Part shown: positions 1 through 64,000 of the stretch, piece after piece
Position numbering within the stretch: the first letter of the stretch is position 1
Layout of the letters: each line of letters begins with the position of its first letter
Virus record (IMG/VR): IMGVR_UViG_3300032242_002454
Span: 140,626 to 204,625 of that record
Length of the DNA stretch: 64,000 bases
Strand: one strand, 5' to 3'
The notes under the pieces: model-generated
Databases searched by the model: none
What the model saw: the letters and a program-made list of their open reading frames with translations, nothing else
What the model was told of the DNA's origin: nothing
Translations under genes and position numbers: made by a program

Positions 1-177
1 CCAGAAGAATTTGAAAGAGCTATCCAGTTTTATCTGCCTCAAATTACCACTGCTCTTTATGAGGATAAAAAGTGGCTAAGTAGAGGCGAGTATAGTTTGC
101 AGAACACTATTGACAATCTGATAGAGCGGTGTAAAACGATAGACAGTGGCGACAAGAATATCAATAAGTATCTCTAA
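1..177 (+). CDS. 3' end of hypothetical protein (partial)
   Basis: Frame 1 open from window start (PEEFERAIQF...NKYL*) to TAA at 175-177. Confidence 0.6.
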   Translation, partial: PEEFERAIQFYLPQITTALYEDKKWLSRGEYSLQNTIDNLIERCKTIDSGDKNINKYL

Positions 178-192
178 TTTGGAAAGACTATT

Positions 193-564
193 ATGGAAAC
201 CTATAGTATTATTGATCTTGAGGGATATGCTAAGGCTATGAGAGATGGTGCCGCATCTTCTTTTGAAAAAGACTACACAGAAAATCTTGATGATTTCATC
301 ACTATTGAGCAAGTAATCAATCTTATCAAGAAAAATAATCTTGGTTTGGATGAGGACGGGAACTACATTATTAACTCTAATATTTTTGATGAAATGTTTG
401 GGGAGATTAGGGACTGGCTTTATGGTGTTGGACTTTCTAAGTTGGCAGCAAAAGGCTTTGTAGATTGTGCATGGGATGATGAAGCTAATGAGATGGTATT
501 CTGGTTAGCTAATAAAGACAAGACTAATATTCCAGCAAAACCATCAGTAGATAATGATGACTGA
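193..564 (+). CDS. hypothetical protein, paralog family A
   Basis: C-term LSKLAAKGFVDCAWDD..EMVFW shared with 554..928 and 19193..19627. Confidence 0.8.
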   Translation: METYSIIDLEGYAKAMRDGAASSFEKDYTENLDDFITIEQVINLIKKNNLGLDEDGNYIINSNIFDEMFGEIRDWLYGVGLSKLAAKGFVDCAWDDEANEMVFWLANKDKTNIPAKPSVDNDD

Positions 565-928
565 ATACTACAAAGTTAAAAACATCAAATTGTTTGCTAA
601 AAGTATCAGAAAGAATGTTGCCCTTTGTTTCCCCAAATCTTATTCTGCTCAAATAGATGAGTTGATTTCAGTTGGTCAAACAGAAAATCTAATAAGACAG
701 TATGCTGAAATTTCTTCTAATGATGAATTTTTAATGAGTGAAGATAATTATAATCTGATATTTGACAATATTAAAGCTTGGCTATATAATAGTAGTCTAA
801 GTAAGCTTGCATCTTCTGGAGAGATAGAGTGTGCATGGGATGATGAAATAAATGAAATGATCTTTTGGCACACAAAATCTTCAGAAAAATTCCATATTGC
901 CTCTTGTTCTAGAAATAATTATGAGTAA
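554..928 (+). CDS. hypothetical protein, paralog family A
   Basis: LSKLASSGEIECAWDDEINEMIFW. Confidence 0.8.
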   Translation: MMTEYYKVKNIKLFAKSIRKNVALCFPKSYSAQIDELISVGQTENLIRQYAEISSNDEFLMSEDNYNLIFDNIKAWLYNSSLSKLASSGEIECAWDDEINEMIFWHTKSSEKFHIASCSRNNYE

Positions 929-1079
929 TCAAAACGAAATAAATGAACTAAAAAATCAAATACATGATTTAAAAGAATATCTATATTCTGATTTATGTAA
1001 GGCTTGTGGAGAGGCAGCATTATCTCTGGAGAAAATTAGCGAAAGATTAAATGAACTAGAGTCTCAACAAAATTCCTAA
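921..1079 (+). CDS. small coiled-coil protein with CxxC
   Basis: ORF coupled to upstream stop; heptad pattern. Confidence 0.6.
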   Translation: MSNQNEINELKNQIHDLKEYLYSDLCKACGEAALSLEKISERLNELESQQNS

Positions 1080-1084
1080 AGGTC

Positions 1085-1113
1085 TTGACAGTGGTTGGTC
1101 GATAGGATACAAT
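1085..1113 (+). promoter_or_regulatory. sigma70-type promoter for tRNA/tmRNA block
   Basis: TTGACA-N17-TACAAT, CGAT in spacer. Confidence 0.85.
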
Positions 1114-1126
1114 AGAAAGACAATAC

Positions 1127-1199
1127 GGGGCGTTCGTCTAATGGTCTAAGACGCTAGTCTTATTAACTAGCTAAGGGAGTTCGATTCTCTCACGCCCTA
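1127..1199 (+). tRNA. tRNA-Ile(UAU), atypical U37
   Basis: Acceptor GGGGCGT/ACGCCCT, D stem GTCT/AGAC, anticodon stem CTAGT/ACTAG with loop CTTATTA, T arm GGGAG-TTCGATT-CTCTC, A73; no encoded CCA. Confidence 0.8.
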
Positions 1200-1239
1200 C
1201 TTTTGCTTTAAGTATTCGATTCTTGATTGAAAGCAAGTA

Positions 1240-1440
1240 ATGAAACTACAGCCACTAACAGTAATTTTTGCTGGATTATTTCTAGTATCACTAGGATTTA
1301 ATATTCTATTGACTATACAGGTAAAAAAACTAGCTAATAAGCCTCCCAGAATTATTATAGAAAGAACACCAGAAATTCATATCAAACCAAAAGTTTGGGG
1401 GTATACTAAAGAATGGGCTAGTAAAGGTATCGACAGGTAA
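1240..1440 (+). CDS. small single-TM membrane protein
   Basis: Hydrophobic N-terminus; last 26 nt overlap tmRNA 5' end. Confidence 0.55.
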   Translation: MKLQPLTVIFAGLFLVSLGFNILLTIQVKKLANKPPRIIIERTPEIHIKPKVWGYTKEWASKGIDR

Positions 1441-1764
1441 AATAGATATAGATGGCATCGACTGGTTAATCGACCGGCCAGTTTAAAAGTCGATTAAAAT
1501 TGTTAATTGGCGAAGTAACTCTCGCTCTCGCTGCCTAATTAATTAGGTAATGAGTGGGGCGGCATGAGCCTTATTACCAAATCATGCTGACTCCGATATT
1601 CGGATATGGTAGTCTTACCAGACATAAATAAGACTGATGATTGTACTCAATCTGACGCAGATAATTCTGATAGCTTTGTTGGTAGTGTGATAACAACCAA
1701 CTAACGATGTAGAAGTTTGTATTGATGTTTATTCTGGACGGCAGTTCGACTCTGCCCTAGTCCA
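1415..1764 (+). ncRNA. ssrA: tmRNA, tag (A)GEVTLALAA at 1509-1538
   Basis: Acceptor GGGCTAG/CTAGTCC-A with G3.U70, D-loop ending TCGAC, T arm GGCAG-TTCGACT-CTGCC, 350 nt, internal tag ending ALAA-TAA. Confidence 0.95.
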
Positions 1765-1771
1765 CTTAATT

Positions 1772-1819
1772 TAGCTCTTGTTCATATTTTGGTGTAAAGA
1801 TATGTACAGGAAATAACTA
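1772..1819 (+). promoter_or_regulatory. RBS-sequestering hairpin with GGTGTA in loop
   Basis: CTTGT.CATATTTT-[GGTGTA]-AAGATATG.ACAGG. Confidence 0.7.
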
Positions 1820-2352
1820 TGAAAACTAATACATCTGTTGATTGTGCATATTGTGGTAAAAAAGTAGTAAAATTAGCTTCAGAAGTAAAAAGACGAAGGA
1901 AAGTAGGAAAAGATAAGTTTTATTGTAATAATAATTGTTCTGGTAAGCATAAGGCTGTTTATGTTATGCCATATAAGGATAATTTCAAAAAAACAAAATA
2001 TACTAGACAACCAGATAAGTTTGCTAATTTTAGATGGTATATAAAAAATGTCATCAAAAATTCTAAAAAACGTAATCAGGAATATGATATAGATCTAGAA
2101 TATTTGAATCAATTATGGGAAAACCAACTTGGAGTCTGTCCATTTACTAAACAGAAATTAGAACTCAGAACTCACAGCTATAAAAATAAGAAACATCCAT
2201 ATTCAGCTTCTTTAGATAGAATAGATAATACAAAAGGCTATATCAAAGGGAATATAAGATTTGTTGCTTTGATATTCAATTACGCAAAGAACACATTTAA
2301 CGATCAACAAGTTTTAGATTTTTGTCAAAACACAGTTTTAAGTATATCATGA
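1819..2352 (+). CDS. free-standing HNH-type homing endonuclease with N-terminal Zn finger
   Basis: CxxC...CxxxC; CPFT...SLDRIDNTKGYIKGNIRFV. Confidence 0.8.
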   Translation: MKTNTSVDCAYCGKKVVKLASEVKRRRKVGKDKFYCNNNCSGKHKAVYVMPYKDNFKKTKYTRQPDKFANFRWYIKNVIKNSKKRNQEYDIDLEYLNQLWENQLGVCPFTKQKLELRTHSYKNKKHPYSASLDRIDNTKGYIKGNIRFVALIFNYAKNTFNDQQVLDFCQNTVLSIS

Positions 2353-2915
2353 TAAATCCTAATGACGTAATTTTACATACTATAGATGCAAAATTTACAC
2401 AACTTATAATCTCTAATGCTAAAAAAGCAGAGATTGGAGGAAAATCTCAAATTAGAAATTCTAGTAAAAGATTATCTAATTTAGCAGAAGATCAGTTGGT
2501 CGGTCAAATATCTACATATTGTGGATCAATGATACTAACTGGTTCTCCAGAAGGATATATTCAAGCAAGAGATAAAGCAAATGCTACTCCTTTGGCTGGA
2601 GATAATGGACTAGATATAGTTGGTCTACCTAATGTGGATATTAAAGGTAGTTTGATGAGGTATTCTAATAATCCCCTAAATTACAGACTATTAGTTAGAC
2701 CAAAAGAAAGACACGAAAACTGGATTTATGTATTAGCATTAGTTCCAAAAGAAAGACCGTATAAAACTTATCTTGTGGGATGGGCTAATGACAATGATCT
2801 TCCATCAGAACCATATAATGGAGAGATAATATCTTTACATGGTGCATATGTTATTGAGGCTAGAAACTTAAGAAAAATTGAAGAATTAATTTCTCTTCAA
2901 CATAATTATGTCTAG
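2349..2915 (+). CDS. hypothetical protein, possible PD-(D/E)xK fold
   Basis: DNGLD....VDIK motif; YLVGW. Confidence 0.55.
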   Translation: MINPNDVILHTIDAKFTQLIISNAKKAEIGGKSQIRNSSKRLSNLAEDQLVGQISTYCGSMILTGSPEGYIQARDKANATPLAGDNGLDIVGLPNVDIKGSLMRYSNNPLNYRLLVRPKERHENWIYVLALVPKERPYKTYLVGWANDNDLPSEPYNGEIISLHGAYVIEARNLRKIEELISLQHNYV

Positions 2916-3333
2916 AAAAATTTGCATTTACTGTGGTAAAAGGAAAAATGCCAAGTCTTTTGCTAGACATATTGGACATAAAGATAATCTGGACAGTAGA
3001 TGCAGAAAGTGCGTTAAACAACATACTAAGATTAGAAATAAACTAAGGAAAAAGGCTCCTCAAAAGCCAGATGGTTGTGAGTGTTGTTTTTGTAGTCCAG
3101 ATAAATGGCACCTAGATCATGACCATGTTTATCATACCTTTAGGGGATGGTTATGTGAAACTTGTAATATAGGGATAGGAAAATTAGGAGATAATTTAGA
3201 AGGTATTGTTGCTGCTTTGAAATATTTATCAGTAAGAAGTAAGGTTGAAGATCAAGCTGTGCTAAATCACATTATTCAAGGCGTGGTTTTTTCTTTAAAC
3301 CATTTGCTAGAGAAAAGACGAAATGATGCTTGA
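2908..3333 (+). CDS. recombination endonuclease VII-like nuclease
   Basis: CECC...HLDHDH...RGWLCETCNIGIG. Confidence 0.85.
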   Translation: MSRKICIYCGKRKNAKSFARHIGHKDNLDSRCRKCVKQHTKIRNKLRKKAPQKPDGCECCFCSPDKWHLDHDHVYHTFRGWLCETCNIGIGKLGDNLEGIVAALKYLSVRSKVEDQAVLNHIIQGVVFSLNHLLEKRRNDA

Positions 3334-3358
3334 CAACAGCATTACCGTATGCTATACT
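3330..3358 (+). promoter_or_regulatory. sigma70-type promoter
   Basis: TTGACA-N17-TATACT. Confidence 0.85.
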
Positions 3359-3383
3359 TGGGAAAACACAGGAGAAATTGGAA

Positions 3384-4682
3384 ATGTCATTTGAGCATCT
3401 TAATGGTTTTGTTCGTGATCTGAAAGCAACTAGTAGTACACTTGATAAAGTTGGAATTATTGAGGATTATACCTCTTCCAATCAGGCTGGAGCAGATTTT
3501 ATCAAAAAGATTTTGCTCTATACTTATCATCCTCTTTGGCAGTATAATGTGACCAGCGATAATCTCAAAAAGAAATCTTCACTCAGAGGACAATCTTTTA
3601 AGACTGTTTTTGATTTGCTAGATTCTTTGAAGAACAGAGAAATCACAGGTCACGATGCTATTGGAGCAGTTAATACTTTTATTGACAATAATGGATACGA
3701 AGAACTCATCCACTGTATTATTGATAAGGATTTGAAAACCCGTGCTGGAGATAAGTTAATCAATAAGGCTATTCCAGATCACATTCCAACATTTAGCGTT
3801 GCATTAGCGGACAAGTATGTTCCTAAAATTGTAGACTGGAAGGATGGATGGTATGTTAGCAGGAAGATCGACGGTGCTAGATGTATTGCTATTGTTGACA
3901 GTAATGGTAATACTACCTTTTATTCCCGCACGGGAAAAAACTTTGATACTCTTGACGTTGTTAGCGGTGGGATTAAAGCTTTGGGACTTACTAATGTAAT
4001 TCTTGATGGAGAACTTTGTCTTGTTGATGAAGATGGTAATGAGGATTTTCAAGGAGTAATGAAAGAACTTCGCAAGAAGGATCATACTATTCCTAATCCT
4101 TCATATAAGATTTTTGATATGATTACTCATGATGAATTTTATAGTCAGAAGGGAGAACATAATAGACCCTTTGGTATCAGACTCAAGAATCTTACAGAAG
4201 TTATGAAAAAGAATGAATGTCCATGCCTAACACTATTGGATCAGTCCTTGATTAAGGACGAAAACCATTTTCAAGAATTTGTCAAAGAATCTACTCAGAA
4301 TGGTTGGGAGGGACTTATGCTTCGTGCAGATACTCCTTATAAGGGTAAGCGATCAAAAGACCTTCTCAAATATAAATCATTCTTTGATGACGAATATGAA
4401 GTTCTAGATACTGAAATGGGGCCGTTCCGCTATGTTAAAGATGGTGCAGAGTGCGAGGAGATTATGTTGAGTTGTGTTATGATTCAACATAAGGGTCATA
4501 CTGTCAGGGTTGGTTCTGGTTTTAGTATTGATCAAAGACAAGAGTTTTATAAGAATCCTAAGAAGATTTTGGGCAAAATAATTACTGTCCAATACTTTGA
4601 AGAAACAGAAAATGAAAAGGGTGGTATTAGCCTAAGATTTCCGACATTTAAAATTTTGCATGGGGATGAGAGGGATATTTGA
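3384..4682 (+). CDS. ATP-dependent DNA ligase
   Basis: KIDGAR adenylation motif, LDGEL, EGLMLR, LLKYK, VGSG, SLRFP; start after GGAG. Confidence 0.95.
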   Translation: MSFEHLNGFVRDLKATSSTLDKVGIIEDYTSSNQAGADFIKKILLYTYHPLWQYNVTSDNLKKKSSLRGQSFKTVFDLLDSLKNREITGHDAIGAVNTFIDNNGYEELIHCIIDKDLKTRAGDKLINKAIPDHIPTFSVALADKYVPKIVDWKDGWYVSRKIDGARCIAIVDSNGNTTFYSRTGKNFDTLDVVSGGIKALGLTNVILDGELCLVDEDGNEDFQGVMKELRKKDHTIPNPSYKIFDMITHDEFYSQKGEHNRPFGIRLKNLTEVMKKNECPCLTLLDQSLIKDENHFQEFVKESTQNGWEGLMLRADTPYKGKRSKDLLKYKSFFDDEYEVLDTEMGPFRYVKDGAECEEIMLSCVMIQHKGHTVRVGSGFSIDQRQEFYKNPKKILGKIITVQYFEETENEKGGISLRFPTFKILHGDERDI

Positions 4683-4739
4683 TTATTGGTTCCAATTAAG
4701 AGCGGTGTATAAAAATGTCCCGCCTCAAAGGAGCCTACC

Positions 4740-5165
4740 ATGCACAAGATTGTTATACGGTCAATTTTTTATCACTGGCTATTTTTATTTGTCGGTGTTG
4801 CTATAGGATTTATCTGCAACTCAGAATATGTTGGAGAAAAAGCTGTTGTTATAGAAAGATCAATTAATAATATCTTTTTCCCTATAGAATATAATGAGCA
4901 GATAGAAAATTATGTTAAATGGATGGGTAAAAATAGGATACATTCTGAATTAGGATATCCGCATGATTTTCAAATTCTTGAAGATGTTGTAAAGGGCGAG
5001 GAATATTATTGGGCTATAGCGAAATATACAGATGTAAAAACTGGACAAGAAATTAAAACTATAGTTAGTACAAAAATAAGATGGCGACCTTGGGAATATA
5101 ATTATCATACCAAGAAATTTGATAGCATCGTGGAAGAAAAAAGGCTAAGTCAGGATAAAAACTAA
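4740..5165 (+). CDS. membrane-anchored hypothetical protein
   Basis: N-terminal TM; GGAG RBS; GGTGTA at 4704. Confidence 0.7.
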   Translation: MHKIVIRSIFYHWLFLFVGVAIGFICNSEYVGEKAVVIERSINNIFFPIEYNEQIENYVKWMGKNRIHSELGYPHDFQILEDVVKGEEYYWAIAKYTDVKTGQEIKTIVSTKIRWRPWEYNYHTKKFDSIVEEKRLSQDKN

Positions 5166-5176
5166 AGAGCAGTGGC

Positions 5177-5205
5177 TTGACAAGACGATAGGACTAGTGT
5201 ACAAT
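5177..5205 (+). promoter_or_regulatory. sigma70-type promoter
   Basis: TTGACA-N17-TACAAT, CGAT in spacer. Confidence 0.85.
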
Positions 5206-5241
5206 CACAGCATACACTTTGGAAACAAACTTGGAGTTGAA

Positions 5242-5952
5242 ATGTCTGACCTAATCCAGCAAGATCGAATTGAAAAAAAGCCTGTTGTTATGAGTACCAG
5301 CAAGGCCGATGAATTTTTTAAGAATTTTCCCAAGGACAAGGTTGTTGCTTATAAAGATTATTGGGAAACTGTTCGTCCCAAGACTGATGAAGATATTTTT
5401 CGTCGCTATCTTTTTGCTTATTGCTCAGTTCACACCACTTGGCAAGGTAATGTCAAAGGATATAATGCTATTAAGAATTTTAGCGAATGGGTAGATAGCA
5501 AAGAAATTCTTTTGGAAAAACTTCATAAGAGTGGCGTCGGTCTACACAATAATCGCACCACTTATATCTGGGATTTTAGTACCAAGTTTTGGGCTAATCC
5601 TAAAGACTTTTATTTGACTACCAAGAAGTATCATGTTAAGAAACGAGACAGTATCCTTAATAAGATTAGTGGGATTGGTCTGGCTAAAATTAGCTTTGCT
5701 CTTGAAATGATCCATCCTAATGAGGCAAGAGTATTGTGCGGAGATATTCACCAATTGAGACTTTACGATGTCGAGGCTCTTAAGTATAATAAAAGTAAGT
5801 CTGGCTCAGAGATTTATAAAAAGATGGAGCGTCACTGGATGGTGAATTGTGGAAAGCTTAAAGTTCCATCGTATGTTGCCCGATCAATCTATTGGGATGA
5901 TCTGCAAAAGAAAGAAGATAGTCGTTACTGGAGTTATGTTCTGGAGAACTAA
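5242..5952 (+). CDS. HhH-family N-glycosylase/AP lyase (Ogg2-like)
   Basis: HhH ISGIGLAKISFAL and downstream DIHQLR. Confidence 0.7.
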   Translation: MSDLIQQDRIEKKPVVMSTSKADEFFKNFPKDKVVAYKDYWETVRPKTDEDIFRRYLFAYCSVHTTWQGNVKGYNAIKNFSEWVDSKEILLEKLHKSGVGLHNNRTTYIWDFSTKFWANPKDFYLTTKKYHVKKRDSILNKISGIGLAKISFALEMIHPNEARVLCGDIHQLRLYDVEALKYNKSKSGSEIYKKMERHWMVNCGKLKVPSYVARSIYWDDLQKKEDSRYWSYVLEN

Positions 5953-5954
5953 TT

Positions 5955-6080
5955 ATGCAGAATGGTAAAGGTTCTAAAAGACGAGTCAGTTTAGTTTCTC
6001 AAGAAACTTGGGATAAAAACTACGAAAGAATTTTTAGAAAGAAAAAAGATGGGAAGCGTAACGAATCTAAAAGAAAATAA
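5955..6080 (+). CDS. small basic protein (MQNGKGSKRR...)
   Basis: 41-aa ORF with GGAG RBS, below ORF-track cutoff. Confidence 0.6.
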   Translation: MQNGKGSKRRVSLVSQETWDKNYERIFRKKKDGKRNESKRK

Positions 6081-6327
6081 AACAATTTTCATTCCGTGTT
6101 CTTGTAAGAGTGAAATTTTAATGATCGAATATGATCATGAAATAGATATGGCTGATCTGGCAATATTTGAACATTATACAAATTATAGCAATAAGATGTC
6201 ATTATGGCAGAGACTACGATATTGTTTTCAGGTTTTGGTATATAAAAAACCCTATTCTGATCAGATGGTGCTAGACAAAAAACAATTAAAAGATTTGCAA
6301 AAATTCCTGAGTGGACTTAGCCTTTAA
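6049..6327 (+). CDS. hypothetical protein
   Basis: ORF in operon. Confidence 0.7.
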   Translation: MGSVTNLKENKTIFIPCSCKSEILMIEYDHEIDMADLAIFEHYTNYSNKMSLWQRLRYCFQVLVYKKPYSDQMVLDKKQLKDLQKFLSGLSL

Positions 6328-6372
6328 GGTGTATATTATAAGGTTTCCTAACTTATAACAGGGAGGCTAATT

Positions 6373-6588
6373 ATGGTCGTTAGAACAGCAGTAGAATTCA
6401 TGAATGATCAATTAGCTGATAGAGTGAAGGTCTTACAAAAAGCTTTAAACCAAGCAGAAAATATTATAACCACTCTAGAAAAAGAAAACAACAATCTAAA
6501 AGACGTTCTTAATAATCTAACGTCAGAAAATAAGGAAGATTATATGCTTAATAGCGAGGCTTTTAATGAGCCAGTGTTTACGGTCTAA
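6373..6588 (+). CDS. coiled-coil protein
   Basis: GGAGG RBS, heptads, GGTGTA at 6328. Confidence 0.7.
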   Translation: MVVRTAVEFMNDQLADRVKVLQKALNQAENIITTLEKENNNLKDVLNNLTSENKEDYMLNSEAFNEPVFTV

Positions 6589-6844
6589 AAATAAAAGAGT
6601 AATAACACAAATTGGTGAGAATGAATATTTGGTTGAAGGCGAAAGTGATTGGGCTAGATTTGGTTGTCAATCAGATATATCAATAATAACTTCCGCTAAT
6701 TTAGAAGGTGGCCCATTTTTATTAGTGGGCGATTCTTTTTTGGGTAAAGGTAAAATCTCAGCAATACAAAATATTGACAGTGGCAGAGATGGCTATATAA
6801 TAATCAAAGTTACCTTATTCTCTAAAAAGGAAAAACATGATTAA
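6566..6844 (+). CDS. hypothetical protein
   Basis: ORF in operon. Confidence 0.65.
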   Translation: MSQCLRSKNKRVITQIGENEYLVEGESDWARFGCQSDISIITSANLEGGPFLLVGDSFLGKGKISAIQNIDSGRDGYIIIKVTLFSKKEKHD

Positions 6845-6936
6845 TGAATTGATTCCTATGATCGGATTTAATCAAGCTATGTTAATAGCTGGATATAATG
6901 AATATCAAACTCAACAAATAATTAAAGGGTCTACTT

Positions 6937-7122
6937 ATGAGCCAACTTCACAAGAGTAATAAGAATAGAGTTTTATTTGGTGTTTGTGGAGGACTAGCAG
7001 AAAATCTAGGAGTAGATGCCGCCGTACTAAGAATAGGATTTGTTCTTGGAGCAATTTTTACTGGAAGTATTTTGTTTTGGGTTTACTTACTTTTTGCTTT
7101 AGTATTACCTACACAGGATTGA
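6937..7122 (+). CDS. pspC: PspC-domain membrane protein
   Basis: NRVLFGVCGGLAENLGVD...LR, TM, Y..ALVLP. Confidence 0.9.
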   Translation: MSQLHKSNKNRVLFGVCGGLAENLGVDAAVLRIGFVLGAIFTGSILFWVYLLFALVLPTQD

Positions 7123-7126
7123 TTCA

Positions 7127-7693
7127 ATGGACAGGATAGAAGGTGGTCAGAAAATTTTCTTTATCTCTGATCTTCACCTTGGACATAAAAATATCATAGG
7201 ATATTGTAATCGTCCATTCTCCACTGGAGAAGAAATGGATTCTCAAATTCTTTCTTCCATAAACGAAAAAGTCTCCCAAAACGATATTCTTTATGTTCTA
7301 GGAGATTTTTGCCATAAAGGTGGAGTTGCTCAATCTTATAGAGAAAGAATAGCTTGTGAAAATATTCATATGATTCTAGGTAATCATGATGAACCAACTA
7401 AATTTTCCACAGGATTTTCTAGTGTTGGCTATCAGAAAATGATTCTATATAAAAATCAAAAAATATTTATGTGTCACTATCCCATGCGAAGCTGGCCTAG
7501 TAGTCACAAAAAAAGCTGGATGCTTTATGGTCATGTTCATAGCAGATTCCATCGTGAGGACGTTGTTTCTGGTAGCCTCACGCTTGATGTAGGCGTGGAT
7601 AATAAAAGAGATGGGGTGACATTCGGTACTCCTTGGAGTTTTAAAGACGTTCAACAACAATTTCTGGCGAGAGCGAAAAATTTTTCAAGGTAG
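7127..7693 (+). CDS. calcineurin-like metallophosphoesterase
   Basis: DLH, GD, GNHD, CHYP, GHVH, DVGVD. Confidence 0.92.
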   Translation: MDRIEGGQKIFFISDLHLGHKNIIGYCNRPFSTGEEMDSQILSSINEKVSQNDILYVLGDFCHKGGVAQSYRERIACENIHMILGNHDEPTKFSTGFSSVGYQKMILYKNQKIFMCHYPMRSWPSSHKKSWMLYGHVHSRFHREDVVSGSLTLDVGVDNKRDGVTFGTPWSFKDVQQQFLARAKNFSR

Positions 7694-7697
7694 CCTG

Positions 7698-7726
7698 TTG
7701 ACAATGCCGATACCATACTGTACAAT
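7698..7726 (+). promoter_or_regulatory. sigma70-type promoter
   Basis: TTGACA-N17-TACAAT, GCCGAT in spacer. Confidence 0.85.
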
Positions 7727-7805
7727 CAAAGGAACAACGAGGGTAAGATCAGTCGCCTGACTGAGCCTGTCGTTGAAAGATTGGTTAAGAATTTGGAGGT
7801 TGATT

Positions 7806-8090
7806 ATGGCTGAAGTTACTACTACTGATAAGCAGACCCGTGTTCGTTGCAGTGATGATCAGTTTCTTGAGGCGGTTTTTAACAGCAGGACTTATGCTGA
7901 GATTGCTACTAAGACAGGTCAGAAGGTTGCTAGTACGATGGCTCGTTATGCTCGTACAAAGGCTGCTCTGGCTAAGAAGGGAATTGAACTTCCTGCTATG
8001 GAACGAGCAAAGCCTATTAAGACTATTGATAATGTCGAAGCTATGGCTGAGACAGTTCGCCGTCTAAAGGCTGCTCATTCTAACGGCTGA
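7806..8090 (+). CDS. small basic HTH-like DNA-binding protein
   Basis: GGAGG RBS; TYAEIATKTGQKVAST. Confidence 0.65.
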   Translation: MAEVTTTDKQTRVRCSDDQFLEAVFNSRTYAEIATKTGQKVASTMARYARTKAALAKKGIELPAMERAKPIKTIDNVEAMAETVRRLKAAHSNG

Positions 8091-8108
8091 GTTTAGTTCA
8101 AACCAAAT

Positions 8109-8192
8109 GCTTCCAACTACATCCCTCATAAATATTGTTAGAGACAACATAGACAAAATCTAACCAATCGTTATGATATGTAGCTTGGAAGT
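8109..8192 (+). ncRNA. putative structured RNA
   Basis: GCTTCCAACTACAT pairs with ATGTAGCTTGGAAGT; TCATAA/TTATGA; inner TAGA/TCTA hairpin. Confidence 0.45.
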
Positions 8193-8197
8193 ATAAT

Positions 8198-8270
8198 GGC
8201 CCAGTAACCCAATGGCAGAGGTAGCGGACTTAAAATCCGTCAAGTATCAGTTCGAGTCTGATCTGGGCCA
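8198..8270 (+). tRNA. tRNA-Leu(UAA), short variable loop
   Basis: GGCCCAG/CTGGGCC-A; anticodon arm GCGGA-CTTAAAA-TCCGT; T arm ATCAG-TTCGAGT-CTGAT. Confidence 0.92.
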
Positions 8271-8304
8271 CTTTAATGTGGTGTAAAAAGTAGACAAAAT
8301 ATAT

Positions 8305-8345
8305 CTATCTTGGTGTATGTAATTGTGGCACATACAAGGAGATAG
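8305..8345 (+). promoter_or_regulatory. RBS-sequestering hairpin containing GGTGTA
   Basis: CTATCT/AGATAG and TGTATGT/ACATACA stems cover AAGGAG. Confidence 0.75.
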
Positions 8346-8347
8346 TT

Positions 8348-8818
8348 ATGAAAAAATGTTTGAAATGCTCCAAAGAATTTAAGAACAGGGTTGTGATTGA
8401 TGGTGTTGAAAGGAATATACATAAAAGAAGTTATTGTTTAGAATGTTCCCCATTTGGAAAACGTAATACTAAAAGACTACATATTCCACCAAGAGATACG
8501 AATAGCACAAAACACTGTACAAAATGCAGTCGTAAGTTTAAATGGACAAAAAACAATGTATGTTCCACATGTAGGACATTTAAAAGAAGAAATAATCAAA
8601 GAATAAAGTCAATAGAATATCTTGGTGGTAAATGTACTGGCTGTGGAAATAAAGATCATGATGTTTTGACTTTTCACCATAAGAACCCTAAAAATAAAAA
8701 ATTTACCTTATGCCAAAGTTGGCACAGAGCTTGGAAAATACTTTTGTCAGAGATTAAAAAGTGCGAGCTACTTTGTGCTAATTGTCACATGAAACATCAC
8801 AGAAAAGAAATGCTATGA
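8348..8818 (+). CDS. free-standing HNH homing endonuclease with Zn fingers
   Basis: Multiple CxxC; LGGKC..C...FHHKNP...CELLCANCH. Confidence 0.88.
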   Translation: MKKCLKCSKEFKNRVVIDGVERNIHKRSYCLECSPFGKRNTKRLHIPPRDTNSTKHCTKCSRKFKWTKNNVCSTCRTFKRRNNQRIKSIEYLGGKCTGCGNKDHDVLTFHHKNPKNKKFTLCQSWHRAWKILLSEIKKCELLCANCHMKHHRKEML

Positions 8819-9036
8819 CATTCGACCACTGGCTAAATGAAATTGAAGGATATAGCGTTAGACACGAAAGAGCTATGACCGACATAAGAAACTGTGTTGC
8901 AAAAGGAGAAACTGACGATATAATTAAGTGGCTGATGGCAGCTTATGCTATGGGCCATGAACAGGGTTATGATGTTGGTCATTATGATGGTAAGAAAAAC
9001 TGCAAACAACATTTTGATGAATATGGATGGGTATAA
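8815..9036 (+). CDS. hypothetical protein
   Basis: ATGA-coupled ORF. Confidence 0.65.
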   Translation: MTFDHWLNEIEGYSVRHERAMTDIRNCVAKGETDDIIKWLMAAYAMGHEQGYDVGHYDGKKNCKQHFDEYGWV

Positions 9037-9038
9037 TT

Positions 9039-9251
9039 ATGGAAATCCACAACAAAAAACATATCACAATGACTCCTGACGATGTTAAAAAAGCTATTGA
9101 GAGATATATTGATGATGAAATCGTTAGTACTGAAACTGGTTGTGATATTAAGTTTATTGTACATGATATTTATCAGAAAGATAGTTTGACCGGATATTAT
9201 AAGTCAGAATTTGTTGGTGCTGAAGTTGTGGTGCGTCCTAATGAGAGCTGA
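9039..9251 (+). CDS. hypothetical protein
   Basis: ORF in operon. Confidence 0.6.
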   Translation: MEIHNKKHITMTPDDVKKAIERYIDDEIVSTETGCDIKFIVHDIYQKDSLTGYYKSEFVGAEVVVRPNES

Positions 9252-9474
9252 ATTTTTAATGGGCAAAGCATCTAAAGATAGCCCATATATTCCAAAAAGA
9301 GGAGAAACTATCCAGTATGATAGACTGGGTGATGGAACTTGGCTAACTATTCATGTTGGTGATGGTAAAACTCCAGTTAAAGATCTCCCTGCAATAGCTG
9401 ATTATGATATTCGTGAACGAGTTAGGATCTTGGAAGAAAAAATAGCAAAATTAGAAAATGATCGAAGAATATGA
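9241..9474 (+). CDS. hypothetical protein with hyaluronidase/tail-like GDG motif
   Basis: PKRGE...IHVGDGKTPVKDLP. Confidence 0.55.
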   Translation: MRAEFLMGKASKDSPYIPKRGETIQYDRLGDGTWLTIHVGDGKTPVKDLPAIADYDIRERVRILEEKIAKLENDRRI

Positions 9475-9757
9475 AAACTGGGAAGATAGTATAAGAAGAA
9501 CTTTTATAGAATTGGCAAATTATATGGAACAACATTCTAATCCTATTGAATATTTAATTGAATTTGCTTGGGCAAATGGTGCTGATCGTTTTGTTGTAAA
9601 TAATGCCAAGGATGAATTGAAAAAACTTCAAGAAAATAATATTGCTAATCCTGTTGCTTGGGCTAGAATAAATAAACGTGGGGATTTGTTTGATCCTCGT
9701 TTATGTAATAATATTCATGTTGATCAAAGTTCTGTGGTTCCACTATACAGGAAGTAA
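9458..9757 (+). CDS. hypothetical protein
   Basis: PVAW...VVPLY motif typical of phage early proteins. Confidence 0.65.
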   Translation: MIEEYENWEDSIRRTFIELANYMEQHSNPIEYLIEFAWANGADRFVVNNAKDELKKLQENNIANPVAWARINKRGDLFDPRLCNNIHVDQSSVVPLYRK

Positions 9758-9759
9758 AA

Positions 9760-10086
9760 ATGAGACCAAGAGGAAATAGATTGTGTCGAGCAGAAGTAAA
9801 AAATCATAATCCAAAATCTCCAATAGATACTTTTGTTCTTGTTACAGTAAGAGAATGTAATGATTGCGATGGAGGTACATACATTGATGAGATCAACACT
9901 GCTGCTCAATTTTTAGCAACTGAAAATGAATCATGTGATGAGCCTTTCTATCAGATTTATGGAAGAAGATACATGGACGATATAATGTCTGGTCCGATGT
10001 TTCTTGCAGAGTTTTATGACTTGGATAAAGCTCTCAATTTTCTATATTATTTAACTGGTGAAGAAGCCAAAGTTGTTTCTTACTAA
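9760..10086 (+). CDS. hypothetical protein
   Basis: ORF in operon. Confidence 0.65.
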   Translation: MRPRGNRLCRAEVKNHNPKSPIDTFVLVTVRECNDCDGGTYIDEINTAAQFLATENESCDEPFYQIYGRRYMDDIMSGPMFLAEFYDLDKALNFLYYLTGEEAKVVSY

Positions 10087-10087
10087 T

Positions 10088-10609
10088 ATGATTAATAGTA
10101 AATACAAAATTGATTTATCTGATTTTTATAGTGATGACGGTGGGTATTGTACACTATTTAAATTGCTTAATGAGCCATCACTAGGATTCAAAGAATTCAT
10201 TTCCAAATCTAGAGCAAAATATGCTAGGAGAATTCAGATAAGACTAAGTAAACTTAATCTTGCACCAAAAGTATATTCTAGAGTATGCAAGATGACTTAT
10301 AATGGATTTTTTCCGGGCAAAAAAAGTGGTTGGGGATATGTCACAGAATTAGCTAAAACTGGAAATAAAAAAGTTAGATTATGCAATATACAGAGATTGG
10401 TTGATGTTATTTACGATAGAACAAAATTAAAATTTTGGGACTGTCATTGGGCTAATCTTGGATATATTATAAGAAAAGGCAAAAGAAAATTGGTTTGTAT
10501 TGATACTGGTAAAGAAACTTGGGATGGTTATGCTAATTATTTTGGAAATATTGATCCTGGCCCAAAGTGTTCGTATTGTTTAAAATATAAATGTAGGTGT
10601 GTAGAATAA
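10088..10609 (+). CDS. minimal protein-kinase-like protein
   Basis: GFK, LAPKVY, catalytic-loop-like DCHWANLG, DFG-like IDTG. Confidence 0.65.
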   Translation: MINSKYKIDLSDFYSDDGGYCTLFKLLNEPSLGFKEFISKSRAKYARRIQIRLSKLNLAPKVYSRVCKMTYNGFFPGKKSGWGYVTELAKTGNKKVRLCNIQRLVDVIYDRTKLKFWDCHWANLGYIIRKGKRKLVCIDTGKETWDGYANYFGNIDPGPKCSYCLKYKCRCVE

Positions 10610-11496
10610 TGAAATATCTTATAGCTGGTGGTGCTGGTTTTATAGGTAGTCATATTGCAGATACTCTTTTAGATATGGGTCATGATGTTATAATTATTGA
10701 TAATCTATCTACAGGAAAAAAAAGTAACATACCTAATAGAGCTACTTTTGTAGAATTAGATATAGCTAAATCTCCTATAGAAATTTTATCATCTTTTTTT
10801 GATGGAGTAACCGCAGTATTCCATTGTGCCGCATTACCCAATGTTCAGTTTTCTATAGAACAACCTTTGGATTCTAATAAAGCTAATGTAGATACTACTA
10901 TTAAAATTTTAGAGTCTATGAGAATCAAAAAAATTAAGAAGATTATATACAGCAGTTCTTGTTCTATATATGGAGATGCTATACAGATACCTACTACTGA
11001 AAATGAAACTATTAAACCATTAAGCCCATACGCTTTACAGAAATATATTGGAGAAGAATACTGTTCCCTTTATTATAGGCTTTACAATATAGAATATGTT
11101 GCTTTGCGTTATTTTAATGTATATGGTGAACGAATGACTGATACTGGAGCTTATGTTAGTGTATTGAGTCACTTTTTAAGAGCTTACAAAAATAATCAGC
11201 CGTTAAATATTACTAATACTGGAGAACAAAAAAGAGATTTTGTATATGTAAAAGACATAGCCAAAGCAAATGTTTTGGCTGCATTAAAAAATATTGGTGG
11301 TGAAACTATATTAAACTTAGGATCAGGTAATAACTATTCTATAAATTCTATTGCTAGTTGGTTTAATCATAATATTGTTTATGGAGAATCTAGAATAGAA
11401 CCATTTGAAACTTTAGCTGACATAAATAAAGCTAAAAATATATTGAATTGGTTACCAAAAGTAAATTTAAAATCATGGGTAATGCAAAATATTTAA
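10609..11496 (+). CDS. NAD-dependent epimerase/dehydratase (GalE-like)
   Basis: GGAGFIG, YALQK, RYFNVYG, RDFVYV. Confidence 0.95.
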   Translation: MKYLIAGGAGFIGSHIADTLLDMGHDVIIIDNLSTGKKSNIPNRATFVELDIAKSPIEILSSFFDGVTAVFHCAALPNVQFSIEQPLDSNKANVDTTIKILESMRIKKIKKIIYSSSCSIYGDAIQIPTTENETIKPLSPYALQKYIGEEYCSLYYRLYNIEYVALRYFNVYGERMTDTGAYVSVLSHFLRAYKNNQPLNITNTGEQKRDFVYVKDIAKANVLAALKNIGGETILNLGSGNNYSINSIASWFNHNIVYGESRIEPFETLADINKAKNILNWLPKVNLKSWVMQNI

Positions 11497-11506
11497 GGAA
11501 ATTATA

Positions 11507-11857
11507 ATGCCATATATTAAAGAAGAAAATAGACTTACTCTTGATGAATGTATTGATCATATGGTGGTTTGTTTGAAAAATAGTGCTTTCAGAGCATCAT
11601 TTGATCCAAATAAAAATAATTATATGAAGGAAGAACTAAGTAATGAAGATGTTTTAGCTATAGTTGGAGATATTAATTACTGTATTTCTCGTGTTGTTTC
11701 TAAGCTAATGGGCAAGGTATCGTATTCTAAAATAGCAATGATTACAGGAGTATTAGAAAATATAAAGCAAGAGTTTTATCGTAGAATTGGTGTATCTTTA
11801 GAAGATAAGAAAATTATAGAAAATGGAGATATACCAGAATACAAAAGGTTATGCTAA
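11507..11857 (+). CDS. conserved phage hypothetical protein
   Basis: MPYIK...GDINY...EFYRR...ENGD. Confidence 0.75.
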   Translation: MPYIKEENRLTLDECIDHMVVCLKNSAFRASFDPNKNNYMKEELSNEDVLAIVGDINYCISRVVSKLMGKVSYSKIAMITGVLENIKQEFYRRIGVSLEDKKIIENGDIPEYKRLC

Positions 11858-12570
11858 AAAACACAAAAAAGAATGATTATTCATTAATCTCAAAAAAAGA
11901 ACTAGAAAAATTATTAAATGAAGGATTGAATTTTACAGAAATAGGTTCTCTTTATGGTAGAAATCTGCACTATATTAGAACGATATGTAAAAAATACAAT
12001 CTTAAAATTAAATCAAAGGCGACTGTCTGTTTAAACTGTCAAAAAAAGTTTAAGCATAAAGCAACCATCCCAGCCAAATACTGTTCCACAAAATGTCGAT
12101 CTGCACATTGGCCAAAAATAAATAAAGAAAAGCATAAAGAATTAGTTAAAAAATCTAGATTTAAGTGTCATCCAGTAAAATGCAGAAAATGTAACAATAA
12201 TATATCAGATAATAATAGAAAATCTGGTTTGGTTTACTGTAGTGATTTATGTAGAAAACAGAATAAGACGATATCTGATAAACAAAGTCGAGATAAAAAA
12301 TATAAACAATTTGGTCTTTACAAAATATCTATAGGATGTCAAAATTGCGGATATAATAAATGTTCTGGTTCTTTAGATTTTCATCATGTCAATCCACAAA
12401 CAAAATCGACTAGAATAAGCTGTGGACTCTGGAAAGCTAATACTGAAGTATTTCAAAAAGAACTGTTAAAATGTATATTACTATGTAAAAATTGTCATTA
12501 TGAAGCACATAATCAGATTCTTATTATAGAAGGAAATGAAGGACAATGGAATTGTATATACCAAAATTAA
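11851..12570 (+). CDS. free-standing HNH homing endonuclease
   Basis: HTH-like N-term, CxxC/CSxxC, GCQNCG...DFHHVNP...CILLCKNCH; same family as 8348. Confidence 0.88.
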   Translation: MLKNTKKNDYSLISKKELEKLLNEGLNFTEIGSLYGRNLHYIRTICKKYNLKIKSKATVCLNCQKKFKHKATIPAKYCSTKCRSAHWPKINKEKHKELVKKSRFKCHPVKCRKCNNNISDNNRKSGLVYCSDLCRKQNKTISDKQSRDKKYKQFGLYKISIGCQNCGYNKCSGSLDFHHVNPQTKSTRISCGLWKANTEVFQKELLKCILLCKNCHYEAHNQILIIEGNEGQWNCIYQN

Positions 12571-12580
12571 AGGTGTATAA

Positions 12581-12625
12581 ATTATTAAGAATGGCGATAT
12601 TAAAGAGTATAAACGCCTAAAATAA
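12581..12625 (+). pseudogene. displaced duplicate 3' end of gene 11507..11857
   Basis: Encodes IIKNGDIKEYKRLK* vs IIENGDIPEYKRLC* at 11813-11857. Confidence 0.85.
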
Positions 12626-12635
12626 AGAGGCCAAA

Positions 12636-12947
12636 ATGTCTAAAAATATTGATGATGTAATTAAAGAGGTAATGAAAAGCAATAAGGAGATTCATACTAT
12701 GGACGCTCATATCTCTAAAGACATTACCGATCTAAAAAAGAGCATCAAAAATATTGAGAATAAGATCAAAATGATAGATAATAAAATGGATCAAACCATA
12801 GATCTATTAAATACTTTCATTACTCTTATTACTGAACAGGATGATATAGATCTTGATGATGAAGAAGAGAATGAGGATTGGACTCCTTATGATCAACAAG
12901 AAGATTATCAAGCTGATGATGAAGATGAGGAAGAAGAACAATACTAA
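12636..12947 (+). CDS. coiled-coil protein with acidic tail
   Basis: GAGG RBS; GGTGTA at 12572. Confidence 0.75.
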   Translation: MSKNIDDVIKEVMKSNKEIHTMDAHISKDITDLKKSIKNIENKIKMIDNKMDQTIDLLNTFITLITEQDDIDLDDEEENEDWTPYDQQEDYQADDEDEEEEQY

Positions 12948-13198
12948 TGGCTAGTTTAGCTCTACTAGTAACAATAATTTTTTTATCTGTGCTAATAATA
13001 GGTCCAATTAGTTATATTCTATCATTATTTTCTTGGATGCCAAATTTAATCAAATGGATAATGGCAATAGTTTGTATTTTTGTTGGGGGTTGGGTTTGTT
13101 TTCTACCTATACCCTTTTTAAGAGCTTTGGGATTAATTGATATAGCAATAGGATTAAAGATCATATCGGATAGCACACAAAAGAAAAGTGATGCTTGA
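12947..13198 (+). CDS. multi-TM membrane protein
   Basis: Three hydrophobic segments. Confidence 0.7.
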   Translation: MASLALLVTIIFLSVLIIGPISYILSLFSWMPNLIKWIMAIVCIFVGGWVCFLPIPFLRALGLIDIAIGLKIISDSTQKKSDA

Positions 13199-13223
13199 CA
13201 AGACCGTATGCCGATGGTATACT
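13195..13223 (+). promoter_or_regulatory. sigma70-type promoter for rIIA
   Basis: TTGACA-N17-TATACT, GCCGAT in spacer. Confidence 0.88.
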
Positions 13224-13263
13224 TGAGCCATCACAGGAACGATAACACTTTTGGAGAATAAAG

Positions 13264-15954
13264 ATGAAGTTGGCAGATAGGACGATTGAGACTCACAGCG
13301 TTGGTGTTGCAAGTAGGAACCAATTCAATATCGCTCAGACGAGCAAGATGTTTAAAATCCTTTCAGACTCTCTTTATTCTGATAAGGTAATGGCAGCAAT
13401 TCGTGAGCTTTCTACTAATGCTTATGATAGTCATATCTCTGCTGGGAATAGGAATCCTTTTAAGGTTACTCTGCCCACCGCTGCTAATCCTACCTTTATG
13501 GTGAGAGATTATGGTACTGGTCTTAGTCAGGCCGATATGGAGGACTTGTATACAACTTATGGTGCCTCAAACAAAAATGATAGCAATGATTTTGTTGGTT
13601 GTCTTGGTCTAGGGTCTAAGAGTCCGTTTGCCTACACCAAGAGCTTCACCACTGCATCATATTACAATGGTAAGAAATATACCTATATTGCAGCAATTGA
13701 TGAGAGTGGTGTTCCTACTCTGAATCTTTTTAATACTGCCGAAACATCTGAGCCTAATGGTCTTGAGATTAGTTTTGCTGTTAAGCAGCATGACTTTCAA
13801 GAGTTCACCGATAAGGCTAAGAGAATTTTCCACTACTTCCGAATGAAACCCATCATTGAGGGTGGTGTTGGTGGTAATCTTATGGATCATAAGTATAGCA
13901 ATACCAATATCGTTATTAGTGGTGAGGGTTGGAGAGTTTGCCGACTCAATAATGATAACAGTTATTTTCCCAGCAATTATCATCGAATTGATAGTGGTAT
14001 CATCGCTATCATGGGAAATATTGCGTATCCTGTTCAAACCGCACAGATTGTTGGTCAAGAAAAGGAAGAAATGCCCGACCATATTCAGAAGTGGAATAGG
14101 GCTTTCCAGAAAGCAGATATTGATTCTTGGAAGAGTTTTGTGGGAGAGATTCTTAACTCTGGTCTTTATCTTGAACTGGATTTTGGTATCGGTGAACTTG
14201 AGATGGACGTTAGCCGCGAAGGTTTGCAGTATACCAAGGATGTAATTAAGGCTCTTCGTAAAAAGACCCAAGAAATTTACATGGAGATGAAGGAAGAATT
14301 CTCCAAGAAAATTCAAGCATCCAAGACCAAGGTAGAAGCAATTACTTCATATTATACTATGAATGAATTGGCTGGCGGCTGGGGTGTTGGTGCCACTTGG
14401 ACTGATCCCAAGGGTAAAGATCATCCGATCAATTCTGGAAATGATTTGGAATATAAAATTCCGGCTGGCAAGAGTCTGTATGTTTTTAACTATAAGACTG
14501 CTGGCTATCGTTCTCGTCGTCAAGTTGCTTTGACAGATAAGATTCATCACGAAACTCTTACTGGTAAAGGTTCTTACTATTGGAATAACCAGAGGAAGAA
14601 AGGCACGATGGCTTTCTTTATCTGTGACGTTAAGGGTGAAGAAACAGCAAAGAAGATCATCACAAAGTATTGCAATAGTAATGATTGTTTTGCCTACTTG
14701 ATGCTTGATACTAAGGACTATACCAAGAGTGGAGAAGGTTTTGATAAGCTGATCGAAGATGTTGGATCTGAAAATCTGCTCAAGGTTTCAGACTACAAAC
14801 ATCTTACTCAAAGTTCTGGCCCAAGAAAGTCTTACAATAGAAATTCTAATGGTAGTGTTAGTGATCAAGACGTATTCTTTATTCATGGCTATGATGATGA
14901 TAGTAAGCAGATTACTAATCCTTATAACGATGCTACTTGTCTAAGAATTCTTTCAGAAGAACAACTGGAAGATTTTCTAGAGCAGGATGAGATAGTGTAC
15001 GTTCCTATGCTTCGATATAAGACTGAGGCTGAATCCGGTCATCCTGAGATTAGTGATATTACCACTACTCTTGGTGATGATAGCTTGAAGTTTATAGTCA
15101 AGGATTTGCTGGGAGATAGTAAGATTTATGCTATCAAAAACGCTTTTGTTAAAAAGCTTCAAAATGATGGGTATAATCTTGTCAGTTTTAATGAATTCTT
15201 TAAGCGTCAGTTGAAGATTGTTGCTCAGAAACATTTTTCAAGTTTGGCTTCTTTCAATGATCTTGTTGAGTTCTGTAAGAAAGAATATGCAAGCGAAGAA
15301 CATAAGAACAACCAATATAGATATTATAATCATGGAACTATGGATAAACAGTTCATGTTTCATATGTTGAATATCTTTGGGTTGAATTATGAAAAGTTTA
15401 TTGGTAGTAAGACTCTGGTTGAGTGCATAGACACTACTATGCTTATGGAATTCTTTGCTAATACTGTTCATGATAATAACTTTAGGATTGAAAGATTTTC
15501 TCAATCAGATTATTTCTCTCATATCTCAAGGTTAATGGACAAGGTTAATATCCGATCAGTAGACAGTAAAGATATTCGTAAGGCTAGTTTGGCTTACAAT
15601 GTCTTGACTAGTCTGATTAGTGGATCACTTTATACTGGATCTAATTCTCATAAAGCTGAAACTTATCTGAAAATTATTAAGGGTGAGTCTAAGGAAAACT
15701 TTAAACTACCAGCAATCTCTAAGATTAGAGAGAGTGTCAGAACTGAACTTGATAAGAACCCTATGCTAAAGTATATTCTTGGTAGTCATCAAGTTACTGG
15801 AACTCTTACTGATCTAAGAGCTAAGAAGAATCCTATTAATCAGCTTGATGAACGTCATTCCTATTATAATAATGATGGTAAGGATTGGATCATGCAGATG
15901 AGCCAAGAGAATATTGACCTATTTAGAATTCAGTTGAGTAGTTTAGTCAAGTAG
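13264..15954 (+). CDS. rIIA: rIIA-like protein (N-terminal GHKL ATPase)
   Basis: LYSDK..AIRELSTNAYDSH, VRDYGTG, GLGSKSPFAY, SREGL; followed by rIIB. Confidence 0.92.
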   Translation: MKLADRTIETHSVGVASRNQFNIAQTSKMFKILSDSLYSDKVMAAIRELSTNAYDSHISAGNRNPFKVTLPTAANPTFMVRDYGTGLSQADMEDLYTTYGASNKNDSNDFVGCLGLGSKSPFAYTKSFTTASYYNGKKYTYIAAIDESGVPTLNLFNTAETSEPNGLEISFAVKQHDFQEFTDKAKRIFHYFRMKPIIEGGVGGNLMDHKYSNTNIVISGEGWRVCRLNNDNSYFPSNYHRIDSGIIAIMGNIAYPVQTAQIVGQEKEEMPDHIQKWNRAFQKADIDSWKSFVGEILNSGLYLELDFGIGELEMDVSREGLQYTKDVIKALRKKTQEIYMEMKEEFSKKIQASKTKVEAITSYYTMNELAGGWGVGATWTDPKGKDHPINSGNDLEYKIPAGKSLYVFNYKTAGYRSRRQVALTDKIHHETLTGKGSYYWNNQRKKGTMAFFICDVKGEETAKKIITKYCNSNDCFAYLMLDTKDYTKSGEGFDKLIEDVGSENLLKVSDYKHLTQSSGPRKSYNRNSNGSVSDQDVFFIHGYDDDSKQITNPYNDATCLRILSEEQLEDFLEQDEIVYVPMLRYKTEAESGHPEISDITTTLGDDSLKFIVKDLLGDSKIYAIKNAFVKKLQNDGYNLVSFNEFFKRQLKIVAQKHFSSLASFNDLVEFCKKEYASEEHKNNQYRYYNHGTMDKQFMFHMLNIFGLNYEKFIGSKTLVECIDTTMLMEFFANTVHDNNFRIERFSQSDYFSHISRLMDKVNIRSVDSKDIRKASLAYNVLTSLISGSLYTGSNSHKAETYLKIIKGESKENFKLPAISKIRESVRTELDKNPMLKYILGSHQVTGTLTDLRAKKNPINQLDERHSYYNNDGKDWIMQMSQENIDLFRIQLSSLVK

Positions 15955-15975
15955 TCAGAAATTTCTCAAGACCCC

Positions 15976-16003
15976 TTGACAAGCTTGCCGATTAGTGTAA
16001 AAT
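15976..16003 (+). promoter_or_regulatory. sigma70-type promoter for rIIB
   Basis: TTGACA-N16-TAAAAT, GCCGAT in spacer. Confidence 0.8.
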
Positions 16004-16047
16004 GAGAGTATCACAGGTATCGTAACTAAAAACTAGGAGTTTGGATT

Positions 16048-16941
16048 ATGGCTGTTCCGTTTATGTTTGTGGATGGTAATTTGACGCTGGTTCTTAATAA
16101 TCAGAGTTATCAGGTGTTGCCAGATCATATCAACTATAAGTTGATTCTGGAAAGACTTCCATCTGCTACGGCAGATGAACTACTGGAAGTTGTTGATGTT
16201 CAAAAGGCTGTTGCTACTTTTAGCGATGGTCTTGTGGAGATCAAGAATGGACAGGTTCTCTACGAGGGTGAGGAAGTTCATGGTAGTATCAGTAAGCGTA
16301 TTCTGGAGTTTATGAGTAAGGGATTGCCTTTTCAACCCCTTGTTAATTTCCTGAATAATCTCATGGAAAATCCAAGTATGCAGAGTCAAAAGGAGTTGTA
16401 TGACTTCTTGGAACATGAACATCTTCCCATTACTGAGGATGGTTTCTTCCTCGCTTATAAGGCTGTTCGTTCAGACTTTAAGGATAAGTATAGGGGAGTT
16501 TTTGACAATAGAGTTGGTAAGGTCTGTGAAATGCAAAGAGCAAAGGTTGATGATGATCGTGGTCGTGGTTGCTCTAATGGACTTCATGCTGGTGCATTGA
16601 ATTATGTTGCCAACTATGGAAGTCTTGAGTCTGGAGACAAGATTGTTATTGTCAAGATTAATCCCAAGGATGTTGTGAGCGTTCCTAGTGACTGCAATTA
16701 TGAAAAGCTTCGCACTTGTCGCTATGAAGTAGTTGGACAGTATGAGGGTGAATTGCTCAAGCCTCTCTACAAGGCCGATTTTAGTCAGGATGATTACGAG
16801 GACGATGAGGATGATTATCTGAATGACTATGATGAGAGCTATTGGGATCAGTTTGATGATGAAGATGAAGATGAGGACGATGATCTTGTTGGTGATGAAG
16901 ATGATTCAGATTTTGATAATGGACTCTACGGAACTCATTGA
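16048..16941 (+). CDS. rIIB: rIIB-like protein with acidic tail
   Basis: LYDFL..LPITEDG.FLAYKAV, CSNGLH, VKINPKDVVSVP, RTCRYEV. Confidence 0.92.
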   Translation: MAVPFMFVDGNLTLVLNNQSYQVLPDHINYKLILERLPSATADELLEVVDVQKAVATFSDGLVEIKNGQVLYEGEEVHGSISKRILEFMSKGLPFQPLVNFLNNLMENPSMQSQKELYDFLEHEHLPITEDGFFLAYKAVRSDFKDKYRGVFDNRVGKVCEMQRAKVDDDRGRGCSNGLHAGALNYVANYGSLESGDKIVIVKINPKDVVSVPSDCNYEKLRTCRYEVVGQYEGELLKPLYKADFSQDDYEDDEDDYLNDYDESYWDQFDDEDEDEDDDLVGDEDDSDFDNGLYGTH

Positions 16942-16954
16942 AATTAATTAGTTA

Positions 16955-17036
16955 AGGTGGTGTTTGGTAACTTGTAAGGTAGCACCTATATAGTTTCTGC
17001 TATCGTGCAATAACGGTTCGATTCCGTTACCATCTT
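16955..17036 (+). ncRNA. tRNA-like RNA with non-canonical anticodon arm
   Basis: AGGTGGT/ACCATCT stem, GTT-TGGT-AAC mini D arm, 12-bp arm with 13-nt loop, T arm AACGG-TTCGATT-CCGTT. Confidence 0.7.
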
Positions 17037-17114
17037 TTAGATATTGCTCTTGATAATGATGTTCATTATCCCAATATCAAAAATGTAGGTAGGAAGTTGG
17101 AAAAAGGAAAACAA

Positions 17115-18275
17115 ATGTTTAGTGATACTTTGGCTTTTAATCCATTCGATAAGACTCATAGTGCTATTGGAACAAGAGATCAAATTACTTTGAGGAATAA
17201 GTTTTTTGATTCTTTTGGTGGTCAGCAGATTTTCTGTTACAACGGTGATCCTCGTAAGAAGATCAGTAGTATGAATCATACGGATCATCTTACCACTGTT
17301 GCTATTGCTAATGATAGTCAAGGTGCTGATGCTTACTTCTATGTTAATGGTGGACGTAAACAATATGCTATTAGTAGAATTCGTGCTTGTTTTGTTGATA
17401 TGGATGCTGGGCGAGATGATCAGGGTAGCTATTTAAAGCCTAGCATTGTTATGCAAAAGAAGCGGGAGTTCTTAAATAAGATCAATAACTTTCCAGTAAA
17501 ACCAAGCTGGGTTGTTGATACTCGTAATGGCTATCAGTGCTATTGGATTCTAAACCAAAACAATATAAATCCTCACAAGACTTATTGGAATGGTATTCAA
17601 AAGAAACTTGTGAACCATTTTGGTGGTGATGCCAGAGCTATCAAAATCAATCAGATTTATAGAATCCCTTATACTTGGTGGAGGAAGGGTTGGGAAGGAA
17701 AGCAACCTTATTTTACCAGTATTTTGTCGGGATCGACTGGTGACTGGGTAAATATTGAACAACTTAAAGAAGCTCTTGATGGCGTTTCTGCTGTGGTCAA
17801 TGTTATTGCAAATAAGACTAGTGATGAATGGTTTAAGGAATATGCTAAGGCTTATAAGAGGTCTGATGTTACTGGAGTTCCAGTATCAGTCAATGTTGCT
17901 GCAACTATTGCTGATCAGATGAAGTCTCTTAACCTTAAGAACAGCACTGTATTCTGTAATACATATACCAATAGTACAGATGATATCAAGAATAAGTATG
18001 TATATTCTGGTCATGGTGTTTTCAATAAGGCTTATGGTGATCCTACTCCAGTATCTCCTGTGGTTGAGGACGATACAGATTCTCTTGAGACGCTTCCTGC
18101 TGACGCTGGGGGCGAGGATTTAGATCTTGACGGTTCCCAGACCAAGCTTTTAAAGACGGTTGTGGAGTTCCTTAATCAAGTCTCAACGCCGCTCTACTTT
18201 AGCAACAATAGATTCTTGTCTAACTCTGCTAAAGACCTTGCTTCTCAAATTAGTGACAAGTTTTGTATAGGGTGA
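17115..18275 (+). CDS. RepB'-type (AEP superfamily) primase-domain protein
   Basis: FVDMD, PSWVVDTRNGYQCYW, IYRIP. Confidence 0.75.
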   Translation: MFSDTLAFNPFDKTHSAIGTRDQITLRNKFFDSFGGQQIFCYNGDPRKKISSMNHTDHLTTVAIANDSQGADAYFYVNGGRKQYAISRIRACFVDMDAGRDDQGSYLKPSIVMQKKREFLNKINNFPVKPSWVVDTRNGYQCYWILNQNNINPHKTYWNGIQKKLVNHFGGDARAIKINQIYRIPYTWWRKGWEGKQPYFTSILSGSTGDWVNIEQLKEALDGVSAVVNVIANKTSDEWFKEYAKAYKRSDVTGVPVSVNVAATIADQMKSLNLKNSTVFCNTYTNSTDDIKNKYVYSGHGVFNKAYGDPTPVSPVVEDDTDSLETLPADAGGEDLDLDGSQTKLLKTVVEFLNQVSTPLYFSNNRFLSNSAKDLASQISDKFCIG

Positions 18276-18282
18276 GGGTTTT

Positions 18283-18696
18283 ATGGGACAACAAGATGAA
18301 GATTACAACTACGATGATGACTATGAAGATAGTCAGGATAATTTAGACAGTCAGCATAAAAATTATTTCAAGTTTGATCCTAGTGCATGGGATGCTTGGG
18401 GTAAAATGCTATACGAAGCTCTAAATGACATAGTTGAATATCCTTCTAATGTTTGGTATATTGGACATGGATTCGATAAAGGTTCGTTACCTGTGAATGA
18501 TTACTTCTCCAAATCAGGGAACTTTAAAAACTCCCTGTTTTTGGGGAACAATCATTATAAAGAACCAGTCTATAAAACCAAATACTTTATACATAACAAG
18601 TTAGATGTGGCGTATAGAAATCACTTAGTATCACACGCGGTTCATTTTCTTTCGCAACCAAACTATTATATGGGTATGTTCGACATACTTAATTAG
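18283..18696 (+). CDS. hypothetical protein
   Basis: GAGG RBS. Confidence 0.7.
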   Translation: MGQQDEDYNYDDDYEDSQDNLDSQHKNYFKFDPSAWDAWGKMLYEALNDIVEYPSNVWYIGHGFDKGSLPVNDYFSKSGNFKNSLFLGNNHYKEPVYKTKYFIHNKLDVAYRNHLVSHAVHFLSQPNYYMGMFDILN

Positions 18697-18705
18697 AGGA
18701 CAAGG

Positions 18706-18957
18706 ATGTTACCAGCAGCACTATTGTATGTGGCTATGTTCTTCAGTTCATTAACTGAAACTCCTTTTGTTGCATATGATCTAGCAACTCATATGAGCAA
18801 AGCACAAAGAGTAGAATGGACAAAAATGACAGATGATGATAATAATGTTAGGTTCACTATTACATTTTATAAGATGCCTATATTGGCAGAGCTAGGTTTT
18901 GAAAGAACTTTTGTGGATAAACACAATAACTGTCAAACGGAGCTTAATAAAAAATAA
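18706..18957 (+). CDS. hypothetical protein with signal-like N-terminus
   Basis: Hydrophobic N-term. Confidence 0.6.
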   Translation: MLPAALLYVAMFFSSLTETPFVAYDLATHMSKAQRVEWTKMTDDDNNVRFTITFYKMPILAELGFERTFVDKHNNCQTELNKK

Positions 18958-19193
18958 TGAACACATATTTTGAAATTTATTTTAATGAATCATCAGTCAG
19001 CAAAGTGTGCGACGCAATGGCTGAAGTTATAATCTTTATTGAAAATTGCACCAATCAAGATAGACGCATACCTGTCAAGATAGTAGAAAAAGATAAGAAA
19101 ACAGATAGGATCGTAGTGGTGTACAAACCCGTCCTGTCTGCTAAACTGGAATGGGTCAGCATCCCAAAGTACGAAGGGGAAACAATAGTATAA
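18957..19193 (+). CDS. hypothetical protein
   Basis: TAATG-coupled. Confidence 0.6.
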   Translation: MNTYFEIYFNESSVSKVCDAMAEVIIFIENCTNQDRRIPVKIVEKDKKTDRIVVVYKPVLSAKLEWVSIPKYEGETIV

Positions 19194-19627
19194 TGAAGAA
19201 CGAAAAATGGTTTTTTATAAGTAACTTTGAAGAATTTGTTGACCACTCAAGAGCTTTAGTTTTTAATTTATTTGGACAAGTTAATGAGATAGCCGCAGAT
19301 TCTTTAACTGCTTCTTTATCAACAATGAGTAAAGAAGAAATAGAAGAAATGGATACTACTCTTAGTCATGAAGAAGCGTCAGTTATAGTAAAGAATCATG
19401 CTAGAAAACAAATCAATAGAAATACTAAAGAAATTAGATATTCATTGACAGATAAAATTTTAGAAGAAATTATTGAAGATCTGAATGGAAGAATGGTTAG
19501 TAATATTTTGAATACCTTGGTTAACAAGGGAGTTTTGGATAGTGGATACGACAGTGAAAAAAACGATTTCATTTTTTGGGTGAAAGAAGATGCCAACAAT
19601 CAAAAAGAAACTCCTGAGACCGATTGA
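19193..19627 (+). CDS. hypothetical protein, paralog family A
   Basis: LNTLVNKGVLDSGYDSEKNDFIFW. Confidence 0.75.
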   Translation: MKNEKWFFISNFEEFVDHSRALVFNLFGQVNEIAADSLTASLSTMSKEEIEEMDTTLSHEEASVIVKNHARKQINRNTKEIRYSLTDKILEEIIEDLNGRMVSNILNTLVNKGVLDSGYDSEKNDFIFWVKEDANNQKETPETD

Positions 19628-20018
19628 TCAAGATATTCATTTCAAATATAGATGTTATGAATGTTCTTTAGATCATTGGTTATCAATTAGGGAAACTCAA
19701 ACAAAGGGTTTTAAAATAGTATGTGATTGTGGACAAATCCTAAAGGTAAAACTTATAGAAAAAATTGAGATAGTTTATCAGAAAGTTATCAAGAAAGAAA
19801 TTCCTCCTGAGCCAGATAAGCCAGAAGAATTACCAAAAAAATCAGAAACTATTCCAATAGATTTACTGTCACAATGTTGTACAATATTACTTGGTTATGG
19901 GTTTGATATTACTGAAGGTGAAGACTTAATAGTATCAACTTTTAATGAAAACCCTACTTATATTTGTGTAGATTTAATAAAACAAGCTTTGAAAAAATTT
20001 GGAGAAAAGAATGGCTAA
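19590..20018 (+). CDS. Zn-ribbon protein with RuvA C-terminal (domain III)-like domain
   Basis: CYEC...CDCG; Pro/Glu linker; ILLGYGF...DLIKQALKK; abuts ruvB. Confidence 0.65.
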   Translation: MPTIKKKLLRPIDQDIHFKYRCYECSLDHWLSIRETQTKGFKIVCDCGQILKVKLIEKIEIVYQKVIKKEIPPEPDKPEELPKKSETIPIDLLSQCCTILLGYGFDITEGEDLIVSTFNENPTYICVDLIKQALKKFGEKNG

Positions 20019-20928
20019 TGCAATCAGACCTACTCGTTTTAGTGAAATTATTGGACAATCAGAAGTTGTCACCAGACTCAACATCGTGGTTGCCGGTTGT
20101 AAAAACTCTGGTGGTGTGATGCCTCATCTTTTAATAGACGGCCCACCGGGGCTAGGAAAGACCACCATAGCGAGTGCTATAGCTACTGAGATGGGAGTGA
20201 ACCTATATACCATCAATGCGGCGACTATCCGTGGTATTAAAAATATTTTGCCATACATCATGGGTATGGAAAAAAAATCTGTTCTTTTTATTGATGAAAT
20301 TCATCGCCTGCCAAAAATTGTGGAAGAATTTCTCTATCCAGTAATGGAAGATTTTGTTCTTAATATTACTGTCAAAGATGAACAGGATAAAGAAAAGCCA
20401 GAAACCATTGAGTTGCCAATATTCACTTTAGTTGGAGCAACAACCAGCGGAGGATCTTTGAGTCAGCCATTTTATGATAGATTTCAAATCAAGGAACATT
20501 TGTCATTCTATAGTGAAAGTGATCTAGCTAAACTAGCAGGGTTAAATGCGCAAAAGCTCGGACTAATGATAAGCGATGATGATCTGGTTGAAATTGCCAA
20601 AAGAAGTAAAGGTACTCCAAGAATCTTAAATGGTAGGTTGCAATGGTATAAGAATTGTATAGCCTATTATACAGAGAAAAAAATGAGTGTGGATGAGATC
20701 TTTAATAGTCAGGGTATTGATAAGGACGGTTTGGATGTGTATGATAAGATGTATCTGAAGGTTCTTGCTAAGTCTAAGGGTGCTGGATTAGGTCTAAAGA
20801 GTATTTCTGCTTTAACTGGAATTGCTATGGATACTATTGAGAATAGCATTGAACCATATCTAGTACGAAAAGGTTTTGCCATAAGAACCCAAAAGGGACG
20901 AGTGATAGGCTCATATAAACATGAATGA
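20011..20928 (+). CDS. ruvB: Holliday junction branch migration ATPase RuvB
   Basis: RP..F..IGQ, GPPGLGKTT, FIDEIHR, LYPVMED, GATT, GTPR, EPYL, RTQKGR. Confidence 0.97.
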   Translation: MANAIRPTRFSEIIGQSEVVTRLNIVVAGCKNSGGVMPHLLIDGPPGLGKTTIASAIATEMGVNLYTINAATIRGIKNILPYIMGMEKKSVLFIDEIHRLPKIVEEFLYPVMEDFVLNITVKDEQDKEKPETIELPIFTLVGATTSGGSLSQPFYDRFQIKEHLSFYSESDLAKLAGLNAQKLGLMISDDDLVEIAKRSKGTPRILNGRLQWYKNCIAYYTEKKMSVDEIFNSQGIDKDGLDVYDKMYLKVLAKSKGAGLGLKSISALTGIAMDTIENSIEPYLVRKGFAIRTQKGRVIGSYKHE

Positions 20929-21253
20929 AATATCAGTATCAATAAACTTACCCACCATTATTTTCTTCTCAAGCACACTCCTAATCTTAGGGGTGTGTTT
21001 GTTTTTAATCGGCTATTTTGTTGGTAAGCAGTCTAGTGCTGGTGTATGTAATACTGTTGGTTATACAAAACCCACGAGCTTTTTTCAAGAACAGAAAAAG
21101 GATAAAACAGTTGTCTCTATTGATGACACTAAATATGTGGTTGATATTAAGACATCTGAAATGGAAAAAAAATATGAATCTTTGGGCGAAATAAAAGAAT
21201 CTGAAGAAGATATAATCAGTTCTATAAATAAACTTAAAAATATGAAAAGGTGA
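20921..21253 (+). CDS. single-TM membrane protein upstream of actin
   Basis: N-terminal TM, charged C-term helix. Confidence 0.7.
   Translation: MNEISVSINLPTIIFFSSTLLILGVCLFLIGYFVGKQSSAGVCNTVGYTKPTSFFQEQKKDKTVVSIDDTKYVVDIKTSEMEKKYESLGEIKESEEDIISSINKLKNMKR
20971..21006 (+). terminator. intrinsic terminator after ruvB (inside next ORF)
   Basis: AAGCACACTCCTA/TAGGGGTGTGTTT stem then GTTTTT. Confidence 0.7.
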
Positions 21254-21256
21254 AAT

Positions 21257-22258
21257 ATGGCAGCTGGATTAGACGTTGGCACAAGTTATATAGTGTTGTC
21301 AAAAGAAAACAAAAATAGTATCATCTATAAAGATTTTAGAGATGCTTTTTATGTTATCAAACCAACCACACCAGTCGCCACAAAGATGATAGAGAAAGGA
21401 TTAGCGGGGAAAGTTTTTATTAAAGATGCTGATGGATCATTTATTCTATTAGGTAAAGATGCTATTGAAAAAGCTATAGAAAGAAATGATACTGCAAAAA
21501 GACCAATGTATAAAGGCGTAGTATCTGCAAAAGAAAAAGATGCTAAGAAGATATTGGCTTTTATCTTGAAAGAAGTAGCTGGTAAGGCTAAGGAAGAAAA
21601 TGAAAAACTAGTATTCTGCGTTCCTGCTCAACCAGTAGATCAAGAAGATGAAGATTTCGATGTTGGATACCATGAAGATGTGGTAAAGACTATTCTAGCT
21701 GAATGTGGATATAGTGCCAAAGCTATTAATGAAGCAGAGGCGCTTTGTTATGCCGAACTGGAAGTTGAAGATTATACTGGTATCGCAGTTAGCTGTGGTG
21801 CTGGAATGACCAATGTTTGCGTGATGTTAAATGGTGAACCCACTGTAGTATTCAGTACAACTAAAAGCGGAGACTGGATTGATCGTATGAGTGCTGTTGC
21901 TACAGGAGAACCAGACAGTGTTGTACAGGCAGAGAAGGAGGCTGGTGGTTTTACTATAGGTGAACCAAATGATAATCCAGTTTTAGGTGCAGTGTCAGCA
22001 TATTATGAGAGACTAATAGACTATACTACAAAACAATTAGCTCATGCTTTATCAAATCATAAATCATTACCAAAATTTAAAAATCCTTTAGTTATTGTCG
22101 TAGCTGGTGGTACTTCTCAGGCTAATGGATATATCAAGGAGTTTGCTAAAAAACTAGAAGAAAATGGATTTCCATTACAAATTAAAGAAGTCAGACATGC
22201 GGCAGACCCCTTACATTCTGTCGCCAAAGGATGTTTGATTGCTGCAAAGGTATTATAA
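21257..22258 (+). CDS. actin-like ATPase (MreB/MamK/ParM superfamily)
   Basis: GLDVGTS, RPM..G, VP, INEAEA, SCGAGMTN, GD.ID, VAGGTS, A.G. Confidence 0.88.
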   Translation: MAAGLDVGTSYIVLSKENKNSIIYKDFRDAFYVIKPTTPVATKMIEKGLAGKVFIKDADGSFILLGKDAIEKAIERNDTAKRPMYKGVVSAKEKDAKKILAFILKEVAGKAKEENEKLVFCVPAQPVDQEDEDFDVGYHEDVVKTILAECGYSAKAINEAEALCYAELEVEDYTGIAVSCGAGMTNVCVMLNGEPTVVFSTTKSGDWIDRMSAVATGEPDSVVQAEKEAGGFTIGEPNDNPVLGAVSAYYERLIDYTTKQLAHALSNHKSLPKFKNPLVIVVAGGTSQANGYIKEFAKKLEENGFPLQIKEVRHAADPLHSVAKGCLIAAKVL

Positions 22259-22563
22259 TGTTTAATTTTCTGAATAAAATCAGGTTTGCAGTAAGATCTC
22301 CAAAATGGAGTACTGTAAGAAAACAACATCTAAAAGAAAATCCATTTTGTATAGCCTGTGGTAGAAATAAAAAATTAGAAGTTCACCATAAAACTCCAGT
22401 ACATATTAGTCCAGAACTTGAATTAGATCCTTCAAATCTTGTTACTTTATGTGCTGATCCGTGTCATATTTTGTTTGGTCATTTGATGAATTTTAAGAGT
22501 TATAATAAATCGGTCATAGAAGATTGTTCGGTGTATTTAAGTAAGGTAAAAAATAGACCCTAA
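22258..22563 (+). CDS. small HNH endonuclease
   Basis: CIACG..LEVHH...NLVTLC..CH...H. Confidence 0.88.
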   Translation: MFNFLNKIRFAVRSPKWSTVRKQHLKENPFCIACGRNKKLEVHHKTPVHISPELELDPSNLVTLCADPCHILFGHLMNFKSYNKSVIEDCSVYLSKVKNRP

Positions 22564-22591
22564 TTTTACATATCCGTCAAAGGAATGACCC

Positions 22592-23332
22592 ATGAAAAGC
22601 TTAATTTTTCTTCTGGGTATCTTTTTATTTTTTTCAAATTCTCTTGCTGGGACAATTGATCCCAATGTTGAAGATTCTAAGTATGTGGAGTATGGAAACA
22701 AATTTAAACATACTGTCAGGATAATTTGTTATGACGATAATGGACAGGCGGCAGGTTCTGCTGTGATAGTTGATAATAATTGGATAATAACAGCAGCTCA
22801 TGTTGTAAAAAATATGAAAGATCATCACATTATTGTTGATGGTAAACAATATAATTTAGATTTTATTGTGTGTCATGAAAAATATAGCGATAATGTTTTT
22901 GGATATTATGATATTGCAATAGGTCATATAGCTGAACAGGTGGATATGTCTCCTTATCCAGATCTTTATGAAGAAGAGGACGAAGTAGGAAAAGTGGCAG
23001 CTATTGCTGGTGTTGGGCTTACTGGAAATTTTAATACTGGAGTGACCATTTCTGATGGTAAAAAAAGAGCTGGTTCAAACTATATTAAAAAAATAGAAAG
23101 AGGAACACTAGTATGCGATGCTTCCAGGCCCAGTCAAAAAATAACAGAACTTGAGTATCTTATTTGTAGTGGAGATAGTGGTGGAGGTCTTTTTATAGAT
23201 GGAAAACTTGCTGGAATAAATTCTTCTGTATTGGGGTATGATGGTAAGCCAGACTCAACGTATGGAGATGAAAGTTGTCATACAAGAATTAGTATGTATA
23301 TTCCATGGATTAGAAACATTATTAAGAAATAA
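22592..23332 (+). CDS. secreted trypsin-like (S1) serine protease
   Basis: Signal peptide, TAAH, DIA, GDSGG. Confidence 0.93.
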   Translation: MKSLIFLLGIFLFFSNSLAGTIDPNVEDSKYVEYGNKFKHTVRIICYDDNGQAAGSAVIVDNNWIITAAHVVKNMKDHHIIVDGKQYNLDFIVCHEKYSDNVFGYYDIAIGHIAEQVDMSPYPDLYEEEDEVGKVAAIAGVGLTGNFNTGVTISDGKKRAGSNYIKKIERGTLVCDASRPSQKITELEYLICSGDSGGGLFIDGKLAGINSSVLGYDGKPDSTYGDESCHTRISMYIPWIRNIIKK

Positions 23333-23334
23333 TT

Positions 23335-24264
23335 ATGTTAAAAAAGAAACAATGCAAGCTTTTACCGCACACAAGAAAAGATATTTATGGTTTATCGGTA
23401 GGATCTAGTCAGTTCCATAGCTGGCCCATTGATAAATTCTCAGTTCCTCAACAATGGAGACATTCTCAAGGAGAAGGTGTAACTGTAGCAGTAATAGATA
23501 CTGGATGCGATTTAAATCACGAAGATATTAAAGACAATATTGTAGATGGTTATAATTTCATAAATCCAGATCAACCCCCACAAGATGATAATGGTCACGG
23601 AACTCACGTTGCTGGTACAATAGCTGCCGTGAACAATGGTGTAGGCATGGTAGGAGTCGCTCCACAAGCCAAGATCATGCCTATTAAAGCACTTGGAGCC
23701 GATGGGTCAGGAATTAATAAAAACGTCGCTGAAGCGATTGTGTGGGCTGCTGACCACGGAGCAGATTTGATAACTATGTCTCTAGGTTCAGAATATCCAT
23801 CCATTCAGATAGAAAAAGCTATAGAGTATGCTAAATATAAAAATGTAATTATATTTTGTGCGGCAGGCAATAGTGGAATAGAGTCTGGCATCCAATATCC
23901 TGCTAAGTATAATAATACTATTAGTGTTGGAGCAATAGATGAAAAATTAAATATTTGTACATTTAGTTGTTGTGGAGAAGAGCTTGACTTTTTAGCTCCG
24001 GGAGCAGATATTATTAGTGCTGTACCTGGAAATGCTTATGCTTCTATGTCTGGAACAAGCATGGCAACACCATTTGCCGTAGGTTGTGCTGCGTTGTTTC
24101 TATCTTTTGCCAAAAAAATTAAGTTCGCTATGCTAGAGAATATGCTTAAATCATCAGACGACTATGTGTCTGTTTTTGCTAAAAAAGCCATGAAGCTACA
24201 TCAGCAAAATTATACAGGAATAAAGAAATATGAAGGCTATGGTATCATTAGACCCATACTCTAA
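23335..24264 (+). CDS. subtilisin-like (S8) protease
   Basis: IDTG, HGTHVAG, AAGN, GTSMATP. Confidence 0.96.
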   Translation: MLKKKQCKLLPHTRKDIYGLSVGSSQFHSWPIDKFSVPQQWRHSQGEGVTVAVIDTGCDLNHEDIKDNIVDGYNFINPDQPPQDDNGHGTHVAGTIAAVNNGVGMVGVAPQAKIMPIKALGADGSGINKNVAEAIVWAADHGADLITMSLGSEYPSIQIEKAIEYAKYKNVIIFCAAGNSGIESGIQYPAKYNNTISVGAIDEKLNICTFSCCGEELDFLAPGADIISAVPGNAYASMSGTSMATPFAVGCAALFLSFAKKIKFAMLENMLKSSDDYVSVFAKKAMKLHQQNYTGIKKYEGYGIIRPIL

Positions 24265-24340
24265 CTTAATCACCCTCTGCATAAGATATAGTTTTTTCTG
24301 GGTGTTGTGTCAAGCAGAAAAACTTTTTATCCGTAACCAC

Positions 24341-24369
24341 TTGACTTGTTTCACGTTGTCTCGTATCAT
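24341..24369 (+). promoter_or_regulatory. sigma70-type promoter
   Basis: TTGACT-N17-TATCAT. Confidence 0.7.
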
Positions 24370-24394
24370 AAACTCTGAAAGGTGAGCAAAAGAA

Positions 24395-24583
24395 ATGAAC
24401 GATTTTGATTTTGAAAAGCGAAAAGTAAATAGACGACAGAATATTGAGAAGAAAACTACTGATAAAAAATCTGATCAATATCAAAATAGAGATTTGAATA
24501 AGGTTAAAAAGGAATTCAAGAAAGCCAAAGAAGAAATCAGACAGGATGAACTTTGGGATTATTGGGAAGATGAAATATCTTGA
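24395..24583 (+). CDS. small basic/acidic protein
   Basis: First ORF after promoter. Confidence 0.7.
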   Translation: MNDFDFEKRKVNRRQNIEKKTTDKKSDQYQNRDLNKVKKEFKKAKEEIRQDELWDYWEDEIS

Positions 24584-24821
24584 AGAAATAAAACCTGGTC
24601 AATTATTTTCATATAAAGAGAATAGGTTTATTTTAACCTCTGACTTTACAAAGTCCAATAAGAGATCTTGTATAAGTTTGAATAATGGTTTTGTTAGCTG
24701 GTTGCCCGATAATACTGTGGTAGATCTTTTAGATCTCTACTATAGAGATCACGATGGAAATATTGTCGCGGTAAAGGAATATAAAAATGAGTATACTGAA
24801 AAAACTGAAAAATTTCATTAA
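24570..24821 (+). CDS. hypothetical protein
   Basis: ORF in operon. Confidence 0.65.
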   Translation: MKYLEEIKPGQLFSYKENRFILTSDFTKSNKRSCISLNNGFVSWLPDNTVVDLLDLYYRDHDGNIVAVKEYKNEYTEKTEKFH

Positions 24822-25026
24822 GGCTTTATGGTTCCATATCGGTGCTGGATTACCAAAGTCATCTCAAGAAGAAATCAATAAAAGATTTGCCATTTGCCAA
24901 AAGTGTGATTTGTTTGATAATAAGTCTAGTCAATGTCTAGCTTGTGGTTGCAATCTGAGTCAGAAAAGTATTTTTTTAAATAAGCTAGCATGGGCAGACC
25001 AGAAATGTCCAATTAATAAATGGTAA
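24787..25026 (+). CDS. small Cys-rich protein
   Basis: R..ICxxC...CxxCGC...CP..KW. Confidence 0.75.
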   Translation: MSILKKLKNFIKALWFHIGAGLPKSSQEEINKRFAICQKCDLFDNKSSQCLACGCNLSQKSIFLNKLAWADQKCPINKW

Positions 25027-25030
25027 AATA

Positions 25031-25579
25031 ATGACAATCAAAACACACATTAATACCACATCTAATTTATATACCTTAGTTAAAAGACATAACCTCTTTG
25101 ATGTTATCGACGAGAGAATTATGGCTGGGGTTAATGGTGGTACAGTTATTGTTCCACACGTTTGTAATAATGTTAATGCTTTTGGCGCTGGGTTTGCAGG
25201 TCAAGTAGCAGATATTTATCCACAAGTAAAAGCTAACTTTCATATGCTTGGTCAGCAAGCTAAATTAGGACACACCCAGTTCATTAATGTTAAATCAGAC
25301 CAGAAATATCGTCATAGCATCATCTTTGGAAATATGATCGCTCAAAACAAACTGATCAATACAAATAATAAAAGACCATTAAATTATGGAGCTTTAGTTT
25401 ATTGTATGAATCAAGTCAGATCTTATGTAAAAGAATTGCAGAAAAATTCAGAAAACTCTAGAGTAGAAATACATGCTCCTAAATTTGGGAGTGGTTTAGC
25501 TGGGGGTAACTGGAATTTTATTGAAGAACTAATTAGAGATATTTGGTACGATTGCGAGGTCTTTGTTTATTCAAAGTGA
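25031..25579 (+). CDS. macrodomain (ADP-ribose processing) protein
   Basis: HVCN..FGAGFA, NMIAQ, APKFGSGLAGGNW. Confidence 0.9.
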   Translation: MTIKTHINTTSNLYTLVKRHNLFDVIDERIMAGVNGGTVIVPHVCNNVNAFGAGFAGQVADIYPQVKANFHMLGQQAKLGHTQFINVKSDQKYRHSIIFGNMIAQNKLINTNNKRPLNYGALVYCMNQVRSYVKELQKNSENSRVEIHAPKFGSGLAGGNWNFIEELIRDIWYDCEVFVYSK

Positions 25580-25583
25580 AACT

Positions 25584-25733
25584 ATGGACAATAATCAATA
25601 TTTGTATTTTTTATATCTAGCATGTGGAATCTATGGATTATGTCAGGGTCTATTTACCCCTGACCGTTCTTCATCAGGTTCTAAACCAGATAATATACTT
25701 GAGTACTTATTTCCACCCGGTTCAAAAAAGTAA
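25584..25733 (+). CDS. small membrane protein
   Basis: 49-aa ORF filling gap, hydrophobic N-term. Confidence 0.5.
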   Translation: MDNNQYLYFLYLACGIYGLCQGLFTPDRSSSGSKPDNILEYLFPPGSKK

Positions 25734-25738
25734 TATTT

Positions 25739-26278
25739 ATGTCTTCTTTTGGCAGATTAAATGGACAAAGAGTTTATCTGGCTGGTGCTATGGATAGAGT
25801 ACCAGATAGAGGTGCAACTTGGAGAGATAATATAACTCCATTTTTACAAAATCTAGGAATAGAAGTCTTTAATCCTATTAGTAAGCCATCTAATATAGGA
25901 TTAGAAGATTGTGATGTTCATCAAATTAAGACTAAACTAAAAGAAAAAGAAAATTATGATGAACTATCATCTATGATGAAAACTATTAGGGCAGTTGATT
26001 TACGTCTAGTAGACATCAGTGATTTTTTAGTAGTTAATATGAATTTAGATATTCATCCTTGTGGAACATATGAAGAAATATTCTGGGCTAATAGACAAAA
26101 GAAACCCATACTTATTCATATGGAACAGGGGAAAAAATATTCTCCTGACTGGTTGTTTGGAACCATTCCACATCAAATGATTTTCTCTGCATGGGATGAA
26201 ATAAAATCTTATCTATTGCATATTAATGTATCAGAAAATATAGATACTCATAAAAGATGGTATTTCTTTAACACATAG
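25739..26278 (+). CDS. nucleoside 2-deoxyribosyltransferase/NMP glycosidase-like
   Basis: VYLAGAM, WR, FNP, DL..VD.SD, GTYEE..A...KKP. Confidence 0.85.
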   Translation: MSSFGRLNGQRVYLAGAMDRVPDRGATWRDNITPFLQNLGIEVFNPISKPSNIGLEDCDVHQIKTKLKEKENYDELSSMMKTIRAVDLRLVDISDFLVVNMNLDIHPCGTYEEIFWANRQKKPILIHMEQGKKYSPDWLFGTIPHQMIFSAWDEIKSYLLHINVSENIDTHKRWYFFNT

Positions 26279-26285
26279 GCTAACA

Positions 26286-26492
26286 ATGCCAAAATATTAT
26301 GTGCAAACTGGACAAATGAAATATGTTGTTGATAAGCCAAACTCTGATGAGGCAATAATATGTACGTTGAAACACTTTAAAGGTAAAGGACTAGTTACTC
26401 ACTCAAAAATATGCATTAGTGAATTTGGGTGGGGAAAAAGATTAAAGTGTTATGATACCGATGAATTTTTGAAAGAAATCAATAATGAATAA
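26286..26492 (+). CDS. hypothetical protein
   Basis: ORF in operon. Confidence 0.65.
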   Translation: MPKYYVQTGQMKYVVDKPNSDEAIICTLKHFKGKGLVTHSKICISEFGWGKRLKCYDTDEFLKEINNE

Positions 26493-26949
26493 ACATACTA
26501 TTAGACCAGATGATCCAGAAAAACTAAACTACTTACCTCCTACTAAAATTATAGTCGGAGATTCGCTTGTTCATGGTAGGGGAGTTTTCGCTACCAGCAA
26601 AATCTATAAAGGAGAAATAATTGAACGATGTCCTTTGATAGAAATGGAATATAGATCTAAATACCAATTAGATCCTATTATTTTTGGTTATATGTATGCA
26701 CAACCACCATGTAATTGTGAAGATTGTGAAAAACATGGATTCGTTTTCCACATGGTTCTTGGTTATGGTATGATATATAATCATCAAGACCAACCTAATG
26801 CCTTGTGGAAATTTAATTATTCTCAATTACTATCAGATGTTATTGCTACAAAAGATATTAATAAAGATGATGAAATTTTTGTAAGTTATGGTAATTGTTA
26901 TTTTGATTCAGAAGGTATAGAGACAGGAAAAACTAAGGTTATCAAATGA
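26485..26949 (+). CDS. SET-domain lysine methyltransferase 1
   Basis: GRGVFA, YNHQDQPNA, DEIFVSYG. Confidence 0.9.
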   Translation: MNKHTIRPDDPEKLNYLPPTKIIVGDSLVHGRGVFATSKIYKGEIIERCPLIEMEYRSKYQLDPIIFGYMYAQPPCNCEDCEKHGFVFHMVLGYGMIYNHQDQPNALWKFNYSQLLSDVIATKDINKDDEIFVSYGNCYFDSEGIETGKTKVIK

Positions 26950-27380
26950 GTATAGATTTTTTACAAGATTTTCCTATTAAAGTAGGACTATCTGCCATAG
27001 AGGGTAGAGGTATCTTTTCTACTAAAGAAATTAAAGAAGGAGATCTTATAGAAAGATGCCCTATGGTTCCTTTGGCTTTTAGATCTAGATATCATTCAGA
27101 TCCTCAAATATATAAGTATTTGTATTCTCAACCAACTTGTCCATGTAATGAATGCAAGGTTCATGGTTTTAAATTTTATATGGTATTAGGATATGGAATG
27201 CTTTATAATCATCAAGATGATCCTAACACAGAATGGCAATTTGATTTTCCTAATCTAGTAGCAGACATTATGGCTATAAAAAATATTCCAGCAGGAAATG
27301 AAATTTTTGTAGATTATGGCACCAAATATTTTAATGATCAACCAAAAATAGAAAATAAAGATAATGCAAAAAATAATTAA
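26946..27380 (+). CDS. SET-domain lysine methyltransferase 2
   Basis: GRGIFS, YNHQDDPN, GNEIFVDYG. Confidence 0.9.
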   Translation: MSIDFLQDFPIKVGLSAIEGRGIFSTKEIKEGDLIERCPMVPLAFRSRYHSDPQIYKYLYSQPTCPCNECKVHGFKFYMVLGYGMLYNHQDDPNTEWQFDFPNLVADIMAIKNIPAGNEIFVDYGTKYFNDQPKIENKDNAKNN

Positions 27381-28488
27381 TGAAATTAAGCTTGATTTTG
27401 ATGATGTTCTTATCAAACCCAAAAGATCAGCTTTAAATAGTAGATCTGAGGTAACTTTAGTTAGAGAATTTAATTTTTCTAATTCAACAAGAAAATTGTC
27501 TTGTGTGCCAATTATGGTGGCTAATATGGATACTACTGGAACTTTTAGTATGACTGATCCAGTCTGTTCAGCACAGAGCATAGTGTGTTTACACAAGCAT
27601 TATTCTATAGAACAGTTGACATCTTTTTATTCTACTGATACTAATATAGATAAAGATCTTGTTTTTTATTCTACGGGAACGTCTGCAAAAGATCTTGAAA
27701 AACTAAAAGAGGTTTTTAACTCATTACTTTATATAGGCAAAAAAGTTCCTAATGTTTGTATTGATGTTGCAAATGGTTATAGTGAAAAATTTGTAAAAAT
27801 AACCAGTCATATTCGTGGACTATATCCAGATATTGTAATTATGGCTGGCAATGTAGTAACCCCAGAAATGGTTGAAGAATTAATACTCCATGGCAGAGTG
27901 GATATTGTTAAAGTAGGAATAGGATCAGGCTCAGTCTGCACTACTAGACTAAAAACTGGAATAGGCTATCCTCAATTGGCAGCAGTAATGGAATGTACCG
28001 ATGCTGCTCATGGATTAGGTGGTCATATTTGTTCTGATGGTGGATGCAAGATAGTTGGAGATGTTTGTAAAGCATTTGGTGCTAATGCAGATTTTGTAAT
28101 GCTAGGTAGTATGTTTGCTGGTACTGATGAATGTGAAGGAGAATGGGAATATGAGTTTAAATGTAAAAGAGCTGGCTTAACATCTGAATTTTGGCAACCA
28201 TTTAACCCCGGTTATGAAACAGAAAAGAAAAAAACTAAACTTAAGTTCTATGGTATGAGTTCTAAAAACGCTATGGATAAATATCATAATGGGATTGCAA
28301 ACTATAGAACTAGCGAGGGAAAATGCGTTACTATTCCTTACAAAGACAAAGCAGAAGTAATCCTACAAGATATTCTTGGTGGTATTAGAAGCGCTTGCAC
28401 TTACGTAGGAGCTTCTAAAATTAAGGATTTTGGCAAAAAAACTACTTTTATTCAGGTTAACAATACTCATAATAGGATTTTTGAATGA
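27364..28488 (+). CDS. guaC: GMP reductase
   Basis: LDFDDVLIKPKRS, ANMD, DVANGYSE, KVGIGSGSVCTTR, FYGMSS, YRTSEGK, SACTY. Confidence 0.95.
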   Translation: MQKIINEIKLDFDDVLIKPKRSALNSRSEVTLVREFNFSNSTRKLSCVPIMVANMDTTGTFSMTDPVCSAQSIVCLHKHYSIEQLTSFYSTDTNIDKDLVFYSTGTSAKDLEKLKEVFNSLLYIGKKVPNVCIDVANGYSEKFVKITSHIRGLYPDIVIMAGNVVTPEMVEELILHGRVDIVKVGIGSGSVCTTRLKTGIGYPQLAAVMECTDAAHGLGGHICSDGGCKIVGDVCKAFGANADFVMLGSMFAGTDECEGEWEYEFKCKRAGLTSEFWQPFNPGYETEKKKTKLKFYGMSSKNAMDKYHNGIANYRTSEGKCVTIPYKDKAEVILQDILGGIRSACTYVGASKIKDFGKKTTFIQVNNTHNRIFE

Positions 28489-29549
28489 ATATTAATTTAT
28501 ATGCTCCAATAGGAGTAACAGGCTATGGTAATGTGGCCTTTAATTTACTGAAACAGCTTGTTAAACAAGATCATAATGTTTGCTTAACTCCAATGGGCAA
28601 TCCAAAAGTAGAATCAGAGGAAGATTTAAATTTAATCCACCACGCTGTTGGTTTGGGCTCAAGTATTGATTATAATGCTGCTTGTATTAAAATTTGGCAT
28701 CAATTCGATTTACTAACTAGATCTGGTAATGGAAAATATTTAGCATATCCTTTTTTTGAAATAGACACTTTTAATACTCTAGAAAAGCATCATTTAGGAT
28801 TTCCAGATCAATTAATAGCTAGTAGTGAATGGGCTAAGAATGTTTTATTAGATAATGGCATTAAACAAGAAATTGGTATTGTACATTTGGGTGTTGATAA
28901 TACTATTTTTTATCCTAGAGAATTGACAACAAAAAGACCTCAAAATTTTATTTTTATCACAATAGGAAAGTGGGAAGTTCGCAAGTCGCACGATGTTATT
29001 ATAGAATGTTTTAATAAAGCATTTTCTAATCAAGATAATGTTGAGCTTTGGATGGTCACACATAATCCATTTTTGAATGAAACACAAGAAAAAGAATGGT
29101 TATCATTAGTTAATATCTCAAATCTTAAAAACAAAATTAAAGTTTTCCCAAGATTACCTAGTCAAGAAAATTTAGCAGAAGTTTTGTCCTACGCTGACTG
29201 TGGATTATATGTTTCCAGAGCGGAAGGATGGAATTTAGAAATACTTGAAACTATGGCAATGAATAAACCAGTTATAGTAACAAATTATTCTGCCCATACA
29301 GAATATTGTAATTCAAAAAATTCTTATTTGGTCGATATATCAGATAAAGAATTAGCTAATGATGGTAAATGGTTTCATGGAGAGGGTAATTGGGCTAAGA
29401 TTGGCGAAAAAGAAAAAGATCAAATTATTGAACACATGAGATATGTGTATTCCAATAAAATTAACACCAATCCAGAAGGTATACAAACAGCACAAAATTT
29501 TACTTGGGAAAATTCGGCCAAGCAATTAGTTAGGTGTATAGAAAAATAA
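28485..29549 (+). CDS. GT-B (GT4) glycosyltransferase
   Basis: GKWEVRK, SRAEGWNLEILE, FTWE. Confidence 0.9.
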   Translation: MNINLYAPIGVTGYGNVAFNLLKQLVKQDHNVCLTPMGNPKVESEEDLNLIHHAVGLGSSIDYNAACIKIWHQFDLLTRSGNGKYLAYPFFEIDTFNTLEKHHLGFPDQLIASSEWAKNVLLDNGIKQEIGIVHLGVDNTIFYPRELTTKRPQNFIFITIGKWEVRKSHDVIIECFNKAFSNQDNVELWMVTHNPFLNETQEKEWLSLVNISNLKNKIKVFPRLPSQENLAEVLSYADCGLYVSRAEGWNLEILETMAMNKPVIVTNYSAHTEYCNSKNSYLVDISDKELANDGKWFHGEGNWAKIGEKEKDQIIEHMRYVYSNKINTNPEGIQTAQNFTWENSAKQLVRCIEK

Positions 29550-29560
29550 GGAGAAATACT

Positions 29561-30127
29561 ATGCCAATTCCTGATCCACATCAAAATGAAGATAAAGATA
29601 AATTTGTATCTCGCTGTATGTCTAGTGAGATAATGAAAAAAGAGTATCCTGATAGCAAGCAAAGAGTTGCTATTTGTTTATCTCAAACTAAAAAAGATAA
29701 ACATGCTAAAAATCAATTACTAGAAGATGTTCAAGACAATTTAGCTTATCTAAGAGCTGAATATGATAATGAATGGGATGAATTTACTCAAGAAATTGTT
29801 CCAGAAATAATCTATGAAGATAATGATGAACAGATCATAGCTAAAGAAAATAATAAAAACAATAAAAACAATAAAAAAGTAACATTGAATAAACCTTTTC
29901 GCACCCCAAGTGGTCCCAAAAAGTTTTCTGTGTATGTTAAAAATGAAAAAGGTAATGTTGTAAAAGTAAACTTCGGTGATCCAAATATGGAAATTAAAAG
30001 AGACGATCCAGAAAGAAGGAAGTCTTATAGAGCAAGGCATAACTGTGATAATCCTGGACCAAAATGGAAAGCAGAATATTGGTCTTGTAAAATGTGGTCA
30101 AAAACTAATGTCTCAGATTTAACATAA
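29561..30127 (+). CDS. conserved large-phage basic protein
   Basis: FVSRCM...KQRVAIC and VNFGDPNM...RARHNC...YWSC modules; GGTGTA at 29533. Confidence 0.8.
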   Translation: MPIPDPHQNEDKDKFVSRCMSSEIMKKEYPDSKQRVAICLSQTKKDKHAKNQLLEDVQDNLAYLRAEYDNEWDEFTQEIVPEIIYEDNDEQIIAKENNKNNKNNKKVTLNKPFRTPSGPKKFSVYVKNEKGNVVKVNFGDPNMEIKRDDPERRKSYRARHNCDNPGPKWKAEYWSCKMWSKTNVSDLT

Positions 30128-30136
30128 GGAATCAAT

Positions 30137-30727
30137 ATGTCAAAAGATCATCATAGTATTTCAGAACTATTAAAAGAACAAGAATCTAAGTTATCCATCA
30201 AAGAAAAGGCAAAAATTATGGCAGATCATATAGAATTATTATCCGATAAAGATGCACAAAATTATATCAATGATAATGTAGTAGATCTACTAAAAAAGTC
30301 TTTAAATATTCATTGGCAACAGACTACCGCTTTATCCGCACAAGCTGTTCATCTTGAAAGATGGGGATATGCTAAATTAGCCGAAGTTGTTAAAGCAGAT
30401 GCTTTACAAGAACATCAACACGCCATGATTAATCTTACAAGATTAGAATTTTTTGATGCAGACTATCAACCGCTCATTGTTCAACCAAAGACATGGAAAA
30501 GACACGATATGATAGATATGATAAAATATAATCTAGAGTCTGTCCAAGAGGCATCAAAAGCTGAACGAGCAACTATTTCTGCTGCTAGAGCAGTTGGTGA
30601 TGAAATTACTGCTAATATAATGATACCTCTACTTCAAGGCAGCGAAGATGGCATTATACTATATAGTGGTTTCTTAAAACTTATTGAACAAATGGGGCTA
30701 GACAACTTCCTCTCTATTCAAGCATAA
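30137..30727 (+). CDS. bacterioferritin-like protein, degenerate ferroxidase centre
   Basis: RWGYAKLA...EHQHA...RLEF; IEQMGLDNFL aligns with Bfr. Confidence 0.75.
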   Translation: MSKDHHSISELLKEQESKLSIKEKAKIMADHIELLSDKDAQNYINDNVVDLLKKSLNIHWQQTTALSAQAVHLERWGYAKLAEVVKADALQEHQHAMINLTRLEFFDADYQPLIVQPKTWKRHDMIDMIKYNLESVQEASKAERATISAARAVGDEITANIMIPLLQGSEDGIILYSGFLKLIEQMGLDNFLSIQA

Positions 30728-30736
30728 AGATTAATA

Positions 30737-31663
30737 ATGAATAATTTTCATAAAATATTACTAAATATAGAGCAAGCAATAGCTGCACAAAAAACATATG
30801 ATGGCAAAAAAAGAAGTGATCTGAAAGACAGTGATTTCCTTTTTCCAGAAACACAATCATTTCCAATCGTATCTCCAACAGATGTAAAAGATGCTATTAG
30901 TAATTATGGAAGAATGAGTGAAAAAATAACTTATGATGCTTTTTTAAGGAAACTTTATAATTTTTGTAAGAAAAAAGGTTCAGAATTTGTAGCAGCACTA
31001 CCTGATGCTAGTAAAGAAAAATTAGGCATTAAAAGTAATGCTGATGATGTTTTTGATTTAATAACATCTCCACCAGAAAATTTATCTGAGGATGAAGAAA
31101 ATTCTTCTATAGTAGAAAATGAAGAAACTATAAAAGAATTATATGATATGTCTCTTTCTTCCATAAAGTCCATCAATGTACATGTACAGGGAATTTTAAA
31201 TGCTATTGACAATAACAACATGGACGTAAAAGACAATTTGACAGAAGCTTGGCTTCAGGGTAAAATCGCCATAGTTGCTGACTATGTTAGACAAATACAT
31301 GATTTTCTCATGTTTTCTCAGGATTCTGACGATATTGAAAATAGCGATACTACAGCGAATAAAGCTATTAAGAAAAAAAAGAAAATCCAACCATCATTTT
31401 TACATAATTTTCCATTTTTACATTTTAGCGCACCCATTACAACTAATGAAGAATCTCAAGAAAATGAGAATAATGAAACAGAAGAAATGCCTGAAACCTC
31501 AGAACCATCCACCATTTCTAAAACAGGACTATGGGATAATATTCGTAAAAAGAAAGAAAGAGAAGGCAAGAATTATAAACCAGCTAAACCTGGAGATAAA
31601 GATAGACCAGATCCAAAAACTTGGAAAAAGTTAATCGACGAAGAAAATAAGAAGAAGAACTAA
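30737..31663 (+). CDS. multi-module large-phage protein (possible virion/head-associated)
   Basis: SFPI...DA, EAWLQGKI, GLWDNIRKK...KPGDKDRP modules. Confidence 0.7.
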   Translation: MNNFHKILLNIEQAIAAQKTYDGKKRSDLKDSDFLFPETQSFPIVSPTDVKDAISNYGRMSEKITYDAFLRKLYNFCKKKGSEFVAALPDASKEKLGIKSNADDVFDLITSPPENLSEDEENSSIVENEETIKELYDMSLSSIKSINVHVQGILNAIDNNNMDVKDNLTEAWLQGKIAIVADYVRQIHDFLMFSQDSDDIENSDTTANKAIKKKKKIQPSFLHNFPFLHFSAPITTNEESQENENNETEEMPETSEPSTISKTGLWDNIRKKKEREGKNYKPAKPGDKDRPDPKTWKKLIDEENKKKN

Positions 31664-31708
31664 TTAAATAGTTCGGATATTAGGAATCTAACTTAAAGGA
31701 AATAAATA

Positions 31709-32290
31709 ATGGAAAAAGAATTCGACAGTCTGTCTGCGTATATTACTTTAGCTAAAAAAATTATATCCAAGTTTGCTCCAACATTTTATAGTAATCTTCG
31801 TCAAGAATTACTATCTAATGAGGATGCTATAGCAGATATAGCTTCTGCTATTATGATTGGAGATTGGAGATGGGATGAAAATAGATCAGGCTTTAATGGC
31901 AAGTCCAAGACTAAATATTCCTATAGAAATCAATGTGGTATTTGGGCGATTAAAACCTATCTTTCTAATAAATATAGAAAGTGCAATACTCATTATTCTA
32001 TAGATGCCACAGATGTCAATGATGTTAATTTTTCAGATAATATTAGTGATAAAGAAGAGTATGATCCTTCTCTTTTGGCTGAGAAAGAAGAATACAATGA
32101 TGCTCTAAAATCTAATATAAATAACATTCTTAGTTGTGGTATTATTTCTGATAAGCAAAGAGATCAGATTAAACAGTATTATTTTGAAGAAAAAACACTG
32201 TCAGAGATCGGTAGAGATTTTGGAGTAACAAGAGAAGCAGTTAGACAAAATATTCAGAAGGGTCTTTCTAAAATCAGAGAATATGTATAA
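31709..32290 (+). CDS. phage sigma-factor-like protein
   Basis: Region-4 HTH TLSEIGRDFGVTREAVRQ; region-2-like RWDENR...YSY. Confidence 0.8.
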   Translation: MEKEFDSLSAYITLAKKIISKFAPTFYSNLRQELLSNEDAIADIASAIMIGDWRWDENRSGFNGKSKTKYSYRNQCGIWAIKTYLSNKYRKCNTHYSIDATDVNDVNFSDNISDKEEYDPSLLAEKEEYNDALKSNINNILSCGIISDKQRDQIKQYYFEEKTLSEIGRDFGVTREAVRQNIQKGLSKIREYV

Positions 32291-32630
32291 AACTAATGTC
32301 TGTTTATTTATTAGTTCTTTTGATCTAGAGAAAAATGAAAGATTTATTCTTTCAACTACAGAAGAAAAATATATTCCTTTGTCAATTGAACTTCAGGATT
32401 ATCATAAAACAGTTCGTGATGCTTTGAGAGAATTATTTGAATCCACAGTTGTGATAGATTTTGAATGGATTAATCCTCTTTTGGTTGATGTTCTTAAAGA
32501 AGATGATTCCGTTAATATTCACTATGCTTGTACTATTCCTCCAGAAACAGAAATTAAACAGGGTTCTCGTATAAGTGTGCATTTGGCCATTATAAATAAA
32601 ATTGCTAGAAAGTCATTATCATATGTTTAG
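32283..32630 (+). CDS. hypothetical protein (possible degenerate Nudix fold)
   Basis: TVRDALRELFE. Confidence 0.55.
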   Translation: MYKTNVCLFISSFDLEKNERFILSTTEEKYIPLSIELQDYHKTVRDALRELFESTVVIDFEWINPLLVDVLKEDDSVNIHYACTIPPETEIKQGSRISVHLAIINKIARKSLSYV

Positions 32631-33015
32631 TTTTTTAAAATCCATATTTCATTCTCGTAAGAAAGAAGAGACAAAAGAAAACTATTTATGTAGTATAAAA
32701 ATAGAATTAAACCATGATAGTTCTATTAATATAGTGTGTTATTGGCCTGATTTAACAAATTTAGATGAAGATGTTATTGATAATGTTGCCAATCCCTATG
32801 CTGGTTTATTATATCTATTAAATGGGGGCTCATTAAATCAAGATATTATTAAGGCTTTGTCTAATTTTCAAGAAAATAATATTGAAGATTCTTATTTTGT
32901 AAATAAAGTTTTAACCAAATGGCTAGAATTAGCCACTCCTAAAATTGATTCAAAAAAATATAATATAGATCCGATGATCAGACCATCTAGTGTATTTAAA
33001 AACTATACTAAGTAG
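32623..33015 (+). CDS. hypothetical protein
   Basis: C-term PMIRPSSVF. Confidence 0.7.
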   Translation: MFSFLKSIFHSRKKEETKENYLCSIKIELNHDSSINIVCYWPDLTNLDEDVIDNVANPYAGLLYLLNGGSLNQDIIKALSNFQENNIEDSYFVNKVLTKWLELATPKIDSKKYNIDPMIRPSSVFKNYTK

Positions 33016-33041
33016 ATATTCTCGTATTTAAATAGGACAAT

Positions 33042-33464
33042 ATGAAAAACGTATATAATGAGGATAATCTAGTAGTTTGGCAAAAATGGTTTGATCCTTT
33101 TGGAGATGACGATACTCCAGAGCTAGGGCTTCATCGCACTAATGATGAAGAGTCCGATGATGTAGAAGGTAATTACGAAGAAGTTAGAGAGATACAAAAA
33201 CCTATGAGAGCTATTGCTACTCCTATGGGTTTGATACCTTATACAGAAAATACTGCATCTGGTAAGATTTTTAATTTTTGGGTAGGCCATACCAACTTCA
33301 ATGTTAATAATGATATTGTGGATATAATTGAAAATACTGATGGAGTAGAAACACTAGATGTTTTTACTAGATATAGGTTTCGTATTGCTATTGGCAAAGT
33401 ATTTGATGACGCTAAGGTTATGAAAGAAATTAATGATCAAGTATATTATCACCTAGGTAATTAA
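33042..33464 (+). CDS. conserved hypothetical phage protein
   Basis: WQKWFDP...FWVGHTNF...GVE...TRYRFRIAIGK. Confidence 0.8.
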   Translation: MKNVYNEDNLVVWQKWFDPFGDDDTPELGLHRTNDEESDDVEGNYEEVREIQKPMRAIATPMGLIPYTENTASGKIFNFWVGHTNFNVNNDIVDIIENTDGVETLDVFTRYRFRIAIGKVFDDAKVMKEINDQVYYHLGN

Positions 33465-33465
33465 T

Positions 33466-34143
33466 ATGGTAATAGCCTCTCCTAATGATAGTGAAATCAA
33501 TGATATCCATAATTTTAATATAGATATCAAAAATAGAGAGGTATATCTACACTCATATATAGATGGTGCAGATGAAGGTGGTGTTGATTATAGGTCAGCT
33601 GTTGTATTTGAAAAAAATATCAGATATCTAAATACACTATCTTCCGAACCCATATTAGTTCATATGCACTTGCCGGGAGGAGAATGGCAAGACTGCTTAG
33701 GAATATATGATACTATTAGATTTTCTAAATCTAGAATTGTTGTACTAGCTTATGCAAAAGTAGAGTCCTCAAGTAGCGTCATATTCCAAGCTGCACCACT
33801 AAGGATTCTAACTCCAAATGCTACTATGCTAATTCATTATGGTTCATTTAGTATGGATAGTGAACACTCTAAGGCTGCTGCTAGTTCTATCAAATGGAAT
33901 GAACAAGAGTGTGATAAGATGATTGAAATTTTTACCGACAGATGTATGGAAAGTGAACTAGCTAAACAAAAGAATTGGAAGAAAATGATGGCCAGAAAAC
34001 ACATCACTTCCCAATTGGCTAATAAGTGTGATTGGATTTTAACTTCTAACGAAGCAGTAGAGTATGGGTTTGCAGACGGTGTATTAGGTAGTAAGAAATA
34101 CCCCAGTATTGAACTACTTAAAACACACAGAATTAAAAAATGA
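33466..34143 (+). CDS. clpP: ClpP-like (S14) protease
   Basis: PGG, IYD, Ser in VESSSS, LIH, DWILTSNEAVEYGFAD. Confidence 0.85.
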   Translation: MVIASPNDSEINDIHNFNIDIKNREVYLHSYIDGADEGGVDYRSAVVFEKNIRYLNTLSSEPILVHMHLPGGEWQDCLGIYDTIRFSKSRIVVLAYAKVESSSSVIFQAAPLRILTPNATMLIHYGSFSMDSEHSKAAASSIKWNEQECDKMIEIFTDRCMESELAKQKNWKKMMARKHITSQLANKCDWILTSNEAVEYGFADGVLGSKKYPSIELLKTHRIKK

Positions 34144-34784
34144 TAATTGAATATTCAATATATGATATTTCTTTATCTGATGAAGAAATAAAAAAACTAT
34201 TAGCTGAAGCAGTTCAGTATAAACCAAATACAATTTCTGTATTATTACCACACATTAAAGTAGCTAAAAACATTTTAGCCAGTACTGGTATTAGTATTTC
34301 TACTCCAATAGATTATCCATTTGGTATCTTAGATACTAAAAATAGAGCAACTATTGTGGAGACAGCTATTAAATCTGGTGCTAACATCGTAAGCCTAGTT
34401 GCTCAACCATCTTTTTTTTGTAATCGTAAATACGATAAATTTAGAGAAGATATTAAAATCAATTTAGAAATATGCACCCAAGCCTCTGTAGAACTAAGAT
34501 ACATGTTAGAGTATAGAGTATTCACATATGAGTTATTATACAAAGTTTCTCAAATCTTGATGGATTTTGGAATAGATACCATATATCCTTCAACAGGACA
34601 TTCTTTAGATGATATTAATGACAATATCCTCGCTGCTGCTCTAATCAATAAAAAAGTGCCAATTAATATCATTTGTAATGGTAATGTTTGGAATATTGGC
34701 CACATTAATAATATCAAGAAGATCGATCTTTATGGTATTAAGGTCAACTCTATTAATGCTTTACAACTATTATCACAAAAATAA
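34140..34784 (+). CDS. DeoC-like TIM barrel lacking catalytic lysines
   Basis: IDYPFG, AIKSGA, IYPSTG in place of VKTSTG. Confidence 0.7.
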   Translation: MIIEYSIYDISLSDEEIKKLLAEAVQYKPNTISVLLPHIKVAKNILASTGISISTPIDYPFGILDTKNRATIVETAIKSGANIVSLVAQPSFFCNRKYDKFREDIKINLEICTQASVELRYMLEYRVFTYELLYKVSQILMDFGIDTIYPSTGHSLDDINDNILAAALINKKVPINIICNGNVWNIGHINNIKKIDLYGIKVNSINALQLLSQK

Positions 34785-34848
34785 TAGACCTTCTTTTAGT
34801 TTTAGGGTATAGTATAATTAGCATTTCCGTCAACCATGGGAGAATAAA

Positions 34849-35403
34849 ATGGCTATAGCAAAAACATCTGGTTCTGATTATACAGTACCTCCAAACGTAA
34901 AGTCCAGTGGCTCAGTTAATAACAGAGGCACAGTAGCTCGTGGTGGCTCAGTTGCTTCTGGTAAGCTCACAAACGTAGGCGTTAGTAGATATAACACAAC
35001 AGTATTTGCTTCAACAGTTCTTGATAATAGTTGGGCTGATAAAGCTCTAAGTGCTGGCACTTTTGCTTATAATGATAAGAATGGTGTTGCTATGAGAACC
35101 ACATCAGATATAGCTGGTGTTGCTAATACTTCATTGTTAACTGGAGCTAATGTTCCAGGTATCACTCGTAGTATCCACAAACTTGAAACCCTTAGAACTC
35201 GTAGATTCACAACAGCTATCAGAGCTAACAAGTACAACCTTTATACAGGAACATTCGATAATGGTTATCCTGTTGTAGCTGTTGATACATTAGCCACAGA
35301 TAATGCTGCAAATCCAACTCGTTCTGCTCCTGGTCAGCTTACTTATAAGCTTGGTGGCGTAGTACCAGTTATAAATAATGATTACAAGGCTAAGACTGGC
35401 TGA
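34849..35403 (+). CDS. probable virion structural protein
   Basis: S/T/G/A-rich, strong RBS, own promoter-like site and terminator. Confidence 0.65.
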   Translation: MAIAKTSGSDYTVPPNVKSSGSVNNRGTVARGGSVASGKLTNVGVSRYNTTVFASTVLDNSWADKALSAGTFAYNDKNGVAMRTTSDIAGVANTSLLTGANVPGITRSIHKLETLRTRRFTTAIRANKYNLYTGTFDNGYPVVAVDTLATDNAANPTRSAPGQLTYKLGGVVPVINNDYKAKTG

Positions 35404-35432
35404 GTATAACTAATCAATTTTACTATACAACT

Positions 35433-35466
35433 AAAGCCAGCGATGCCTTGAGTGTCGTTGGCTTTT
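35433..35466 (+). terminator. intrinsic terminator
   Basis: AAGCCAGCGATGC-cttga-GTGTCGTTGGCTT-TT. Confidence 0.8.
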
Positions 35467-35491
35467 AGTTATTACTTAGAAGGTAAATTTC

Positions 35492-35809
35492 ATGAGCGAA
35501 ACAATTATTCATTTCTGGGAAAATATTGCTACAACCAGTATTGGCATTATTGTTACTATGGTAGGGTTTTGGGTGGCTATAGGACGAAATATGGCTACTA
35601 AATCAGAAGTTTTAGTAATGATTGAGACACAATCTCCATATGTACATGATCGTCAATTTATTATGGAAAGATTAAATACTAATAAAGAAACCCAAGCGGC
35701 TTTTGCTAATGCTTTACAAAGAAACACTGAAGTTATGACAGAATTAAAAATTCAAATAGCAACACTTGGTAAAACTCTAGAGGCTCTAGAAGACCGCATC
35801 GAAAAATAG
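35492..35809 (+). CDS. single-TM coiled-coil protein (holin/XhlA-like architecture)
   Basis: N-term TM then heptads. Confidence 0.65.
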   Translation: MSETIIHFWENIATTSIGIIVTMVGFWVAIGRNMATKSEVLVMIETQSPYVHDRQFIMERLNTNKETQAAFANALQRNTEVMTELKIQIATLGKTLEALEDRIEK

Positions 35810-35848
35810 TGTATATAATTACAACCCCTTATTCTGGAGAATCAAACA

Positions 35849-36058
35849 ATGGCTAGACCATATACAGACGTTCAAGCTGCAATCAGTGGTAATGTGGTTA
35901 AAAATGGCACAGCAGTCGTATCAACAACATTTACTGGTAAATATTCAACAAATAACAATTACGTCAAGAACACACCAGCAATCAGTACCATTTACAATAA
36001 ATATGGCAATAAGTTCTATAATGGTATATTTGTTAAAGTATTACCTAGCGGCACATGA
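35849..36058 (+). CDS. small hypothetical protein
   Basis: GGAG RBS; AGTGTA at 35808. Confidence 0.7.
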   Translation: MARPYTDVQAAISGNVVKNGTAVVSTTFTGKYSTNNNYVKNTPAISTIYNKYGNKFYNGIFVKVLPSGT

Positions 36059-36094
36059 TATTTTTTGGCAATTTAAAATGGGAGTTTAACATTC

Positions 36095-36439
36095 ATGGTC
36101 AAACCCGGCTATAGAACTAGCGAATTTTGGTTCACTATGGTCAGCTTTGTTTTTAGTGGACTATATTTAATGGGAATCATTGGAGAGAATAGTCAGAAAG
36201 AAGATTTGATTCAAGAAACAAGTAGAGGTCTAGAAGCTACAATACTTATTATAGGACAATTAACAGTTCTATTTAAGTATGTATCAAGTAGAGCTGAACT
36301 AAAGAAAACTTGGTGGAGCACAGCTAATCCAGAAGAAAGAAAAGTAGCAAATAGAGCTAATAGTAGAAAAAAGAAAAAACCCAAAAACACCACAGGAAAA
36401 ACCAATGCCAAATCCGATAGTCCTATTACAGATCAATAA
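36095..36439 (+). CDS. holin-like 2-TM protein
   Basis: KPGYRTSEFW, two TMs, basic C-tail. Confidence 0.65.
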   Translation: MVKPGYRTSEFWFTMVSFVFSGLYLMGIIGENSQKEDLIQETSRGLEATILIIGQLTVLFKYVSSRAELKKTWWSTANPEERKVANRANSRKKKKPKNTTGKTNAKSDSPITDQ

Positions 36440-36821
36440 CATCGTTGACTCTGCTAAAGCTATGCTTAAACAAGCAGAATCAGTAGCAGTTCCTCAAGCA
36501 TGGAATTTATTACAGTTAGCAATAGCAGATATAGTCCAACAAATTCAATTAACTCATCCAGAACTAAAAGGATCTAATAAAAAAGAAATAGCTATGAATG
36601 CCGTTTCTAGTTTTTATGATCAGGTTTTTTTAGTAGTAGAATTTCCCTTTCTACCACACTTGCTACAACCTATTATACAAAAGTACGTTAAACAGCTGTT
36701 AATGATTTTAGTTGGCGCTTCTATAGATGCTATGGTTACTACCTTTAAAAATACTGGTGTTTTCAGTACTCCAACAGTTGATAATACAGTCGATAATACC
36801 CCTAAAGTTTCAGATAAATGA
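36405..36821 (+). CDS. hypothetical helical protein
   Basis: LKGSNKKEIA motif. Confidence 0.7.
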   Translation: MPNPIVLLQINNIVDSAKAMLKQAESVAVPQAWNLLQLAIADIVQQIQLTHPELKGSNKKEIAMNAVSSFYDQVFLVVEFPFLPHLLQPIIQKYVKQLLMILVGASIDAMVTTFKNTGVFSTPTVDNTVDNTPKVSDK

Positions 36822-36836
36822 GAAAGAGAGATTCCA

Positions 36837-37226
36837 ATGAATTTCACAGAAAGTTTCCAAGAGTTTAGTAGTCGTTTGAGCACAATGGATTTGGCTCTTT
36901 ATGCTGGTGCTGGTCTTGTACTATGGGTTTTATTTAAGGATAAGTTGAGTCCCGTACAAACATTCTTGGGTGGTCTATTAGCTAAAATGAAAGGCTCCAC
37001 TCCTTCTTCTGTTGTACCAATTGTTGTACCATCAGTTGATGCTGTTGTTGTTCCAAAGTTAGCAGCTAATCAACCAGATGATACTTTTTTTAAGCTAGTT
37101 GTATCATGGAAGCAAACCAGAGATTTGGCTGTTCAAAGCGGTTGCGGCGAAGCAGTTAAGGTTGCTGACCAAATGTTTCCTTTCCTAAGTCCCAATGTTT
37201 GCAAAAAAGAGGATAAAGTATCATGA
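36837..37226 (+). CDS. single-TM membrane protein
   Basis: TM LALYAGAGLVLWVLF. Confidence 0.75.
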   Translation: MNFTESFQEFSSRLSTMDLALYAGAGLVLWVLFKDKLSPVQTFLGGLLAKMKGSTPSSVVPIVVPSVDAVVVPKLAANQPDDTFFKLVVSWKQTRDLAVQSGCGEAVKVADQMFPFLSPNVCKKEDKVS

Positions 37227-37714
37227 GCATGGATAAAAAAGTATTATTAGCACTAGGTGGTTTACTCATTTTAGTAGGTCTACTTAAGCCAGAGTTTTCT
37301 GATATGTTTAAGCCTAGACCAACTGTAGTAGATGTTCTTGAATTATCAGTACCAACAGATGAAGCTGTAAAAAAAGAAGCTGATGATGTTGTAATAGTTC
37401 TAAAAGAAGCTGGTATCAAGTCAGAAGCTAGGAAGCTAAGAGATTTATATATTGATTTAGCAAAGCTAGTTGAACTTGACGGTGAAGACGAAGTAATTAA
37501 AAGTACTGAAGAAATTCGTCAAGCTAATAGTCTAGCTGGTATTATGCTCAGATTGGATATGAAAGGTAAATATCCAAATCTAGCTAAAGAAGCAAAAGAA
37601 GTAGTAGTTGCTTCTATTGGTGATGATCAAATTCTTTTATCAAAAGAGCTAAGAGTTAAAGCTGTAGAAGGTCTTAATGCTTTAGCTTGGGCTTGCAATG
37701 AAGGGTCAAAATAA
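37223..37714 (+). CDS. membrane-anchored protein
   Basis: N-terminal signal anchor. Confidence 0.75.
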   Translation: MSMDKKVLLALGGLLILVGLLKPEFSDMFKPRPTVVDVLELSVPTDEAVKKEADDVVIVLKEAGIKSEARKLRDLYIDLAKLVELDGEDEVIKSTEEIRQANSLAGIMLRLDMKGKYPNLAKEAKEVVVASIGDDQILLSKELRVKAVEGLNALAWACNEGSK

Positions 37715-38640
37715 TGCCACGTTATTCTCCAAAAGAGCTTTACGATAACTATCGTCAAGGATTTAGTGGTTGCATATGGGAGCAACACGTATACGACCAT
37801 TTTATGGAGAATGCAAAATATCCATTGTTTGGTGATGCTAGTAAAAAAATTAAAAATTCTGGTAAAGGGAAACTTTCAACACCGTATAAGAGTGTGTTAA
37901 GGTTTGAGAAGAATCCTTATAATGAAAGACAAACTGTCGGAGATTGTGTCAGTCATGGAACACGAAATGCTTGTGATGTTACTAGAGCGGTAGAAATAGA
38001 TGTAAATCACGAAAGAGAAGATTGGGTAACAAAAGGTGCAACGGAAGCTATTTATGGTGCTAGGGGTTTTTCTGGTGAAGGCATGAGTTGTGCTAGAGCC
38101 GCTGAATTTGTTAGTAAGATTGGTGGTATAGTTCTTAGAAAGAATTATCCCGGCATTGCTGACTTTAGTAAATACAATGGCAATCTAGGTGCTGGCTGGG
38201 GAGGTCGAGGACTTCCAGATAAAGTATTAGACTTAGCCAATGATCATCAGATCAAAACTGCTTCATTAATTAGAACAGTAGAAGAGGCTCGTGATGCTCT
38301 ATCTAATGGCTATGGTATAGCAGTATGTTCTAATTATGGTTTTAGTAATACAAGAGATAAAAGGGGATTTGCTAAACAATCTGGTAGCTGGGGGCATTGT
38401 ATGGCTTGGATAGCATGTGATGATACTGGTAGTGAGCCAGCCTTTTTAGTCCAAAATAGCTGGGGAAAGTGGAATGATGGTGGACATCCCGAATGGGGTC
38501 CAATTCCAGATGGTTCATTTTTAATTCATGTTGATGTAGCTGCTGGTATGCTTGCTATGAATGGCTCATATACATTTAGCAGTTTTGACGGTTTTCCTCT
38601 CCAAAAGCTACCAAGCTACGGGTTTGAAGACTATCTCTAA
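37714..38640 (+). CDS. papain-like (C1A) cysteine protease
   Basis: Q..GDC, GHCM, QNSWG catalytic motifs. Confidence 0.9.
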   Translation: MPRYSPKELYDNYRQGFSGCIWEQHVYDHFMENAKYPLFGDASKKIKNSGKGKLSTPYKSVLRFEKNPYNERQTVGDCVSHGTRNACDVTRAVEIDVNHEREDWVTKGATEAIYGARGFSGEGMSCARAAEFVSKIGGIVLRKNYPGIADFSKYNGNLGAGWGGRGLPDKVLDLANDHQIKTASLIRTVEEARDALSNGYGIAVCSNYGFSNTRDKRGFAKQSGSWGHCMAWIACDDTGSEPAFLVQNSWGKWNDGGHPEWGPIPDGSFLIHVDVAAGMLAMNGSYTFSSFDGFPLQKLPSYGFEDYL

Positions 38641-38718
38641 AATTCGCAATTAGCTATTTTAAACCATCATCTCTATTAGGTGTATATATTTATATATCTA
38701 AATTCCTAGGAATATTTT

Positions 38719-38946
38719 ATGAACCTAAGAGAAAGATTAGAACTCCGCGCTGTCATTAACATGATCATTGGCATGATTGAAACTTTGGCAAAACTATTTA
38801 CCAAAGCTCAAAAAAAGTTTGGACCAAAACCTAAAATTGATAATCCAGACTCTCCAGTGAAACCCAATAGGCCACGACCCTTGAAAAGAGTTGTGGATAC
38901 TATTGATAATATTATACCTCTTCCATGGAGAGATAAAAATGAATAA
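38719..38946 (+). CDS. small hypothetical protein
   Basis: GGTGTA at 38679; Pro/Arg-rich. Confidence 0.65.
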   Translation: MNLRERLELRAVINMIIGMIETLAKLFTKAQKKFGPKPKIDNPDSPVKPNRPRPLKRVVDTIDNIIPLPWRDKNE

Positions 38947-39295
38947 ATTATTCGTTGGTTTATTTTGCGTTAGTTTGTTATTTACTCAGTCTCATTACTA
39001 TGGCTCAACAACGGCCCCGGTGACTCTTGCTGGAGGCATTATTAAAGCCAAGCATGTACAGGAAGTATCACAAAAGTATAAAAGAAAAGATTGTCCCGTT
39101 TGCAAGGGTAAGGGTTGGTATATGAGTGGTGATGGTATTCTTAAAATTGATTGCACATACTGTGAAGCAGATAAAGGATCGATTTCTGTAGGTCCAATTC
39201 AATCATTTAATCCAAAAGCCCCAACTCCAAAAGTATATTCAACATCACCAAATTGTCCTGATGGCAGTTGTCCTCTTAAATCCGTCAAAAAATAA
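38939..39295 (+). CDS. exported protein with DnaJ-type CxxCxGxG finger
   Basis: Signal-like N-term, CPVCKGKG...GDG...CTYC, CPDGSCP. Confidence 0.75.
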   Translation: MNKLFVGLFCVSLLFTQSHYYGSTTAPVTLAGGIIKAKHVQEVSQKYKRKDCPVCKGKGWYMSGDGILKIDCTYCEADKGSISVGPIQSFNPKAPTPKVYSTSPNCPDGSCPLKSVKK

Positions 39296-39313
39296 TCAAG
39301 GTGGTTGAATCAT

Positions 39314-41545
39314 ATGTCTGATCCAAATACACCACCACCATTTAAGATAGTAGATGATGATTTAATTTATGTTATTACTGGATACAATAAAATCAATTGT
39401 TTGCCAGACTCTAGAGAATCATCAATAGCTAATCTCAGAAAATATATCATAGATATGATTGGTGTTTCCGGAGTAGGCTTTTCCAGAGAAGGACCAGCAA
39501 CAGTATTCTCTACTGCACAAGAAGATAATTTAATAGATATCAATTATTCTAGTTCCTATCCATATACTCAGAAAATAGCAACTACTGGATTAAATAGTAA
39601 AACAGAAAATTTAATAGTAAAAGACTATGATACTATTTGGCCATATAGTGGAATACTCTATAATACTGGATTAAATGCTGTTGTTGGAAATAATGTAGAA
39701 ATACAATTTTCCACAGGAACACCGGCAGCAAATAAGTATGGTGGGGTTGGAGGAAAATATTTTAGTGGAATTATCTCTACAACAGGACTTAATTCTCGTA
39801 CAGAGAATTTAATTGTTAGAGATTTTGAAACTTCCTGGCCTTATAGTGGTATTATCTACAATACTGGATTGAATGCCAGAATTGGAAATAATATGGAGAT
39901 TCAATTCTCAACATCAACTCCGGCTGCTAATAAATACGGTGGTGTTGGAGGAAAATATACTAGCGGTATTATTTCTACTACTGGACTTAATTCTCGCACA
40001 GAAAATCTAATAGTAAGAGATTTTGAAACCGATTGGCCCTATAGCGGTGTTATCTATAATACTGGTTTGAATGCTGTTGTTGGAAATAATATGGAAATCC
40101 AATTTTCAACATCCACACCAGCAGCTAACAAATATGGTAGAGTTGGAGGTAAATATACTAGTGGCATAGTTTCAACTACAGGATTAAATGCAAGAAGTGA
40201 AAATTTAATAGTAAGAGATTTTGAAAGAGCTTGGCCTTATAGTGGAGTAATTTACAATACTGGTTTGAATGCTAGAGTTGGTAATAATATGGAAATTCAA
40301 TTTTCCACAGATACTCCCGCAGATGATAAATATGGTGGAGTTGGAGGTAAATATACCAGCGGTATTATTTCCACTACTGGATTAAATTCCAGAACGGAAA
40401 ACCTAATAGTCCGAGACTTTGAAACTGATTGGCCATATAGTGGTGTGATATATAATACAGGATTAAATGCTAGAGCTGGTAATTTAATACAAATTCAATA
40501 TCAATCATCTTCTCCGGCTGGTGGTATTTATGGTGGAACCGAAGGAAAATATAAATCAGGTATTATTTCTACAACCGGTTTAAATATGATAGATGGATCT
40601 AATATAGGTTATACTATAGGAACTTCTTTTCCTCATAAATATACTATTTTTACAGTTGACCAAGCTAGAACATCTACTGACCCAATAACATTTATTAATA
40701 ATAGCGCTAATACTATCAGTACTACATCTGGATATATAGATCCAGCAATGGTTATAGATTATAGTCCATTATATACTTCAAAACCTGGTGAAAATATTAA
40801 TTTGATTTCTTCTTTTAAATTTTTGACAGATGATAGTGGAGATAATGATTGGTATGTCTCATTTACTATGCCATTAGCTTCTACAATGAAAATAAAAGAA
40901 TTGATCCCAGTATCAGGAGTATCATATTCAACTACTGCTAACTCATGTTATATGACAACAAGAAGCGTATATAATCCAGAAACTGATGATTATATTAATG
41001 TTCCTTATTGTCAAACAACATTTAAAACTATTACAGACCCTAATCCTTCGGACTTAAGTGGTTGGACACCAGTATCAGCAGCTATAACAGCAAAATCATT
41101 CTATTTTTCTATTCTATGTAGTGGAGGATCATCGTCTGAATTTGCAAAAGGAACATTAACATTTACTAATCCTAGTGGTGCGGCTTGTTATACTGCAAAT
41201 GGTGGAGAGACATATAATTTTGGCGCAAGTTTTATTAAAGAAGCATATAGACCAAGTGGTTATGAGCTTGATCGTTTAAATCCTATGGAGATAGAATTTT
41301 TCCAACAATTATCAATTAATAGCAACACAATAAATAACTACAATGCTACCTCTCCTAAATTTAATATTTCTAATTTTGGATATACTAGAACATACAGAAA
41401 ACTTATAGGATATGGTGATTTATGTATTGGAGATGCTTGTACCTATAATGCAACACCCGTATATAGGTATTATACAGCAACTGCATATGGCCCAGCTTCA
41501 TTCACAATAGGTAAAAGATCCTTTAGAACAACAAATGTATCATAA
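39314..41545 (+). CDS. 66-aa tandem-repeat protein (likely virion appendage)
   Basis: Five 66-aa repeats plus unique C-term domain. Confidence 0.8.
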   Translation: MSDPNTPPPFKIVDDDLIYVITGYNKINCLPDSRESSIANLRKYIIDMIGVSGVGFSREGPATVFSTAQEDNLIDINYSSSYPYTQKIATTGLNSKTENLIVKDYDTIWPYSGILYNTGLNAVVGNNVEIQFSTGTPAANKYGGVGGKYFSGIISTTGLNSRTENLIVRDFETSWPYSGIIYNTGLNARIGNNMEIQFSTSTPAANKYGGVGGKYTSGIISTTGLNSRTENLIVRDFETDWPYSGVIYNTGLNAVVGNNMEIQFSTSTPAANKYGRVGGKYTSGIVSTTGLNARSENLIVRDFERAWPYSGVIYNTGLNARVGNNMEIQFSTDTPADDKYGGVGGKYTSGIISTTGLNSRTENLIVRDFETDWPYSGVIYNTGLNARAGNLIQIQYQSSSPAGGIYGGTEGKYKSGIISTTGLNMIDGSNIGYTIGTSFPHKYTIFTVDQARTSTDPITFINNSANTISTTSGYIDPAMVIDYSPLYTSKPGENINLISSFKFLTDDSGDNDWYVSFTMPLASTMKIKELIPVSGVSYSTTANSCYMTTRSVYNPETDDYINVPYCQTTFKTITDPNPSDLSGWTPVSAAITAKSFYFSILCSGGSSSEFAKGTLTFTNPSGAACYTANGGETYNFGASFIKEAYRPSGYELDRLNPMEIEFFQQLSINSNTINNYNATSPKFNISNFGYTRTYRKLIGYGDLCIGDACTYNATPVYRYYTATAYGPASFTIGKRSFRTTNVS
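39581..40585 (+). repeat. 198-bp coding tandem repeat x5 plus start of 6th
   Basis: TTGLN units start at 39581, 39779, 39977, 40175, 40373, 40571. Confidence 0.92.
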
Positions 41546-41589
41546 GGTGTATCAAATTAAGATTCAATCATTTTAATAAGGTGATAATT

Positions 41590-41994
41590 ATGACAACTCC
41601 AGATAATGCAAAACTCAAAGCTATAGCTATTAAAATTTTAGAAAAATCTAATGTTAAAAAAGACGAAGTATATGGATTTGCTATTGTTACTATCCTAATG
41701 ATCATTAGTATCATTCTCACCTGTGTAAGAATTTTACAAGAATGCAATAAAAATAAACTATCAGCTAGTTCTACAACAGAAGATAAATATGCTATGTATG
41801 GTGAGCAGTTACATACTTTTAGTGAGCGTAGAGGCTGGTTTACAAAAATGAGAATTAAGAAAATTTTACGAAGAGAAATGAATAGAGAAGATTATGAAAA
41901 ATATTCATTAAGTATTTTGAATGCTTTGTTAGAGACAGGAGAAGTTCTCACGGATGATGAGATTCAAACCCTAGTGGAGAATGCCAATGTTTAA
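41590..41994 (+). CDS. single-TM membrane protein
   Basis: TM FAIVTILMIISIILTCV; GGTGTA at 41546. Confidence 0.75.
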   Translation: MTTPDNAKLKAIAIKILEKSNVKKDEVYGFAIVTILMIISIILTCVRILQECNKNKLSASSTTEDKYAMYGEQLHTFSERRGWFTKMRIKKILRREMNREDYEKYSLSILNALLETGEVLTDDEIQTLVENANV

Positions 41995-42238
41995 TATTTT
42001 AGTATGGTGTGTTTATGGTCTATTTGTGGGGTCTATTGCCAAAAGTTTAGTTCCCGGCGAAGAAAATTTTGGCTTTGTTAAAACCGTTGCTCTTGGAGTA
42101 GCTGGTTCTTATTTAGGTGGAGCTATAATGTATTTAATGGGACAATATAGTAGCATGAGTCCAGCGGGTATATTTATGGGTGTTGCCGGTGGCACTCTTG
42201 CTCTTGTGCTTTATAATAAGGTTAATCAAATTAAGTGA
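41987..42238 (+). CDS. GlsB/YeaQ/YmgE (transglycosylase-associated) membrane protein
   Basis: W..GL.VG.IAK.LVPG...TVALGVAGS..GG. Confidence 0.88.
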   Translation: MFNILVWCVYGLFVGSIAKSLVPGEENFGFVKTVALGVAGSYLGGAIMYLMGQYSSMSPAGIFMGVAGGTLALVLYNKVNQIK

Positions 42239-42273
42239 TTTTGATCTTATTACTTTAAAGTGACTGTGATACT

Positions 42274-43854
42274 ATGCTTACTCCTAGAGAATTATACAAC
42301 CAATATACCTCTCAGATATATAATGATATTCATGGAAAAGGAACGCCATATGATCTAGTAAGATTAGTATATTTTCTGAAACATCTTAAAACACCTTGTT
42401 ACAGAAGAACTCTCAATTCTATTGTAACTAATCCAAATGGGACAACATCTGAACAAAAAGATACTTGGAATACTATTACTGATACTGGATTAGGAAAGCT
42501 TGGTATACCATTTAAATTTTTAACCAGAATAGATGCCGAAGCTTTTGAAGAAATTCAACCATCTATGGATAGTGGAACAGCTTTTGCTGTTAGAAATTCT
42601 TGTGATCTTACTAGAGCTTGTGATACAGAAATCAAAAAAGCTTATGATTTATGGGAAGCTAGGATGGCAACAGAGTATTTACAGCGTTTTGCTGGTAATT
42701 CTTTACCTGATTGTTTATTAATGCTGGGGCCTGATTTAGTATCAGAAGATACTGCTCTTAATAGATCAACAGGTTGTGGAGACCTATCCTGCATAACTAA
42801 TACTAAGTTTGAAGACGAAGTAGTGGGTGCTATTGGTGCTCCTCATTCGTGTATGCGAAATAAAACTGGCAAAAGATATTGTGGTAGCTGTGGTACTTGT
42901 GATATAGACCCAGAAGAAGATCCAGTAGGATTTGCTAATAATCCTTGCTGTACCTCACCAACTTGCGAAGATAAAATTAATAAATGTTGTCATGGACCAT
43001 TAACTTTAAGGTTTGATTTTACATATTTGCAGAGATCTGATGATAGCTTATTTGGTGGTACAGTTAATGCTGGATGGGTGGATTCAATATTTAAACATAT
43101 TGGTATTATTAAAAGAAAAAGTTATGGTGGTTATGCTAATTTCATAGATAGCAGTGGATCTAATTTTTATGCTAGTCCTGATAATGTATTTTTAAGATAT
43201 ATGCAATCTCAAAATGGATATGATTATACTAAAGATACGTCAACTTCTGGAACTATTGACAGAATCAAAACTATTTGTGGATTATTTGGTGATACAGAGA
43301 CAATTGTTAAGAATATTAAAGATTTATTATTTAATGGATATGGGGTAGTACTATTTACTAATGTCGGTTTTCCTGATATTAGAGATTCTACTGGATTAAG
43401 TTATCCAGATCGTAATTGGTATCATACCTACTCTATCATAGCTTACGATGATAGAAAAACTGAATTTAAAGAATGTGTATTTTTATTAGCAAACAGTTGG
43501 GGAGAATGGAATTCTGGAGGTAATCCTACTTGGGGACCAATACCTCCCGGAAGTTTTTTGGTAACTGAAAGTCATTTAAAATGTATGTTAGATTTCAATA
43601 GAGCCCCAGACTATAAGGGTTGTAAATCTCAATTTTGTCCACCTCCATGTCCTACACCAGAAGATTTTGCTGCTTGCACAGATGAAGGGACATGTGTTCC
43701 TTTTGAGTGTACCGATAAACAAAAGGCTTTTGGTTTAGCTTTTGCTCTTTCTATGAAAGAAGGATTTCTTCTTCAAAAGTTAGATTATGATCAATTTACT
43801 AAGCCTATTTTACCAGTGCTCGACGGATCTATAGTTTACTTTAATCCAAATTAA
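42274..43854 (+). CDS. papain-like paralog lacking catalytic Cys, Cys-rich inserts
   Basis: Colinear with 37714 gene; QPSMDSGTAF replaces QTVGDCVSH. Confidence 0.8.
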   Translation: MLTPRELYNQYTSQIYNDIHGKGTPYDLVRLVYFLKHLKTPCYRRTLNSIVTNPNGTTSEQKDTWNTITDTGLGKLGIPFKFLTRIDAEAFEEIQPSMDSGTAFAVRNSCDLTRACDTEIKKAYDLWEARMATEYLQRFAGNSLPDCLLMLGPDLVSEDTALNRSTGCGDLSCITNTKFEDEVVGAIGAPHSCMRNKTGKRYCGSCGTCDIDPEEDPVGFANNPCCTSPTCEDKINKCCHGPLTLRFDFTYLQRSDDSLFGGTVNAGWVDSIFKHIGIIKRKSYGGYANFIDSSGSNFYASPDNVFLRYMQSQNGYDYTKDTSTSGTIDRIKTICGLFGDTETIVKNIKDLLFNGYGVVLFTNVGFPDIRDSTGLSYPDRNWYHTYSIIAYDDRKTEFKECVFLLANSWGEWNSGGNPTWGPIPPGSFLVTESHLKCMLDFNRAPDYKGCKSQFCPPPCPTPEDFAACTDEGTCVPFECTDKQKAFGLAFALSMKEGFLLQKLDYDQFTKPILPVLDGSIVYFNPN

Positions 43855-43865
43855 TAAAGGCTATT

Positions 43866-46800
43866 ATGTCTCCATCAACATGGTGCGATAAAGATCATTG
43901 GTATTCTGATCAAAATTTAACAGAAAAAAATAATAGTATACCTAAAAATGAAATAGATGACGTTGAAATAGAAGGAACTGGATATACTTATTCTATCATA
44001 GATAGTACATGTTTTGGAAGAATGCCATTTTTAAAATGTCATAATCTTAATGTTGTGATAGCAACAGGTGTTATTATAGGTGAAGGAGGTTTACAATTTT
44101 CTTGTGCTAATTTAGCAGCAGACACAGTTTTCCTAGGTCCACAGAATATTACATGTCAACATTGGAATATTAATGAGTTTTGCAATTGGGATATTTCTAC
44201 ATTAATTACTTATCCTGGTCATAAATCTACTTTTTTAAATCAAATTATTTTTAGTAATCTGAATTCAGGATCTTTAGATCATACTTATATCAATGAATGC
44301 TATGTCAAATCTAATATATTAAATTTAGACCATTGTTATTTTCATGGAACCGATGATATAACAACATACATATCTTGTTCTAGTGGATTATTAATAAATT
44401 CACAAGCAAATAATAATAAAATATATTGGGAGGGTAATTTTTGGATTTCAGGTACCACGATTGATGACCAGTCAGGATTCAATAATGAATCTAAATTAAG
44501 AGGTAGTGGTCAGGGAACTTTTGATTTTACTCGATCTACTAATTTTGCGGCACTAGATGGTGATATTAAATTTGGGCATAACTCTAAGAATTATGGTAAT
44601 CTGTATGGAAATCCTATTTTTTCTGGTGGTTCTCGTAACTATGGAATAATAGTTGGTGATTGTATTTTTAGTGGAGAAAATAGTGCTAATTACGGAACTA
44701 TTTCTGGAACTAGCATTTTTGTTAGCGGAGCTTTAAATAGTGGAATTATTACTCAACCTTGTATTTTTTATTCTGGTACAAATAATTTTGGAACTTTAAA
44801 AGATTTTTCTCTTTTTTATTATGCTTATAATGGTGGATCATTAAATAATGGTTCTAAATTTATTTGTTCGGAAAATATGAGTATTGGCTTGATTCCTAGT
44901 GGTGATGTTATTTTTATAAGCGGAATAAATCGGGGTAACCTAGCTACATCTGGTAAGATTTCTTTTAGTAGTGGATGTCAAAATTTTGGTAATCTAACGT
45001 CACCTTCTGCCGAAATTAGTTTTGATTTTTATTCAAATAACATGGATCAATCAGAGATTAAAACTAGTGGTTTTGTTACATTCGGTACAGGGTGTGCTAA
45101 CTTAGGCTTAATAAAAAATGGTATTTTTAATAGTTCATCTCAAAACTATGGAACTATTTCAAATACTGGTATTTTTAAAGATTTTTCAATTAATACCGGA
45201 ATAATAACAACTGGAATTTTCTATAATTTATCTGTGAACGGAGGAAAGATTATAGATTTGGGTCAGTTTTATGGTTCATCTACGAATACCTATTATGATA
45301 TTACAGTTAACACAACAGGCATCTTCAATGATTCCTCCATAAATAATGGATTTTTAAAAAATGGATCTTTCTATAATAACAGTATAAATAATTCAGGATC
45401 AACTGCAAGAATTAAAACTTCTGGTATGTTTTATAATTCTTCAAAAAATTATGGATCTGGTTCAAATATTTTCTTTTATGATAATAGTCGTAATGGAGTT
45501 AGTGGTATTGTAGAGAGTGGTAGGTTTTTATCTCATTCTATTAACTCTAGTGGGGCTATAATTCAAAGTTTGGCTTATTTTAGTGGTAACAGTATCAATT
45601 GTGGAAATATTTTTCTTAGTGGTAATTGTGATATAGTTTTTAATGAAAATTCTATTAATAGCGGTATTATTAATAAAGATTTGGTTGTTCTTTTTTCTGG
45701 TTACTCTTCCAACAATAATTATGTAAAAAATGCTGAATTTTATAATTCTGGACAAAACGCTGTTATGGGTACTGGATATAAATTGAGTTTTTTTAATGAA
45801 TCATTCAATAAAGGATATATTGATCCTACTGGATTATTTTATGATAAATCTATGAATTTAAATAATGGAATTATAATTAATGCTATTTTTTATGATAAGT
45901 CTAGTAATAGTAGTTCCATGAGACGACCTTTGGTATCCGGCTATGAGTTTTTAACATCTGGTAATCGTATATTAAAAATAACAGATACAGCAATAAATTT
46001 TGGAGAACTAAATAATGTTGATGTTAGTTTTTCTGGTGCTAGTATTAATCAAGGGACTATAACATGGAAATTCAATCCATTATTTATTTATACTTCATCA
46101 GGTATATTTAACACTGGCACCACTCCCTATAGTTTTGTTGCGACAGGAATATTTTTACAAAATTATAGTGGAGCAAGTATTCCTACAGTTAATTTTAATG
46201 AATATTCAACTAATCAAGCAAATATAGTTGGATACAGAGATGTTTTATTCAATGGTACTACCATAATAGATTATAGTGGGGGTGTTACAAACTACGGATC
46301 TATTTCGACATATCCTCCAGTGCCTAAGGATAGTTTTTGTGTTAGTTTTATAAATGGAACTAATTATGGGCCAATTCAAAATTTGTCTATTTTCTATAAG
46401 TCCATTAATTATGATGTTTTATTTATAGCTGAATTTGATCAAAGTATTAATTCTGGAACAATTATTGATTATGGGTCGTTTTATAAATCCATAAATTATG
46501 GTAATGTTAATTATGGATTTTTTCAATCAAAAAGTATTAATAGTGGAATTGTTAATATTGGTAATTTTCAACAATCATATAATTTTAATCGTATAAATAT
46601 TGGAGATTTTTATCAAGGTTCAATAAATACTCTTTCTGGAATTATTTCAAATTCAGGAAGCTTTTTTTCAAATAATCCTCCATCTATCAATTATAGTACA
46701 ATTATAACTCCTATAATATGTTTTTCTGGCGATTCAAAAAATATGGGAAGGGTAATGGAAGCATATTTTTCTGGTACAGCTATTAATGATGTATCTGGGA

Positions 46801-47873
46801 ATATACTAGGACATGGAATTTTTACAGATAAATCTACTAACAATAGTAATCAAGTGTCTTTATTAGACTTTTATGATTCCTCTGCTAATCAAGCTAACTC
46901 AACAGGAATTTTTCAATTTCATGATCGGTCTCAAAATAGTGGAATTTTAACAGGTCAAACAATATTTTTGAATGATAGTAAAATCTATGGGGAATGTTTT
47001 GGAAAAATATTTCTATATGATTCATCAATCAATAGTGGACTATTGTCAGGGACAATACTTCTCCAAGGATCAGGATCTAATCCTCCTTCTAATCGTTCTT
47101 TAATAATAGGAGATAGTGATACTGTATTAGTATTAGCTGAAAACAATGGACAAATAGTAGGAAATAGTATATTTACTTCTGGTATTAATAAGGGATTTAT
47201 TGAAAAAGGATCATTTTTTAATAGTACTAATGATAGTAATGGAATAGTTTCTGGTGAAGGTAAATTTTATGATAGCGCAAATCTTGGAAATGTTAAAACA
47301 ACCGCTCTTTTTTATGGAAGTGGTTATAATCTAGGTAGTGGGTCTGTGGGTATATTTAATAATCAATCAACTAATAGTGGTACAATACTTGATGGGACTT
47401 TCTACAATAACTCAAAAAATGCTTCAACGGTATATTTCAGTAGATTTTATAACTCTTCTTACAACGCCAGCAATGCACAGAGCACACCCTTTGCATTATT
47501 CTATGACACATCTATTAATTATGGATCTATTGATAGTGCATATTTTGATAATCAATCTACTAATGATTTTGTTGGTATAGTAGTGGACTCAGGAACTTTT
47601 ACTAATGGAGCAATAAATAGTGGTCAAATAAAAGGAATTGGTGTTTTTAATAATAGCAGTATAAATAAAGGTTCCATAGATGGTTATGCTATATTCAATG
47701 GTTCAAACTGTATAGAAGGCACTCTTAAATCTGATGCTTTATTTACAAATTATAGTTTTTGTTCAAATACTACAATATATGGATCAGCTATTTTTAATAG
47801 TGGATCATGTTATAATAAAAATACTACCATTATAAAAGGATCTATCACAAAACCACCAGACTGCAATCCATAG
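43866..47873 (+). CDS. large beta-solenoid repeat protein (possible fibre/surface protein)
   Basis: Many ~15-16 aa FxxxSxNxGxI repeats. Confidence 0.8.
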   Translation: MSPSTWCDKDHWYSDQNLTEKNNSIPKNEIDDVEIEGTGYTYSIIDSTCFGRMPFLKCHNLNVVIATGVIIGEGGLQFSCANLAADTVFLGPQNITCQHWNINEFCNWDISTLITYPGHKSTFLNQIIFSNLNSGSLDHTYINECYVKSNILNLDHCYFHGTDDITTYISCSSGLLINSQANNNKIYWEGNFWISGTTIDDQSGFNNESKLRGSGQGTFDFTRSTNFAALDGDIKFGHNSKNYGNLYGNPIFSGGSRNYGIIVGDCIFSGENSANYGTISGTSIFVSGALNSGIITQPCIFYSGTNNFGTLKDFSLFYYAYNGGSLNNGSKFICSENMSIGLIPSGDVIFISGINRGNLATSGKISFSSGCQNFGNLTSPSAEISFDFYSNNMDQSEIKTSGFVTFGTGCANLGLIKNGIFNSSSQNYGTISNTGIFKDFSINTGIITTGIFYNLSVNGGKIIDLGQFYGSSTNTYYDITVNTTGIFNDSSINNGFLKNGSFYNNSINNSGSTARIKTSGMFYNSSKNYGSGSNIFFYDNSRNGVSGIVESGRFLSHSINSSGAIIQSLAYFSGNSINCGNIFLSGNCDIVFNENSINSGIINKDLVVLFSGYSSNNNYVKNAEFYNSGQNAVMGTGYKLSFFNESFNKGYIDPTGLFYDKSMNLNNGIIINAIFYDKSSNSSSMRRPLVSGYEFLTSGNRILKITDTAINFGELNNVDVSFSGASINQGTITWKFNPLFIYTSSGIFNTGTTPYSFVATGIFLQNYSGASIPTVNFNEYSTNQANIVGYRDVLFNGTTIIDYSGGVTNYGSISTYPPVPKDSFCVSFINGTNYGPIQNLSIFYKSINYDVLFIAEFDQSINSGTIIDYGSFYKSINYGNVNYGFFQSKSINSGIVNIGNFQQSYNFNRINIGDFYQGSINTLSGIISNSGSFFSNNPPSINYSTIITPIICFSGDSKNMGRVMEAYFSGTAINDVSGNILGHGIFTDKSTNNSNQVSLLDFYDSSANQANSTGIFQFHDRSQNSGILTGQTIFLNDSKIYGECFGKIFLYDSSINSGLLSGTILLQGSGSNPPSNRSLIIGDSDTVLVLAENNGQIVGNSIFTSGINKGFIEKGSFFNSTNDSNGIVSGEGKFYDSANLGNVKTTALFYGSGYNLGSGSVGIFNNQSTNSGTILDGTFYNNSKNASTVYFSRFYNSSYNASNAQSTPFALFYDTSINYGSIDSAYFDNQSTNDFVGIVVDSGTFTNGAINSGQIKGIGVFNNSSINKGSIDGYAIFNGSNCIEGTLKSDALFTNYSFCSNTTIYGSAIFNSGSCYNKNTTIIKGSITKPPDCNP

Positions 47874-47927
47874 TTTCTTTAAAAAATAATGGACTTGTCT
47901 TACTCTCTCTAGAAAGTATAATGTTCT

Positions 47928-48395
47928 ATGAGACCAAACTGGCAAGAATACTTCATAGGGCTGGCACATGCTGTGGCTGCTCGTAGTCACGACATTCAAA
48001 CTCAACATGGCTGTATTATTACTGACCATAATAACAGGATTTTAGGATTAGGATATAATGGATTCCCCAAAGGACTTGATGATACTAAACTTCCCAATAC
48101 TAGACCAGATAAATATCCTTGGATGATACATGCAGAGCGTAACGCCCTCTCAAACTGCACCATTCGACCTGATAATGGAATAGCATATGTAACTGGCCAA
48201 TCTTGTAATGATTGTATAATGGCTCTTTGGCAAGAGGGAATTACTAAAGTATATATGAGAAAAAATCACGGAACCCATTTATTTGATGAAGAACAACAAA
48301 AAAGATTTGATTTGTTTATAGGAATGAGTGGTCTTAGTGTAGAATATATAAGTCCCGATTTATCCTGGCTAGAAGGATTGGTGAAACATGCTTAG
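47928..48395 (+). CDS. dCMP deaminase
   Basis: GYNG, HAERNA, CxxC. Confidence 0.92.
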   Translation: MRPNWQEYFIGLAHAVAARSHDIQTQHGCIITDHNNRILGLGYNGFPKGLDDTKLPNTRPDKYPWMIHAERNALSNCTIRPDNGIAYVTGQSCNDCIMALWQEGITKVYMRKNHGTHLFDEEQQKRFDLFIGMSGLSVEYISPDLSWLEGLVKHA

Positions 48396-48984
48396 ATATG
48401 ATATTATCAACTCTCTCATTAAAAAATATAATTTGACTAAATATTTAGAGATTGGTATTTTTAATGGACATAACTTTAAAGAAATTAAGGCTCCTCTAAA
48501 ACATGGTGTTGATCCAGGAGCAGAAGGAATAATAGCTGCTGAAGTTACTCATCCATTTACATCAGATAGATTTTTTGAGTCCATAGATCAAGGCTATTTA
48601 TATGATATTATCTTTATAGATGGATTGCATTATGCTGATCAAGTAGCTAAAGATATTAAAAATTCACTAAATCATGTAACTCCTAATGGATTTATTTTAT
48701 TGCATGATTGCCTACCACCAGATTATGACCATCAAGTTGTTCCTAGAAAACAGGCTGGTTGGACTGGAGATGTATGGAGAGCTTTTGTTGGATTTAAACA
48801 AACTAACTCTTTATTCTCTTGTGTGGTTGATACAGATTTAGGTGTGGGAATTATAAAAAATAGTCCAGAAATAGAGCATAAAGATTTTTCTCCTGTTGAT
48901 ATGACATATGAAGAATTTGCCAATAATTCTAAACAGTTATTGAATTTAATTTCTTGTCAGGAATTTTTGGATAGTGATATATGA
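48388..48984 (+). CDS. class I SAM methyltransferase
   Basis: YLEIG, GVDP, IFIDGLH, LHD, WTGDVW. Confidence 0.88.
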   Translation: MLRYDIINSLIKKYNLTKYLEIGIFNGHNFKEIKAPLKHGVDPGAEGIIAAEVTHPFTSDRFFESIDQGYLYDIIFIDGLHYADQVAKDIKNSLNHVTPNGFILLHDCLPPDYDHQVVPRKQAGWTGDVWRAFVGFKQTNSLFSCVVDTDLGVGIIKNSPEIEHKDFSPVDMTYEEFANNSKQLLNLISCQEFLDSDI

Positions 48985-49625
48985 TTTCATATTGTACTAT
49001 AGTTTATCAAGAAAATGATGAAGTCATTCGTCTATTAAATCAGCTTAAAACTATTTCTACAGCAGATGATGAGATTATTGTGGTCCAATCTTATAGAAAT
49101 AAAGAAGAAAAACAGACAGAATGGTATCAATCTATCAAGCGATCTATTTTAGAATTCACCAATATTATTTATGGAGATTTTCATTTTGATACCAATTTTT
49201 CAAAAATGAAAAATTATATGACCTCCCTAGCTACGAAAGACTATATATTTAATCTTGATGCAGATGAGTACATGCTTGATGAATCGTATTCTATTATTAG
49301 AACTATTTTATTAGAAAATCCTCAAGTTGATTTGTACTATTTACCTAGGATCAATACTGTTGCCAATATTACTCAAGAAGATATTGATAACTGGGGTTGG
49401 AGCCTTAATGAATTTGGGTGGGTAAACTGGCCAGATTATCAAACACGAATCTATAAAAATAACAAATCTATCCAATGGCTAGGAGTGGTACATGAGCACT
49501 TGTCTGGACAAAAAAATTATGCCACTATACCCCCAGACCCAAAATTGGCTATTATTCATCATAAAGATATAGTAAAACAAAGAGGACAAAATTTGTTTTA
49601 TAATCAAATATCCTCCACTTCTTAA
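48981..49625 (+). CDS. GT2 glycosyltransferase
   Basis: LDADE, PRIN, WPDYQTR, VHE. Confidence 0.9.
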   Translation: MISYCTIVYQENDEVIRLLNQLKTISTADDEIIVVQSYRNKEEKQTEWYQSIKRSILEFTNIIYGDFHFDTNFSKMKNYMTSLATKDYIFNLDADEYMLDESYSIIRTILLENPQVDLYYLPRINTVANITQEDIDNWGWSLNEFGWVNWPDYQTRIYKNNKSIQWLGVVHEHLSGQKNYATIPPDPKLAIIHHKDIVKQRGQNLFYNQISSTS

Positions 49626-49651
49626 TCGTAATTTAACCTAAATAACACTTT

Positions 49652-50224
49652 ATGTATTACTTCAATAATGCTATTGATGGCCCGTGTGATTTTTACGATT
49701 TATATGATCTTATCATTCGTAAAATGCCTTACAACTTCAAGTTTGCAGAAGTGGGTGTGGGTAAAGGTAAAAGTTTGGCATTTTTTGTAGCACACTCGCT
49801 TAATCTACAACAACGAGGACAAATATTTGCAGTAGATAGCTGGGAAGGTTTTAAAGAGAATATGGATCAAACTAGTTCTTTTTTTGAACCTATACTACAG
49901 AACAATCCCAATGGTTTATATGAGCTATTTCTAAAAAATATTTCTCCCGGTAAAACTCTTGTTACTATAATCAAAAAAAATATAATCAATGCTGCTAAAA
50001 CTTTTGATAATAATTCTTTAAATGGTATTTTTATCAAGACTAGTCATGATTATGAAGAGGTATTAAAAGATTTGATAGCATGGTATCCAAAAAAAATTGA
50101 AGATGGTGTTTTTTGTGGACATGATTATATTTCACCAGGAATAAGAAAAGCAGTAGATGAATTTGCTACATTAAAGAATCTCAAAATTAGTCCTATAGGA
50201 GCAACAAGCTGGATTATCCAATGA
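49652..50224 (+). CDS. class I SAM methyltransferase
   Basis: EVG..GKS, AVDSW, HDYE, GHDY. Confidence 0.85.
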   Translation: MYYFNNAIDGPCDFYDLYDLIIRKMPYNFKFAEVGVGKGKSLAFFVAHSLNLQQRGQIFAVDSWEGFKENMDQTSSFFEPILQNNPNGLYELFLKNISPGKTLVTIIKKNIINAAKTFDNNSLNGIFIKTSHDYEEVLKDLIAWYPKKIEDGVFCGHDYISPGIRKAVDEFATLKNLKISPIGATSWIIQ

Positions 50225-50976
50225 ATAATTTACTATTTCATTTTTATTGTAAAAAACACCCAATGACAACCTATGCTATAGAGCAATTGTCTAAACACCT
50301 ATACATATTTGATGAATATAAGCATATTAGTATATCAATACCATTGAACTATACAGAAGAAGATTATGAAGTGTTACTATCTATACTTGAGAAGTTTGAA
50401 AAAACCTGTTTAATTACCATTTGTCTGAATGATCCAAAAATAAGAGAAGGTAAAACATTCTATACTTCTCATCTTCCGCTATTGTCTAAACATATTGAAA
50501 ATAAGATATTATCAGATGATAATTATACTTTCTATGGACATAGCAAAGGAAATAGTCATGAGACTGGAAATTTTGGAATAAATTGTTGGGTTAAATATCT
50601 TTGGAAATACAATATAGAACTATTTTATAGCAAAGTTAAACCACATTTTGGCAATTACAAATTTATTGGTGTTAATAAAACCAAAGTACAGGCTAGTTTG
50701 CCATTAGCGTGGTTTCCGCCATTTCATTACCAAGGTACTTTTTATTGGTTTCAAACAAAAATACTACAAGAAAATAATTGGAATAAACAAACTGGACATA
50801 TATTAGATGTAGAGCTATGGCCTGGTTATATGGTGCATCCAAAAGAAGCTTTAGATGTTTATGTTCCAACCAAAGAAGATGGTACGGAGATAGACTGTAT
50901 TCATTTTTATAAGACTAATGATGAACTTAAAAAAATATGTGAAAAAATATTAAATGACAATGAAAATCTTTTATAG
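50221..50976 (+). CDS. putative glycan-synthesis protein, paralog of 51652
   Basis: YTFYGHSKG, FHYQGTFYW, ELWPG. Confidence 0.65.
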   Translation: MNNLLFHFYCKKHPMTTYAIEQLSKHLYIFDEYKHISISIPLNYTEEDYEVLLSILEKFEKTCLITICLNDPKIREGKTFYTSHLPLLSKHIENKILSDDNYTFYGHSKGNSHETGNFGINCWVKYLWKYNIELFYSKVKPHFGNYKFIGVNKTKVQASLPLAWFPPFHYQGTFYWFQTKILQENNWNKQTGHILDVELWPGYMVHPKEALDVYVPTKEDGTEIDCIHFYKTNDELKKICEKILNDNENLL

Positions 50977-51655
50977 AATATCTGATCAAGGATATAATAA
51001 AATTAAACCTTCATATATTAACAATGAAAATTGTTTAAAAAACTTTTGTCATATTTTTTATGATTATTTAGATAATATATTTATTATAGCAGATAATATT
51101 TCTTATGATACAACAAATATGGTTAAAAAGTATATTAAAAATGATATCATGCATACATCCATTGGTCATGGAGCAGGAACTTTTAATCTGGCTTTAGATA
51201 AAGCTCTATCATTGCCTGATGACGAAATAGTTTACTTTGTAGAAAACGACTATCTTCACAAACCAATAGCTCCACAAATTTTATTAGAAGGTTTATCTTT
51301 AGATCCTGCTTTTGTGACGTTATATGATCATCCAGATAAATACATGGATCCGGCTAGTGGAGGTAATCCATTTTGTCAAGGTAATGCAGAAAATACTAGA
51401 GTTTATCTTACAAATTCATGTCATTGGAAAATCACAAACTCAACTACTATGACTTTTGCTAGCAAAGTAGACACACTCAAAAAATATGAAAAAATTATTA
51501 GGGAATGGACAAAAGACCGTCATCCTAATGATTTTCAAATGTTTATAGAATTAGCTAAACAACAGGCTTTTTTAATTTCTTCTATTCCGGGATATTCAAC
51601 TCATGGAGAAACCGCTTGGTTGGCTCCTCTAATTAACTGGAGCGATATATTATGA
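50960..51655 (+). CDS. GT-A-like glycosyltransferase
   Basis: YFVENDYLH, LYDHPDKY, STTMTFA, STHGE. Confidence 0.7.
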   Translation: MKIFYRISDQGYNKIKPSYINNENCLKNFCHIFYDYLDNIFIIADNISYDTTNMVKKYIKNDIMHTSIGHGAGTFNLALDKALSLPDDEIVYFVENDYLHKPIAPQILLEGLSLDPAFVTLYDHPDKYMDPASGGNPFCQGNAENTRVYLTNSCHWKITNSTTMTFASKVDTLKKYEKIIREWTKDRHPNDFQMFIELAKQQAFLISSIPGYSTHGETAWLAPLINWSDIL

Positions 51656-52494
51656 ATTTATGGAATTGGTTTTTTCCAACAAAAGAAACAGACACCACTG
51701 TAACACAAGAGCCTATCTCTGATGTTGCTATAGATGGAGAAATAAAAGATGATCCAGTATTTAATTTGATTTTTCATTTTCATTGTGTCAGACATGAAAA
51801 AGTTTGCTATTCAATTGCAAAAATAGAACAACACCTAGATATTTTTAACGGACATAAAATTTTTACTGTTTCATCTCCAGACAATACATTTCATAATAAT
51901 CCTATTTTTGAATTAATAGTTAAAAAATTTGCTAAAAAAAATGTTTATATTATTCCTGTTATTAATGATAGTGAAGTTAGAGAGACTTTACATTTTTTTG
52001 ATAAAGCTTGTCCATTACTAAATAATTTATTAAAAGCTCATAAACAAGAAAATAGTTATACCTTTTACGGACACAGTAAAGGCTGTACACATGCAGAAAA
52101 AACTTATTCTATTACTTGCTGGGTTAATACATTATTTAAATATAACCTAGATTTATTTTACAATAAAATTAAACCAGAACTCTTAACTAATAAGTATAAA
52201 TTTGTTGGTTGTTTAAAAAGAAATGGTAGTTCATTTGGTGCAGCTTTTCATTATTGTGGAACATTTTTTTGGTTTAGTTCAAATCTAACAGAAAATACTT
52301 ATAGAACACATGAACATAAATTAGGGTTGGAGATGTGGCCAGGATATGTTGCCAATGACTCTGAATGTTTATCAGTATTTGATCTTGAAATTACAGATCC
52401 ATATAAATATGATTTTTGGTATAATTTAGTTTATGGCAGAGTAATAGAGAGACCCATCACCTGCTCTTGTGCATCAATAGGAGACCAGATATGA
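51652..52494 (+). CDS. putative glycan-synthesis protein, paralog of 50221
   Basis: YTFYGHSKG, FHYCGTFFW, EMWPG. Confidence 0.65.
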   Translation: MNLWNWFFPTKETDTTVTQEPISDVAIDGEIKDDPVFNLIFHFHCVRHEKVCYSIAKIEQHLDIFNGHKIFTVSSPDNTFHNNPIFELIVKKFAKKNVYIIPVINDSEVRETLHFFDKACPLLNNLLKAHKQENSYTFYGHSKGCTHAEKTYSITCWVNTLFKYNLDLFYNKIKPELLTNKYKFVGCLKRNGSSFGAAFHYCGTFFWFSSNLTENTYRTHEHKLGLEMWPGYVANDSECLSVFDLEITDPYKYDFWYNLVYGRVIERPITCSCASIGDQI

Positions 52495-53309
52495 TTTCAG
52501 CAATTATTCCATCTTTCAAAAATCCTAAATGTTTAGAAATTTGTATTAAATCTTTTCTTGATACACAAACAACAAACAGCGAACTAATATGTGTCATTGA
52601 TGGTTTTGTTGATATGTATGAAGAAATGGCTACTAAATATATAGATAATCCTTTAGTGAAATTCGCGGTTAATGAAACAAATAAAGGTATGCCATTTTCT
52701 ATCAATTTAGGAGCATATTATTCTATTAATCCATGGTTATTAATATTGAATGATGATAATGTATTTCCTAAAAATTGGGATACTATTTTACTAAGTCAGA
52801 TGAATAAAAATATAGTCATATCTCCTAATCAAATAGAAAGAAATGATAGTATCTTTAATTTTATCAAATATGATTTTGGTACAATAGACAACTTTAAATA
52901 CGAGGATTTTCTAGAGATAGAACCCACATTAAGAGAAAATAGTGGTCTTACAAATGACGGAGAAATATTCCCATTTTGTATTAGTAAAAAACTGTTTATG
53001 GCAGTTGGAGGTTTTGACCTTGTATATCCTTCTCCATTTGTTTGCGACTGGGATTTTTTCTTAAAATTGGAATTATTGGGTATACAATTTCGTAGAACAC
53101 GACAATTAAATTTTTATCATTTTGGAAGTATGGCTACAAAAAAATCTTCTAATATAGAGGATGCTGATTACTTTAGGAATAGTGAAAATATTGCATCCGA
53201 AGTATTTTCTCAAAAATGGGGATTTGAGCCGATTATTCAAAGGCCATCCAATTCACATAAACCAGATACCACAGAAATTATTAGAGGAATTAATTATTAT
53301 GAAGAATAA
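52491..53309 (+). CDS. GT2 glycosyltransferase
   Basis: IIP, IDG, LNDD, VGGFD, DWDF, YHFG. Confidence 0.9.
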   Translation: MISAIIPSFKNPKCLEICIKSFLDTQTTNSELICVIDGFVDMYEEMATKYIDNPLVKFAVNETNKGMPFSINLGAYYSINPWLLILNDDNVFPKNWDTILLSQMNKNIVISPNQIERNDSIFNFIKYDFGTIDNFKYEDFLEIEPTLRENSGLTNDGEIFPFCISKKLFMAVGGFDLVYPSPFVCDWDFFLKLELLGIQFRRTRQLNFYHFGSMATKKSSNIEDADYFRNSENIASEVFSQKWGFEPIIQRPSNSHKPDTTEIIRGINYYEE

Positions 53310-54300
53310 AATTCTTATTACTGGCAATGCAGGATTATTAGGTTCTAATTTAGCCGATTACATTATACAAAACTATCCAAAATATAGTGTCTATGGAATA
53401 GATGACCTTAGTGGTGGATATAAAGATAATATTAATCCTAATGTTCATTTTTATCAGATGAATATTTTGGATCCAGAGTTCGATAATATTTTTAACGCCA
53501 TTAAACCTGATTATGTATTTCATTTAGCTGCTTATGCAGCAGAGGGTCTAAGTCCTTTTATAAGACAGTTTAATTACAACAATAATTTACTTTCAACTGC
53601 TCGCGTAATAAATAATTGCATCAAGTATAATATAACCAGATTAGTTTTTACATCCAGTATGGCAGTTTATGGAGATAATCCTACTCCATTTGATGAATCC
53701 ATGAGACAGAAACCAATAGATCCTTATGGAATAGCAAAGTATGCTTGTGAAATGGATATACAAGTAGCTGGAGAACAACATGGATTAGATTGGTGCATTA
53801 TTAGACCACATAATGTATATGGTAGAAAACAAAACATTTGGGACAAATATCGTAATGTTCTTGGTATATGGATGTATCAACACCTAGAAGGTCGGCCTAT
53901 TACTATTTTTGGTGATGGCGAACAAAAGAGGGCCTTTAGTCACATTAATGACAGTGTGGGACCATTGTTTAAAGCAGCTATAGAACCACAAGCCTCCAAG
54001 CAGATTATAAATCTAGGAGGTATCTACGAGTGTTCTATTAATGAAGCAGCAGACGCTCTATTGTCTGTGGTTGGTGGGCAAGCAGATAAGATTTATCTGG
54101 AAGGTAGACACGAAGTTAAATATGCCTATCCAACTTATCAAAAGTCTGTTGACATTTTAGGATTTGAGCATATAACATCTCTATCAGATGGCTTAAGCGA
54201 CATGTGGACATGGGCAAGAACTCAACCACGACGTTCAAGGTTTGTCTGGAGCCACTACGAAATAGATAAAGGAATATATTCATTTTGGAAAACCGCATAA
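53299..54300 (+). CDS. NAD-dependent epimerase/dehydratase
   Basis: TGNAGLLG, YGIAK, RPHNVYG. Confidence 0.95.
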   Translation: MKNKILITGNAGLLGSNLADYIIQNYPKYSVYGIDDLSGGYKDNINPNVHFYQMNILDPEFDNIFNAIKPDYVFHLAAYAAEGLSPFIRQFNYNNNLLSTARVINNCIKYNITRLVFTSSMAVYGDNPTPFDESMRQKPIDPYGIAKYACEMDIQVAGEQHGLDWCIIRPHNVYGRKQNIWDKYRNVLGIWMYQHLEGRPITIFGDGEQKRAFSHINDSVGPLFKAAIEPQASKQIINLGGIYECSINEAADALLSVVGGQADKIYLEGRHEVKYAYPTYQKSVDILGFEHITSLSDGLSDMWTWARTQPRRSRFVWSHYEIDKGIYSFWKTA

Positions 54301-55112
54301 AACTTAAGGATATCGTTTCTCGTTCTTTATTTGGTTCTCTGGGAACTATAATAAATGAAGAGCACTTATCTATGTTTTTATCTTTTTCCAAATATAATGC
54401 TGATTTTCTAAACTCTTTCCCTAAAGTTGTTTATTGTCTCAATGGAAATAAAGAATTAATAGAAGCCTCTCAGAATTTTTTGAGGGAGTTTTTAACTACA
54501 GATCTTAGCATTATTGCTGTAGAGAATTTAGGACACACATTTGGAACATTTTTTAATGATGGAAAAATCTTTTCTTTTGCTGACTCTTTTGATTATGACT
54601 ATCTTTGGAAATTTTCCAACGACGTAGTTGTGACTAAAGATATTTTCAATAAATATGTTACTGCAAATAAAGGGTTCTATTACATAAACAATATTGGTTA
54701 TAATGTTTTTAATACATATGATAAGACTAAATTGGTTGAAGTTTTAATGGATCAATCTTTTTATTATCCACAAACCAATTATTACATCATTAAAAATCAT
54801 ACCAAATTTTATCCTGATGAAGACCTAATCTATCGGCTAAAAGCAGAACATGAGAATATTAAGAAAGAAAACCCCACTATTCAACCGTGGCACTCTATTG
54901 AGGGTTGTGATTCTGAGCATATGTTGGCCAAAACAGTAGAGAATAATAATCTATCCAAAGAGCATTTATTGTCGGAATCTTCAGTAAGAGCAGTAATAGA
55001 TTTTATTGATCAACATAAAATACATGATGGCAGTCATAAAAATATTGCCTATTCTGAACTTGGAGGACTTTGCCATCTTCATTATCCCAACCATAATTCA
55101 TACCTGATCTAG
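54285..55112 (+). CDS. hypothetical protein in glycosylation island (possible GT)
   Basis: NLGH, WKFSND; TTG start. Confidence 0.6.
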   Translation: MENRIKLKDIVSRSLFGSLGTIINEEHLSMFLSFSKYNADFLNSFPKVVYCLNGNKELIEASQNFLREFLTTDLSIIAVENLGHTFGTFFNDGKIFSFADSFDYDYLWKFSNDVVVTKDIFNKYVTANKGFYYINNIGYNVFNTYDKTKLVEVLMDQSFYYPQTNYYIIKNHTKFYPDEDLIYRLKAEHENIKKENPTIQPWHSIEGCDSEHMLAKTVENNNLSKEHLLSESSVRAVIDFIDQHKIHDGSHKNIAYSELGGLCHLHYPNHNSYLI

Positions 55113-55159
55113 TGGTGTACTAACTAGTCTACATCATAATTAATTTTTAAGGAGTATCC

Positions 55160-57352
55160 ATGTCTGCTATTCAAGAATTACAAAATTATACCTTCGTTAG
55201 TAAGTATGCTCGTTGGCTAGAAGATAAGAATCGCAGAGAAACATGGAAAGAGGCTGTGGACAGGGTGAGGCAGATGATGCACTCTAAATATGATGAGTTT
55301 GGAGTAGCAGAAGAAATTGATTGGGCATATGATATGATGTACAAGAAGAAAGTTCTTGGTAGTCAAAGAGCGCTACAGTTTGGTGGAGATCCTATTCTAA
55401 AACGTCATGCTAAAATTTATAATTGCACCGCTAGTTACTGTGATCGTTTAAGGTTTTTTCAGGAATGTTTTTGGTTGCTATTGTGTGGTTCTGGTACTGG
55501 CTTTAGTGTTCAGAAGCACCATGTTTCCAAACTACCATCACTAGAGCATGATGTTGCTCAAGATCAAGCTATTAAATATGTAATCGAAGATAGTATTGAA
55601 GGATGGGCCAATGCTTTGGGTGTCTTATTAAGTTCTTATTTTAGTAAGCCAGTAGAAGAATTCAAGCAGTACAAGAATACTCATGTAACATTTGACTACT
55701 CAAATATCAGACCAAAAGGTTCTCCATTAGGATCTGGAGTAGGTAAGGCTCCAGGATATGAACCATTAGCTAATGGTCTAGAAAAAATTCGTACTCTATT
55801 AGATAAGTGTGTTGCTAATGGACAGAAGAAACTTCGCCCTATTGATGCTTATGATATTGTAATGCATAGTAGCGATGCTGTATTATCTGGAGGTGTTCGT
55901 AGAAGTGCTTCGTTAGCATTATTTAGTCATGACGATGAAGAAATGGCTAAGGCTAAGACAGGTAATTGGTATATGGAAAATCCACAAAGAGCCAGAAGTA
56001 ATAACTCTGCCCTACTTCTAAAAAGTGAAACCACTTTTGAAGAATTTGCTGGTTTGATGCAGTCGGTAAAAGAGTTTGGCGAACCCGGCTTTATTTGGAG
56101 TGAATCAACAGAGATGATTTTTAATCCTTGTGTTGAAATTGGAATGTGGCCTATTGATGAGAGTACAGGTAAGAGTGGATGGCAGGGTTGTAATCTTTCT
56201 ACTATCAATTGTTCTAGTGTCGTTGATGAAGAAGATTTTTATGAAAGATGTAAAGCTGCTACTATAATAGGTACTTTACAAGCTGGTTTTACTAAAATAG
56301 ACTATCTTGGTAAAACTAGCGAAAACATCTTTGAAAGAGAAGCTTTGCTAGGAGTATCTTTAACTGGTACTATGGAAAAGCATGATCTTGTGCTTACAGA
56401 ACAGACACTAACTAAGGGAGCCAAGATTGCTGTTGATACAAATAAACAAATTTCTAAGAAAATTAATATTAATCAAGCAGCTAGAGTTACATGTCTAAAG
56501 CCAGAAGGAACATCATCAAGTATGCTTGGCACTAGCTCTGGTATTCATCCACACCATGCCAAACGCTATATACGCCACGTACAGGCGAATGTTTTAGAAG
56601 CACCATATCAACACTTTAAGAAAGTAAACCCACAAGCCTGCGAGAAATCATCGTGGTCTGCAAACAATACTGATGAAGTAGTTAAGTTTCCAATAGAAGT
56701 TCCAGATGGTTCTAAGTTGAGAAATCAATTACCAGCAGTAGAAATGTTATCTGTTGTAAAAGAGACACAAAAGAACTGGGTGCATTCTGGAAAGAATAGA
56801 TCATTATGCACACAAGAGTATTTGAGTCATAATGTTAGTAATACTGTAACAGTAAAACCAGATGAATGGGATTCTGTAACAAAGTATATCTATGACAATA
56901 GAAAATATTTTGCTGGCATATCTTTAATTCCTCAAAGTGGAGACAAAGATTATCCACAAGCTCCATTCACTACTGTTTATACTAGTAGAGAAATTGTTAA
57001 GGAGTACGGAGACGCTGCTTTATGGTGTTCTGGATTGATTGAACTAGGCTTAAATGCTTTTAATAATAATCTATGGGCAGCCTGTGACTATGTTAGTTTA
57101 AATCAAGCTAAAGAAGGTGATGATGAAAACAAACAAAAGTTTATTACAAAGATGAAAAATTTCGCTGGTAAATATTTTGACGGAGATACCAGAAGACTAA
57201 CCTATTGTATGAAAGATGTATACAATTGGAAAATCTATTGTGATCTCTATAATAGTTTTCAAAAGGTAGATTATACTCAGCTACTAGAAACAGAAGACAA
57301 TACCGCTGGCATAGAAGAAATTAGTTGCGCCGGTGGAGCTTGTTTACTGTAA
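55160..57352 (+). CDS. nrdJ: class II (B12-dependent) ribonucleotide reductase
   Basis: YNC, GGVRRSA, NPCVEI, CNL, KPEGTSS, C-term CAGGAC. Confidence 0.93.
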   Translation: MSAIQELQNYTFVSKYARWLEDKNRRETWKEAVDRVRQMMHSKYDEFGVAEEIDWAYDMMYKKKVLGSQRALQFGGDPILKRHAKIYNCTASYCDRLRFFQECFWLLLCGSGTGFSVQKHHVSKLPSLEHDVAQDQAIKYVIEDSIEGWANALGVLLSSYFSKPVEEFKQYKNTHVTFDYSNIRPKGSPLGSGVGKAPGYEPLANGLEKIRTLLDKCVANGQKKLRPIDAYDIVMHSSDAVLSGGVRRSASLALFSHDDEEMAKAKTGNWYMENPQRARSNNSALLLKSETTFEEFAGLMQSVKEFGEPGFIWSESTEMIFNPCVEIGMWPIDESTGKSGWQGCNLSTINCSSVVDEEDFYERCKAATIIGTLQAGFTKIDYLGKTSENIFEREALLGVSLTGTMEKHDLVLTEQTLTKGAKIAVDTNKQISKKININQAARVTCLKPEGTSSSMLGTSSGIHPHHAKRYIRHVQANVLEAPYQHFKKVNPQACEKSSWSANNTDEVVKFPIEVPDGSKLRNQLPAVEMLSVVKETQKNWVHSGKNRSLCTQEYLSHNVSNTVTVKPDEWDSVTKYIYDNRKYFAGISLIPQSGDKDYPQAPFTTVYTSREIVKEYGDAALWCSGLIELGLNAFNNNLWAACDYVSLNQAKEGDDENKQKFITKMKNFAGKYFDGDTRRLTYCMKDVYNWKIYCDLYNSFQKVDYTQLLETEDNTAGIEEISCAGGACLL

Positions 57353-57470
57353 ATCTTTAACGGTCAATTAATAAGTATCTACTAATTGTTTACTATAATA
57401 ATAGTTGCTATATGGTGTATTATTAGATAACTTGGGATCTCTATTCCATATAATAGCTAAAGGGTAAGCC

Positions 57471-58199
57471 TTGAGAAAAAATAAAACCACCAAGAAAAGG
57501 TCCAAGGTCATAGATGCTACTAAAGAACTCCCTATCCCAGAAATTTACAGAAATAGGCTAAAACCCAGATCAGAAAATCAAAAACAATACATCAGAGATA
57601 TAGCAGAAAATGTTATTACATTCTGTCAAGGTGTTGCTGGTAGTGGCAAAACCCATATTGCTGTAGGCATGGCTTTAGAATATCTACTGGACGATAAAGT
57701 AAAAAAAATTATTATCACTAGACCAGTAGTTGAATCAGGAGAAAAGATTGGATATTTGCCCGGAACAGCAGAAGAAAAATTACATCCTTATCTATTACCA
57801 TTGTTAGATGAAGTTAATCATTTCATACCTAGTGCTAAATATGCTAGTCTAAAAACTAATAATAAAATAGAGATTGTTCCTCTTGGACTAATGAGAGGTC
57901 GTAATTTTCATAATGCTTTTATTGTTGCTGATGAGTGTCAGAATGCTTCTTATGATCAACTTAAAATGTTATTAACAAGAATAGGCACTAATAGTAAGAT
58001 GGTTTTAACTGGTGACGTTAGTCAATCAGATTTACACAGACATATGCAGGGTGGCTTTTGGTCAATGACAAATGCCCTAGCTGATATTGAAGGTATTGCT
58101 GTAGCTAGACTAGAAGCATCAGACATTGTGAGAAATCCAATTATCGGGAAAATTATCGGAAGACTAGATAACTACGAAAAAGATGCAACCTCAAAATAG
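57471..58199 (+). CDS. phoH: PhoH-like ATPase
   Basis: GVAGSGKT, RPVVE, GYLPG, MRGR, DECQN, LTRIG, GD..QSD. Confidence 0.96.
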   Translation: MRKNKTTKKRSKVIDATKELPIPEIYRNRLKPRSENQKQYIRDIAENVITFCQGVAGSGKTHIAVGMALEYLLDDKVKKIIITRPVVESGEKIGYLPGTAEEKLHPYLLPLLDEVNHFIPSAKYASLKTNNKIEIVPLGLMRGRNFHNAFIVADECQNASYDQLKMLLTRIGTNSKMVLTGDVSQSDLHRHMQGGFWSMTNALADIEGIAVARLEASDIVRNPIIGKIIGRLDNYEKDATSK

Positions 58200-58764
58200 T
58201 AGATGTTTAATTTTAAATGCTGATTATACTCCACTCGGTATTATCTCTTGGAAAAGAGCATTAGTGTGGTCGTATAGACACGATGAGAATTCTCATGTTG
58301 GAGTAGAAATTATAGATTTCTATAAAAACGACTATATTTGTGGAGCTAATAATAAAAAGATACCAATACCAGCAGTGGTTAAGACTGCAAAATATTTTCG
58401 CTTAAACCATCAGAATGTTAATTTTTCTAGGAAGAATCTATTCATTAGAGATAATTATAGCTGCCAATATTGCGGATGTGAAAAAGAAGCTAATCAATTA
58501 ACTTACGATCATGTTATTCCTAAGTCTGTATGGAAAAATAAAATAGGTTCTCCAACCTGTTGGACTAATATTGTAACAGCTTGCGTAGAGTGTAATCGCA
58601 GAAAGGGAAATAGAACACCAAAAGAGGCTAACATGCCTCTTAGAAATTTGCCTATAGTACCAAATAAAAGCGCAAAGTACTTGCCAGTAAGAGGACTACT
58701 TCTTAAGATAAGATCAGATATTCCAGACGAGTGGACTGTATATTTACCAGAGTCATATTTATAA
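58183..58764 (+). CDS. HNH endonuclease
   Basis: LNADY.P, RDNYSCQYCG, DHVIP, WTN.VTAC..CN.RK. Confidence 0.92.
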   Translation: MQPQNSRCLILNADYTPLGIISWKRALVWSYRHDENSHVGVEIIDFYKNDYICGANNKKIPIPAVVKTAKYFRLNHQNVNFSRKNLFIRDNYSCQYCGCEKEANQLTYDHVIPKSVWKNKIGSPTCWTNIVTACVECNRRKGNRTPKEANMPLRNLPIVPNKSAKYLPVRGLLLKIRSDIPDEWTVYLPESYL

Positions 58765-59117
58765 TGCCTTGCTATACATATTTTTGCGATAATTGTGAAA
58801 CCAAATTTGAACTTGTTTCTAGTATAAAAGACTATACAGAACACCCTAAGTGTACAAGTTGCAATAAACCTCACGCCCATAGATTATATCAAGAAGATTT
58901 AAGTACGCTTAATACTTCTGTTAAAAAGAATGATAATGAATTAAAAACTATAGGAGATATCGCTAATCGTAATAGAGATAGACTTAGCGAAGATCACAAA
59001 GCTCATCTAAATGCTCAACATAATTCTTACAAAGAAGAAACTTCTCAAAAAGAATTACCATCTGGCATGAGTAGAATTAAAAAACCAAAAGTTAAATATC
59101 GCTGGACAAAAGACTAA
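58764..59117 (+). CDS. FmdB-like zinc-ribbon protein
   Basis: MP.Y.Y.CxxC..FE...CxxC. Confidence 0.8.
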   Translation: MPCYTYFCDNCETKFELVSSIKDYTEHPKCTSCNKPHAHRLYQEDLSTLNTSVKKNDNELKTIGDIANRNRDRLSEDHKAHLNAQHNSYKEETSQKELPSGMSRIKKPKVKYRWTKD

Positions 59118-59132
59118 TTAAAGGAAATCTTA

Positions 59133-59528
59133 ATGGATAATTTTATTTTTAATCCTACAAGTAAATTCACCGAAGAAACAATACAACAAGAAACATCGGC
59201 AGAACTTTTTACTGTCCTTGGTAAGGAAGACTTTCTAGATGAAGAACGTAACCCACAACTCAAGTCAGAGTCTGAGGAAGTTTTTGCTAGAAGAGTTCTT
59301 AGAAAAGATGGTTCTATCAAATATAGTATTAGACTTAGCAATGCAGGCAAACTATTTAATCCACTATCCATTTATGGTCAAGAACAAAATCATAGTTTCT
59401 TGAATAGGGTTTGTAGATCAAATAGTAAATTTAAAGAAGTCAATGAAAAAACTTTTAGTTGGTATGTCAAATTTCTAAAAACAAAAAATGTAGCATGGTT
59501 AAACAATGCTGAAAGGGAGAATGAATAA
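59133..59528 (+). CDS. conserved hypothetical protein
   Basis: ORF with RBS. Confidence 0.75.
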   Translation: MDNFIFNPTSKFTEETIQQETSAELFTVLGKEDFLDEERNPQLKSESEEVFARRVLRKDGSIKYSIRLSNAGKLFNPLSIYGQEQNHSFLNRVCRSNSKFKEVNEKTFSWYVKFLKTKNVAWLNNAERENE

Positions 59529-59872
59529 TGGCAAGAATTAATAAAATGCAAAAGTATGCTGCTCTATGGCTTAATAGTCAGGGGTGGGATTTAACTAAAA
59601 TTGCAAATGAGTTATCTCTTACAAATAGTCAAGTTAAAAATGTGGTTGATAATCCAGAAGTAACAGCAGCCGCAGCTATTAAAACTGTTTCTTCTCCTAT
59701 GGGCCAATCTCCTTCCAAGAACCTAATGATAAATGAAAGTCCAGGGAAAAGAAGTGTATCTATTATGACAAAAGAAGCATCTTCTCTAAATGATGAGCTT
59801 AAAAAGAAAGCTCCTCCAGCAATTTCTTCTAAGATTCAACAAGGTATTTTTAGACCATCAGAAAATAAGTAA
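59528..59872 (+). CDS. HTH-like hypothetical protein
   Basis: LTKIANELSLTNSQV; IMTKEAS. Confidence 0.7.
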   Translation: MARINKMQKYAALWLNSQGWDLTKIANELSLTNSQVKNVVDNPEVTAAAAIKTVSSPMGQSPSKNLMINESPGKRSVSIMTKEASSLNDELKKKAPPAISSKIQQGIFRPSENK

Positions 59873-59876
59873 AAAC

Positions 59877-60323
59877 ATGAGCACAGAAGAAACTAAACAG
59901 ACAGAAGAAAATGTTTCACCAATTGATCAGATATTTGAAACTCTCACTTCTGAAGAAAAAACATTCCTAGAAAAAATTAATAAAAAAGTAATCGAACAAT
60001 TAGACAAAATTAGAGAAGCTCAACTTAAACATCTAGATGACCAACCAGATGCTCCAATAGACTTTTCCGATAAACATCCAGAAGTTATACACAAAAAACA
60101 CTTATCTTCTTTCCCTCATGAGATTACTATATATGTTAAGGCCGAAGTGACTGAAATAGATGATAAGGGCTATATAAAGGAATTAAAAGATTTATTTGAA
60201 AAATATTATCACATCCCTGTTAAAGCCAAAGAAGACTATAACATACATATAGAGAAATTCTTTGAAAAATTTCATGGTGCTCTAGAAACTTCCTGTCAGG
60301 AAATTCAAAAAGAAAAACAATAG
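59877..60323 (+). CDS. hypothetical protein
   Basis: ORF in operon. Confidence 0.7.
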   Translation: MSTEETKQTEENVSPIDQIFETLTSEEKTFLEKINKKVIEQLDKIREAQLKHLDDQPDAPIDFSDKHPEVIHKKHLSSFPHEITIYVKAEVTEIDDKGYIKELKDLFEKYYHIPVKAKEDYNIHIEKFFEKFHGALETSCQEIQKEKQ

Positions 60324-60328
60324 TAATA

Positions 60329-60748
60329 TTGATGATAGAAAAATATCCATCAAAGTATTCTAATGGCAAAGAAGTGTCCGCCGCCCAGTTCATTACAGAG
60401 ATTATCTGTGAACGAAAAGCCCAAAAAGATAAAGAAGATCTACATTATAGATTTTGGGTACATCAAAAATGGGCTTCTTTTTATAGAAACCAAATAGGGT
60501 CTGCTCATAAATTATTGAAGCAGTATGATCCAAAAGCTATCGTAAGAGCATTGAATACTGATCAGGGGAAAAAGATCTATTCTTTGCGAGCCCCCCATCT
60601 TGGGGCTATGATAGAACAACAAGATAAATTGATTCAACAGGAAAATGTTGTTTTAACAAAACCTATTGAAAGAAAAGATACAGTAGTATTCGGCAATAGT
60701 CAACCAGTAGCAAAAAATATAATTTCAAAATTAAAGGATTTAGACTAA
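60329..60748 (+). CDS. conserved hypothetical protein upstream of recA
   Basis: ORF abutting recA. Confidence 0.75.
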   Translation: MMIEKYPSKYSNGKEVSAAQFITEIICERKAQKDKEDLHYRFWVHQKWASFYRNQIGSAHKLLKQYDPKAIVRALNTDQGKKIYSLRAPHLGAMIEQQDKLIQQENVVLTKPIERKDTVVFGNSQPVAKNIISKLKDLD

Positions 60749-61773
60749 TGAGCTTAAAAGAAGATGTCATTAAAAATTTTGGTAATGAAATCATGCTCAC
60801 GGCGAGTGCCGTTGTGGATAAGAAACTTATTACGATTCCTGTGAGTCCTTCTCTCGACATTATTTTAAATGGTGGTGTCCCAGAAGGAAGTTTTATGATA
60901 TTCACCGGACAACCCAAATGTGGCAAGACCACGACCTCTTTAGACTTTGCAGCCACAGCACAAAGGCCAGAGTATGCTTACAATGGATTCAAAGAAGGTA
61001 GAGAAGTGTACTACCTTAATATTGAAGGTAGATTAAAGAAAAGAGACCTAGAAGGAATTCCAGGGTTAAATCTAGATAGATTTCATGTCATAGGCTCTCA
61101 ACAAGGTAAAATTCTCCACGCAGAAGAATATCTTCAAATCGGAGAAAGAATTATCAATGAGATTCCTGGATGTATTCTTATCATAGACTCCTACTCTGCT
61201 CTATGTACCGAAACAGAAATTACATCCGATATGAATAAGATGCAAAGAGCTGATGGAGCTAAACTATTAGCCAAGTTTTGCAGAAAGGTAGCGAATGTTA
61301 TTCCTGTAAATAGAAATATTGTTATCGGTATTACTCATCTTATGGGTAATCCAGGCACCGGTCATGTTGAGTGGAAAGAAAAGAGCGGTCAAGCTATTGC
61401 TTACCAGACAGATATTAAACTAAGAGCTCAATTTCATAGAGCTTGGAAAATTGGTTCAGCAGAAGATGGTCAGCAAATTGGTCAAGAAATCCAATGGCAA
61501 GTAGTATGCTCTGCGTTAGGTGCTCCAGGTGGAACTATTACTAGCTATCTGAGATATGGTCAAGGTATTGATAAACAGATGGAATTACTCATGTTAGCTG
61601 TTGATATTGGTCTTATCCAAAAGGGTGGAGCTTGGTACACTTTAACATCTGTAACCGATAAACCTAAATTTCAAGGCACAGAGAAGGTTAGACAATATCT
61701 AGTTGATCACCCTGATGTATATGTTAGCTTATTAGAACAAGTTAAGGAAACGATGGGTATTAAATGCAAATAA
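60748..61773 (+). CDS. recA: RecA/UvsX-like recombinase
   Basis: LD..L.GGVP.G, GQPKCGKTT, IIDS, YGQGID, KGGAWY, QG.E. Confidence 0.92.
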   Translation: MSLKEDVIKNFGNEIMLTASAVVDKKLITIPVSPSLDIILNGGVPEGSFMIFTGQPKCGKTTTSLDFAATAQRPEYAYNGFKEGREVYYLNIEGRLKKRDLEGIPGLNLDRFHVIGSQQGKILHAEEYLQIGERIINEIPGCILIIDSYSALCTETEITSDMNKMQRADGAKLLAKFCRKVANVIPVNRNIVIGITHLMGNPGTGHVEWKEKSGQAIAYQTDIKLRAQFHRAWKIGSAEDGQQIGQEIQWQVVCSALGAPGGTITSYLRYGQGIDKQMELLMLAVDIGLIQKGGAWYTLTSVTDKPKFQGTEKVRQYLVDHPDVYVSLLEQVKETMGIKCK

Positions 61774-62174
61774 AAGATCTGGACGGTAATCTATGTCATT
61801 GGCAACTTATTGGAGGTATAGCTCATGGTAAGGCTAAAAACAAATCGGCCTTGCATCTGCTTGCCAGAGACTTAGTACATAAGTGCTTCCCAACGATGCA
61901 GATTCTTGAGGAAGTACCAATTCCTCTAAGAAGGTCGGAGACTTTATATTTAGATTTCTATATACCTCTTTTAAAAAGAACCATAGAGGTTCATGGAGAA
62001 CAGCACTATAAATTTGTGCCTTTTTATCATAATACTTTATTGGGATTTGTTAAGCATAAAAAAAGAGATCAAGAAAAGCAGGAATGGTGTGAGACAAATG
62101 GTATAACTTATATAGAGTTACCATTTAATGAGGATGAAGAAGCATGGTCCAATAGGATTAAAAATGAGCAATAA
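61764..62174 (+). CDS. PD-(D/E)xK (Vsr/DUF559-like) endonuclease
   Basis: LDFY....IEVHGEQH...RD..K..WC. Confidence 0.85.
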   Translation: MQIKDLDGNLCHWQLIGGIAHGKAKNKSALHLLARDLVHKCFPTMQILEEVPIPLRRSETLYLDFYIPLLKRTIEVHGEQHYKFVPFYHNTLLGFVKHKKRDQEKQEWCETNGITYIELPFNEDEEAWSNRIKNEQ

Positions 62175-62658
62175 AACAGCTAAAGAAGAATTACAAGATT
62201 GGGATAATCTATTAGATGAATATGAAAATCATCTAGGATTGCCAAGATATACTGCTGGGGGTTTGCCAGAAGCAGAACTAAATAGTTATCTCTCTATGAA
62301 TAGAGATGAACTAGAAAAGTTAACACCGGAAGATTGTGGACAGATTTCTTATAGACTAGCACAGTTTTCTTTTCATGTTCAACGAACCATCAATAGAGAG
62401 ATAGCCCGATATAACTGGGCAGATGAGACTACAAAAATAGTGATAGCAGATGATATTAATAATTATAAGGGTTATGGATACGTTGAAAAATCTAATCAAG
62501 CGATCAAGCATAATGATAAAGCACAGTCTCTAAACAAGATTAAAATTTATGCAAAACAAAGAACTGATCGTTTGTCATATATAGCTAATTCAATCAAGAA
62601 CCTATCGGATATTTTAATTGCTATTCAAAGAATGAAGGTAACCAAACATGGACAATAA
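62164..62658 (+). CDS. helical protein, possible recombination mediator (UvsY-like)
   Basis: All-helical; located between recA and dnaB. Confidence 0.45.
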   Translation: MSNKTAKEELQDWDNLLDEYENHLGLPRYTAGGLPEAELNSYLSMNRDELEKLTPEDCGQISYRLAQFSFHVQRTINREIARYNWADETTKIVIADDINNYKGYGYVEKSNQAIKHNDKAQSLNKIKIYAKQRTDRLSYIANSIKNLSDILIAIQRMKVTKHGQ

Positions 62659-63043
62659 TACTAATTTAGATCCTCAACAAATACAGCAAATGATTATGAT
62701 GCTCCAAGCTATGTTGCCAAAACAAGATAGTCAGGAATCATCTAATCAAAGTGACACAAAGAGTAAAAAGAAAGCCCCTCGTTCAAACAATAAAAATAAG
62801 CCATCAATAACAAAGGCTTCTACTAATAAGTTTGATTTTATGCCAGAAAAAAGACTACATCAAGAAGATATAGAAATAGATAAAAAATTAATAGTCCAGC
62901 CTCCAGTACCAAGAGCCAGAGCATTTAATTTGGTTAATGTAGTGTGCAGAGTCTGTGGAAAAAGAGAAAGTGTTAATCCGGTATTAATTACTGATTCTAT
63001 TGATAGGTATAAGTGTAACAAATGTTCTGGAGCAGCAGGTTAA
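62648..63043 (+). CDS. protein with C-terminal Zn ribbon
   Basis: CRVCG...CNKC. Confidence 0.75.
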   Translation: MDNNTNLDPQQIQQMIMMLQAMLPKQDSQESSNQSDTKSKKKAPRSNNKNKPSITKASTNKFDFMPEKRLHQEDIEIDKKLIVQPPVPRARAFNLVNVVCRVCGKRESVNPVLITDSIDRYKCNKCSGAAG

Positions 63044-63044
63044 T

Positions 63045-64000
63045 ATGATTTTATCTGATGTCGCCGCAGAAAGAGCGGTATTGTCTGGTATTTGTAACTA
63101 TGGTGAGGATGCTTACCTAGATGTTGCAGACATTGTTCAAGATTCGTCATTTACTATTGATAGTAATTCTATTATTTTTAAATGTCTAAAGGTAGTTTGT
63201 GAAAGAGAACAGAAGCCCAATATTGATGTAGCTAGTATCTTTTCTGTTGCAGAAGAACTTGGGTATGCTCATATTCTATCTAAAAAAGAAGAGGTTCAGC
63301 ATTTAAGAGCTATTATTGATTTCCCGGTAGCTTTAGATAATGTTCGTAAGTTCGCTGCAAAAATTCGCAAATTAGAAATTGCTAGACTTTTGCGTAAACA
63401 GCTGGAACTGGCTCAAGAAAAAATTCTAGATGTTAATGGTACAGAGCCGATTGGATCCATCCTTGGTATTGCAGAAGAAACTATATTTAATTTCACATCT
63501 TTACTTAACGATAGTGATAATAATCCTGTAGTTATAGGTAAAGATCTAGATGACTATATTCGTAATCTTGAGTTAAATAAAACTGATCAGATTGGTATCC
63601 CTACGGGCTTTCCTGCATATGATCAAGCTATTGGCGGAGGTTTAAGAAAGGGAACCGTTAATGTAATAGCTGCTCGTCCTAAAACCGGTAAAACTCTACT
63701 ATCTGATAATATTGGTCGTAATGTAGCCAAATTAAATATTCCCGTATTGAATATGGATACGGAAATGAATAAGGAAGATCATATTAATAGAATTTTAGCC
63801 ATGATGACTGAAATTGAAATTAATGCAATTGAAACAGGTAAGTTTGCAGAATCACCAGACAAAAAGACCAAGTTACTACAAGCGGTAGAAGAAATCAAAA
63901 AGACTCCATTTTTTCACAAAAGCATAGCTGGAAAACCTTTTGAAGATCAATTGGCTATTATGAGAAGATGGGTCTTGAAAGAAGTTGGTCTTAATGATGA
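63045..64000 (+). CDS. dnaB: replicative DNA helicase DnaB (5' part, runs off window)
   Basis: AERAVL, GIPTGF..D...GGL..G, AARPKTGKT, DTEM. Confidence 0.93.
   Translation, partial: MILSDVAAERAVLSGICNYGEDAYLDVADIVQDSSFTIDSNSIIFKCLKVVCEREQKPNIDVASIFSVAEELGYAHILSKKEEVQHLRAIIDFPVALDNVRKFAAKIRKLEIARLLRKQLELAQEKILDVNGTEPIGSILGIAEETIFNFTSLLNDSDNNPVVIGKDLDDYIRNLELNKTDQIGIPTGFPAYDQAIGGGLRKGTVNVIAARPKTGKTLLSDNIGRNVAKLNIPVLNMDTEMNKEDHINRILAMMTEIEINAIETGKFAESPDKKTKLLQAVEEIKKTPFFHKSIAGKPFEDQLAIMRRWVLKEVGLND

What the first reader, a model, noticed from the sequence alone, without database searches (positions are those of the whole stretch)
19590..20928. RuvB partnered with a Zn-ribbon/RuvA-domain-III hybrid instead of RuvA
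Seen: the gene overlapping the ruvB start has CxxC...CxC, a Pro/Glu linker, then LLSQCCTILLGYGFDITEGEDLI...VDLIKQALKK. Known: RuvA domain III (AL..LGY...A......LI..AL) is the RuvB-binding module, tethered by a flexible linker to the OB/HhH junction-binding domains, which are absent here. Inference: an adaptor that loads RuvB on a different substrate or replaces RuvA. Endonuclease VII (2908) could serve as resolvase.
Basis: partly seen in the sequence, partly recalled or inferred. Interest (0 to 1): 0.65.

Follow-up and report, generated by a model that had tools for sequence, protein, structure and literature searches.

The report
Phage RuvB with RuvA-derived mini-adaptor
A freshwater jumbo phage encodes its own RuvB DNA motor, and where bacteria keep ruvA it has a tiny protein that retains only RuvA's RuvB-docking domain, tethered to a zinc ribbon: an undescribed and apparently optional adaptor for a well-known recombination motor.

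Summary
Window 19590..20018 encodes a 142-aa protein (ORF142) whose stop overlaps the start of a bona fide RuvB (20011..20928). ORF142 has three parts: a basic four-Cys zinc ribbon, a disordered linker, and a three-helix C-terminal domain. That domain is homologous to RuvA domain III, the RuvB-binding module, by unbiased PDB profile search, hhalign, Foldseek and VIA-align. RuvA residues needed to activate RuvB align with invariant ORF142 residues. The complete 204.6-kb phage genome has no RuvA_N, HhH or RuvA_C Pfam match. A controlled complex prediction with the phage RuvB gave only "weak support".

Across 88 related viral loci, ORF142 is present in 72 and has been lost repeatedly, including from three complete genomes, while RuvB persists. 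Two other orphan genes, ORF137 and ORF158, are constant neighbours of RuvB.

Best reading: ORF142 is a RuvA-derived, accessory tether and activator for the phage RuvB within a larger uncharacterised module. The family is large (556 clusters) and I found no description of it. It is a new variant of a known kind. Interest is moderate to good.

The parts
19590..20018 (+). ORF142: zinc ribbon, linker and RuvA-domain-III-like protein (142 aa). It sits in the ruvA position, directly upstream of RuvB and overlapping its start.
   Evidence: ORF; family alignments A1 and A6; AF2 model with pLDDT 75; 556 relatives in the deep search.
19620..19775 (+). ORF142 residues ~11-62: a basic four-Cys zinc ribbon with invariant P11, Y20, C22, C25, W30, V44, C45 and C47.
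   Evidence: Invariant columns. Beta-strands 17-21, 28-32, 42-44 and 50-52 at pLDDT ~90. Net charge +2 to +10, median +6. Only weak generic Zn-ribbon matches such as ZitP, eL43 and CSL.
19776..19856 (+). ORF142 residues ~63-89: a disordered K/E/S/P-rich linker.
   Evidence: pLDDT below 50 for residues 70-85. Across the family its length runs from 8 to 63 aa, median 21.
19857..20015 (+). ORF142 residues 90-142: a three-helix domain homologous to RuvA domain III.
   Evidence: PDB profile top hit 1IXS_A at E 1.7e-3, improving to 4.6e-4. hhalign 95.3%, P 2e-8, onto E. coli RuvA 158-202. Foldseek top 18 hits are all RuvA. VIA Z 7.0-8.9. The residue mapping is L100/Y103/G104/F105/E109/L134 to E. coli L167/L170/G171/Y172/E176/L199.
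20011..20928 (+). Phage RuvB (305 aa from the ATG at 20011; the ORF call begins at a TTG at 19999). It has intact Walker A and B, arginine finger and sensor 2 motifs.
   Evidence: Pfam RuvB_N, lid and RuvB_C. 125 identical positions in a 337-column alignment with E. coli RuvB. The phage clade is separated from cellular RuvB with support 100.
20359..20415 (+). RuvB presensor-1 beta-hairpin (residues 117-135), the element that RuvA domain III binds in cellular RuvB.
   Evidence: It aligns with E. coli L135-L152 at a similar length, with hydrophobic flanks and a charged tip. The role of the hairpin comes from PMC2628435 and PMC9477746.
19193..19627 (+). ORF158 (probably 144 aa from the ATG at 19193; the ORF call starts at 19151). 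A constant upstream neighbour of this RuvB clade, with an orphan fold and a possible C-terminal winged-helix-like hairpin.
   Evidence: Present in 88 of 88 loci. AF2 pLDDT 82. No structural match, Z below 5. hhalign against RuvA 0.1%.
18283..18696 (+). ORF137: a protein with an acidic N-terminus. The second constant member of the module.
   Evidence: Found in 82 of 82 loci with at least 2.5 kb upstream of RuvB. No Pfam or PHROG hit. hhalign against RuvA 0.0%.
20970..21001 (+). Terminator-like hairpin (14-bp stem plus T-run) just downstream of RuvB.
   Evidence: This is a consensus match only.
2908..3333 (+). Endonuclease VII-type junction resolvase: the candidate resolvase, 17 kb away.
   Evidence: PF02945 2.4e-10. 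No RuvC in the genome.
60748..61773 (+). RecA/UvsX-type recombinase, part of the phage's own recombination toolkit.
   Evidence: PF00154 8e-17 at G000:201388-202197.

Best explanation
ORF142 is a RuvA-derived mini-adaptor for the phage's own RuvB.

Shown: its C-terminal three-helix domain is a homologue of RuvA domain III, and it sits in the ruvA position, overlapping the RuvB start in a way consistent with translational coupling.

Inferred: this domain docks on the presensor-1 beta-hairpin and helix alpha3 surface of phage RuvB, as RuvA domain III does. There it would recruit the hexamer and stimulate it, since domain III acts as a nucleotide-exchange and ATPase-activating factor in cellular RuvAB.

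RuvA's OB and HhH junction-binding core has been replaced by a small basic zinc ribbon, joined through a flexible tether of very variable length. The ribbon would anchor RuvB to DNA or to another phage protein. The constant neighbours ORF158 and ORF137 are the obvious candidates.

Because related phages have lost ORF142 repeatedly while keeping RuvB, ORF137 and ORF158, it is an accessory enhancer or targeting subunit, not an obligatory RuvA replacement. The module probably drives branch migration or fork remodelling during recombination-dependent replication. The phage's RecA/UvsX-like recombinase would act upstream and its endonuclease VII would act as resolvase.
For: Homology of the C-terminal domain to RuvA domain III:
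- The family profile searched against all PDB sequences gives Thermus RuvA domain III (1IXS_A) as top hit, at E=1.7e-3. This improves to 4.6e-4 with a more diverse alignment, when S. thermophilus and E. coli RuvA also appear.
- hhalign of the C-domain against 8 RuvAs gives 95.3%, P=2e-8, exactly on E. coli residues 158-202. The Zn-ribbon and ORF158 negative controls give 0.1%.
- The Foldseek top 18 hits are all RuvA, at rmsd 0.9-1.4 A.
- VIA Z is 7.0-8.9 for RuvA, against 5.4 or less for UBA domains. In a Foldseek-independent scan RuvA takes ranks 1-4 of 48,161 chains.
- RuvA_C is the Pfam family most often matched by individual members, 10 of 31. Sibling clusters carry PF07499.

Interface:
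- E. coli L167 and L170, whose Ala mutants lose RuvB activation (PMC2628435), align with invariant L100 and with Y103. G171, Y172, E176 and L199 align with invariant G104, F105, E109 and L134.
- RuvB keeps the hairpin.
- Complex prediction gave 'weak support': ipSAE 0.60 against a best control of 0.03. The mark was reached by 58 of 80 solved complexes and 2 of 110 mismatched pairs. But only 7 of those 80 solved complexes, and both mismatches that passed, reached it at 0.60 or under. The runs agree in at least 97% of contacts and the partner pLDDT is at least 87. My own alignments were used, so the counts hold only roughly.

Linkage:
- The gene is adjacent to RuvB and overlaps its start in every ORF142-bearing locus, including loci found from the ORF142 side.
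- Canonical ruvA occupies the same position in cellular operons.
- The genome has no RuvA domains.

Accessory status:
- 72 of 88 loci carry it.
- Three complete genomes lack it at E<=1, and the positive control rings 4 of 4.
- The RuvB tree needs 8 changes, at least 2 of them forced by strongly supported branches, and all basal lineages carry ORF142.
Against: - The binding prediction is only a weak pass. Because RuvA domain III-RuvB complexes are solved, it may reflect memory of likeness rather than real binding.
- No member reaches Pfam's RuvA_C gathering score in my scans.
- Small three-helix domains are common, and an unrelated helical protein reaches Z 6.9.
- The RuvB hairpin shows no detectable relaxation in lineages that lost ORF142, and its long and short forms do not track ORF142 presence. 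So there is no co-evolutionary signal.
- The hairpin tip is much more charged than in cellular RuvB.
- The function of the zinc ribbon is entirely inferred.
- There are no expression data: no RNA runs hold the locus.
Confidence: 0.6

Rival explanations
1. Full functional RuvA replacement. The zinc ribbon oligomerises and itself recognises Holliday junctions or forks, making ORF142 the sole and sufficient loader of phage RuvB.
For: The gene occupies the ruvA position. There is no RuvA_N, HHH_5 or RuvA_C elsewhere in the genome. The ribbon is consistently basic, with a median charge of +6. The architecture of an anchor, a flexible linker and domain III mirrors RuvA.
Against: ORF142 was lost repeatedly while RuvB stayed conserved, including in three complete genomes that also lack any RuvA domain. 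A ~50-aa ribbon has no detectable similarity to the OB and HhH core (hhalign 0.1%). Linker length varies from 8 to 63 aa, which argues against a fixed junction-sandwich geometry. ORF137 and ORF158 are more constant partners.
Confidence: 0.15
2. Decoy or insulator. The domain-III copy competes with host RuvA. It would either block host RuvAB, as a form of host takeover, or keep phage RuvB from being captured by host RuvA. Conversely, in phages lacking ORF142, the host RuvA would be the working partner of phage RuvB.
For: A domain-III module without a junction-binding core is what a competitor would look like. Cross-species RuvA-RuvB complementation is documented (PMC9477746). The hairpin is retained even where ORF142 is absent, which implies another domain-III donor or an intrinsic role.
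Against: The gene is strictly adjacent to the phage RuvB, and I never saw it without RuvB. A conserved, basic ribbon and a tether are unnecessary for a simple decoy. The host is unknown, so compatibility cannot be assessed.
Confidence: 0.15
3. The C-terminal domain is a generic UBA-like three-helix module used for something other than RuvB binding, such as dimerisation or binding ORF158 or ORF137. Its adjacency to RuvB would reflect only membership of a shared operon.
For: RuvA_C belongs to a widespread small-helical fold class. UBA domains and other helical proteins score Z 5-6.9. The Pfam hits are sub-threshold. The complex support is weak.
Against: Sequence profiles, not just fold, pick RuvA domain III first out of 177,635 PDB sequences. 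hhalign gives 95%. The RuvB-activating residues are conserved. Only 1 of the 17 A1 members touched the UBA model, at E 0.054.
Confidence: 0.08

Closest known systems
Bacterial RuvA (Holliday-junction binding subunit of RuvAB; structures 1IXR/1IXS, 1CUK, 7PBL)
   Same: Gene position directly upstream of ruvB and coupled to it. A flexible linker is followed by a C-terminal three-helix domain III. The residues equivalent to E. coli L167, L170, G171, Y172, E176 and L199 are conserved. The partner RuvB keeps the presensor-1 hairpin.
   Different: Domains I (OB) and II (two HhH), which tetramerise and clamp the junction, are absent. They are replaced by a ~60-aa basic four-Cys zinc ribbon. The protein is 118-184 aa rather than about 200. 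It is dispensable in evolution, whereas RuvA is a fixed partner of cellular RuvB. No member passes Pfam's RuvA_C threshold in my scans.
Isolated RuvA domain III (the crystallised or cryo-EM RuvA-D3 fragment bound to RuvB)
   Same: The same fold (rmsd 1.2-1.9 A over 46-52 residues) and the same presumed docking surface. In cellular RuvAB this domain regulates the RuvB nucleotide cycle (PMC9477746).
   Different: Here it is a natural stand-alone design joined to a different anchor, not an experimental fragment. Binding and stimulation are not demonstrated.
T4-type recombination-dependent replication toolkit (UvsX recombinase, UvsW branch-migration helicase, gp49 endonuclease VII)
   Same: The phage carries rIIA/rIIB-like genes, a RecA/UvsX-type recombinase, endonuclease VII and a DNA ligase. 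A branch-migration motor would fit the same pathway logic.
   Different: The motor here is a RuvB AAA+ hexamer with its own adaptor rather than an SF2 helicase. [quoted passage not shown]
UBA domains and the TnsC C-terminal helical domain (fold neighbours)
   Same: A compact three-helix bundle of about 45-50 residues.
   Different: Lower structural scores (Z 5.8 or below) and no sequence-profile signal. They have no link to RuvB.

Membership tests
RuvA (full-length Holliday junction branch migration subunit) | Domain I, OB fold (Pfam RuvA_N, PF01330) | tested here: not met
   No match in the whole genome at E<=10, and the control rings in 10 of 14 genomes. hhalign of ORF142 residues 1-68 against the RuvA alignment gives probability 0.1%.
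RuvA (full-length Holliday junction branch migration subunit) | Domain II, two helix-hairpin-helix motifs (HHH_5, PF14520) | tested here: not met
   No genome match at E<=1, and the control rings 14 of 14. The AF2 model shows beta-strands and a disordered linker in that region, not HhH.
RuvA (full-length Holliday junction branch migration subunit) | Gene immediately upstream of ruvB and co-expressed with it | tested here: met
   There is an 8-nt overlap, ATGGCTAA, with the RuvB ATG at 20011. The same arrangement occurs in 72 related loci. Cellular ruvA-ruvB operons are shown.
RuvA (full-length Holliday junction branch migration subunit) | Tetramer that binds four-way junctions | not testable with these tools
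   This needs EMSA, SEC-MALS or a structure.
RuvA domain III / RuvA_C (PF07499) | Match to the Pfam model at its gathering score (24 bits) | tested here: not met
   The window protein has no hit at E<=10. 10 of 31 diverse members hit RuvA_C, but all below threshold, with a best E of 0.0099. One relative has a precomputed weak hit. An Atlas sibling cluster has PF07499 in 50% of members.
RuvA domain III / RuvA_C (PF07499) | Profile-level sequence homology to RuvA domain III | tested here: met
   The PDB profile search gives 1IXS_A as top hit at E 4.6e-4, covering residues 10-61 of 62. hhalign gives 95.3%, P 2e-8, onto E. coli RuvA 158-202.
RuvA domain III / RuvA_C (PF07499) | Three-helix fold superimposable on solved domain III | tested here: met
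   VIA Z 7.0-8.9, rmsd 1.2-1.9 A, 46-52 residues aligned, RuvA in ranks 1-13. RuvA takes ranks 1-4 in the Foldseek-independent scan.
RuvA domain III / RuvA_C (PF07499) | Hydrophobic residues of helix alpha7 and the C-terminal helix that are needed for RuvB activation (E. coli L167, L170, with Y172 and L199) | tested here: met
   They align with L100 (invariant in A1), Y103 (at least 90%), F105 and L134 (both invariant in A1). The mutant data come from PMC2628435.
RuvA domain III / RuvA_C (PF07499) | Physically binds the RuvB presensor-1 hairpin | tested here: inconclusive
   Complex prediction gave 'weak support': 0.60 against a best control of 0.03. 58 of 80 solved complexes and 2 of 110 mismatched pairs reach the mark. 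At 0.60 or under, only 7 of those 80 solved complexes reach it, along with both passing mismatches. The result may reflect memory of solved RuvA-D3/RuvB complexes.
RuvB (for the partner gene 20011..20928) | RuvB_N AAA+ domain, RuvB lid, C-terminal winged helix, and presensor-1 hairpin | tested here: met
   Pfam E-values 1.2e-46, 1.6e-7 and 2.3e-16. The Walker A and B, DRF arginine finger and GTPRI sensor 2 motifs and the hairpin all align with E. coli RuvB.
Zinc ribbon (generic) | Two Cys knuckles on beta-hairpins, with four invariant Cys | tested here: met
   C22, C25, C45 and C47 are invariant in 31 diverse members. There are four short strands at pLDDT ~90. The only matches are weak ones to generic ribbons. 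Metal binding itself cannot be tested here.
UBA domain (PF00627, ubiquitin-binding) | Sequence match to UBA models, or a best structural match to UBA domains | tested here: not met
   1 of 17 members hits at E 0.054. UBA structures score Z 5.4 or less, below all 13 RuvA entries.

The most novel reading that the evidence does not exclude
ORF137, ORF158, ORF142 and RuvB form a previously unknown, RuvA-independent DNA-remodelling machine of freshwater jumbo phages. In it, RuvA's domain III has been cut loose and reused as a portable 'RuvB handle' on a zinc-ribbon anchor, and the orphan proteins ORF137 and ORF158 supply substrate recognition. That would show that the RuvB motor can be re-targeted to substrates other than RuvA-bound Holliday junctions.
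Probability: 0.25. Interest if true: 0.75.

Novelty: new variant of a known kind. Interest (0 to 1): 0.55.

Why it matters
RuvAB is the textbook bacterial branch-migration machine, and RuvA's three-domain architecture is regarded as fixed.

Here a large family of environmental jumbo phages keeps the RuvB motor but has stripped RuvA down to its RuvB-docking domain and grafted it onto a different anchor. The family has 556 clusters at the 50% identity level, and I found no Pfam, PHROG or literature description of it.

If the docking is real, this is a natural minimal adaptor. It separates two roles that are combined in RuvA: recruiting and activating RuvB, and clamping the junction. That would be useful for dissecting how domain III drives the RuvB nucleotide cycle.

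It also points to two further orphan proteins as candidate substrate-recognition subunits for a viral RuvB. And it revises the view that jumbo-phage resolvases work without a RuvB-type motor.

Tried and rejected
1. **One search is invalid.** The alignment A3 I used accidentally contained two ORF158-type rows, so its hits were the ORF158 homologues. I redid the search with the clean alignment A1 and added a positive control.

2. **ORF158 as a disguised RuvA domain I/II: rejected.** hhalign gives 0.1%. There is no structural match: Foldseek probability is below 0.5, VIA Z is 4.8 at best, and the Atlas returns only viral hypothetical clusters. There are only recurrent weak winged-helix Pfam hints.

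3. **ORF137 as RuvA-like: rejected.** hhalign gives 0.0%.

4. **Hairpin relaxation or co-variation after ORF142 loss: none seen.** This is neutral.

5. **'Phage' RuvB hits in the reference phage collection.** The two annotated records I inspected that carry ruvA-ruvB are cellular DNA. A third annotated hit has ruvB, without ruvA, at the very end of a prophage record. Four unannotated records also encode a RuvA-type protein just upstream of their ruvB. These hits therefore say nothing about true phage RuvB. tblastn with ORF142 found nothing there.

6. **PHROGs for ORF142 and BFVD fold search:** nothing informative.

7. **Expression:** no RNA run holds the locus.

8. **Literature:** no description of a viral RuvB with a zinc-ribbon/domain-III partner was found.

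9. **One look-up (P0182) was not sent** because the service was busy.

Full report
**What is there.** The window is the last 64 kb of a complete 204,625-bp viral record with direct terminal repeats. It is about 33% G+C, and all its genes lie on one strand. It is a jumbo phage, and related sequence appears in freshwater and lake metagenomes.

At 19590..20018 there is a 142-aa ORF, which I call ORF142. Its TAA stop (20016-20018) overlaps the start of a 305-aa RuvB. Judging by homologues, RuvB begins at the ATG at 20011, behind a GGAG at 20001-20004. RuvB is unambiguous. It matches RuvB_N at 1.2e-46, the RuvB lid at 1.6e-7 and the RuvB winged helix at 2.3e-16. [quoted passage not shown]

**The C-terminal domain is RuvA domain III.** ORF142 has no Pfam or PHROG match. 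A profile of its family was searched against all 177,635 distinct PDB sequences. The top hit was Thermus RuvA domain III crystallised with RuvB (1IXS_A, E=1.7e-3), matched end to end. With a more diverse alignment the E-value improved to 4.6e-4, and RuvA domain III chains from S. thermophilus and E. coli appeared as well.

- **Profile-profile comparison.** hhalign of the C-terminal 55 residues against eight cellular RuvAs gives 95.3% probability (P=2e-8), landing exactly on E. coli RuvA 158-202. The zinc-ribbon half and the ORF158 family, used as negative controls, each give 0.1%.
- **Predicted structure.** The AlphaFold model shows a beta-rich ribbon (residues 17-52, pLDDT ~90), a disordered linker (residues ~60-88) and a three-helix bundle (residues 90-141, pLDDT ~83).
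- **Fold searches.** The top 18 Foldseek hits are all RuvA, at rmsd 0.9-1.4 A. VIA-align gives Z 7.0-8.9 (rmsd 1.2-1.9 A, 46-52 residues) for 13 RuvA entries. The next hits are TnsC at Z 5.8 and UBA domains at Z 5.4 or less. A Foldseek-independent scan of 48,161 chains again ranks RuvA first to fourth, although an unrelated helical protein reaches Z 6.9. The fold evidence therefore needs the sequence evidence alongside it.
- **Pfam, member by member.** RuvA_C is the commonest family hit across diverse members, 10 of 31, but always below threshold.

**Interface.** E. coli RuvA L167A and L170A abolish RuvB activation without affecting junction binding. The RuvB hairpin L135-L152 is the RuvA-binding element (PMC2628435). 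Domain III binds helix alpha3 and the presensor-1 hairpin, and it acts as a nucleotide-exchange and ATPase-activating factor (PMC9477746).

In my alignment L167, L170, G171, Y172, E176 and L199 correspond to ORF142 L100, Y103, G104, F105, E109 and L134. All are invariant or nearly so in the closer family. The phage RuvB keeps a hairpin of similar length with hydrophobic flanks, but its tip is far more charged.

- The ipSAE score was 0.60 against a best control of 0.03.
- The mark was reached by 58 of 80 solved complexes and by 2 of 110 mismatched pairs.
- At 0.60 or under, only 7 of those 80 solved complexes reached it, along with both mismatches that passed.
- The runs agree in at least 97% of contacts and the partner pLDDT is at least 87.
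- My own alignments were used, so the counts hold only roughly. A pass may reflect memory of solved RuvA-D3/RuvB complexes.

**The rest of the protein.** The N-terminal ~62 residues carry four invariant Cys plus invariant P11, Y20, W30 and V44. This part is consistently basic, with a net charge of +2 to +10 and a median of +6. The linker varies from 8 to 63 residues and is rich in K, E, S and P. Only weak, generic zinc-ribbon similarities were found, such as ZitP, eL43 and CSL-type ribbons. Its ligand, DNA or protein, is unknown.

**No RuvA elsewhere.** The complete genome has no RuvA_N, RuvA_C, HHH_5 or RuvC match, and the control genomes ring in each search. It does encode endonuclease VII at 2908..3333 (2.4e-10), an ATP-dependent ligase and a RecA/UvsX-type recombinase at 60748..61773.

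**Distribution, and the twist.** ORF142 belongs to a large, uniform family. The deep search finds 556 clusters with E<=1e-3 and 282 with E<=1e-10. All 150 listed hits are 118-184 aa and match end to end. The phage-type RuvB occurs on at least 506 viral contigs.

I took 88 loci carrying this RuvB and searched them with separate HMMs.
- The ORF142 homologue is present in 72 of the 88. Counting distinct RuvB sequences, it is present with 51 of 64.
- A homologue of the gene upstream of ORF142, ORF158, is present in all 88.
- ORF137 is present in 82 of the 82 loci with enough upstream sequence. The primase-like ORF392 is present in only 63 of 82.
- In the 16 loci without ORF142, ORF158 abuts RuvB directly.

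Three complete genomes have no ORF142 anywhere at E<=1. They are 199.9, 230.1 and 161.5 kb, and their RuvB is 84-86% identical to the window's. The positive control rings in 4 of 4 genomes, and these three genomes also have no RuvA_C or RuvA_N.

On a RuvB tree the phage clade is separated from cellular RuvB with support 100. All basal lineages carry ORF142. The presence/absence pattern needs 8 changes, at least 2 of them forced by strongly supported branches. ORF142 is therefore ancestral and has been lost repeatedly. Seeding the search from ORF142 instead still finds RuvB immediately downstream. The RuvB hairpin is equally conserved with and without ORF142.

**Interpretation.** It is shown that ORF142 is a real, conserved gene in the ruvA position, and that its C-terminal domain is homologous to RuvA domain III with the activation residues intact. 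It is inferred that this domain docks on phage RuvB, and that the ribbon tethers RuvB to DNA or to ORF158 or ORF137.

RuvB, ORF137 and ORF158 persist without ORF142, so ORF142 is best seen as an accessory tether and activator, not an obligatory RuvA replacement. In the phages without ORF142, RuvB may rely on ORF137 and ORF158, or on the host RuvA. Cross-species RuvA-RuvB function is documented.

ORF158 folds confidently (pLDDT 82) but has no structural relative. Neither it nor ORF137 resembles RuvA.

[quoted passage not shown] I found no paper describing a viral RuvB with a zinc-ribbon/domain-III partner. The apparent phage RuvBs in the reference collection that I could check are cellular ruvAB carried on misassigned records or at prophage edges. 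This is a new variant of a known kind: a domain-swapped RuvA derivative.

**Caveats.** All functional statements are computational. The binding prediction is only a weak pass. There are no expression data. The ribbon domain was not modelled on its own. One search was invalid and was repeated.

Noticed in passing
window 21257..22258 (+): A phage-encoded actin-like protein matches Pfam Volactin (PF25216, 1.1e-63), a family named after an archaeal actin, with a weaker MreB match. It is conserved downstream of RuvB in 59 of 88 related loci. A cytoskeletal protein in a freshwater jumbo phage may deserve a look of its own.
   Followed up: partly
window 19193..19627 and 18283..18696 (+): ORF158 (probably 144 aa) and the acidic-N-terminus ORF137 are constant neighbours of this viral RuvB, in 88 of 88 and 82 of 82 loci. 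Both are orphans with no Pfam, PHROG or structural relative. They may be the real substrate-recognition partners of the phage RuvB.
   Followed up: partly
window 13264..15954 and 16048..16941 (+): An 896-aa ORF is followed by a 297-aa ORF. Homologues of the 297-aa ORF in related contigs carry Pfam Phage_T4_rIIB (PF26926), which suggests an rIIA/rIIB-like pair just upstream of the RuvB module. My Pfam copy gave no hit for the window copies.
   Followed up: partly
window 17097..18275 (+): A 392-aa protein has weak RepB-primase (PF16793, E 0.023) and phrog_3123 (7.8e-9) similarity. It lies between rIIB and ORF137 in 63 of 82 loci, so it is a variable member of the neighbourhood.
   Followed up: partly
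window 22231..22563, 22592..23332, 23335..24264 (+): An HNH endonuclease, a trypsin-like serine protease with a hydrophobic N-terminus that could be a signal peptide (not tested), and a subtilisin-like protein (the S8 assignment rests on its syntenic homologues) lie in a row downstream of the actin-like gene. The same order is seen in relatives (L008).
   Followed up: no
window 20970..21001 (+): A strong terminator-like hairpin (14-bp stem, T-run) lies 42 nt after the RuvB stop, but inside the called ORF 20921..21253. Either the hairpin encodes the ORF's hydrophobic segment, or that ORF's start is miscalled.
   Followed up: no
window 1127..1200 and 8198..8271 (+): Two phage-encoded tRNAs, Ile (anticodon TAT) and Leu (anticodon TAA). 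Both read A-ending codons, consistent with the AT-rich genome.
   Followed up: no
window 2908..5952 (+): A DNA repair and recombination cluster: endonuclease VII (2908..3333), an ATP-dependent DNA ligase (3330..4682) and an Ogg-type HhH DNA glycosylase (5197..5952).
   Followed up: partly
L006 (CAKLQF020000007.1) and L007 (MN180249.1): Records filed as 'Acinetobacter phage MD-2021a' and 'Wolbachia phage WO' (UNVERIFIED) carry ordinary chromosomal neighbourhoods: purL-dgt-ruvA-ruvB-tolQ in one, and rnhB-ruvA-ruvB-purF in the other. They are cellular DNA in a phage collection and would mislead surveys of phage RuvAB.
   Followed up: yes
L067:2467-3000 and L008:2640-2996: These are the extremes of the ORF142 tether. 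One has a 63-residue, strongly acidic linker and a CDYC second knuckle. The other has an 8-residue linker in a 119-aa protein. This natural length series could be used to test the tether model.
   Followed up: no

What the first reader, a model, noticed from the sequence alone, without database searches (positions are those of the whole stretch)
20921..22258. Phage actin-like ATPase with an adjacent membrane protein
Seen: all actin-fold motifs are present, with an unusual phosphate-2 (SCGAG, Asp replaced by Ser), 3 nt downstream of a single-TM gene. Known: jumbo phages use PhuZ tubulin for spindles, and phage actins (e.g. AlpC) are rarely characterised. Inference: an actin-based, possibly membrane-tethered positioning or trafficking system.
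Basis: partly seen in the sequence, partly recalled or inferred. Interest (0 to 1): 0.7.

Follow-up and report, generated by a model that had tools for sequence, protein, structure and literature searches.

The report
Phage volactin actin with membrane adaptor
A freshwater jumbo phage encodes a prokaryotic actin of the known "volactin" family, immediately preceded by a small membrane protein whose conserved tail probably hooks the actin to the cell membrane. Neither the phage version nor this adaptor appears to have been studied.

Summary
ORFs 20921-21253 (110 aa, one N-terminal TM helix) and 21257-22258 (333 aa) are real and lie 3 nt apart. The 333-aa protein is a full-length member of Pfam PF25216 Volactin (216 bits, cut-off 35), with a confident actin fold nearest MamK, MreB and BeeR. 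The Ser in phosphate-2 is a family-wide trait, not a peculiarity. The window is the end of a complete 204.6-kb freshwater jumbo phage that has no tubulin.

The gene pair is conserved in all 80 close viral relatives examined and at 53% actin identity. The partner's TM and linker drift, but its C-terminal ~50 aa, ending in a helix ...S[IV]NKLKNMK[GR], is nearly invariant. A tail pattern (hydrophobic-x-K/R-L-K/R-x-hydrophobic) also ends the gene upstream of volactin in distant phages and, in a blind test, in 12 of 24 planctomycete loci against 2 of 256 background ORFs. Co-folding places this helix in the actin IA/IIA cleft, with weak support only (0.51; best control 0.12).

Best reading: a two-gene filament-plus-adaptor system that works like ParM-ParR, but with the adaptor anchored in the membrane rather than on DNA. 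Polymerisation, binding and biological role are untested. It is a new variant of a known kind.

The parts
19999..20928 (+). RuvB-like AAA+ ATPase gene. Its end overlaps the partner gene's start by 8 nt. It is the first gene of the conserved module.
   Evidence: Pfam RuvB_N 158.8 bits, RuvB_C and AAA_lid_4. A ~300-aa RuvB-like ORF precedes the partner in most close relatives and in L122 at 53% actin identity.
20921..21253 (+). Partner (adaptor) gene, 110 aa: short N-terminus, one TM helix, variable linker, conserved cytoplasmic C-terminal block.
   Evidence: ORF. No Pfam, PHROG or PADLOC family. An equivalent ORF ends 1-10 nt before the actin gene in nearly all of 80 relatives. 58 database relatives, all from this phage clade.
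20948..21022 (+). TM segment of the partner (residues ~10-34). Its sequence varies between relatives, but a hydrophobic segment is always present.
   Evidence: KD19 maximum 2.58, and 1.8-3.3 in relatives. AF2 helix 10-42, pLDDT 91-96. K/R follow the segment. The signal-peptide-trypsin-TM-tail fusions in L044 and L068 imply N-out/C-in topology.
21101..21250 (+). Conserved cytoplasmic C-terminal block of the partner (residues 61-110): SIDxxKxVxDIKT...EKKY..LG...I..S[IV]NKLKNMK[GR].
   Evidence: Invariant I67, I98, K104, L105, K106; at least 90% conserved V73, I76, T78, K83, K84, Y85, G89, K109. Mean identity to the window is 62%, against 45% for the TM and linker part.
21212..21247 (+). Tail helix (residues 98-109, IISSINKLKNMK), the proposed actin-binding element.
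   Evidence: AF2 helix 98-109, pLDDT ~80. Residues 91-109 form the predicted interface. The tail pattern recurs in upstream partners of distant volactins.
21257..22258 (+). Volactin-family actin gene, 333 aa.
   Evidence: Pfam PF25216, 216 bits, residues 1-330 against profile 1-321/321. AF2 pLDDT 97.1, pTM 0.93. Foldseek top hits MamK 5ljv, MreB, BeeR 8r2n at TM ~0.7.
21266..21292 (+). Phosphate-1 motif (residues 4-12, GLDVGTSYI).
   Evidence: D6 and G8 invariant, T9 at least 90% conserved in 60 relatives.
21779..21814 (+). Phosphate-2 motif (residues 175-186, GIAVSCGAGMTN) with the family-typical Ser179 in place of Asp.
   Evidence: G181 and G183 invariant; S179, G175 and N186 at least 90% conserved. 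Relatives read SFGAGM, SCGAGM, SWGAGM, SCGGGM, SMGSGM. Aligns to D-I-G-G-G-T of BeeR.
21866..21883 (+). SGDWID motif (residues 204-209). An intein is inserted just before it in some relatives.
   Evidence: D206 and D209 invariant, G205 at least 90% conserved. P0121 has Intein_splicing and LAGLIDADG_3 domains between FSTTK and CGDW.
22097..22123 (+). Adenosine-binding motif (residues 281-289, VVAGGTSQA).
   Evidence: G284 and G285 invariant, T286 at least 90% conserved.
22231..22563 (+). Small HNH-domain gene overlapping the actin gene's 3' end by 28 nt. It is a conserved member of the module.
   Evidence: Pfam HNH 28.9 bits and PHROG HNH endonuclease. Same position in L122 and L016; it moves together with the trypsin gene in L044 and L068.
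22592..23332 (+). Secreted trypsin-like serine protease gene (signal peptide, GDSGG). In some relatives it is fused N-terminally to the partner's TM and tail.
   Evidence: Pfam Trypsin 64.9 bits. Fusion ORFs of 370-382 aa in L044, L046, L064, L068 and L070, with the Trypsin domain confirmed in L044.
23335..24264 (+). Subtilase (S8) gene, the last conserved member of the module.
   Evidence: Pfam Peptidase_S8 197.6 bits. Syntenic in L122, L016, L007 and L044.

Best explanation
This is a two-gene cytoskeletal cassette. The 333-aa protein is a volactin-family actin, expected to bind ATP and form dynamic filaments in the infected cell. The 110-aa protein is its adaptor: a bitopic inner-membrane protein (N-terminus out, C-terminus in) whose cytoplasmic end is a short amphipathic, basic helix (...IISSINKLKNMKR).

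The helix is proposed to insert into the hydrophobic cleft between actin subdomains IA and IIA. In a filament that cleft is free only at one end. The adaptor would therefore cap or nucleate filament tips and tie them to the membrane, giving filaments that run from membrane to membrane through the cytoplasm.

Mechanistically this is ParM-ParR logic (actin plus an adaptor with a C-terminal cleft-binding helix), with the membrane taking the place of a DNA centromere. In one sub-clade the membrane-spanning adaptor also carries a periplasmic trypsin-like protease.

What is shown:
- family membership and fold
- conservation of the pair
- conservation of the tail across phage and bacterial volactin loci
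- partner topology, from natural fusions

What is inferred:
- polymerisation
- tail-cleft binding
- tip anchoring
- the biological role, which I take to be reorganising or scaffolding the infected cell (shape or size, or placing replication and assembly or envelope proteases) rather than DNA segregation
For: (1) Membership. Pfam Volactin over the full length, 216 bits against a cut-off of 35. AF2 pLDDT 97. Actin fold nearest MamK, MreB and BeeR. All nucleotide-binding motifs are invariant.

(2) Conservation. The actin is 82-98% identical across 80 viral loci and 409 viral relatives, so it is under strong purifying selection.

(3) The pair. The partner ORF abuts the actin gene in nearly all relatives and at 53% actin identity within a syntenic module. 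RuvB overlaps the partner by 8 nt, and the partner-actin gap is 3 nt with an SD sequence, which suggests co-translation.

(4) Gradient in the partner. Mean identity is 86% for the actin, 62% for the partner's C-terminal 50 aa and 45% for its TM and linker. I98, K104, L105 and K106 are invariant.

(5) The tail elsewhere. The pattern hydrophobic-x-[KR]-L-[KR]-x-hydrophobic occurs in the last 30 aa of the abutting upstream ORF in 6 of 10 distant loci against 0 of 157 other ORFs (p 8e-9). In a blind test it occurs in 12 of 24 planctomycete loci against 2 of 256 background ORFs (p 6e-13), with further near-misses.

(6) Co-folding. ipSAE 0.51 (runs 0.50-0.54) against a best control of 0.12. The tool's verdict is 'weak support': its mark was reached by 51 of 78 solved complexes and 2 of 108 mismatched pairs, but passes at 0.60 or under included only 5 of the 78 solved complexes and all 4 mismatches that passed of 180. 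Partner residues 91-109 contact actin residues 17-24, 165-173, 192-193 and 324-333. By the model's topology these are the connect-1 helix, the IIA hairpin and the connect-2 helix, which together make the classical actin target-binding cleft.

(7) Tail structure. The tail is a helix in the AF2 model (residues 98-109).

(8) Topology. Natural fusions of signal peptide, trypsin domain, TM and tail, plus K/R after the TM segment.

(9) Literature.
- A CdpA-like 4-TM protein, HVO_2016, lies next to volA (PMC12126565).
Against: - The co-fold score falls in the range the tool itself calls weak, where a pass is more often wrong than right without a prior. The partner's pLDDT in the complex is ~50.
- The predicted contact residues on the actin are not more conserved than the protein average: entropy 2.63 against 2.18, and 9834 of 10000 random residue sets are at least as conserved. 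Only Y165, A166, G193 and L327 are conserved.
- Planctomycete partners that carry the tail have no TM segment, so membrane anchoring is not a family-wide property.
- Two loci lack a clear tail-bearing partner: L126 has ClpP upstream, and the L003 tail does not fit the pattern.
- No expression data: no RNA run was listed.
- Polymerisation of a phage volactin has never been shown, and no cargo or role can be read from the sequence.
Confidence: 0.5

Rival explanations
1. A DNA-positioning system of the ParMRC or AlpAC type. The filaments would move or anchor phage genomes or replication complexes, and the partner would link DNA, directly or through another protein such as the adjacent RuvB-like ATPase, to the filament and the membrane.
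For: - The pair sits in a DNA-metabolism region: primase-polymerase-like and RuvB-like genes upstream, ligase and rIIA nearby. The RuvB gene overlaps the partner gene.
- Other family members are fused to DNA-binding domains: ParB-HTH in P0143 and P0168, and HU/Bac_DNA_binding in an Acidobacteriota cluster.
- The prophage actin AlpC acts in viral DNA replication and transport (PMC4446434). Salactin aids DNA partitioning (cited in PMC10869688).
Against: - The partner has no detectable DNA-binding domain. It is a TM helix, a disordered linker and a short helix.
- There is no centromere-like repeat array within 16.5-23.5 kb of the window.
- The RuvB linkage is lost in more distant phage loci that keep the partner-actin pair.
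- The actin is not of the ParM family.
Confidence: 0.15
2. A static, non-filament actin-fold ATPase acting as the cytoplasmic partner of a bitopic membrane protein, in the manner of PilM-PilN or FtsA-FtsN. It would regulate or position the neighbouring exported proteases, for envelope remodelling, lysis timing or exclusion, rather than build a cytoskeleton.
For: - Actin-fold proteins that bind the short cytoplasmic tail of a bitopic membrane protein are among the structural matches (PilM:PilN 5eou, FtsA:FtsN 7q6i).
- A secreted trypsin-like protease and a subtilase are conserved neighbours.
- The protease is physically fused to the adaptor's TM and tail in two sub-clades.
Against: - The best structural matches are the filament formers MamK, MreB and BeeR, at TM ~0.7. 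PilM and FtsA match worse (TM 0.52-0.58, rmsd ~10 A).
- The only characterised family member forms dynamic filaments (PMC10869688).
- The tail motif is shared with soluble planctomycete partners that have no protease context.
Confidence: 0.15
3. The two genes are inherited together as part of one operon but their products do not interact. On this view the basic, amphipathic tail has another role, for example binding lipid or nucleic acid.
For: - Co-folding support is only weak.
- The predicted actin contact surface is not especially conserved.
- Lys-rich amphipathic C-termini can bind membranes or nucleic acids non-specifically (general knowledge).
Against: - The tail pattern tracks volactin genes across phages and planctomycetes whose other gene context differs completely, and it is essentially absent from other ORFs.
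- Homing-endonuclease insertions (L007) and the trypsin fusion leave the tail-bearing gene in place directly upstream of the actin gene.
Confidence: 0.1

Closest known systems
Volactin (VolA, HVO_2015) of Haloferax volcanii; Pfam PF25216
   Same: Same Pfam family over the full length, and the same family-specific phosphate-2 with Ser. VolA forms dynamic filaments attached to the membrane by their tips (PMC10869688), and a multi-TM CdpA-like gene lies beside it (PMC12126565). Both observations parallel the membrane partner found here.
   Different: This copy is encoded by a tailed jumbo phage of freshwater bacteria rather than an archaeon. The partner here has one TM helix and 110 aa, not four TM segments. 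No phage volactin has been characterised. I could not test whether HVO_2016 carries the tail.
ParMRC type II plasmid partition (ParM actin, ParR adaptor, parC)
   Same: The proposed mechanism is the same: a dynamic actin plus a small adaptor encoded next to it, whose C-terminal helix binds the IA/IIA cleft at the filament end (ParM-ParR from established knowledge; here).
   Different: The actin is not of the ParM family. The adaptor has a TM helix instead of a ribbon-helix-helix DNA-binding domain. There is no centromere repeat array, and the adaptor gene lies upstream of the actin gene.
AlpC/AlpA of Corynebacterium prophage CGP3
   Same: A phage-encoded actin-like protein working with an adaptor (PMC4446434, PMC5539076).
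   Different: AlpA binds DNA (alpS sites) and AlpC serves viral DNA replication and transport. Here the adaptor is a membrane protein with no DNA-binding domain, and the actin belongs to the Volactin family. No AlpC sequence was compared directly.
MreB-RodZ and MamK (with its membrane-associated partners)
   Same: These are the nearest solved folds (MamK 5ljv, MreB; TM ~0.7). In the MreB-RodZ system a bitopic membrane protein couples a cytoplasmic actin to periplasmic enzymes, much as the trypsin-TM-tail fusions suggest here.
   Different: Sequence identity is only 14-20%. The MreB_Mbl HMM gives a partial 31-bit match against 216 bits for Volactin. RodZ binds through an N-terminal HTH domain with the opposite topology. 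No peptidoglycan-synthesis genes are in the neighbourhood.
FcmB/FcmC (CorM/CorR) of filamentous cyanobacteria
   Same: An actin whose adjacent partner localises it to the membrane and which acts in cell shape rather than DNA segregation (PMC12645912).
   Different: FcmB derives from ParM and is not of the Volactin family. It is chromosomal and bacterial, not phage-encoded.
PhuZ tubulin spindle of nucleus-forming jumbo phages
   Same: A jumbo-phage-encoded cytoskeletal polymer that organises the infected cell (PMC7950403).
   Different: It has a different fold (tubulin). This phage has no tubulin homolog, and no evidence for a phage nucleus was sought or found.

Membership tests
Volactin (Pfam PF25216) | Full-length match to the family profile above the curated cut-off, scoring better than any other actin-like family | tested here: met
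   216.1 bits against a cut-off of 35, residues 1-330 on profile 1-321/321. MreB_Mbl gives only 31 bits over residues 60-210, and Salactin gives no hit. Confirmed on the genome. ESM Atlas clusters named 'Volactin domain-containing protein' are 93-100% viral.
Volactin (Pfam PF25216) | Actin fold with intact nucleotide-binding motifs, including the family's S-x-G-[AGS]-G-M phosphate-2 | tested here: met
   AF2 pLDDT 97.1. Foldseek top hits MamK, MreB and BeeR. D6, G8, E159, G181, G183, D206, D209, G284, G285 and G325 are invariant, and S179 is at least 90% conserved.
Volactin (Pfam PF25216) | Forms dynamic filaments in vivo (the property by which VolA was defined) | not testable with these tools
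   Known only for H. volcanii VolA (PMC10869688). It would need expression and imaging, or in-vitro polymerisation.
ParMRC type II partition | ParM-family actin | tested here: not met
   No ParM-type Pfam hit. The nearest structures are MamK, MreB and BeeR, not ParM.
ParMRC type II partition | DNA-binding adaptor (ParR, ribbon-helix-helix) and a centromere repeat array next to the genes | tested here: not met
   The partner has no Pfam, PHROG or PADLOC domain. Its model is a TM helix, a disordered linker and a C-terminal helix. No repeat array lies in window 16500-23500.
ParMRC type II partition | Adaptor C-terminal helix binds the actin IA/IIA cleft | tested here: inconclusive
   Co-fold ipSAE 0.51 against a best control of 0.12, judged 'weak support'. 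The interface is partner 91-109 with actin 165-173, 192-193 and 324-333. The contact residues are not enriched for conservation.
MreB/Mbl | Full-length match to the MreB_Mbl profile, plus a RodZ-type partner | tested here: not met
   The match is partial and weak (31 bits, residues 60-210 only), with 14-20% identity to MreB structures. The partner lacks an HTH domain.
MamK | MamK-type sequence family and magnetosome gene context | tested here: not met
   MamK is the top structural hit, but at 19% identity and TM 0.72. Atlas MamK clusters carry the MreB_Mbl and Actin Pfam families, not Volactin. There are no magnetosome genes, and the genome is a phage.
PhuZ-type phage tubulin system | Tubulin/FtsZ-fold GTPase encoded by the phage | tested here: not met
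   No PF00091 match in the complete 204.6-kb genome, while the controls ring in 13 of 14 genomes.
AlpAC (CGP3 prophage) | AlpC-family actin with the DNA-binding adaptor AlpA and alpS sites | not tested
Indirectly, the partner has no DNA-binding domain and no repeats were found.

The most novel reading that the evidence does not exclude
The C-terminal tail (hydrophobic-x-K/R-L-K/R-x-hydrophobic, in an amphipathic basic helix) would be the universal, previously unrecognised volactin-binding peptide. It would be the 'unknown volactin-binding factor' of haloarchaea, and a ParR/WH2-like cleft binder shared by phage, planctomycete and possibly archaeal systems. The interchangeable N-terminal modules would decide what the filament tips are attached to: a TM helix, an amphipathic helix, a coiled coil, or a periplasmic protease across the membrane. 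In this abundant freshwater jumbo-phage clade the cassette would form a virus-built, membrane-to-membrane actin cytoskeleton. In some members it would mechanically or spatially couple a periplasmic protease to cytoplasmic filaments.
Probability: 0.35. Interest if true: 0.8.

Novelty: new variant of a known kind. Interest (0 to 1): 0.62.

Why it matters
Phage cytoskeletons are known mainly from PhuZ tubulin and a single studied prophage actin (AlpC). Here a highly conserved actin of a different family, paired with a dedicated membrane adaptor, turns up in a very abundant clade of freshwater jumbo phages: 409 viral relatives and 1843 database proteins.

The same analysis yields a concrete, testable candidate for the so far unknown volactin-binding partners. 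It is a short tail motif found next to volactin genes in phages and in about half of the planctomycete loci examined. That gives experimenters working on Haloferax, Planctomycetota or phage systems a peptide and three residues (K-L-K) to mutate. It would extend the 'actin plus cleft-binding adaptor' principle of ParMRC to a membrane-anchored, virus-encoded system. The function during infection remains open.

Tried and rejected
- **Phosphate-2 as a peculiarity or an intein site: rejected.** The Ser is family-wide and the Cys position is variable. The intein in relatives sits about 24 residues downstream, before SGDW.
- **Profile-based locus search.** The search for related loci with the diverse alignment A1 failed because no stretch was conserved enough. 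Scans with single distant representatives mostly re-found the window's own clade. I switched to exact-protein look-ups.
- **Sequence search with the partner's tail region.** It found only the phage's own clade (58 hits). The wider tail conservation had to be shown with a fixed pattern and background counts instead.
- **Genome-collection scan with P0145.** It returned only its own planctomycete MAG, but that gave a handle for the phylum-wide search.
- **Haloarchaeal loci.** None was reachable: none of the 150 representatives looked haloarchaeal. The tail could not be checked in HVO_2016.
- **Conservation of the predicted actin interface.** No enrichment was found. This is reported as evidence against.
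- **Centromere-like repeats and promoter or terminator signals.** There are no repeats, and promoter-like sites are at chance level (32 found, 31.9 expected).
- **Expression evidence.** No RNA run was listed, and read laying was therefore not used.
- **PADLOC.** Only generic AAA and protease hits, with no defence-system assignment.
- **Second automated pass over the planctomycete loci.** My script picked short spurious ORFs in these high-GC loci for many of them. Only the six loci with long, tail-bearing partners were used for the 'no TM' statement.
Full report
**1. What is in the sequence**

- The first is 20921-21253 (+), 110 aa.
- The second is 21257-22258 (+), 333 aa.
- They are separated by 3 nt, and an AAGGTGA Shine-Dalgarno-like sequence overlaps the first gene's stop.
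- The upstream RuvB-like AAA+ gene (19999-20928; Pfam RuvB_N, RuvB_C) overlaps the first ORF by 8 nt.
- All genes in the region are on the + strand and closely packed. The pair therefore lies inside one transcription unit, with probable translational coupling.

The 110-aa protein has one strongly hydrophobic segment (residues ~10-34, KD19 maximum 2.58). Lys or Arg follow that segment, and the rest of the protein is highly charged.

**2. What genome this is**

- The window is the last 64 kb of a complete 204,625-bp viral record with direct terminal repeats. I measured a 123-bp exact terminal repeat.
- It encodes a large terminase, a PolIII-alpha-type polymerase split into two ORFs, primase, exonuclease, rIIA, DNA ligase, and giant structural-looking ORFs of 5022, 4023 and 2674 aa.
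- The nearest terminases of cultured phages are only ~24% identical.
- The phage and close relatives occur in freshwater and lake metagenomes from many studies.
- It is therefore an uncultured freshwater jumbo phage.
- It has no tubulin/PhuZ homolog.

**3. Identity of the 333-aa protein**

- Pfam assigns it over the full length to PF25216 Volactin: 216 bits against a cut-off of 35, residues 1-330 on profile 1-321/321. MreB_Mbl gives only a partial 31-bit match.
- It has no PHROG family.
- AlphaFold with a 60-sequence alignment gives pLDDT 97.1 and pTM 0.93.
- The closest solved structures are MamK (5ljv), MreB and BeeR (8r2n), at TM ~0.7 and 14-20% identity. No solved structure is close by sequence.
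- Columns invariant across 60 diverse relatives are D6 and G8 (phosphate-1), E159 (connect-1), G181 and G183 (phosphate-2), D206 and D209, G284 and G285 (adenosine) and G325.
The adjacent Cys position is free.
- Ser at phosphate-2 is therefore a family signature, not a sign of inactivation or novelty in this copy.

**4. The family**

- An exhaustive search finds 943 clusters at 50% identity.
- Volactin genes are present above the Pfam cut-off in 114 of 301 sampled Planctomycetota genomes.
- ESM Atlas holds clusters named 'Volactin domain-containing protein' that are 93-100% viral.
- In GenBank phage records only two uncultured huge phages carry a homolog, at 33-35% identity.
- BFVD has no close viral structure.
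- In a tree, the window's clade lies in a supported group (99/94) of phage and phage-context sequences, separate from the planctomycete clade (98/96). The two huge-phage copies fall elsewhere. Phage volactins thus belong to at least three lineages. No haloarchaeal sequence was in the tree.
- Family members show telling fusions:
  - ParB-HTH (P0143, P0168)
  - Wzz/GNVR/ParA-like (P0170)
  - tandem double actins (P0126)
  - HU (an Atlas cluster)
  - an intein with a LAGLIDADG domain inserted before SGDW in viral copies

**5. The gene pair is conserved, and the tail is the conserved part**

In 80 viral loci with actins 82-98% identical, an ORF of 94-124 aa ends 1-10 nt before the actin gene in nearly all. 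These ORFs always have an N-terminal hydrophobic segment, but its sequence and the linker vary. The last ~50 aa are nearly constant: SIDxxKxVxDIKT..EKKY..LG...I..S[IV]NKLKNMK[GR].

Mean identity to the window:

| Region | Mean identity |
|---|---|
| Actin | 86% |
| Partner, C-terminal 50 aa | 62% |
| Partner, TM and linker | 45% |

I67, I98, K104, L105 and K106 are invariant.

The exceptions are instructive.
- In L007 a GIY-YIG/NUMOD3 homing endonuclease gene has been inserted between an intact partner gene and the actin gene.
- In L044, L046 and L064, and in L068 and L070, the partner is the C-terminal part of a 370-382-aa protein made of a signal peptide, a trypsin domain, the TM segment and the tail.
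- In the window the trypsin-like gene is separate, at 22592-23332.
- The fusion fixes the topology as protease outside, tail inside. It also ties the neighbouring exported protease functionally to the adaptor.
- At 53% actin identity (L122) the whole module is still syntenic: rIIB ... RuvB - TM partner - volactin - HNH - trypsin - S8.

**6. The tail extends beyond this clade**

In more distant loci the gene abutting the actin gene differs at its N-terminus but ends alike.

| Locus | N-terminal part of partner | C-terminal end |
|---|---|---|
| L122 | TM | DINKLKELKKR |
| L124 | basic amphipathic N-terminus, no TM | ADKLKKMLKRRKEQ |
| L125 | basic amphipathic N-terminus, no TM | AIDKLRQLKKAKG.. 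|
| L127 | no TM | AKRLRDILNKRKD |
| L129 (planctomycete MAG) | long coiled-coil-like | VERLKQIKQQ.. |
| L130 | long coiled-coil-like | LDRLKSLRGPKK.. |
| L002 (huge phage) | no TM | near-miss MGALKAVRKK |

I fixed the pattern [ILVMA]-x-[KR]-L-[KR]-x-[ILVM] within the last 30 residues and counted matches.
- In the phage's own genome it occurs in 2 of 350 ORFs, and one of those is the partner.
- In ten distant loci it occurs in 6 of 167 ORFs, and all six are the abutting upstream gene (Fisher p 8e-9).
- I then fetched 30 fresh planctomycete loci and applied the same pattern blind. It matched 12 of 24 upstream ORFs against 2 of 256 background ORFs (p 6e-13).
- There were near-misses (LGKLKGF, LAKYKSL, LRRMKSL) and two cases where the upstream gene is a second volactin.
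- The pattern was derived after seeing the first distant loci, so the first count is partly circular. The planctomycete test is independent.
- The tail-bearing planctomycete partners are ~280-450 aa with no TM segment.

The constant is therefore the tail, and the anchor module is exchangeable. The N-termini of the L124 and L125 partners have hydrophobic moments above the 95th percentile of background (0.68 and 0.81 against 0.67). The L127 N-terminus does not (0.55). This hints at peripheral membrane binding and is no more than suggestive.

**7. How the tail may act**

- AlphaFold models the partner as a TM helix (10-42), a disordered linker and a C-terminal helix (98-109, pLDDT ~80).
- The helix has a hydrophobic face (I98, I101, L105, M108) and a basic face.
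- Co-folding the actin with partner residues 60-110 scored ipSAE 0.51 (runs 0.50-0.54) against a best control of 0.12.
  - The tool rates this 'weak support'. The pass mark was reached by 51 of 78 solved complexes and 2 of 108 mismatched pairs.
  - Scores at 0.60 or under included only 5 of those solved complexes, and all 4 mismatches that passed of 180.
- The confident contacts are partner 91-109 with actin 17, 20-24, 165-166, 169, 172-173, 192-193, 324, 327-328 and 331-333.
- On the model's topology these are the end of the connect-1 helix, the IIA hairpin and the C-terminal connect-2 helix.
- From established knowledge of the actin fold, these line the hydrophobic target-binding cleft between subdomains IA and IIA. 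ParR's C-terminal helix binds ParM there, and WH2-type helices bind actin there. In a filament the cleft is free only at one end.
- This fits the published behaviour of H. volcanii volactin. [quoted passage not shown] A CdpA-like 4-TM gene lies next to volA (PMC12126565).
- Against over-reading the model: the contact residues as a set are less conserved than the protein average. Only Y165, A166, G193 and L327 are conserved.

**8. Function**

I commit to a filament-plus-adaptor system in which the adaptor ties filament ends to the inner membrane. The most likely use is to scaffold or reshape the infected cell, or to place membrane-linked activities. These include, in some relatives, a periplasmic protease carried by the adaptor itself.

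A DNA-positioning role of the ParMRC or AlpAC kind is the main rival.
- For it: the replication and recombination neighbourhood, and the DNA-binding fusions elsewhere in the family.
- Against it: the partner has no DNA-binding domain, there is no centromere-like array, and the RuvB linkage is not kept in distant loci.

A static PilM/FtsA-like scaffold is a second rival, and non-interaction a third.

None of polymerisation, ATPase activity, binding, timing of expression (no RNA run listed) or host is known.

**9. Comparison and novelty**

- Membership of the Volactin family is met on every sequence and structure criterion that could be tested. The family's defining behaviour, dynamic filaments, cannot be tested here.
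- It is not a ParM, MreB, MamK or tubulin system by the tests listed.
- It resembles ParMRC in proposed mechanism, MreB-RodZ in coupling across the membrane, and FcmB/FcmC (PMC12645912) in having a membrane-localising partner.
- Full-text searches found no paper on phage volactins or on a volactin adaptor. The nearest are the remarks on unknown binding factors and on the adjacent HVO_2016.
- Databases already label viral proteins as 'Volactin domain-containing', so the actin itself is a new member of a known family.
- The conserved adaptor with its tail, and its membrane-anchored phage form, make this a new variant of the actin-plus-adaptor kind.

Noticed in passing
window 20970-21001 (inside the partner gene): A strong RNA hairpin lies inside the partner gene: 14-bp stem, 4-nt loop, then UUUGUUUUU; -20.6 kcal/mol, z -6.3. 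The stem is conserved in the window's sub-clade while the loop varies. L016 and L023 carry a different, stronger hairpin at the same relative position, with one compensatory C:G to U:A change. Other sub-clades have none. Its role is unknown; it could be an attenuator or a translation pause at the TM segment.
   Followed up: partly
P0121 and other ~700-aa relatives; the equivalent site in the window is residues 203/204 (nt ~21863-21868): Some viral volactin genes carry an intein with a LAGLIDADG homing-endonuclease domain, inserted between FSTTK and (S->C)GDW. An ESM Atlas cluster of 57 such viral proteins exists. The window's copy is intein-free.
   Followed up: yes
L007:916-1521, L039:739-1347: A GIY-YIG/NUMOD3 homing-endonuclease gene is inserted exactly between the partner gene and the actin gene in a few relatives.
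   Followed up: yes
L044:3884-4996, L068:1285-2433 (and L046, L064, L070): These are natural fusions of signal peptide, trypsin-like protease, TM segment and conserved tail, directly upstream of the actin gene. In these loci the HNH and trypsin genes have moved from downstream to upstream of the actin.
   Followed up: yes
P0143, P0168, P0170, P0126/P0141; L129, L130: Cellular volactins occur as ParB-HTH fusions, as a Wzz/GNVR/ParA-like (BY-kinase-type) fusion, as tandem double-actin proteins, and as two adjacent paralogous genes. An Atlas cluster fuses HU (Bac_DNA_binding) to volactin.
   Followed up: partly
Planctomycetota genomes: Volactin-family genes score above the Pfam cut-off in 114 of 301 sampled planctomycete genomes, often with higher scores (~300 bits) than the phage copy. 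The published 'saltatorellin' (PVC group), 'Bbp' (giant bacteria) and BeeR are other actins placed between MamK and MreB. Their relation to PF25216 was not tested.
   Followed up: no
window 26485-26949 and 26946-27380: Two adjacent paralogous SET-domain genes (Pfam SET, ~49 bits each) in a phage genome.
   Followed up: partly
G000 3437-5311 and 6201-7832 (outside the window): The PolIII-alpha-type DNA polymerase (phrog_405) is split into two ORFs, matching profile positions 52-614 and 614-1070, with ~0.9 kb between them. The intervening element was not examined.
   Followed up: no
G000 17642-75090, minus strand (outside the window): A run of giant ORFs (5022, 4023, 2674, 1868 and 1443 aa), presumably virion or fibre proteins. 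The likely capsid and portal ORFs near 89-94 kb have no PHROG match.
   Followed up: no
window 19999-20928 and 23335-24264: The RuvB-like ATPase gives weak PADLOC hits to IetA, and the subtilase hits 'subtilase' and IetS models. These are probably generic AAA and S8 similarity, but an ATPase-plus-subtilase pairing flanks the actin pair.
   Followed up: no
window 1127-1200 and 8198-8271: Two tRNA genes, Ile(TAT) and Leu(TAA), which match A/T-ending codons in this 33% GC genome.
   Followed up: no

Follow-up and report, generated by a model that had tools for sequence, protein, structure and literature searches.

Holin-endolysin-spanin lysis cassettes of Gram-negative phages, including lambda S/R/Rz/Rz1 and the T1 gp11 u-spanin, are the described systems closest to a conserved block of small membrane and exported proteins in an uncultured 205-kb freshwater phage. 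Like these cassettes, the block is a cluster of small membrane proteins around one hydrolase that lacks a signal peptide, and it contains a protein with a TM and a coiled-coil-like part. Relatives have lipoprotein and u-spanin-like neighbours and sit directly upstream of the terminase, and no other lysin was found in the genome with the 12 Pfam families searched. However, the hydrolase is a predicted papain-fold C1-like peptidase rather than a glycosidase, transglycosylase, amidase, or known endopeptidase family, and none of the membrane proteins belongs to a known holin or spanin family. There are also more partners (at least eight genes), including an inferred dedicated anchor subunit and a thiol-redox or zinc-ribbon protein.

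SAR and signal-peptide endolysins include P1 Lyz, phage 21 R21, and Mu gp22 with its releasin gp25 (PMC9239132). In relatives of the present phage, the enzyme is likewise predicted to be exported and held at the membrane by an N-terminal anchor, and an accessory membrane protein accompanies it. A Cys-dependent enzyme in the periplasm with a nearby thiol-redox protein recalls the thiol-disulfide activation of P1 Lyz, although release from the membrane and redox control would here be matters of analogy. In the phage studied, the anchor is a separate polypeptide, the enzyme has no export signal, and the fold and chemistry differ.

Papain family C1 peptidases (xylellain 3OIS, cathepsins B/K/L, and caricain) share the two-lobed fold and the Gln/Cys/His/Asn-Ser-Trp catalytic residues, and an N-terminal helical segment of about 70 residues aligns with the pro-regions of the zymogen structures. 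Identity is only 11-16%, and the phage-specific family has its own anchor partner and hosts inteins. CHAP, NlpC/P60, and Amidase_5 catalytic domains of endolysins are Cys-His enzymes of papain-like topology that phages use to cut peptidoglycan peptides or amide bonds. There is no sequence match to them (PF05257 and PF00877 are absent), and the phage enzyme is a full two-lobed C1-type domain of about 240 residues with an oxyanion Gln rather than the compact CHAP/NlpC core. The multi-subunit endolysin PlyC is built from catalytic (PlyCA) and binding (PlyCB) subunits encoded by separate adjacent genes. It has no homology to the phage proteins, whose partner is a membrane anchor and not a wall-binding ring, and whose interaction is inferred from gene fusion and not from structure.

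Architecture and conservation of the module

Positions refer to the window, a 64,000-nucleotide stretch of the 204,625-bp genome (IMG/VR record IMGVR_UViG_3300032242_002454, positions 140,626 to 204,625). The module spans 35492-42238, and its features and flanking elements are as follows.

35433-35465 (+): terminator-like hairpin (14-bp stem) between the 184-aa gene 34849-35403 and the first module gene; the likely 5' boundary of the transcription unit.
35492-35809 (+): 105-aa protein with a TM at about residues 11-35 and a highly conserved coiled-coil-like C-terminal part; i-spanin-like in architecture, no family match, only a weak hit to phrog_1009, of unknown function; present in 40/43 loci at median 83% identity.
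35849-36058 (+): 69-aa conserved small protein without a TM, in 35/43 loci; a hot spot for large insertions lies just downstream (seen in loci L006, L016, and L021).
36095-36439 (+): 114-aa protein with a strong TM (11-29), a second weaker hydrophobic helix, and a Lys-rich C-terminal tail, conserved in 58 sequences; holin-like by architecture only; in 43/43 loci, with 540 homologues, all unannotated and without Pfam domains.
36405-36821 (+): 138-aa protein with a C-terminal hydrophobic region, in 43/43 loci; conserved with the peptidase in a distant 56%-GC phage (locus L097, 8996-9316; hhalign 94%).
36837-37226 (+): 129-aa N-terminally anchored protein (TM at about 16-35) with a conserved C-terminal domain that holds two conserved Cys; in 43/43 loci.
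37223-37714 (+): 163-aa N-terminal membrane anchor (TM 5-25) followed by a predicted five-helix bundle (AF2 pLDDT 86); the inferred partner of the peptidase.
37714-38640 (+): 308-aa predicted papain-fold (clan CA, C1-like) cysteine peptidase with Gln73, Cys78, His228, and Asn248-Ser-Trp, and no signal peptide; the most conserved gene of the block (median 85% identity in 43/43 loci).
38719-38946 (+): 75-aa protein with a hydrophobic helix and a Pro-rich tail ending in PLPWR, overlapping the next gene by 8 nt; in 23/43 loci.
38939-39295 (+): 118-aa predicted exported protein with a hydrophobic N-terminus, a DnaJ-type CxxCxGxG...CxxC zinc ribbon (conserved CPVCKGKG...CxYC), and a C-terminal C..G.C; weak anti-TRAP/DnaJ-type zinc-finger hit; in 43/43 loci. 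Its homologue in locus L093 is a lipoprotein (LVAGC; hhalign 93%).
39305-41545 (+): 746-aa protein with five 66-aa tandem repeats and no Pfam hit, in 3/43 loci; a hypervariable insert, not part of the conserved module.
41590-41994 (+): 134-aa single-pass membrane protein (TM at about 26-52) with a conserved LQECNKNK motif after the TM, overlapping the next gene by 14 nt; in 43/43 loci, with a weak hhalign match (72%) to the gene just upstream of the peptidase in locus L090.
41981-42238 (+): 85-aa membrane protein of the GlsB/YeaQ/YmgE (Transgly_assoc) family with three hydrophobic helices, in 43/43 loci; NCBIfam PRK10457 matches over the full length (E 6.5e-10, residues 5-82), while Pfam PF04226 (E 2e-4, 21.9 bits) falls below its 25.3 cut-off.
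42274-43854 (+): 526-aa paralogue of the peptidase (BLASTP E 6e-24) with the nucleophile Cys replaced by Ser and 24 Cys in Cys-rich inserts and a Cys-rich tail; accessory, with orthologues in 11 loci.
43866-47873 (+): 1335-aa N/S/G/I-rich repeat protein of undetermined function; hypervariable, co-occurring with the Ser-variant paralogue.

The observation made in the first-pass annotation, a run of small membrane proteins with an exported zinc-finger protein and a papain-like protease coupled to a membrane-anchored protein, is confirmed. All of the listed ORFs exist on the + strand, and the TM assignments come from hydropathy on the single sequences and on alignments of 22-62 homologues. The TAATG overlap at 37712-37716, where the peptidase ATG overlaps the stop of the anchor gene, was read directly and is kept in at least 70 of 79 related loci. 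Membrane proteins are enriched in the block (6 of 12 genes against 27 of 248 elsewhere in the genome; Fisher p = 0.0014), and the block is syntenic in 43 of 43 full-length related loci. Lake metatranscriptome contigs from relatives cover the module genes but not the adjacent ClpP-like and deoC-like genes.

Three points of that annotation require correction. The assignment of the 308-aa protein to C1A is too specific, as the protein is recognised as papain-like only by profile and by fold. The second "papain protease" is a Ser-variant present in only about a quarter of relatives that travels with a hypervariable giant repeat protein, so the module is not built around proteases in the plural. 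The absence of a peptidoglycan hydrolase, which had been stated for the window, holds for the whole genome for the 12 Pfam families searched.

A papain-like peptidase family and its membrane partner

The 308-aa peptidase founds a large unannotated phage family comprising 1430 clusters at 50% identity, and the family is absent from 50,697 GenBank phage records. Gln73, Cys78, and His228 are invariant in 45 diverse homologues, Ser249 and Trp250 are conserved in at least 90% of them, and Asn248 is invariant in an 8-sequence alignment. The family profile hits caricain and papain at E about 1e-6. The AF2 model has a pLDDT of 94 and a pTM of 0.93, and Foldseek matches it to xylellain (the best PDB match) and procathepsins (E 4e-10 to 1e-7) and to C1A clusters in AFDB (E 2.5e-22). 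The protein has no Pfam or PHROG hit at E <= 0.01, and only 11 of 45 homologues hit PF00112 (best E 3.6e-4). It falls below the PF00112 threshold and is best treated as a new family within the clan, with peptide-bond hydrolysis inferred from its active site.

Homologues of the anchor protein form the N-terminal part of single-chain anchor-peptidase fusions. Fifteen of 150 peptidase cluster representatives begin with a TM anchor that has a basic N-terminus and an acidic stretch after the TM, which is the topology of a type-II membrane protein. In 8 of them the N-terminal 150-160 residues match the profile of 37223-37714 at 84-96% hhalign probability, and BLASTP matches the anchor to homologue P0177 at E 3.9e-6. 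Homologues of the anchor also lie directly upstream of the peptidase gene in L093 (97%) and L097 (96%). A complex prediction for anchor plus peptidase gave no answer (score 0.01). Homologue P0125 and the copy in locus L094 carry RRxFL Tat signals, whereas the enzyme in the window has no hydrophobic N-terminus and therefore lacks the signal-anchor of a SAR endolysin. Inteins sit at all three catalytic motifs in homologues, which argues for an essential enzyme.

The module recurs in distant phages. Anchor, peptidase, and zinc-ribbon lipoprotein lie together in the GC-rich L093, next to a tail-fibre-like gene. The 36405-like, anchor, and Tat-peptidase genes lie together in L097 with a CGPC thioredoxin lipoprotein, and the module ends one small gene upstream of TerL and portal. 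In L094 the Tat-peptidase is followed by a 127-aa protein with a lipobox-like N-terminus and a C-terminal TM (u-spanin architecture), then TerL and portal. Several homologies between distant modules proposed by eye failed hhalign, including an L093 look-alike of the TM-plus-coiled-coil protein 35492-35809.

No small protein of the block matches a holin, antiholin, or spanin family in Pfam, PHROGs, or NCBIfam. The window also has no lipobox lipoprotein of the o-spanin type, as 38939-39295 has GLFC (Phe at position -1) and 38719-38946 has no Cys. Relatives do have lipoproteins (LVAGC in L093, ILSGC in L097). The peptidase itself has no muralytic hit in the same three databases, and there are only distant fold matches to phage proteins in which papain-fold domains are fused to peptidoglycan-binding or muramidase annotations, a precedent for a wall-directed role. 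A conventional endolysin elsewhere in the genome was sought with 12 peptidoglycan-hydrolase Pfam families, and none gave a six-frame hit in the complete genome (DTR, CheckV 100%). Six of these families were also absent from complete relatives, five of them in all five relatives and Amidase_2 in two. Divergent muralytic enzymes could nevertheless escape Pfam.

Interpretation as a candidate lysis module

The earlier interpretation, a lysis or envelope-remodelling module acting on a protein-rich envelope, is partly supported. The genes form a real, conserved multi-gene module centred on the peptidase, and the fusions, Tat signals, and lipoprotein, thioredoxin lipoprotein, and u-spanin-like neighbours near the terminase indicate that the peptidase is directed at the cell envelope. 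Nothing shows that the target is a protein-rich envelope. Beyond tentative organism assignments for some accessions, the Planctomycetota host hint rests only on one ESM-Atlas row, in which the nearest bacterial cluster is commonest in Planctomycetota.

The best explanation, held tentatively and at somewhat less than even confidence, is that the block is a non-canonical lysis (envelope-disruption) cassette of an uncultured jumbo phage. Its enzyme would be a two-part cysteine peptidase consisting of a membrane-anchored periplasmic helical subunit (37223-37714) and a papain-fold catalytic subunit (37714-38640), made by coupled translation. As the two parts are one N-in/C-out polypeptide in some relatives, or the catalytic part has a Tat signal, the catalytic domain would work on the periplasmic side. 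The signal-less copy in the window is inferred to accumulate in the cytoplasm and to reach the periplasm when one of the small membrane proteins permeabilises the inner membrane, where it would dock on its anchor. The 2-TM, Lys-tailed protein 36095-36439 is the best holin candidate. The exported CxxCxGxG protein (38939-39295) is inferred to control or protect the catalytic thiol in the oxidising periplasm, and in other lineages a CGPC thioredoxin lipoprotein sits in this position. The peptidase is then inferred to cut peptide bonds that hold the envelope together, which could be peptidoglycan stem peptides or cross-links, or proteins tethering wall and outer membrane. The TM-plus-coiled-coil protein (35492-35809) and the other small membrane proteins are inferred to complete outer-layer disruption or to time it.

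The analysis itself establishes the fold (as a predicted model) and catalytic residues, the conservation of the module, the fusion, the export signals in relatives, and the absence of the 12 muralytic families from the genome. Lysis as the role, the substrate, peptidoglycan degradation, hole formation, passage of the catalytic subunit across the membrane, and the parts played by each small protein are inferences. No C1-family enzyme is known to cleave peptidoglycan, and the nearest structures are true proteases. In addition, the block lies in the jumbo phage among metabolic and early-type genes (ClpP-like, deoC-like, rIIA, ligase, and RNR), not next to packaging genes.

A less likely alternative is non-lytic envelope remodelling, in which the exported peptidase complex trims host periplasmic or outer-membrane proteins for receptor destruction, superinfection exclusion, or dismantling of envelope machinery, and unrecognised genes perform lysis. 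The evidence for a periplasmic location serves this reading equally, as do the protease-like structural relatives and the non-structural neighbourhood in the jumbo phage, and the hypervariable large proteins inserted within the block suggest host-interaction functions. However, exclusion and receptor-masking genes are usually accessory and variable, while this peptidase is present in 43/43 relatives, is the most conserved gene of the block, and hosts inteins at its catalytic motifs, which fits an essential function. The pre-terminase position with spanin-like neighbours in smaller phages and the failure to find another lysin with the 12 Pfam families searched also count against it.

More doubtful still is the specific proposal of a lysin that digests a proteinaceous cell wall or S-layer of an unusual host such as Planctomycetota, which would explain the lack of any muralytic enzyme. 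The absence of the family from GenBank phage records suggests that the hosts are probably lineages without cultured phages, the Planctomycetota-rich bacterial cluster (rank 70) is the nearest by language-model features, no muralytic family was found among the 12 searched, not even a tail-associated one, and the enzyme has a true protease-type active site. Conversely, the only GTDB hit is an unclassified "bacterium" MAG that looks like binned phage contigs, and the family occurs in phages of 34% to 56% GC, so the hosts are diverse. Lipoproteins, Tat signals, and a u-spanin-like protein point to an ordinary diderm envelope with a periplasm, and Planctomycetes have peptidoglycan.

A processing protease for phage-encoded giant repeat proteins or virion proteins, with the membrane proteins as unrelated neighbours, is the least likely reading: although the Ser-variant paralogue always travels with the 1335-aa repeat protein, large variable proteins are inserted at three sites in the block, and L093 places the module beside a tail-fibre-like gene, the module exists without any giant protein in L093, L094, L097, and many jumbo relatives, Tat signals and TM-anchor fusions put the catalytic domain outside the cytoplasm, where virions are not assembled, and the gene fusion ties the peptidase to the membrane anchor, so the neighbours are not unrelated.

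The block is the best candidate for this phage's host-lysis machinery, because the complete genome shows no recognisable cell-wall hydrolase among the 12 families searched. A broader and unlikely possibility is that it represents a previously unrecognised, widespread class of phage lysis system, in which a periplasm-acting papain-type cysteine protease, made of a membrane-anchor subunit and a catalytic subunit with a dedicated thiol-redox helper, opens the envelope by proteolysis. Such a system would cut wall-tethering or wall proteins, or peptide cross-links, and would fully replace muralytic endolysins. It would be used by large clades of uncultured freshwater phages whose hosts have no cultured phages.

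Genome setting and composition of the block

The block lies in the last 64 kb of a 204,625-bp single-contig virus record that has a 123-bp terminal overlap and a GC content of 34.5%. IMG/VR classes the record as having direct terminal repeats, and CheckV gives 100% completeness. The record is an uncultured freshwater jumbo phage, and the DNA runs that hold it are lake metagenomes. Its structural module lies outside the window on the minus strand at 17.6-99 kb and holds TerL and ORFs of up to 5022 aa. Between positions 17642 and 75090 of the record, giant ORFs encode proteins of 5022, 4023, 2679, 1868 and 1443 aa, and two 520-560-aa proteins have tail-fibre-type N-termini. TerL is only about 24% identical to any cultured phage, and rIIA and TerL are only 24-37% identical to proteins of cultured phages.

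All long ORFs of the window lie on the + strand. Recognisable genes include rIIA, an ATP-dependent DNA ligase, an IMPDH/GMP-reductase-like gene, a GT4 glycosyltransferase, a ClpP-like protease, a deoC-like aldolase, a class II ribonucleotide reductase, and two tRNAs. The tRNA-Ile(TAT) and tRNA-Leu(TAA) genes, at 1127-1200 and 8198-8271, decode A/T-ending codons, which suggests a host with a higher GC content than the phage. A sigma70 region-4-like protein lies a few genes upstream of the block at 31709-32290 and also at 3636-4160 of L090, a distant relative, and may be a phage-encoded late sigma or anti-sigma-type regulator. The features discussed here are as follows, in window coordinates; a single number is the start of a gene.

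33466-34143 (+), ClpP-like protease
34140-34784 (+), deoC-like aldolase
34849 (+), 184-aa conserved protein with a homologue in L090
35433-35465, terminator-like hairpin, the strongest of the region
35492 (+), small protein with a TM helix
36095 (+), small protein with a TM helix
36405-36821 (+), small protein with a homologue in the distant locus L097
36837 (+), small protein with a TM helix
37223-37714 (+), membrane-anchored protein
37714-38640 (+), 308-aa predicted C1-like cysteine peptidase
38719 (+), small gene overlapping the next
38939-39295 (+), protein with a hydrophobic N-terminus, a conserved CPVCKGKG...CxYC DnaJ-type zinc ribbon, and a C-terminal C..G.C
39305-41545 (+), 746-aa tandem-repeat protein
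41590 (+), small protein with a TM helix, overlapping the next gene
41981 (+), GlsB/YeaQ/YmgE protein with three predicted helices
42274-43854 (+), second peptidase-like gene
43866-47873 (+), 1335-aa N/S/G/I-rich repeat protein

The observation made in the first-pass annotation is confirmed, as every ORF that it listed in this cluster of small membrane proteins is present. Hydropathy on single sequences and on alignments of 22-62 homologues supports single N-terminal or central TM helices in the proteins at 35492, 36095, 36837, 37223 and 41590, and three helices in the protein at 41981. Membrane proteins are enriched in the block (Fisher p = 0.0014). The TAATG overlap between 37223-37714 and 37714-38640 is real and is kept in at least 70 of 79 related loci, and the gene pairs 38719/38939 and 41590/41981 also overlap. 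A -1 slip at the A-run before TAATG was considered as a means of producing an anchor-peptidase fusion. The reading frames fit, but the base needed before AAA is an A in only about a quarter of the 79 loci; this mechanism was therefore rejected, and plain termination-reinitiation coupling is retained.

The block is strictly syntenic apart from its insertions. In 43 full-length 21-kb IMG/VR loci, the conserved order is 33042, ClpP-like, deoC-like, 34849, 35492, (35849), 36095, 36405, 36837, 37223, peptidase, (38719), 38939, 41590, 41981, 47928. Three insertion hot spots, at 36058-36095, 39295-41590 and 42238-47928, hold large hypervariable genes whose content differs between close relatives (loci L006, L016, L021 and L076). 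The 746-aa protein contains five near-identical 66-aa tandem repeats and is present in 3/43 loci; promoter-like hits recur within it every 396 nt (39637, 40033, 40429), which simply reflects the DNA repeat. The 1335-aa repeat protein is present in about 10/43 loci. ESM Atlas leads for 43866-47873 and for 37223-37714 scored below 0.9.

The second peptidase-like gene, 42274-43854, had been counted as a papain protease in the first-pass annotation, which built the cluster around proteases in the plural. It is a true paralogue of the peptidase (E 6e-24), but its nucleophile is Ser in 10 of 12 orthologues, and one orthologue has also lost His and Asn. It has 23-27 Cys and occurs only together with the 1335-aa repeat protein, with which it may form a fibre or adhesin plus helper pair. 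It is therefore an accessory and probably non-proteolytic derivative rather than a second core enzyme.

Two lake metatranscriptome libraries hold short contigs, 90-99% alike, over 34849, 35492/35849, 36095/36405, the 3′ end of 37223, the peptidase, 38719 and 38939, and none over the adjacent 33400-34800. This suggests transcription in nature, although DNA can be present in such libraries. The gene at 34849 is among the best-covered stretches and may encode an abundant protein.

The predicted C1-like peptidase family and its inteins

The 308-aa protein is a predicted papain-fold cysteine peptidase with no Pfam, PHROG, NCBIfam or PADLOC hit. It nevertheless has 1685 close homologues in a 90%-identity cluster database and 1430 cluster representatives at 50% identity, and the family is found on more than 590 IMG/VR contigs. 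In 45 diverse members, Q73, C78 and H228 are invariant, and S249 and W250 nearly so. A profile of the family hits caricain, papain and cathepsin K at E about 1e-6. The AF2 model has pLDDT 94 and matches xylellain and procathepsins in the PDB, C1A clusters in AFDB at 23-31% identity, and viral C1 peptidases. The ESM Atlas places the protein in Uroviricota clusters, and tblastn of three diverse family members against 50,697 GenBank phage records found nothing. It is therefore a new clan-CA, C1-like family that is specific to uncultured phages.

Longer homologues of 650-1200 aa (among representatives P0121-P0214) contain Hint/intein-splicing and LAGLIDADG domains. BLAST junctions place the inteins at three sites, each at a catalytic motif: GD|C78VSH, where the catalytic Cys is the +1 residue; GSWxH228|C229; and after NSWG. 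Some proteins carry two inteins, while the window copy has none. Inteins typically persist in the most constrained sites of indispensable proteins, which agrees with the peptidase being the most conserved gene of the block, at 85% median identity in 43/43 loci. Inteins at all three catalytic motifs of a peptidase are unusual in their own right. In L090, HNH-like and DUF4379 zinc-ribbon ORFs (6338-7066 and 9196-10170) flank the peptidase gene and are probably free-standing homing endonucleases, in line with the inteins seen elsewhere.

Fusions, export signals and gene context

The anchor protein and the peptidase are joined in some homologues. Fifteen of the 150 listed cluster representatives start with a TM helix, with basic residues before it and acidic or Pro-rich sequence after it, which indicates an N-in/C-out topology. 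In eight of them, the first 150-160 residues match the profile of 37223-37714 at 84-96% hhalign probability over almost its whole length, and blastp gives E 3.9e-6 for one representative, P0177. The anchor protein and the peptidase are thus two halves of one unit, split in the window at the TAATG. A Pfam search of the N-terminal extensions of the fused homologues found nothing. The predicted anchor subunit is a helical bundle with no significant PDB match and only two small uncharacterised AFDB clusters as relatives. Complex prediction of the peptidase with the anchor’s periplasmic part gave a score of only 0.01, which is not evidence either way. Other members carry predicted export signals: representative P0125 (53% identical) and the copy in locus L094 begin with RRxFL twin-arginine (Tat) signals.

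The context of the peptidase in distant phages also points to the envelope. L093, a GC-rich locus, has a small TM protein, an anchor homologue (hhalign 97%), the peptidase, and a homologue of 38939 that is a lipoprotein with an LVAGC lipobox (hhalign 93%), followed by two more small proteins, one with a TM plus coiled coil. L097, at 56% GC, has a homologue of 36405 (94%), a small TM protein, an anchor homologue (96%), the Tat-peptidase, and a thioredoxin-fold protein with WCGPC and an ILSGC lipobox (11088-11639). A small Pro-rich protein with a signal and a Cys follows, then one small gene, TerL and portal. A thioredoxin-fold protein with WCGPC also lies directly downstream of the peptidase gene in locus L098 (8372-8923) and of the fused peptidase on the P0177 contig, in independent lineages. 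L094 has an exported protein, the Tat-peptidase, and a basic 85-aa protein. Next comes a 127-aa protein (8578-8961) with a twin-arginine/lipobox-like N-terminus (KRRTF...IMAC) and a C-terminal TM, which is the architecture of a unimolecular spanin, and then TerL, portal, scaffold and major capsid protein. The position just upstream of the terminase is a classical place for lysis cassettes, as in lambda.

Some resemblances between distant modules were not upheld. Homologies proposed by eye for 36837 with L093_9252, 35492 with L093_11579, 37223 with L094_6525 and L090_7132, and 38719 with L097_11931 failed hhalign. The protein at 36405-36821 appears to resemble LL-H-type holins, but Pfam and NCBIfam give no hit. 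Searches for more distant IMG/VR contexts with P0125, another representative (P0204), and two alignments (A1 and A3) gave nothing new. A defence or anti-defence origin was rejected, as PADLOC gave only a weak coiled-coil hit, and a prohead protease role for the peptidase was rejected because relatives export it by a Tat signal or TM anchor.

No conventional lysin was found among the families tested. Six-frame HMM searches of the complete genome detected none of Phage_lysozyme, Amidase_2, SLT, Peptidase_M23, Glyco_hydro_19, NLPC_P60, CHAP, Glyco_hydro_108, Glyco_hydro_25, Hydrolase_2 and Amidase_3, and the twelfth family, Peptidase_M15_4, gave only a 12.7-bit noise hit. The control genomes gave hits as expected. 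These searches do not exclude a very divergent enzyme. Six of the twelve families were also absent from complete relatives, five of them tested in all five complete relatives and Amidase_2 in two.

The host was sought by several routes without assignment. Besides the negative search of GenBank phage records, a GTDB scan found only an unclassified 1.8-Mb MAG (bacterium WB4_3_0875) carrying three separate contigs with this peptidase family, and the bin may consist largely of phage contigs. The phage encodes no S21 and is not one of the bS21-encoding Bacteroidetes phages (PMC9723584). Support for a Planctomycetota host, hinted at in the first-pass annotation, rests only on one ESM Atlas row and on the presumed Planctomycete origin of D5SMP3, A0A142WVW7 and A3ZPK3.

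Interpretation as a putative lysis cassette

The most economical reading is a lysis cassette in which a cysteine peptidase replaces the muralytic endolysin. The distribution of export modes in the family mirrors that of endolysins: most members have no signal, a minority have an N-terminal anchor, and a few have Tat signals, just as canonical endolysins divide into cytoplasmic, SAR and signal-peptide forms. The recurrent CxxC partner, a zinc ribbon in the window and a CGPC thioredoxin lipoprotein elsewhere, fits an enzyme whose catalytic thiol must function in an oxidising compartment and recalls the thiol-disulfide activation of the P1 SAR endolysin. However, no small protein belongs to a known holin or spanin family, the window lacks a lipobox lipoprotein, and in the jumbo phage the block sits among non-structural genes. 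The catalytic residues, the modelled fold, the conserved gene order, the fusions, the export signals of relatives, and the absence of the tested muralytic families come directly from the analysis, whereas proteolytic activity, its substrate, redox control, and lysis itself are inferred.

This reading is tentative and falls short of an even chance, but it is preferred over its rivals. Non-lytic envelope remodelling is unlikely but comes next, followed by a lysin acting on the proteinaceous wall of an unusual host, which is more doubtful. A processing protease for phage proteins is the least likely. The interpretation offered in the first-pass annotation, a lysis or envelope-remodelling module acting on a protein-rich envelope, is partly supported.

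The finding is real and more than a chance cluster. It is a new C1-like phage peptidase family, predicted from sequence and fold, with a dedicated membrane anchor, and it is the core of a conserved envelope-directed module. The module is regarded as a variation on the lysis-cassette theme and is not assigned to any endolysin, holin or spanin family.

Lysis by tailed phages of diderm bacteria is taught as the combined action of a holin, a muralytic endolysin and a spanin. Here, a complete 205-kb genome and its complete relatives lack the muralytic families tested (12 in the genome itself, six of them also in relatives) and carry instead a strictly conserved cysteine peptidase, of a family that hosts inteins, wired to the membrane. 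The anchor-catalytic gene fission and fusion, together with the redox partner, give a directly testable mechanism. If the enzyme does lyse cells, it is a new lysin chemistry and a new annotation key for thousands of ‘hypothetical’ genes. Because the family is large, has no Pfam or PHROG annotation, and is missing from the cultured phage records searched, a whole sector of environmental phages may exit cells by an undescribed route.
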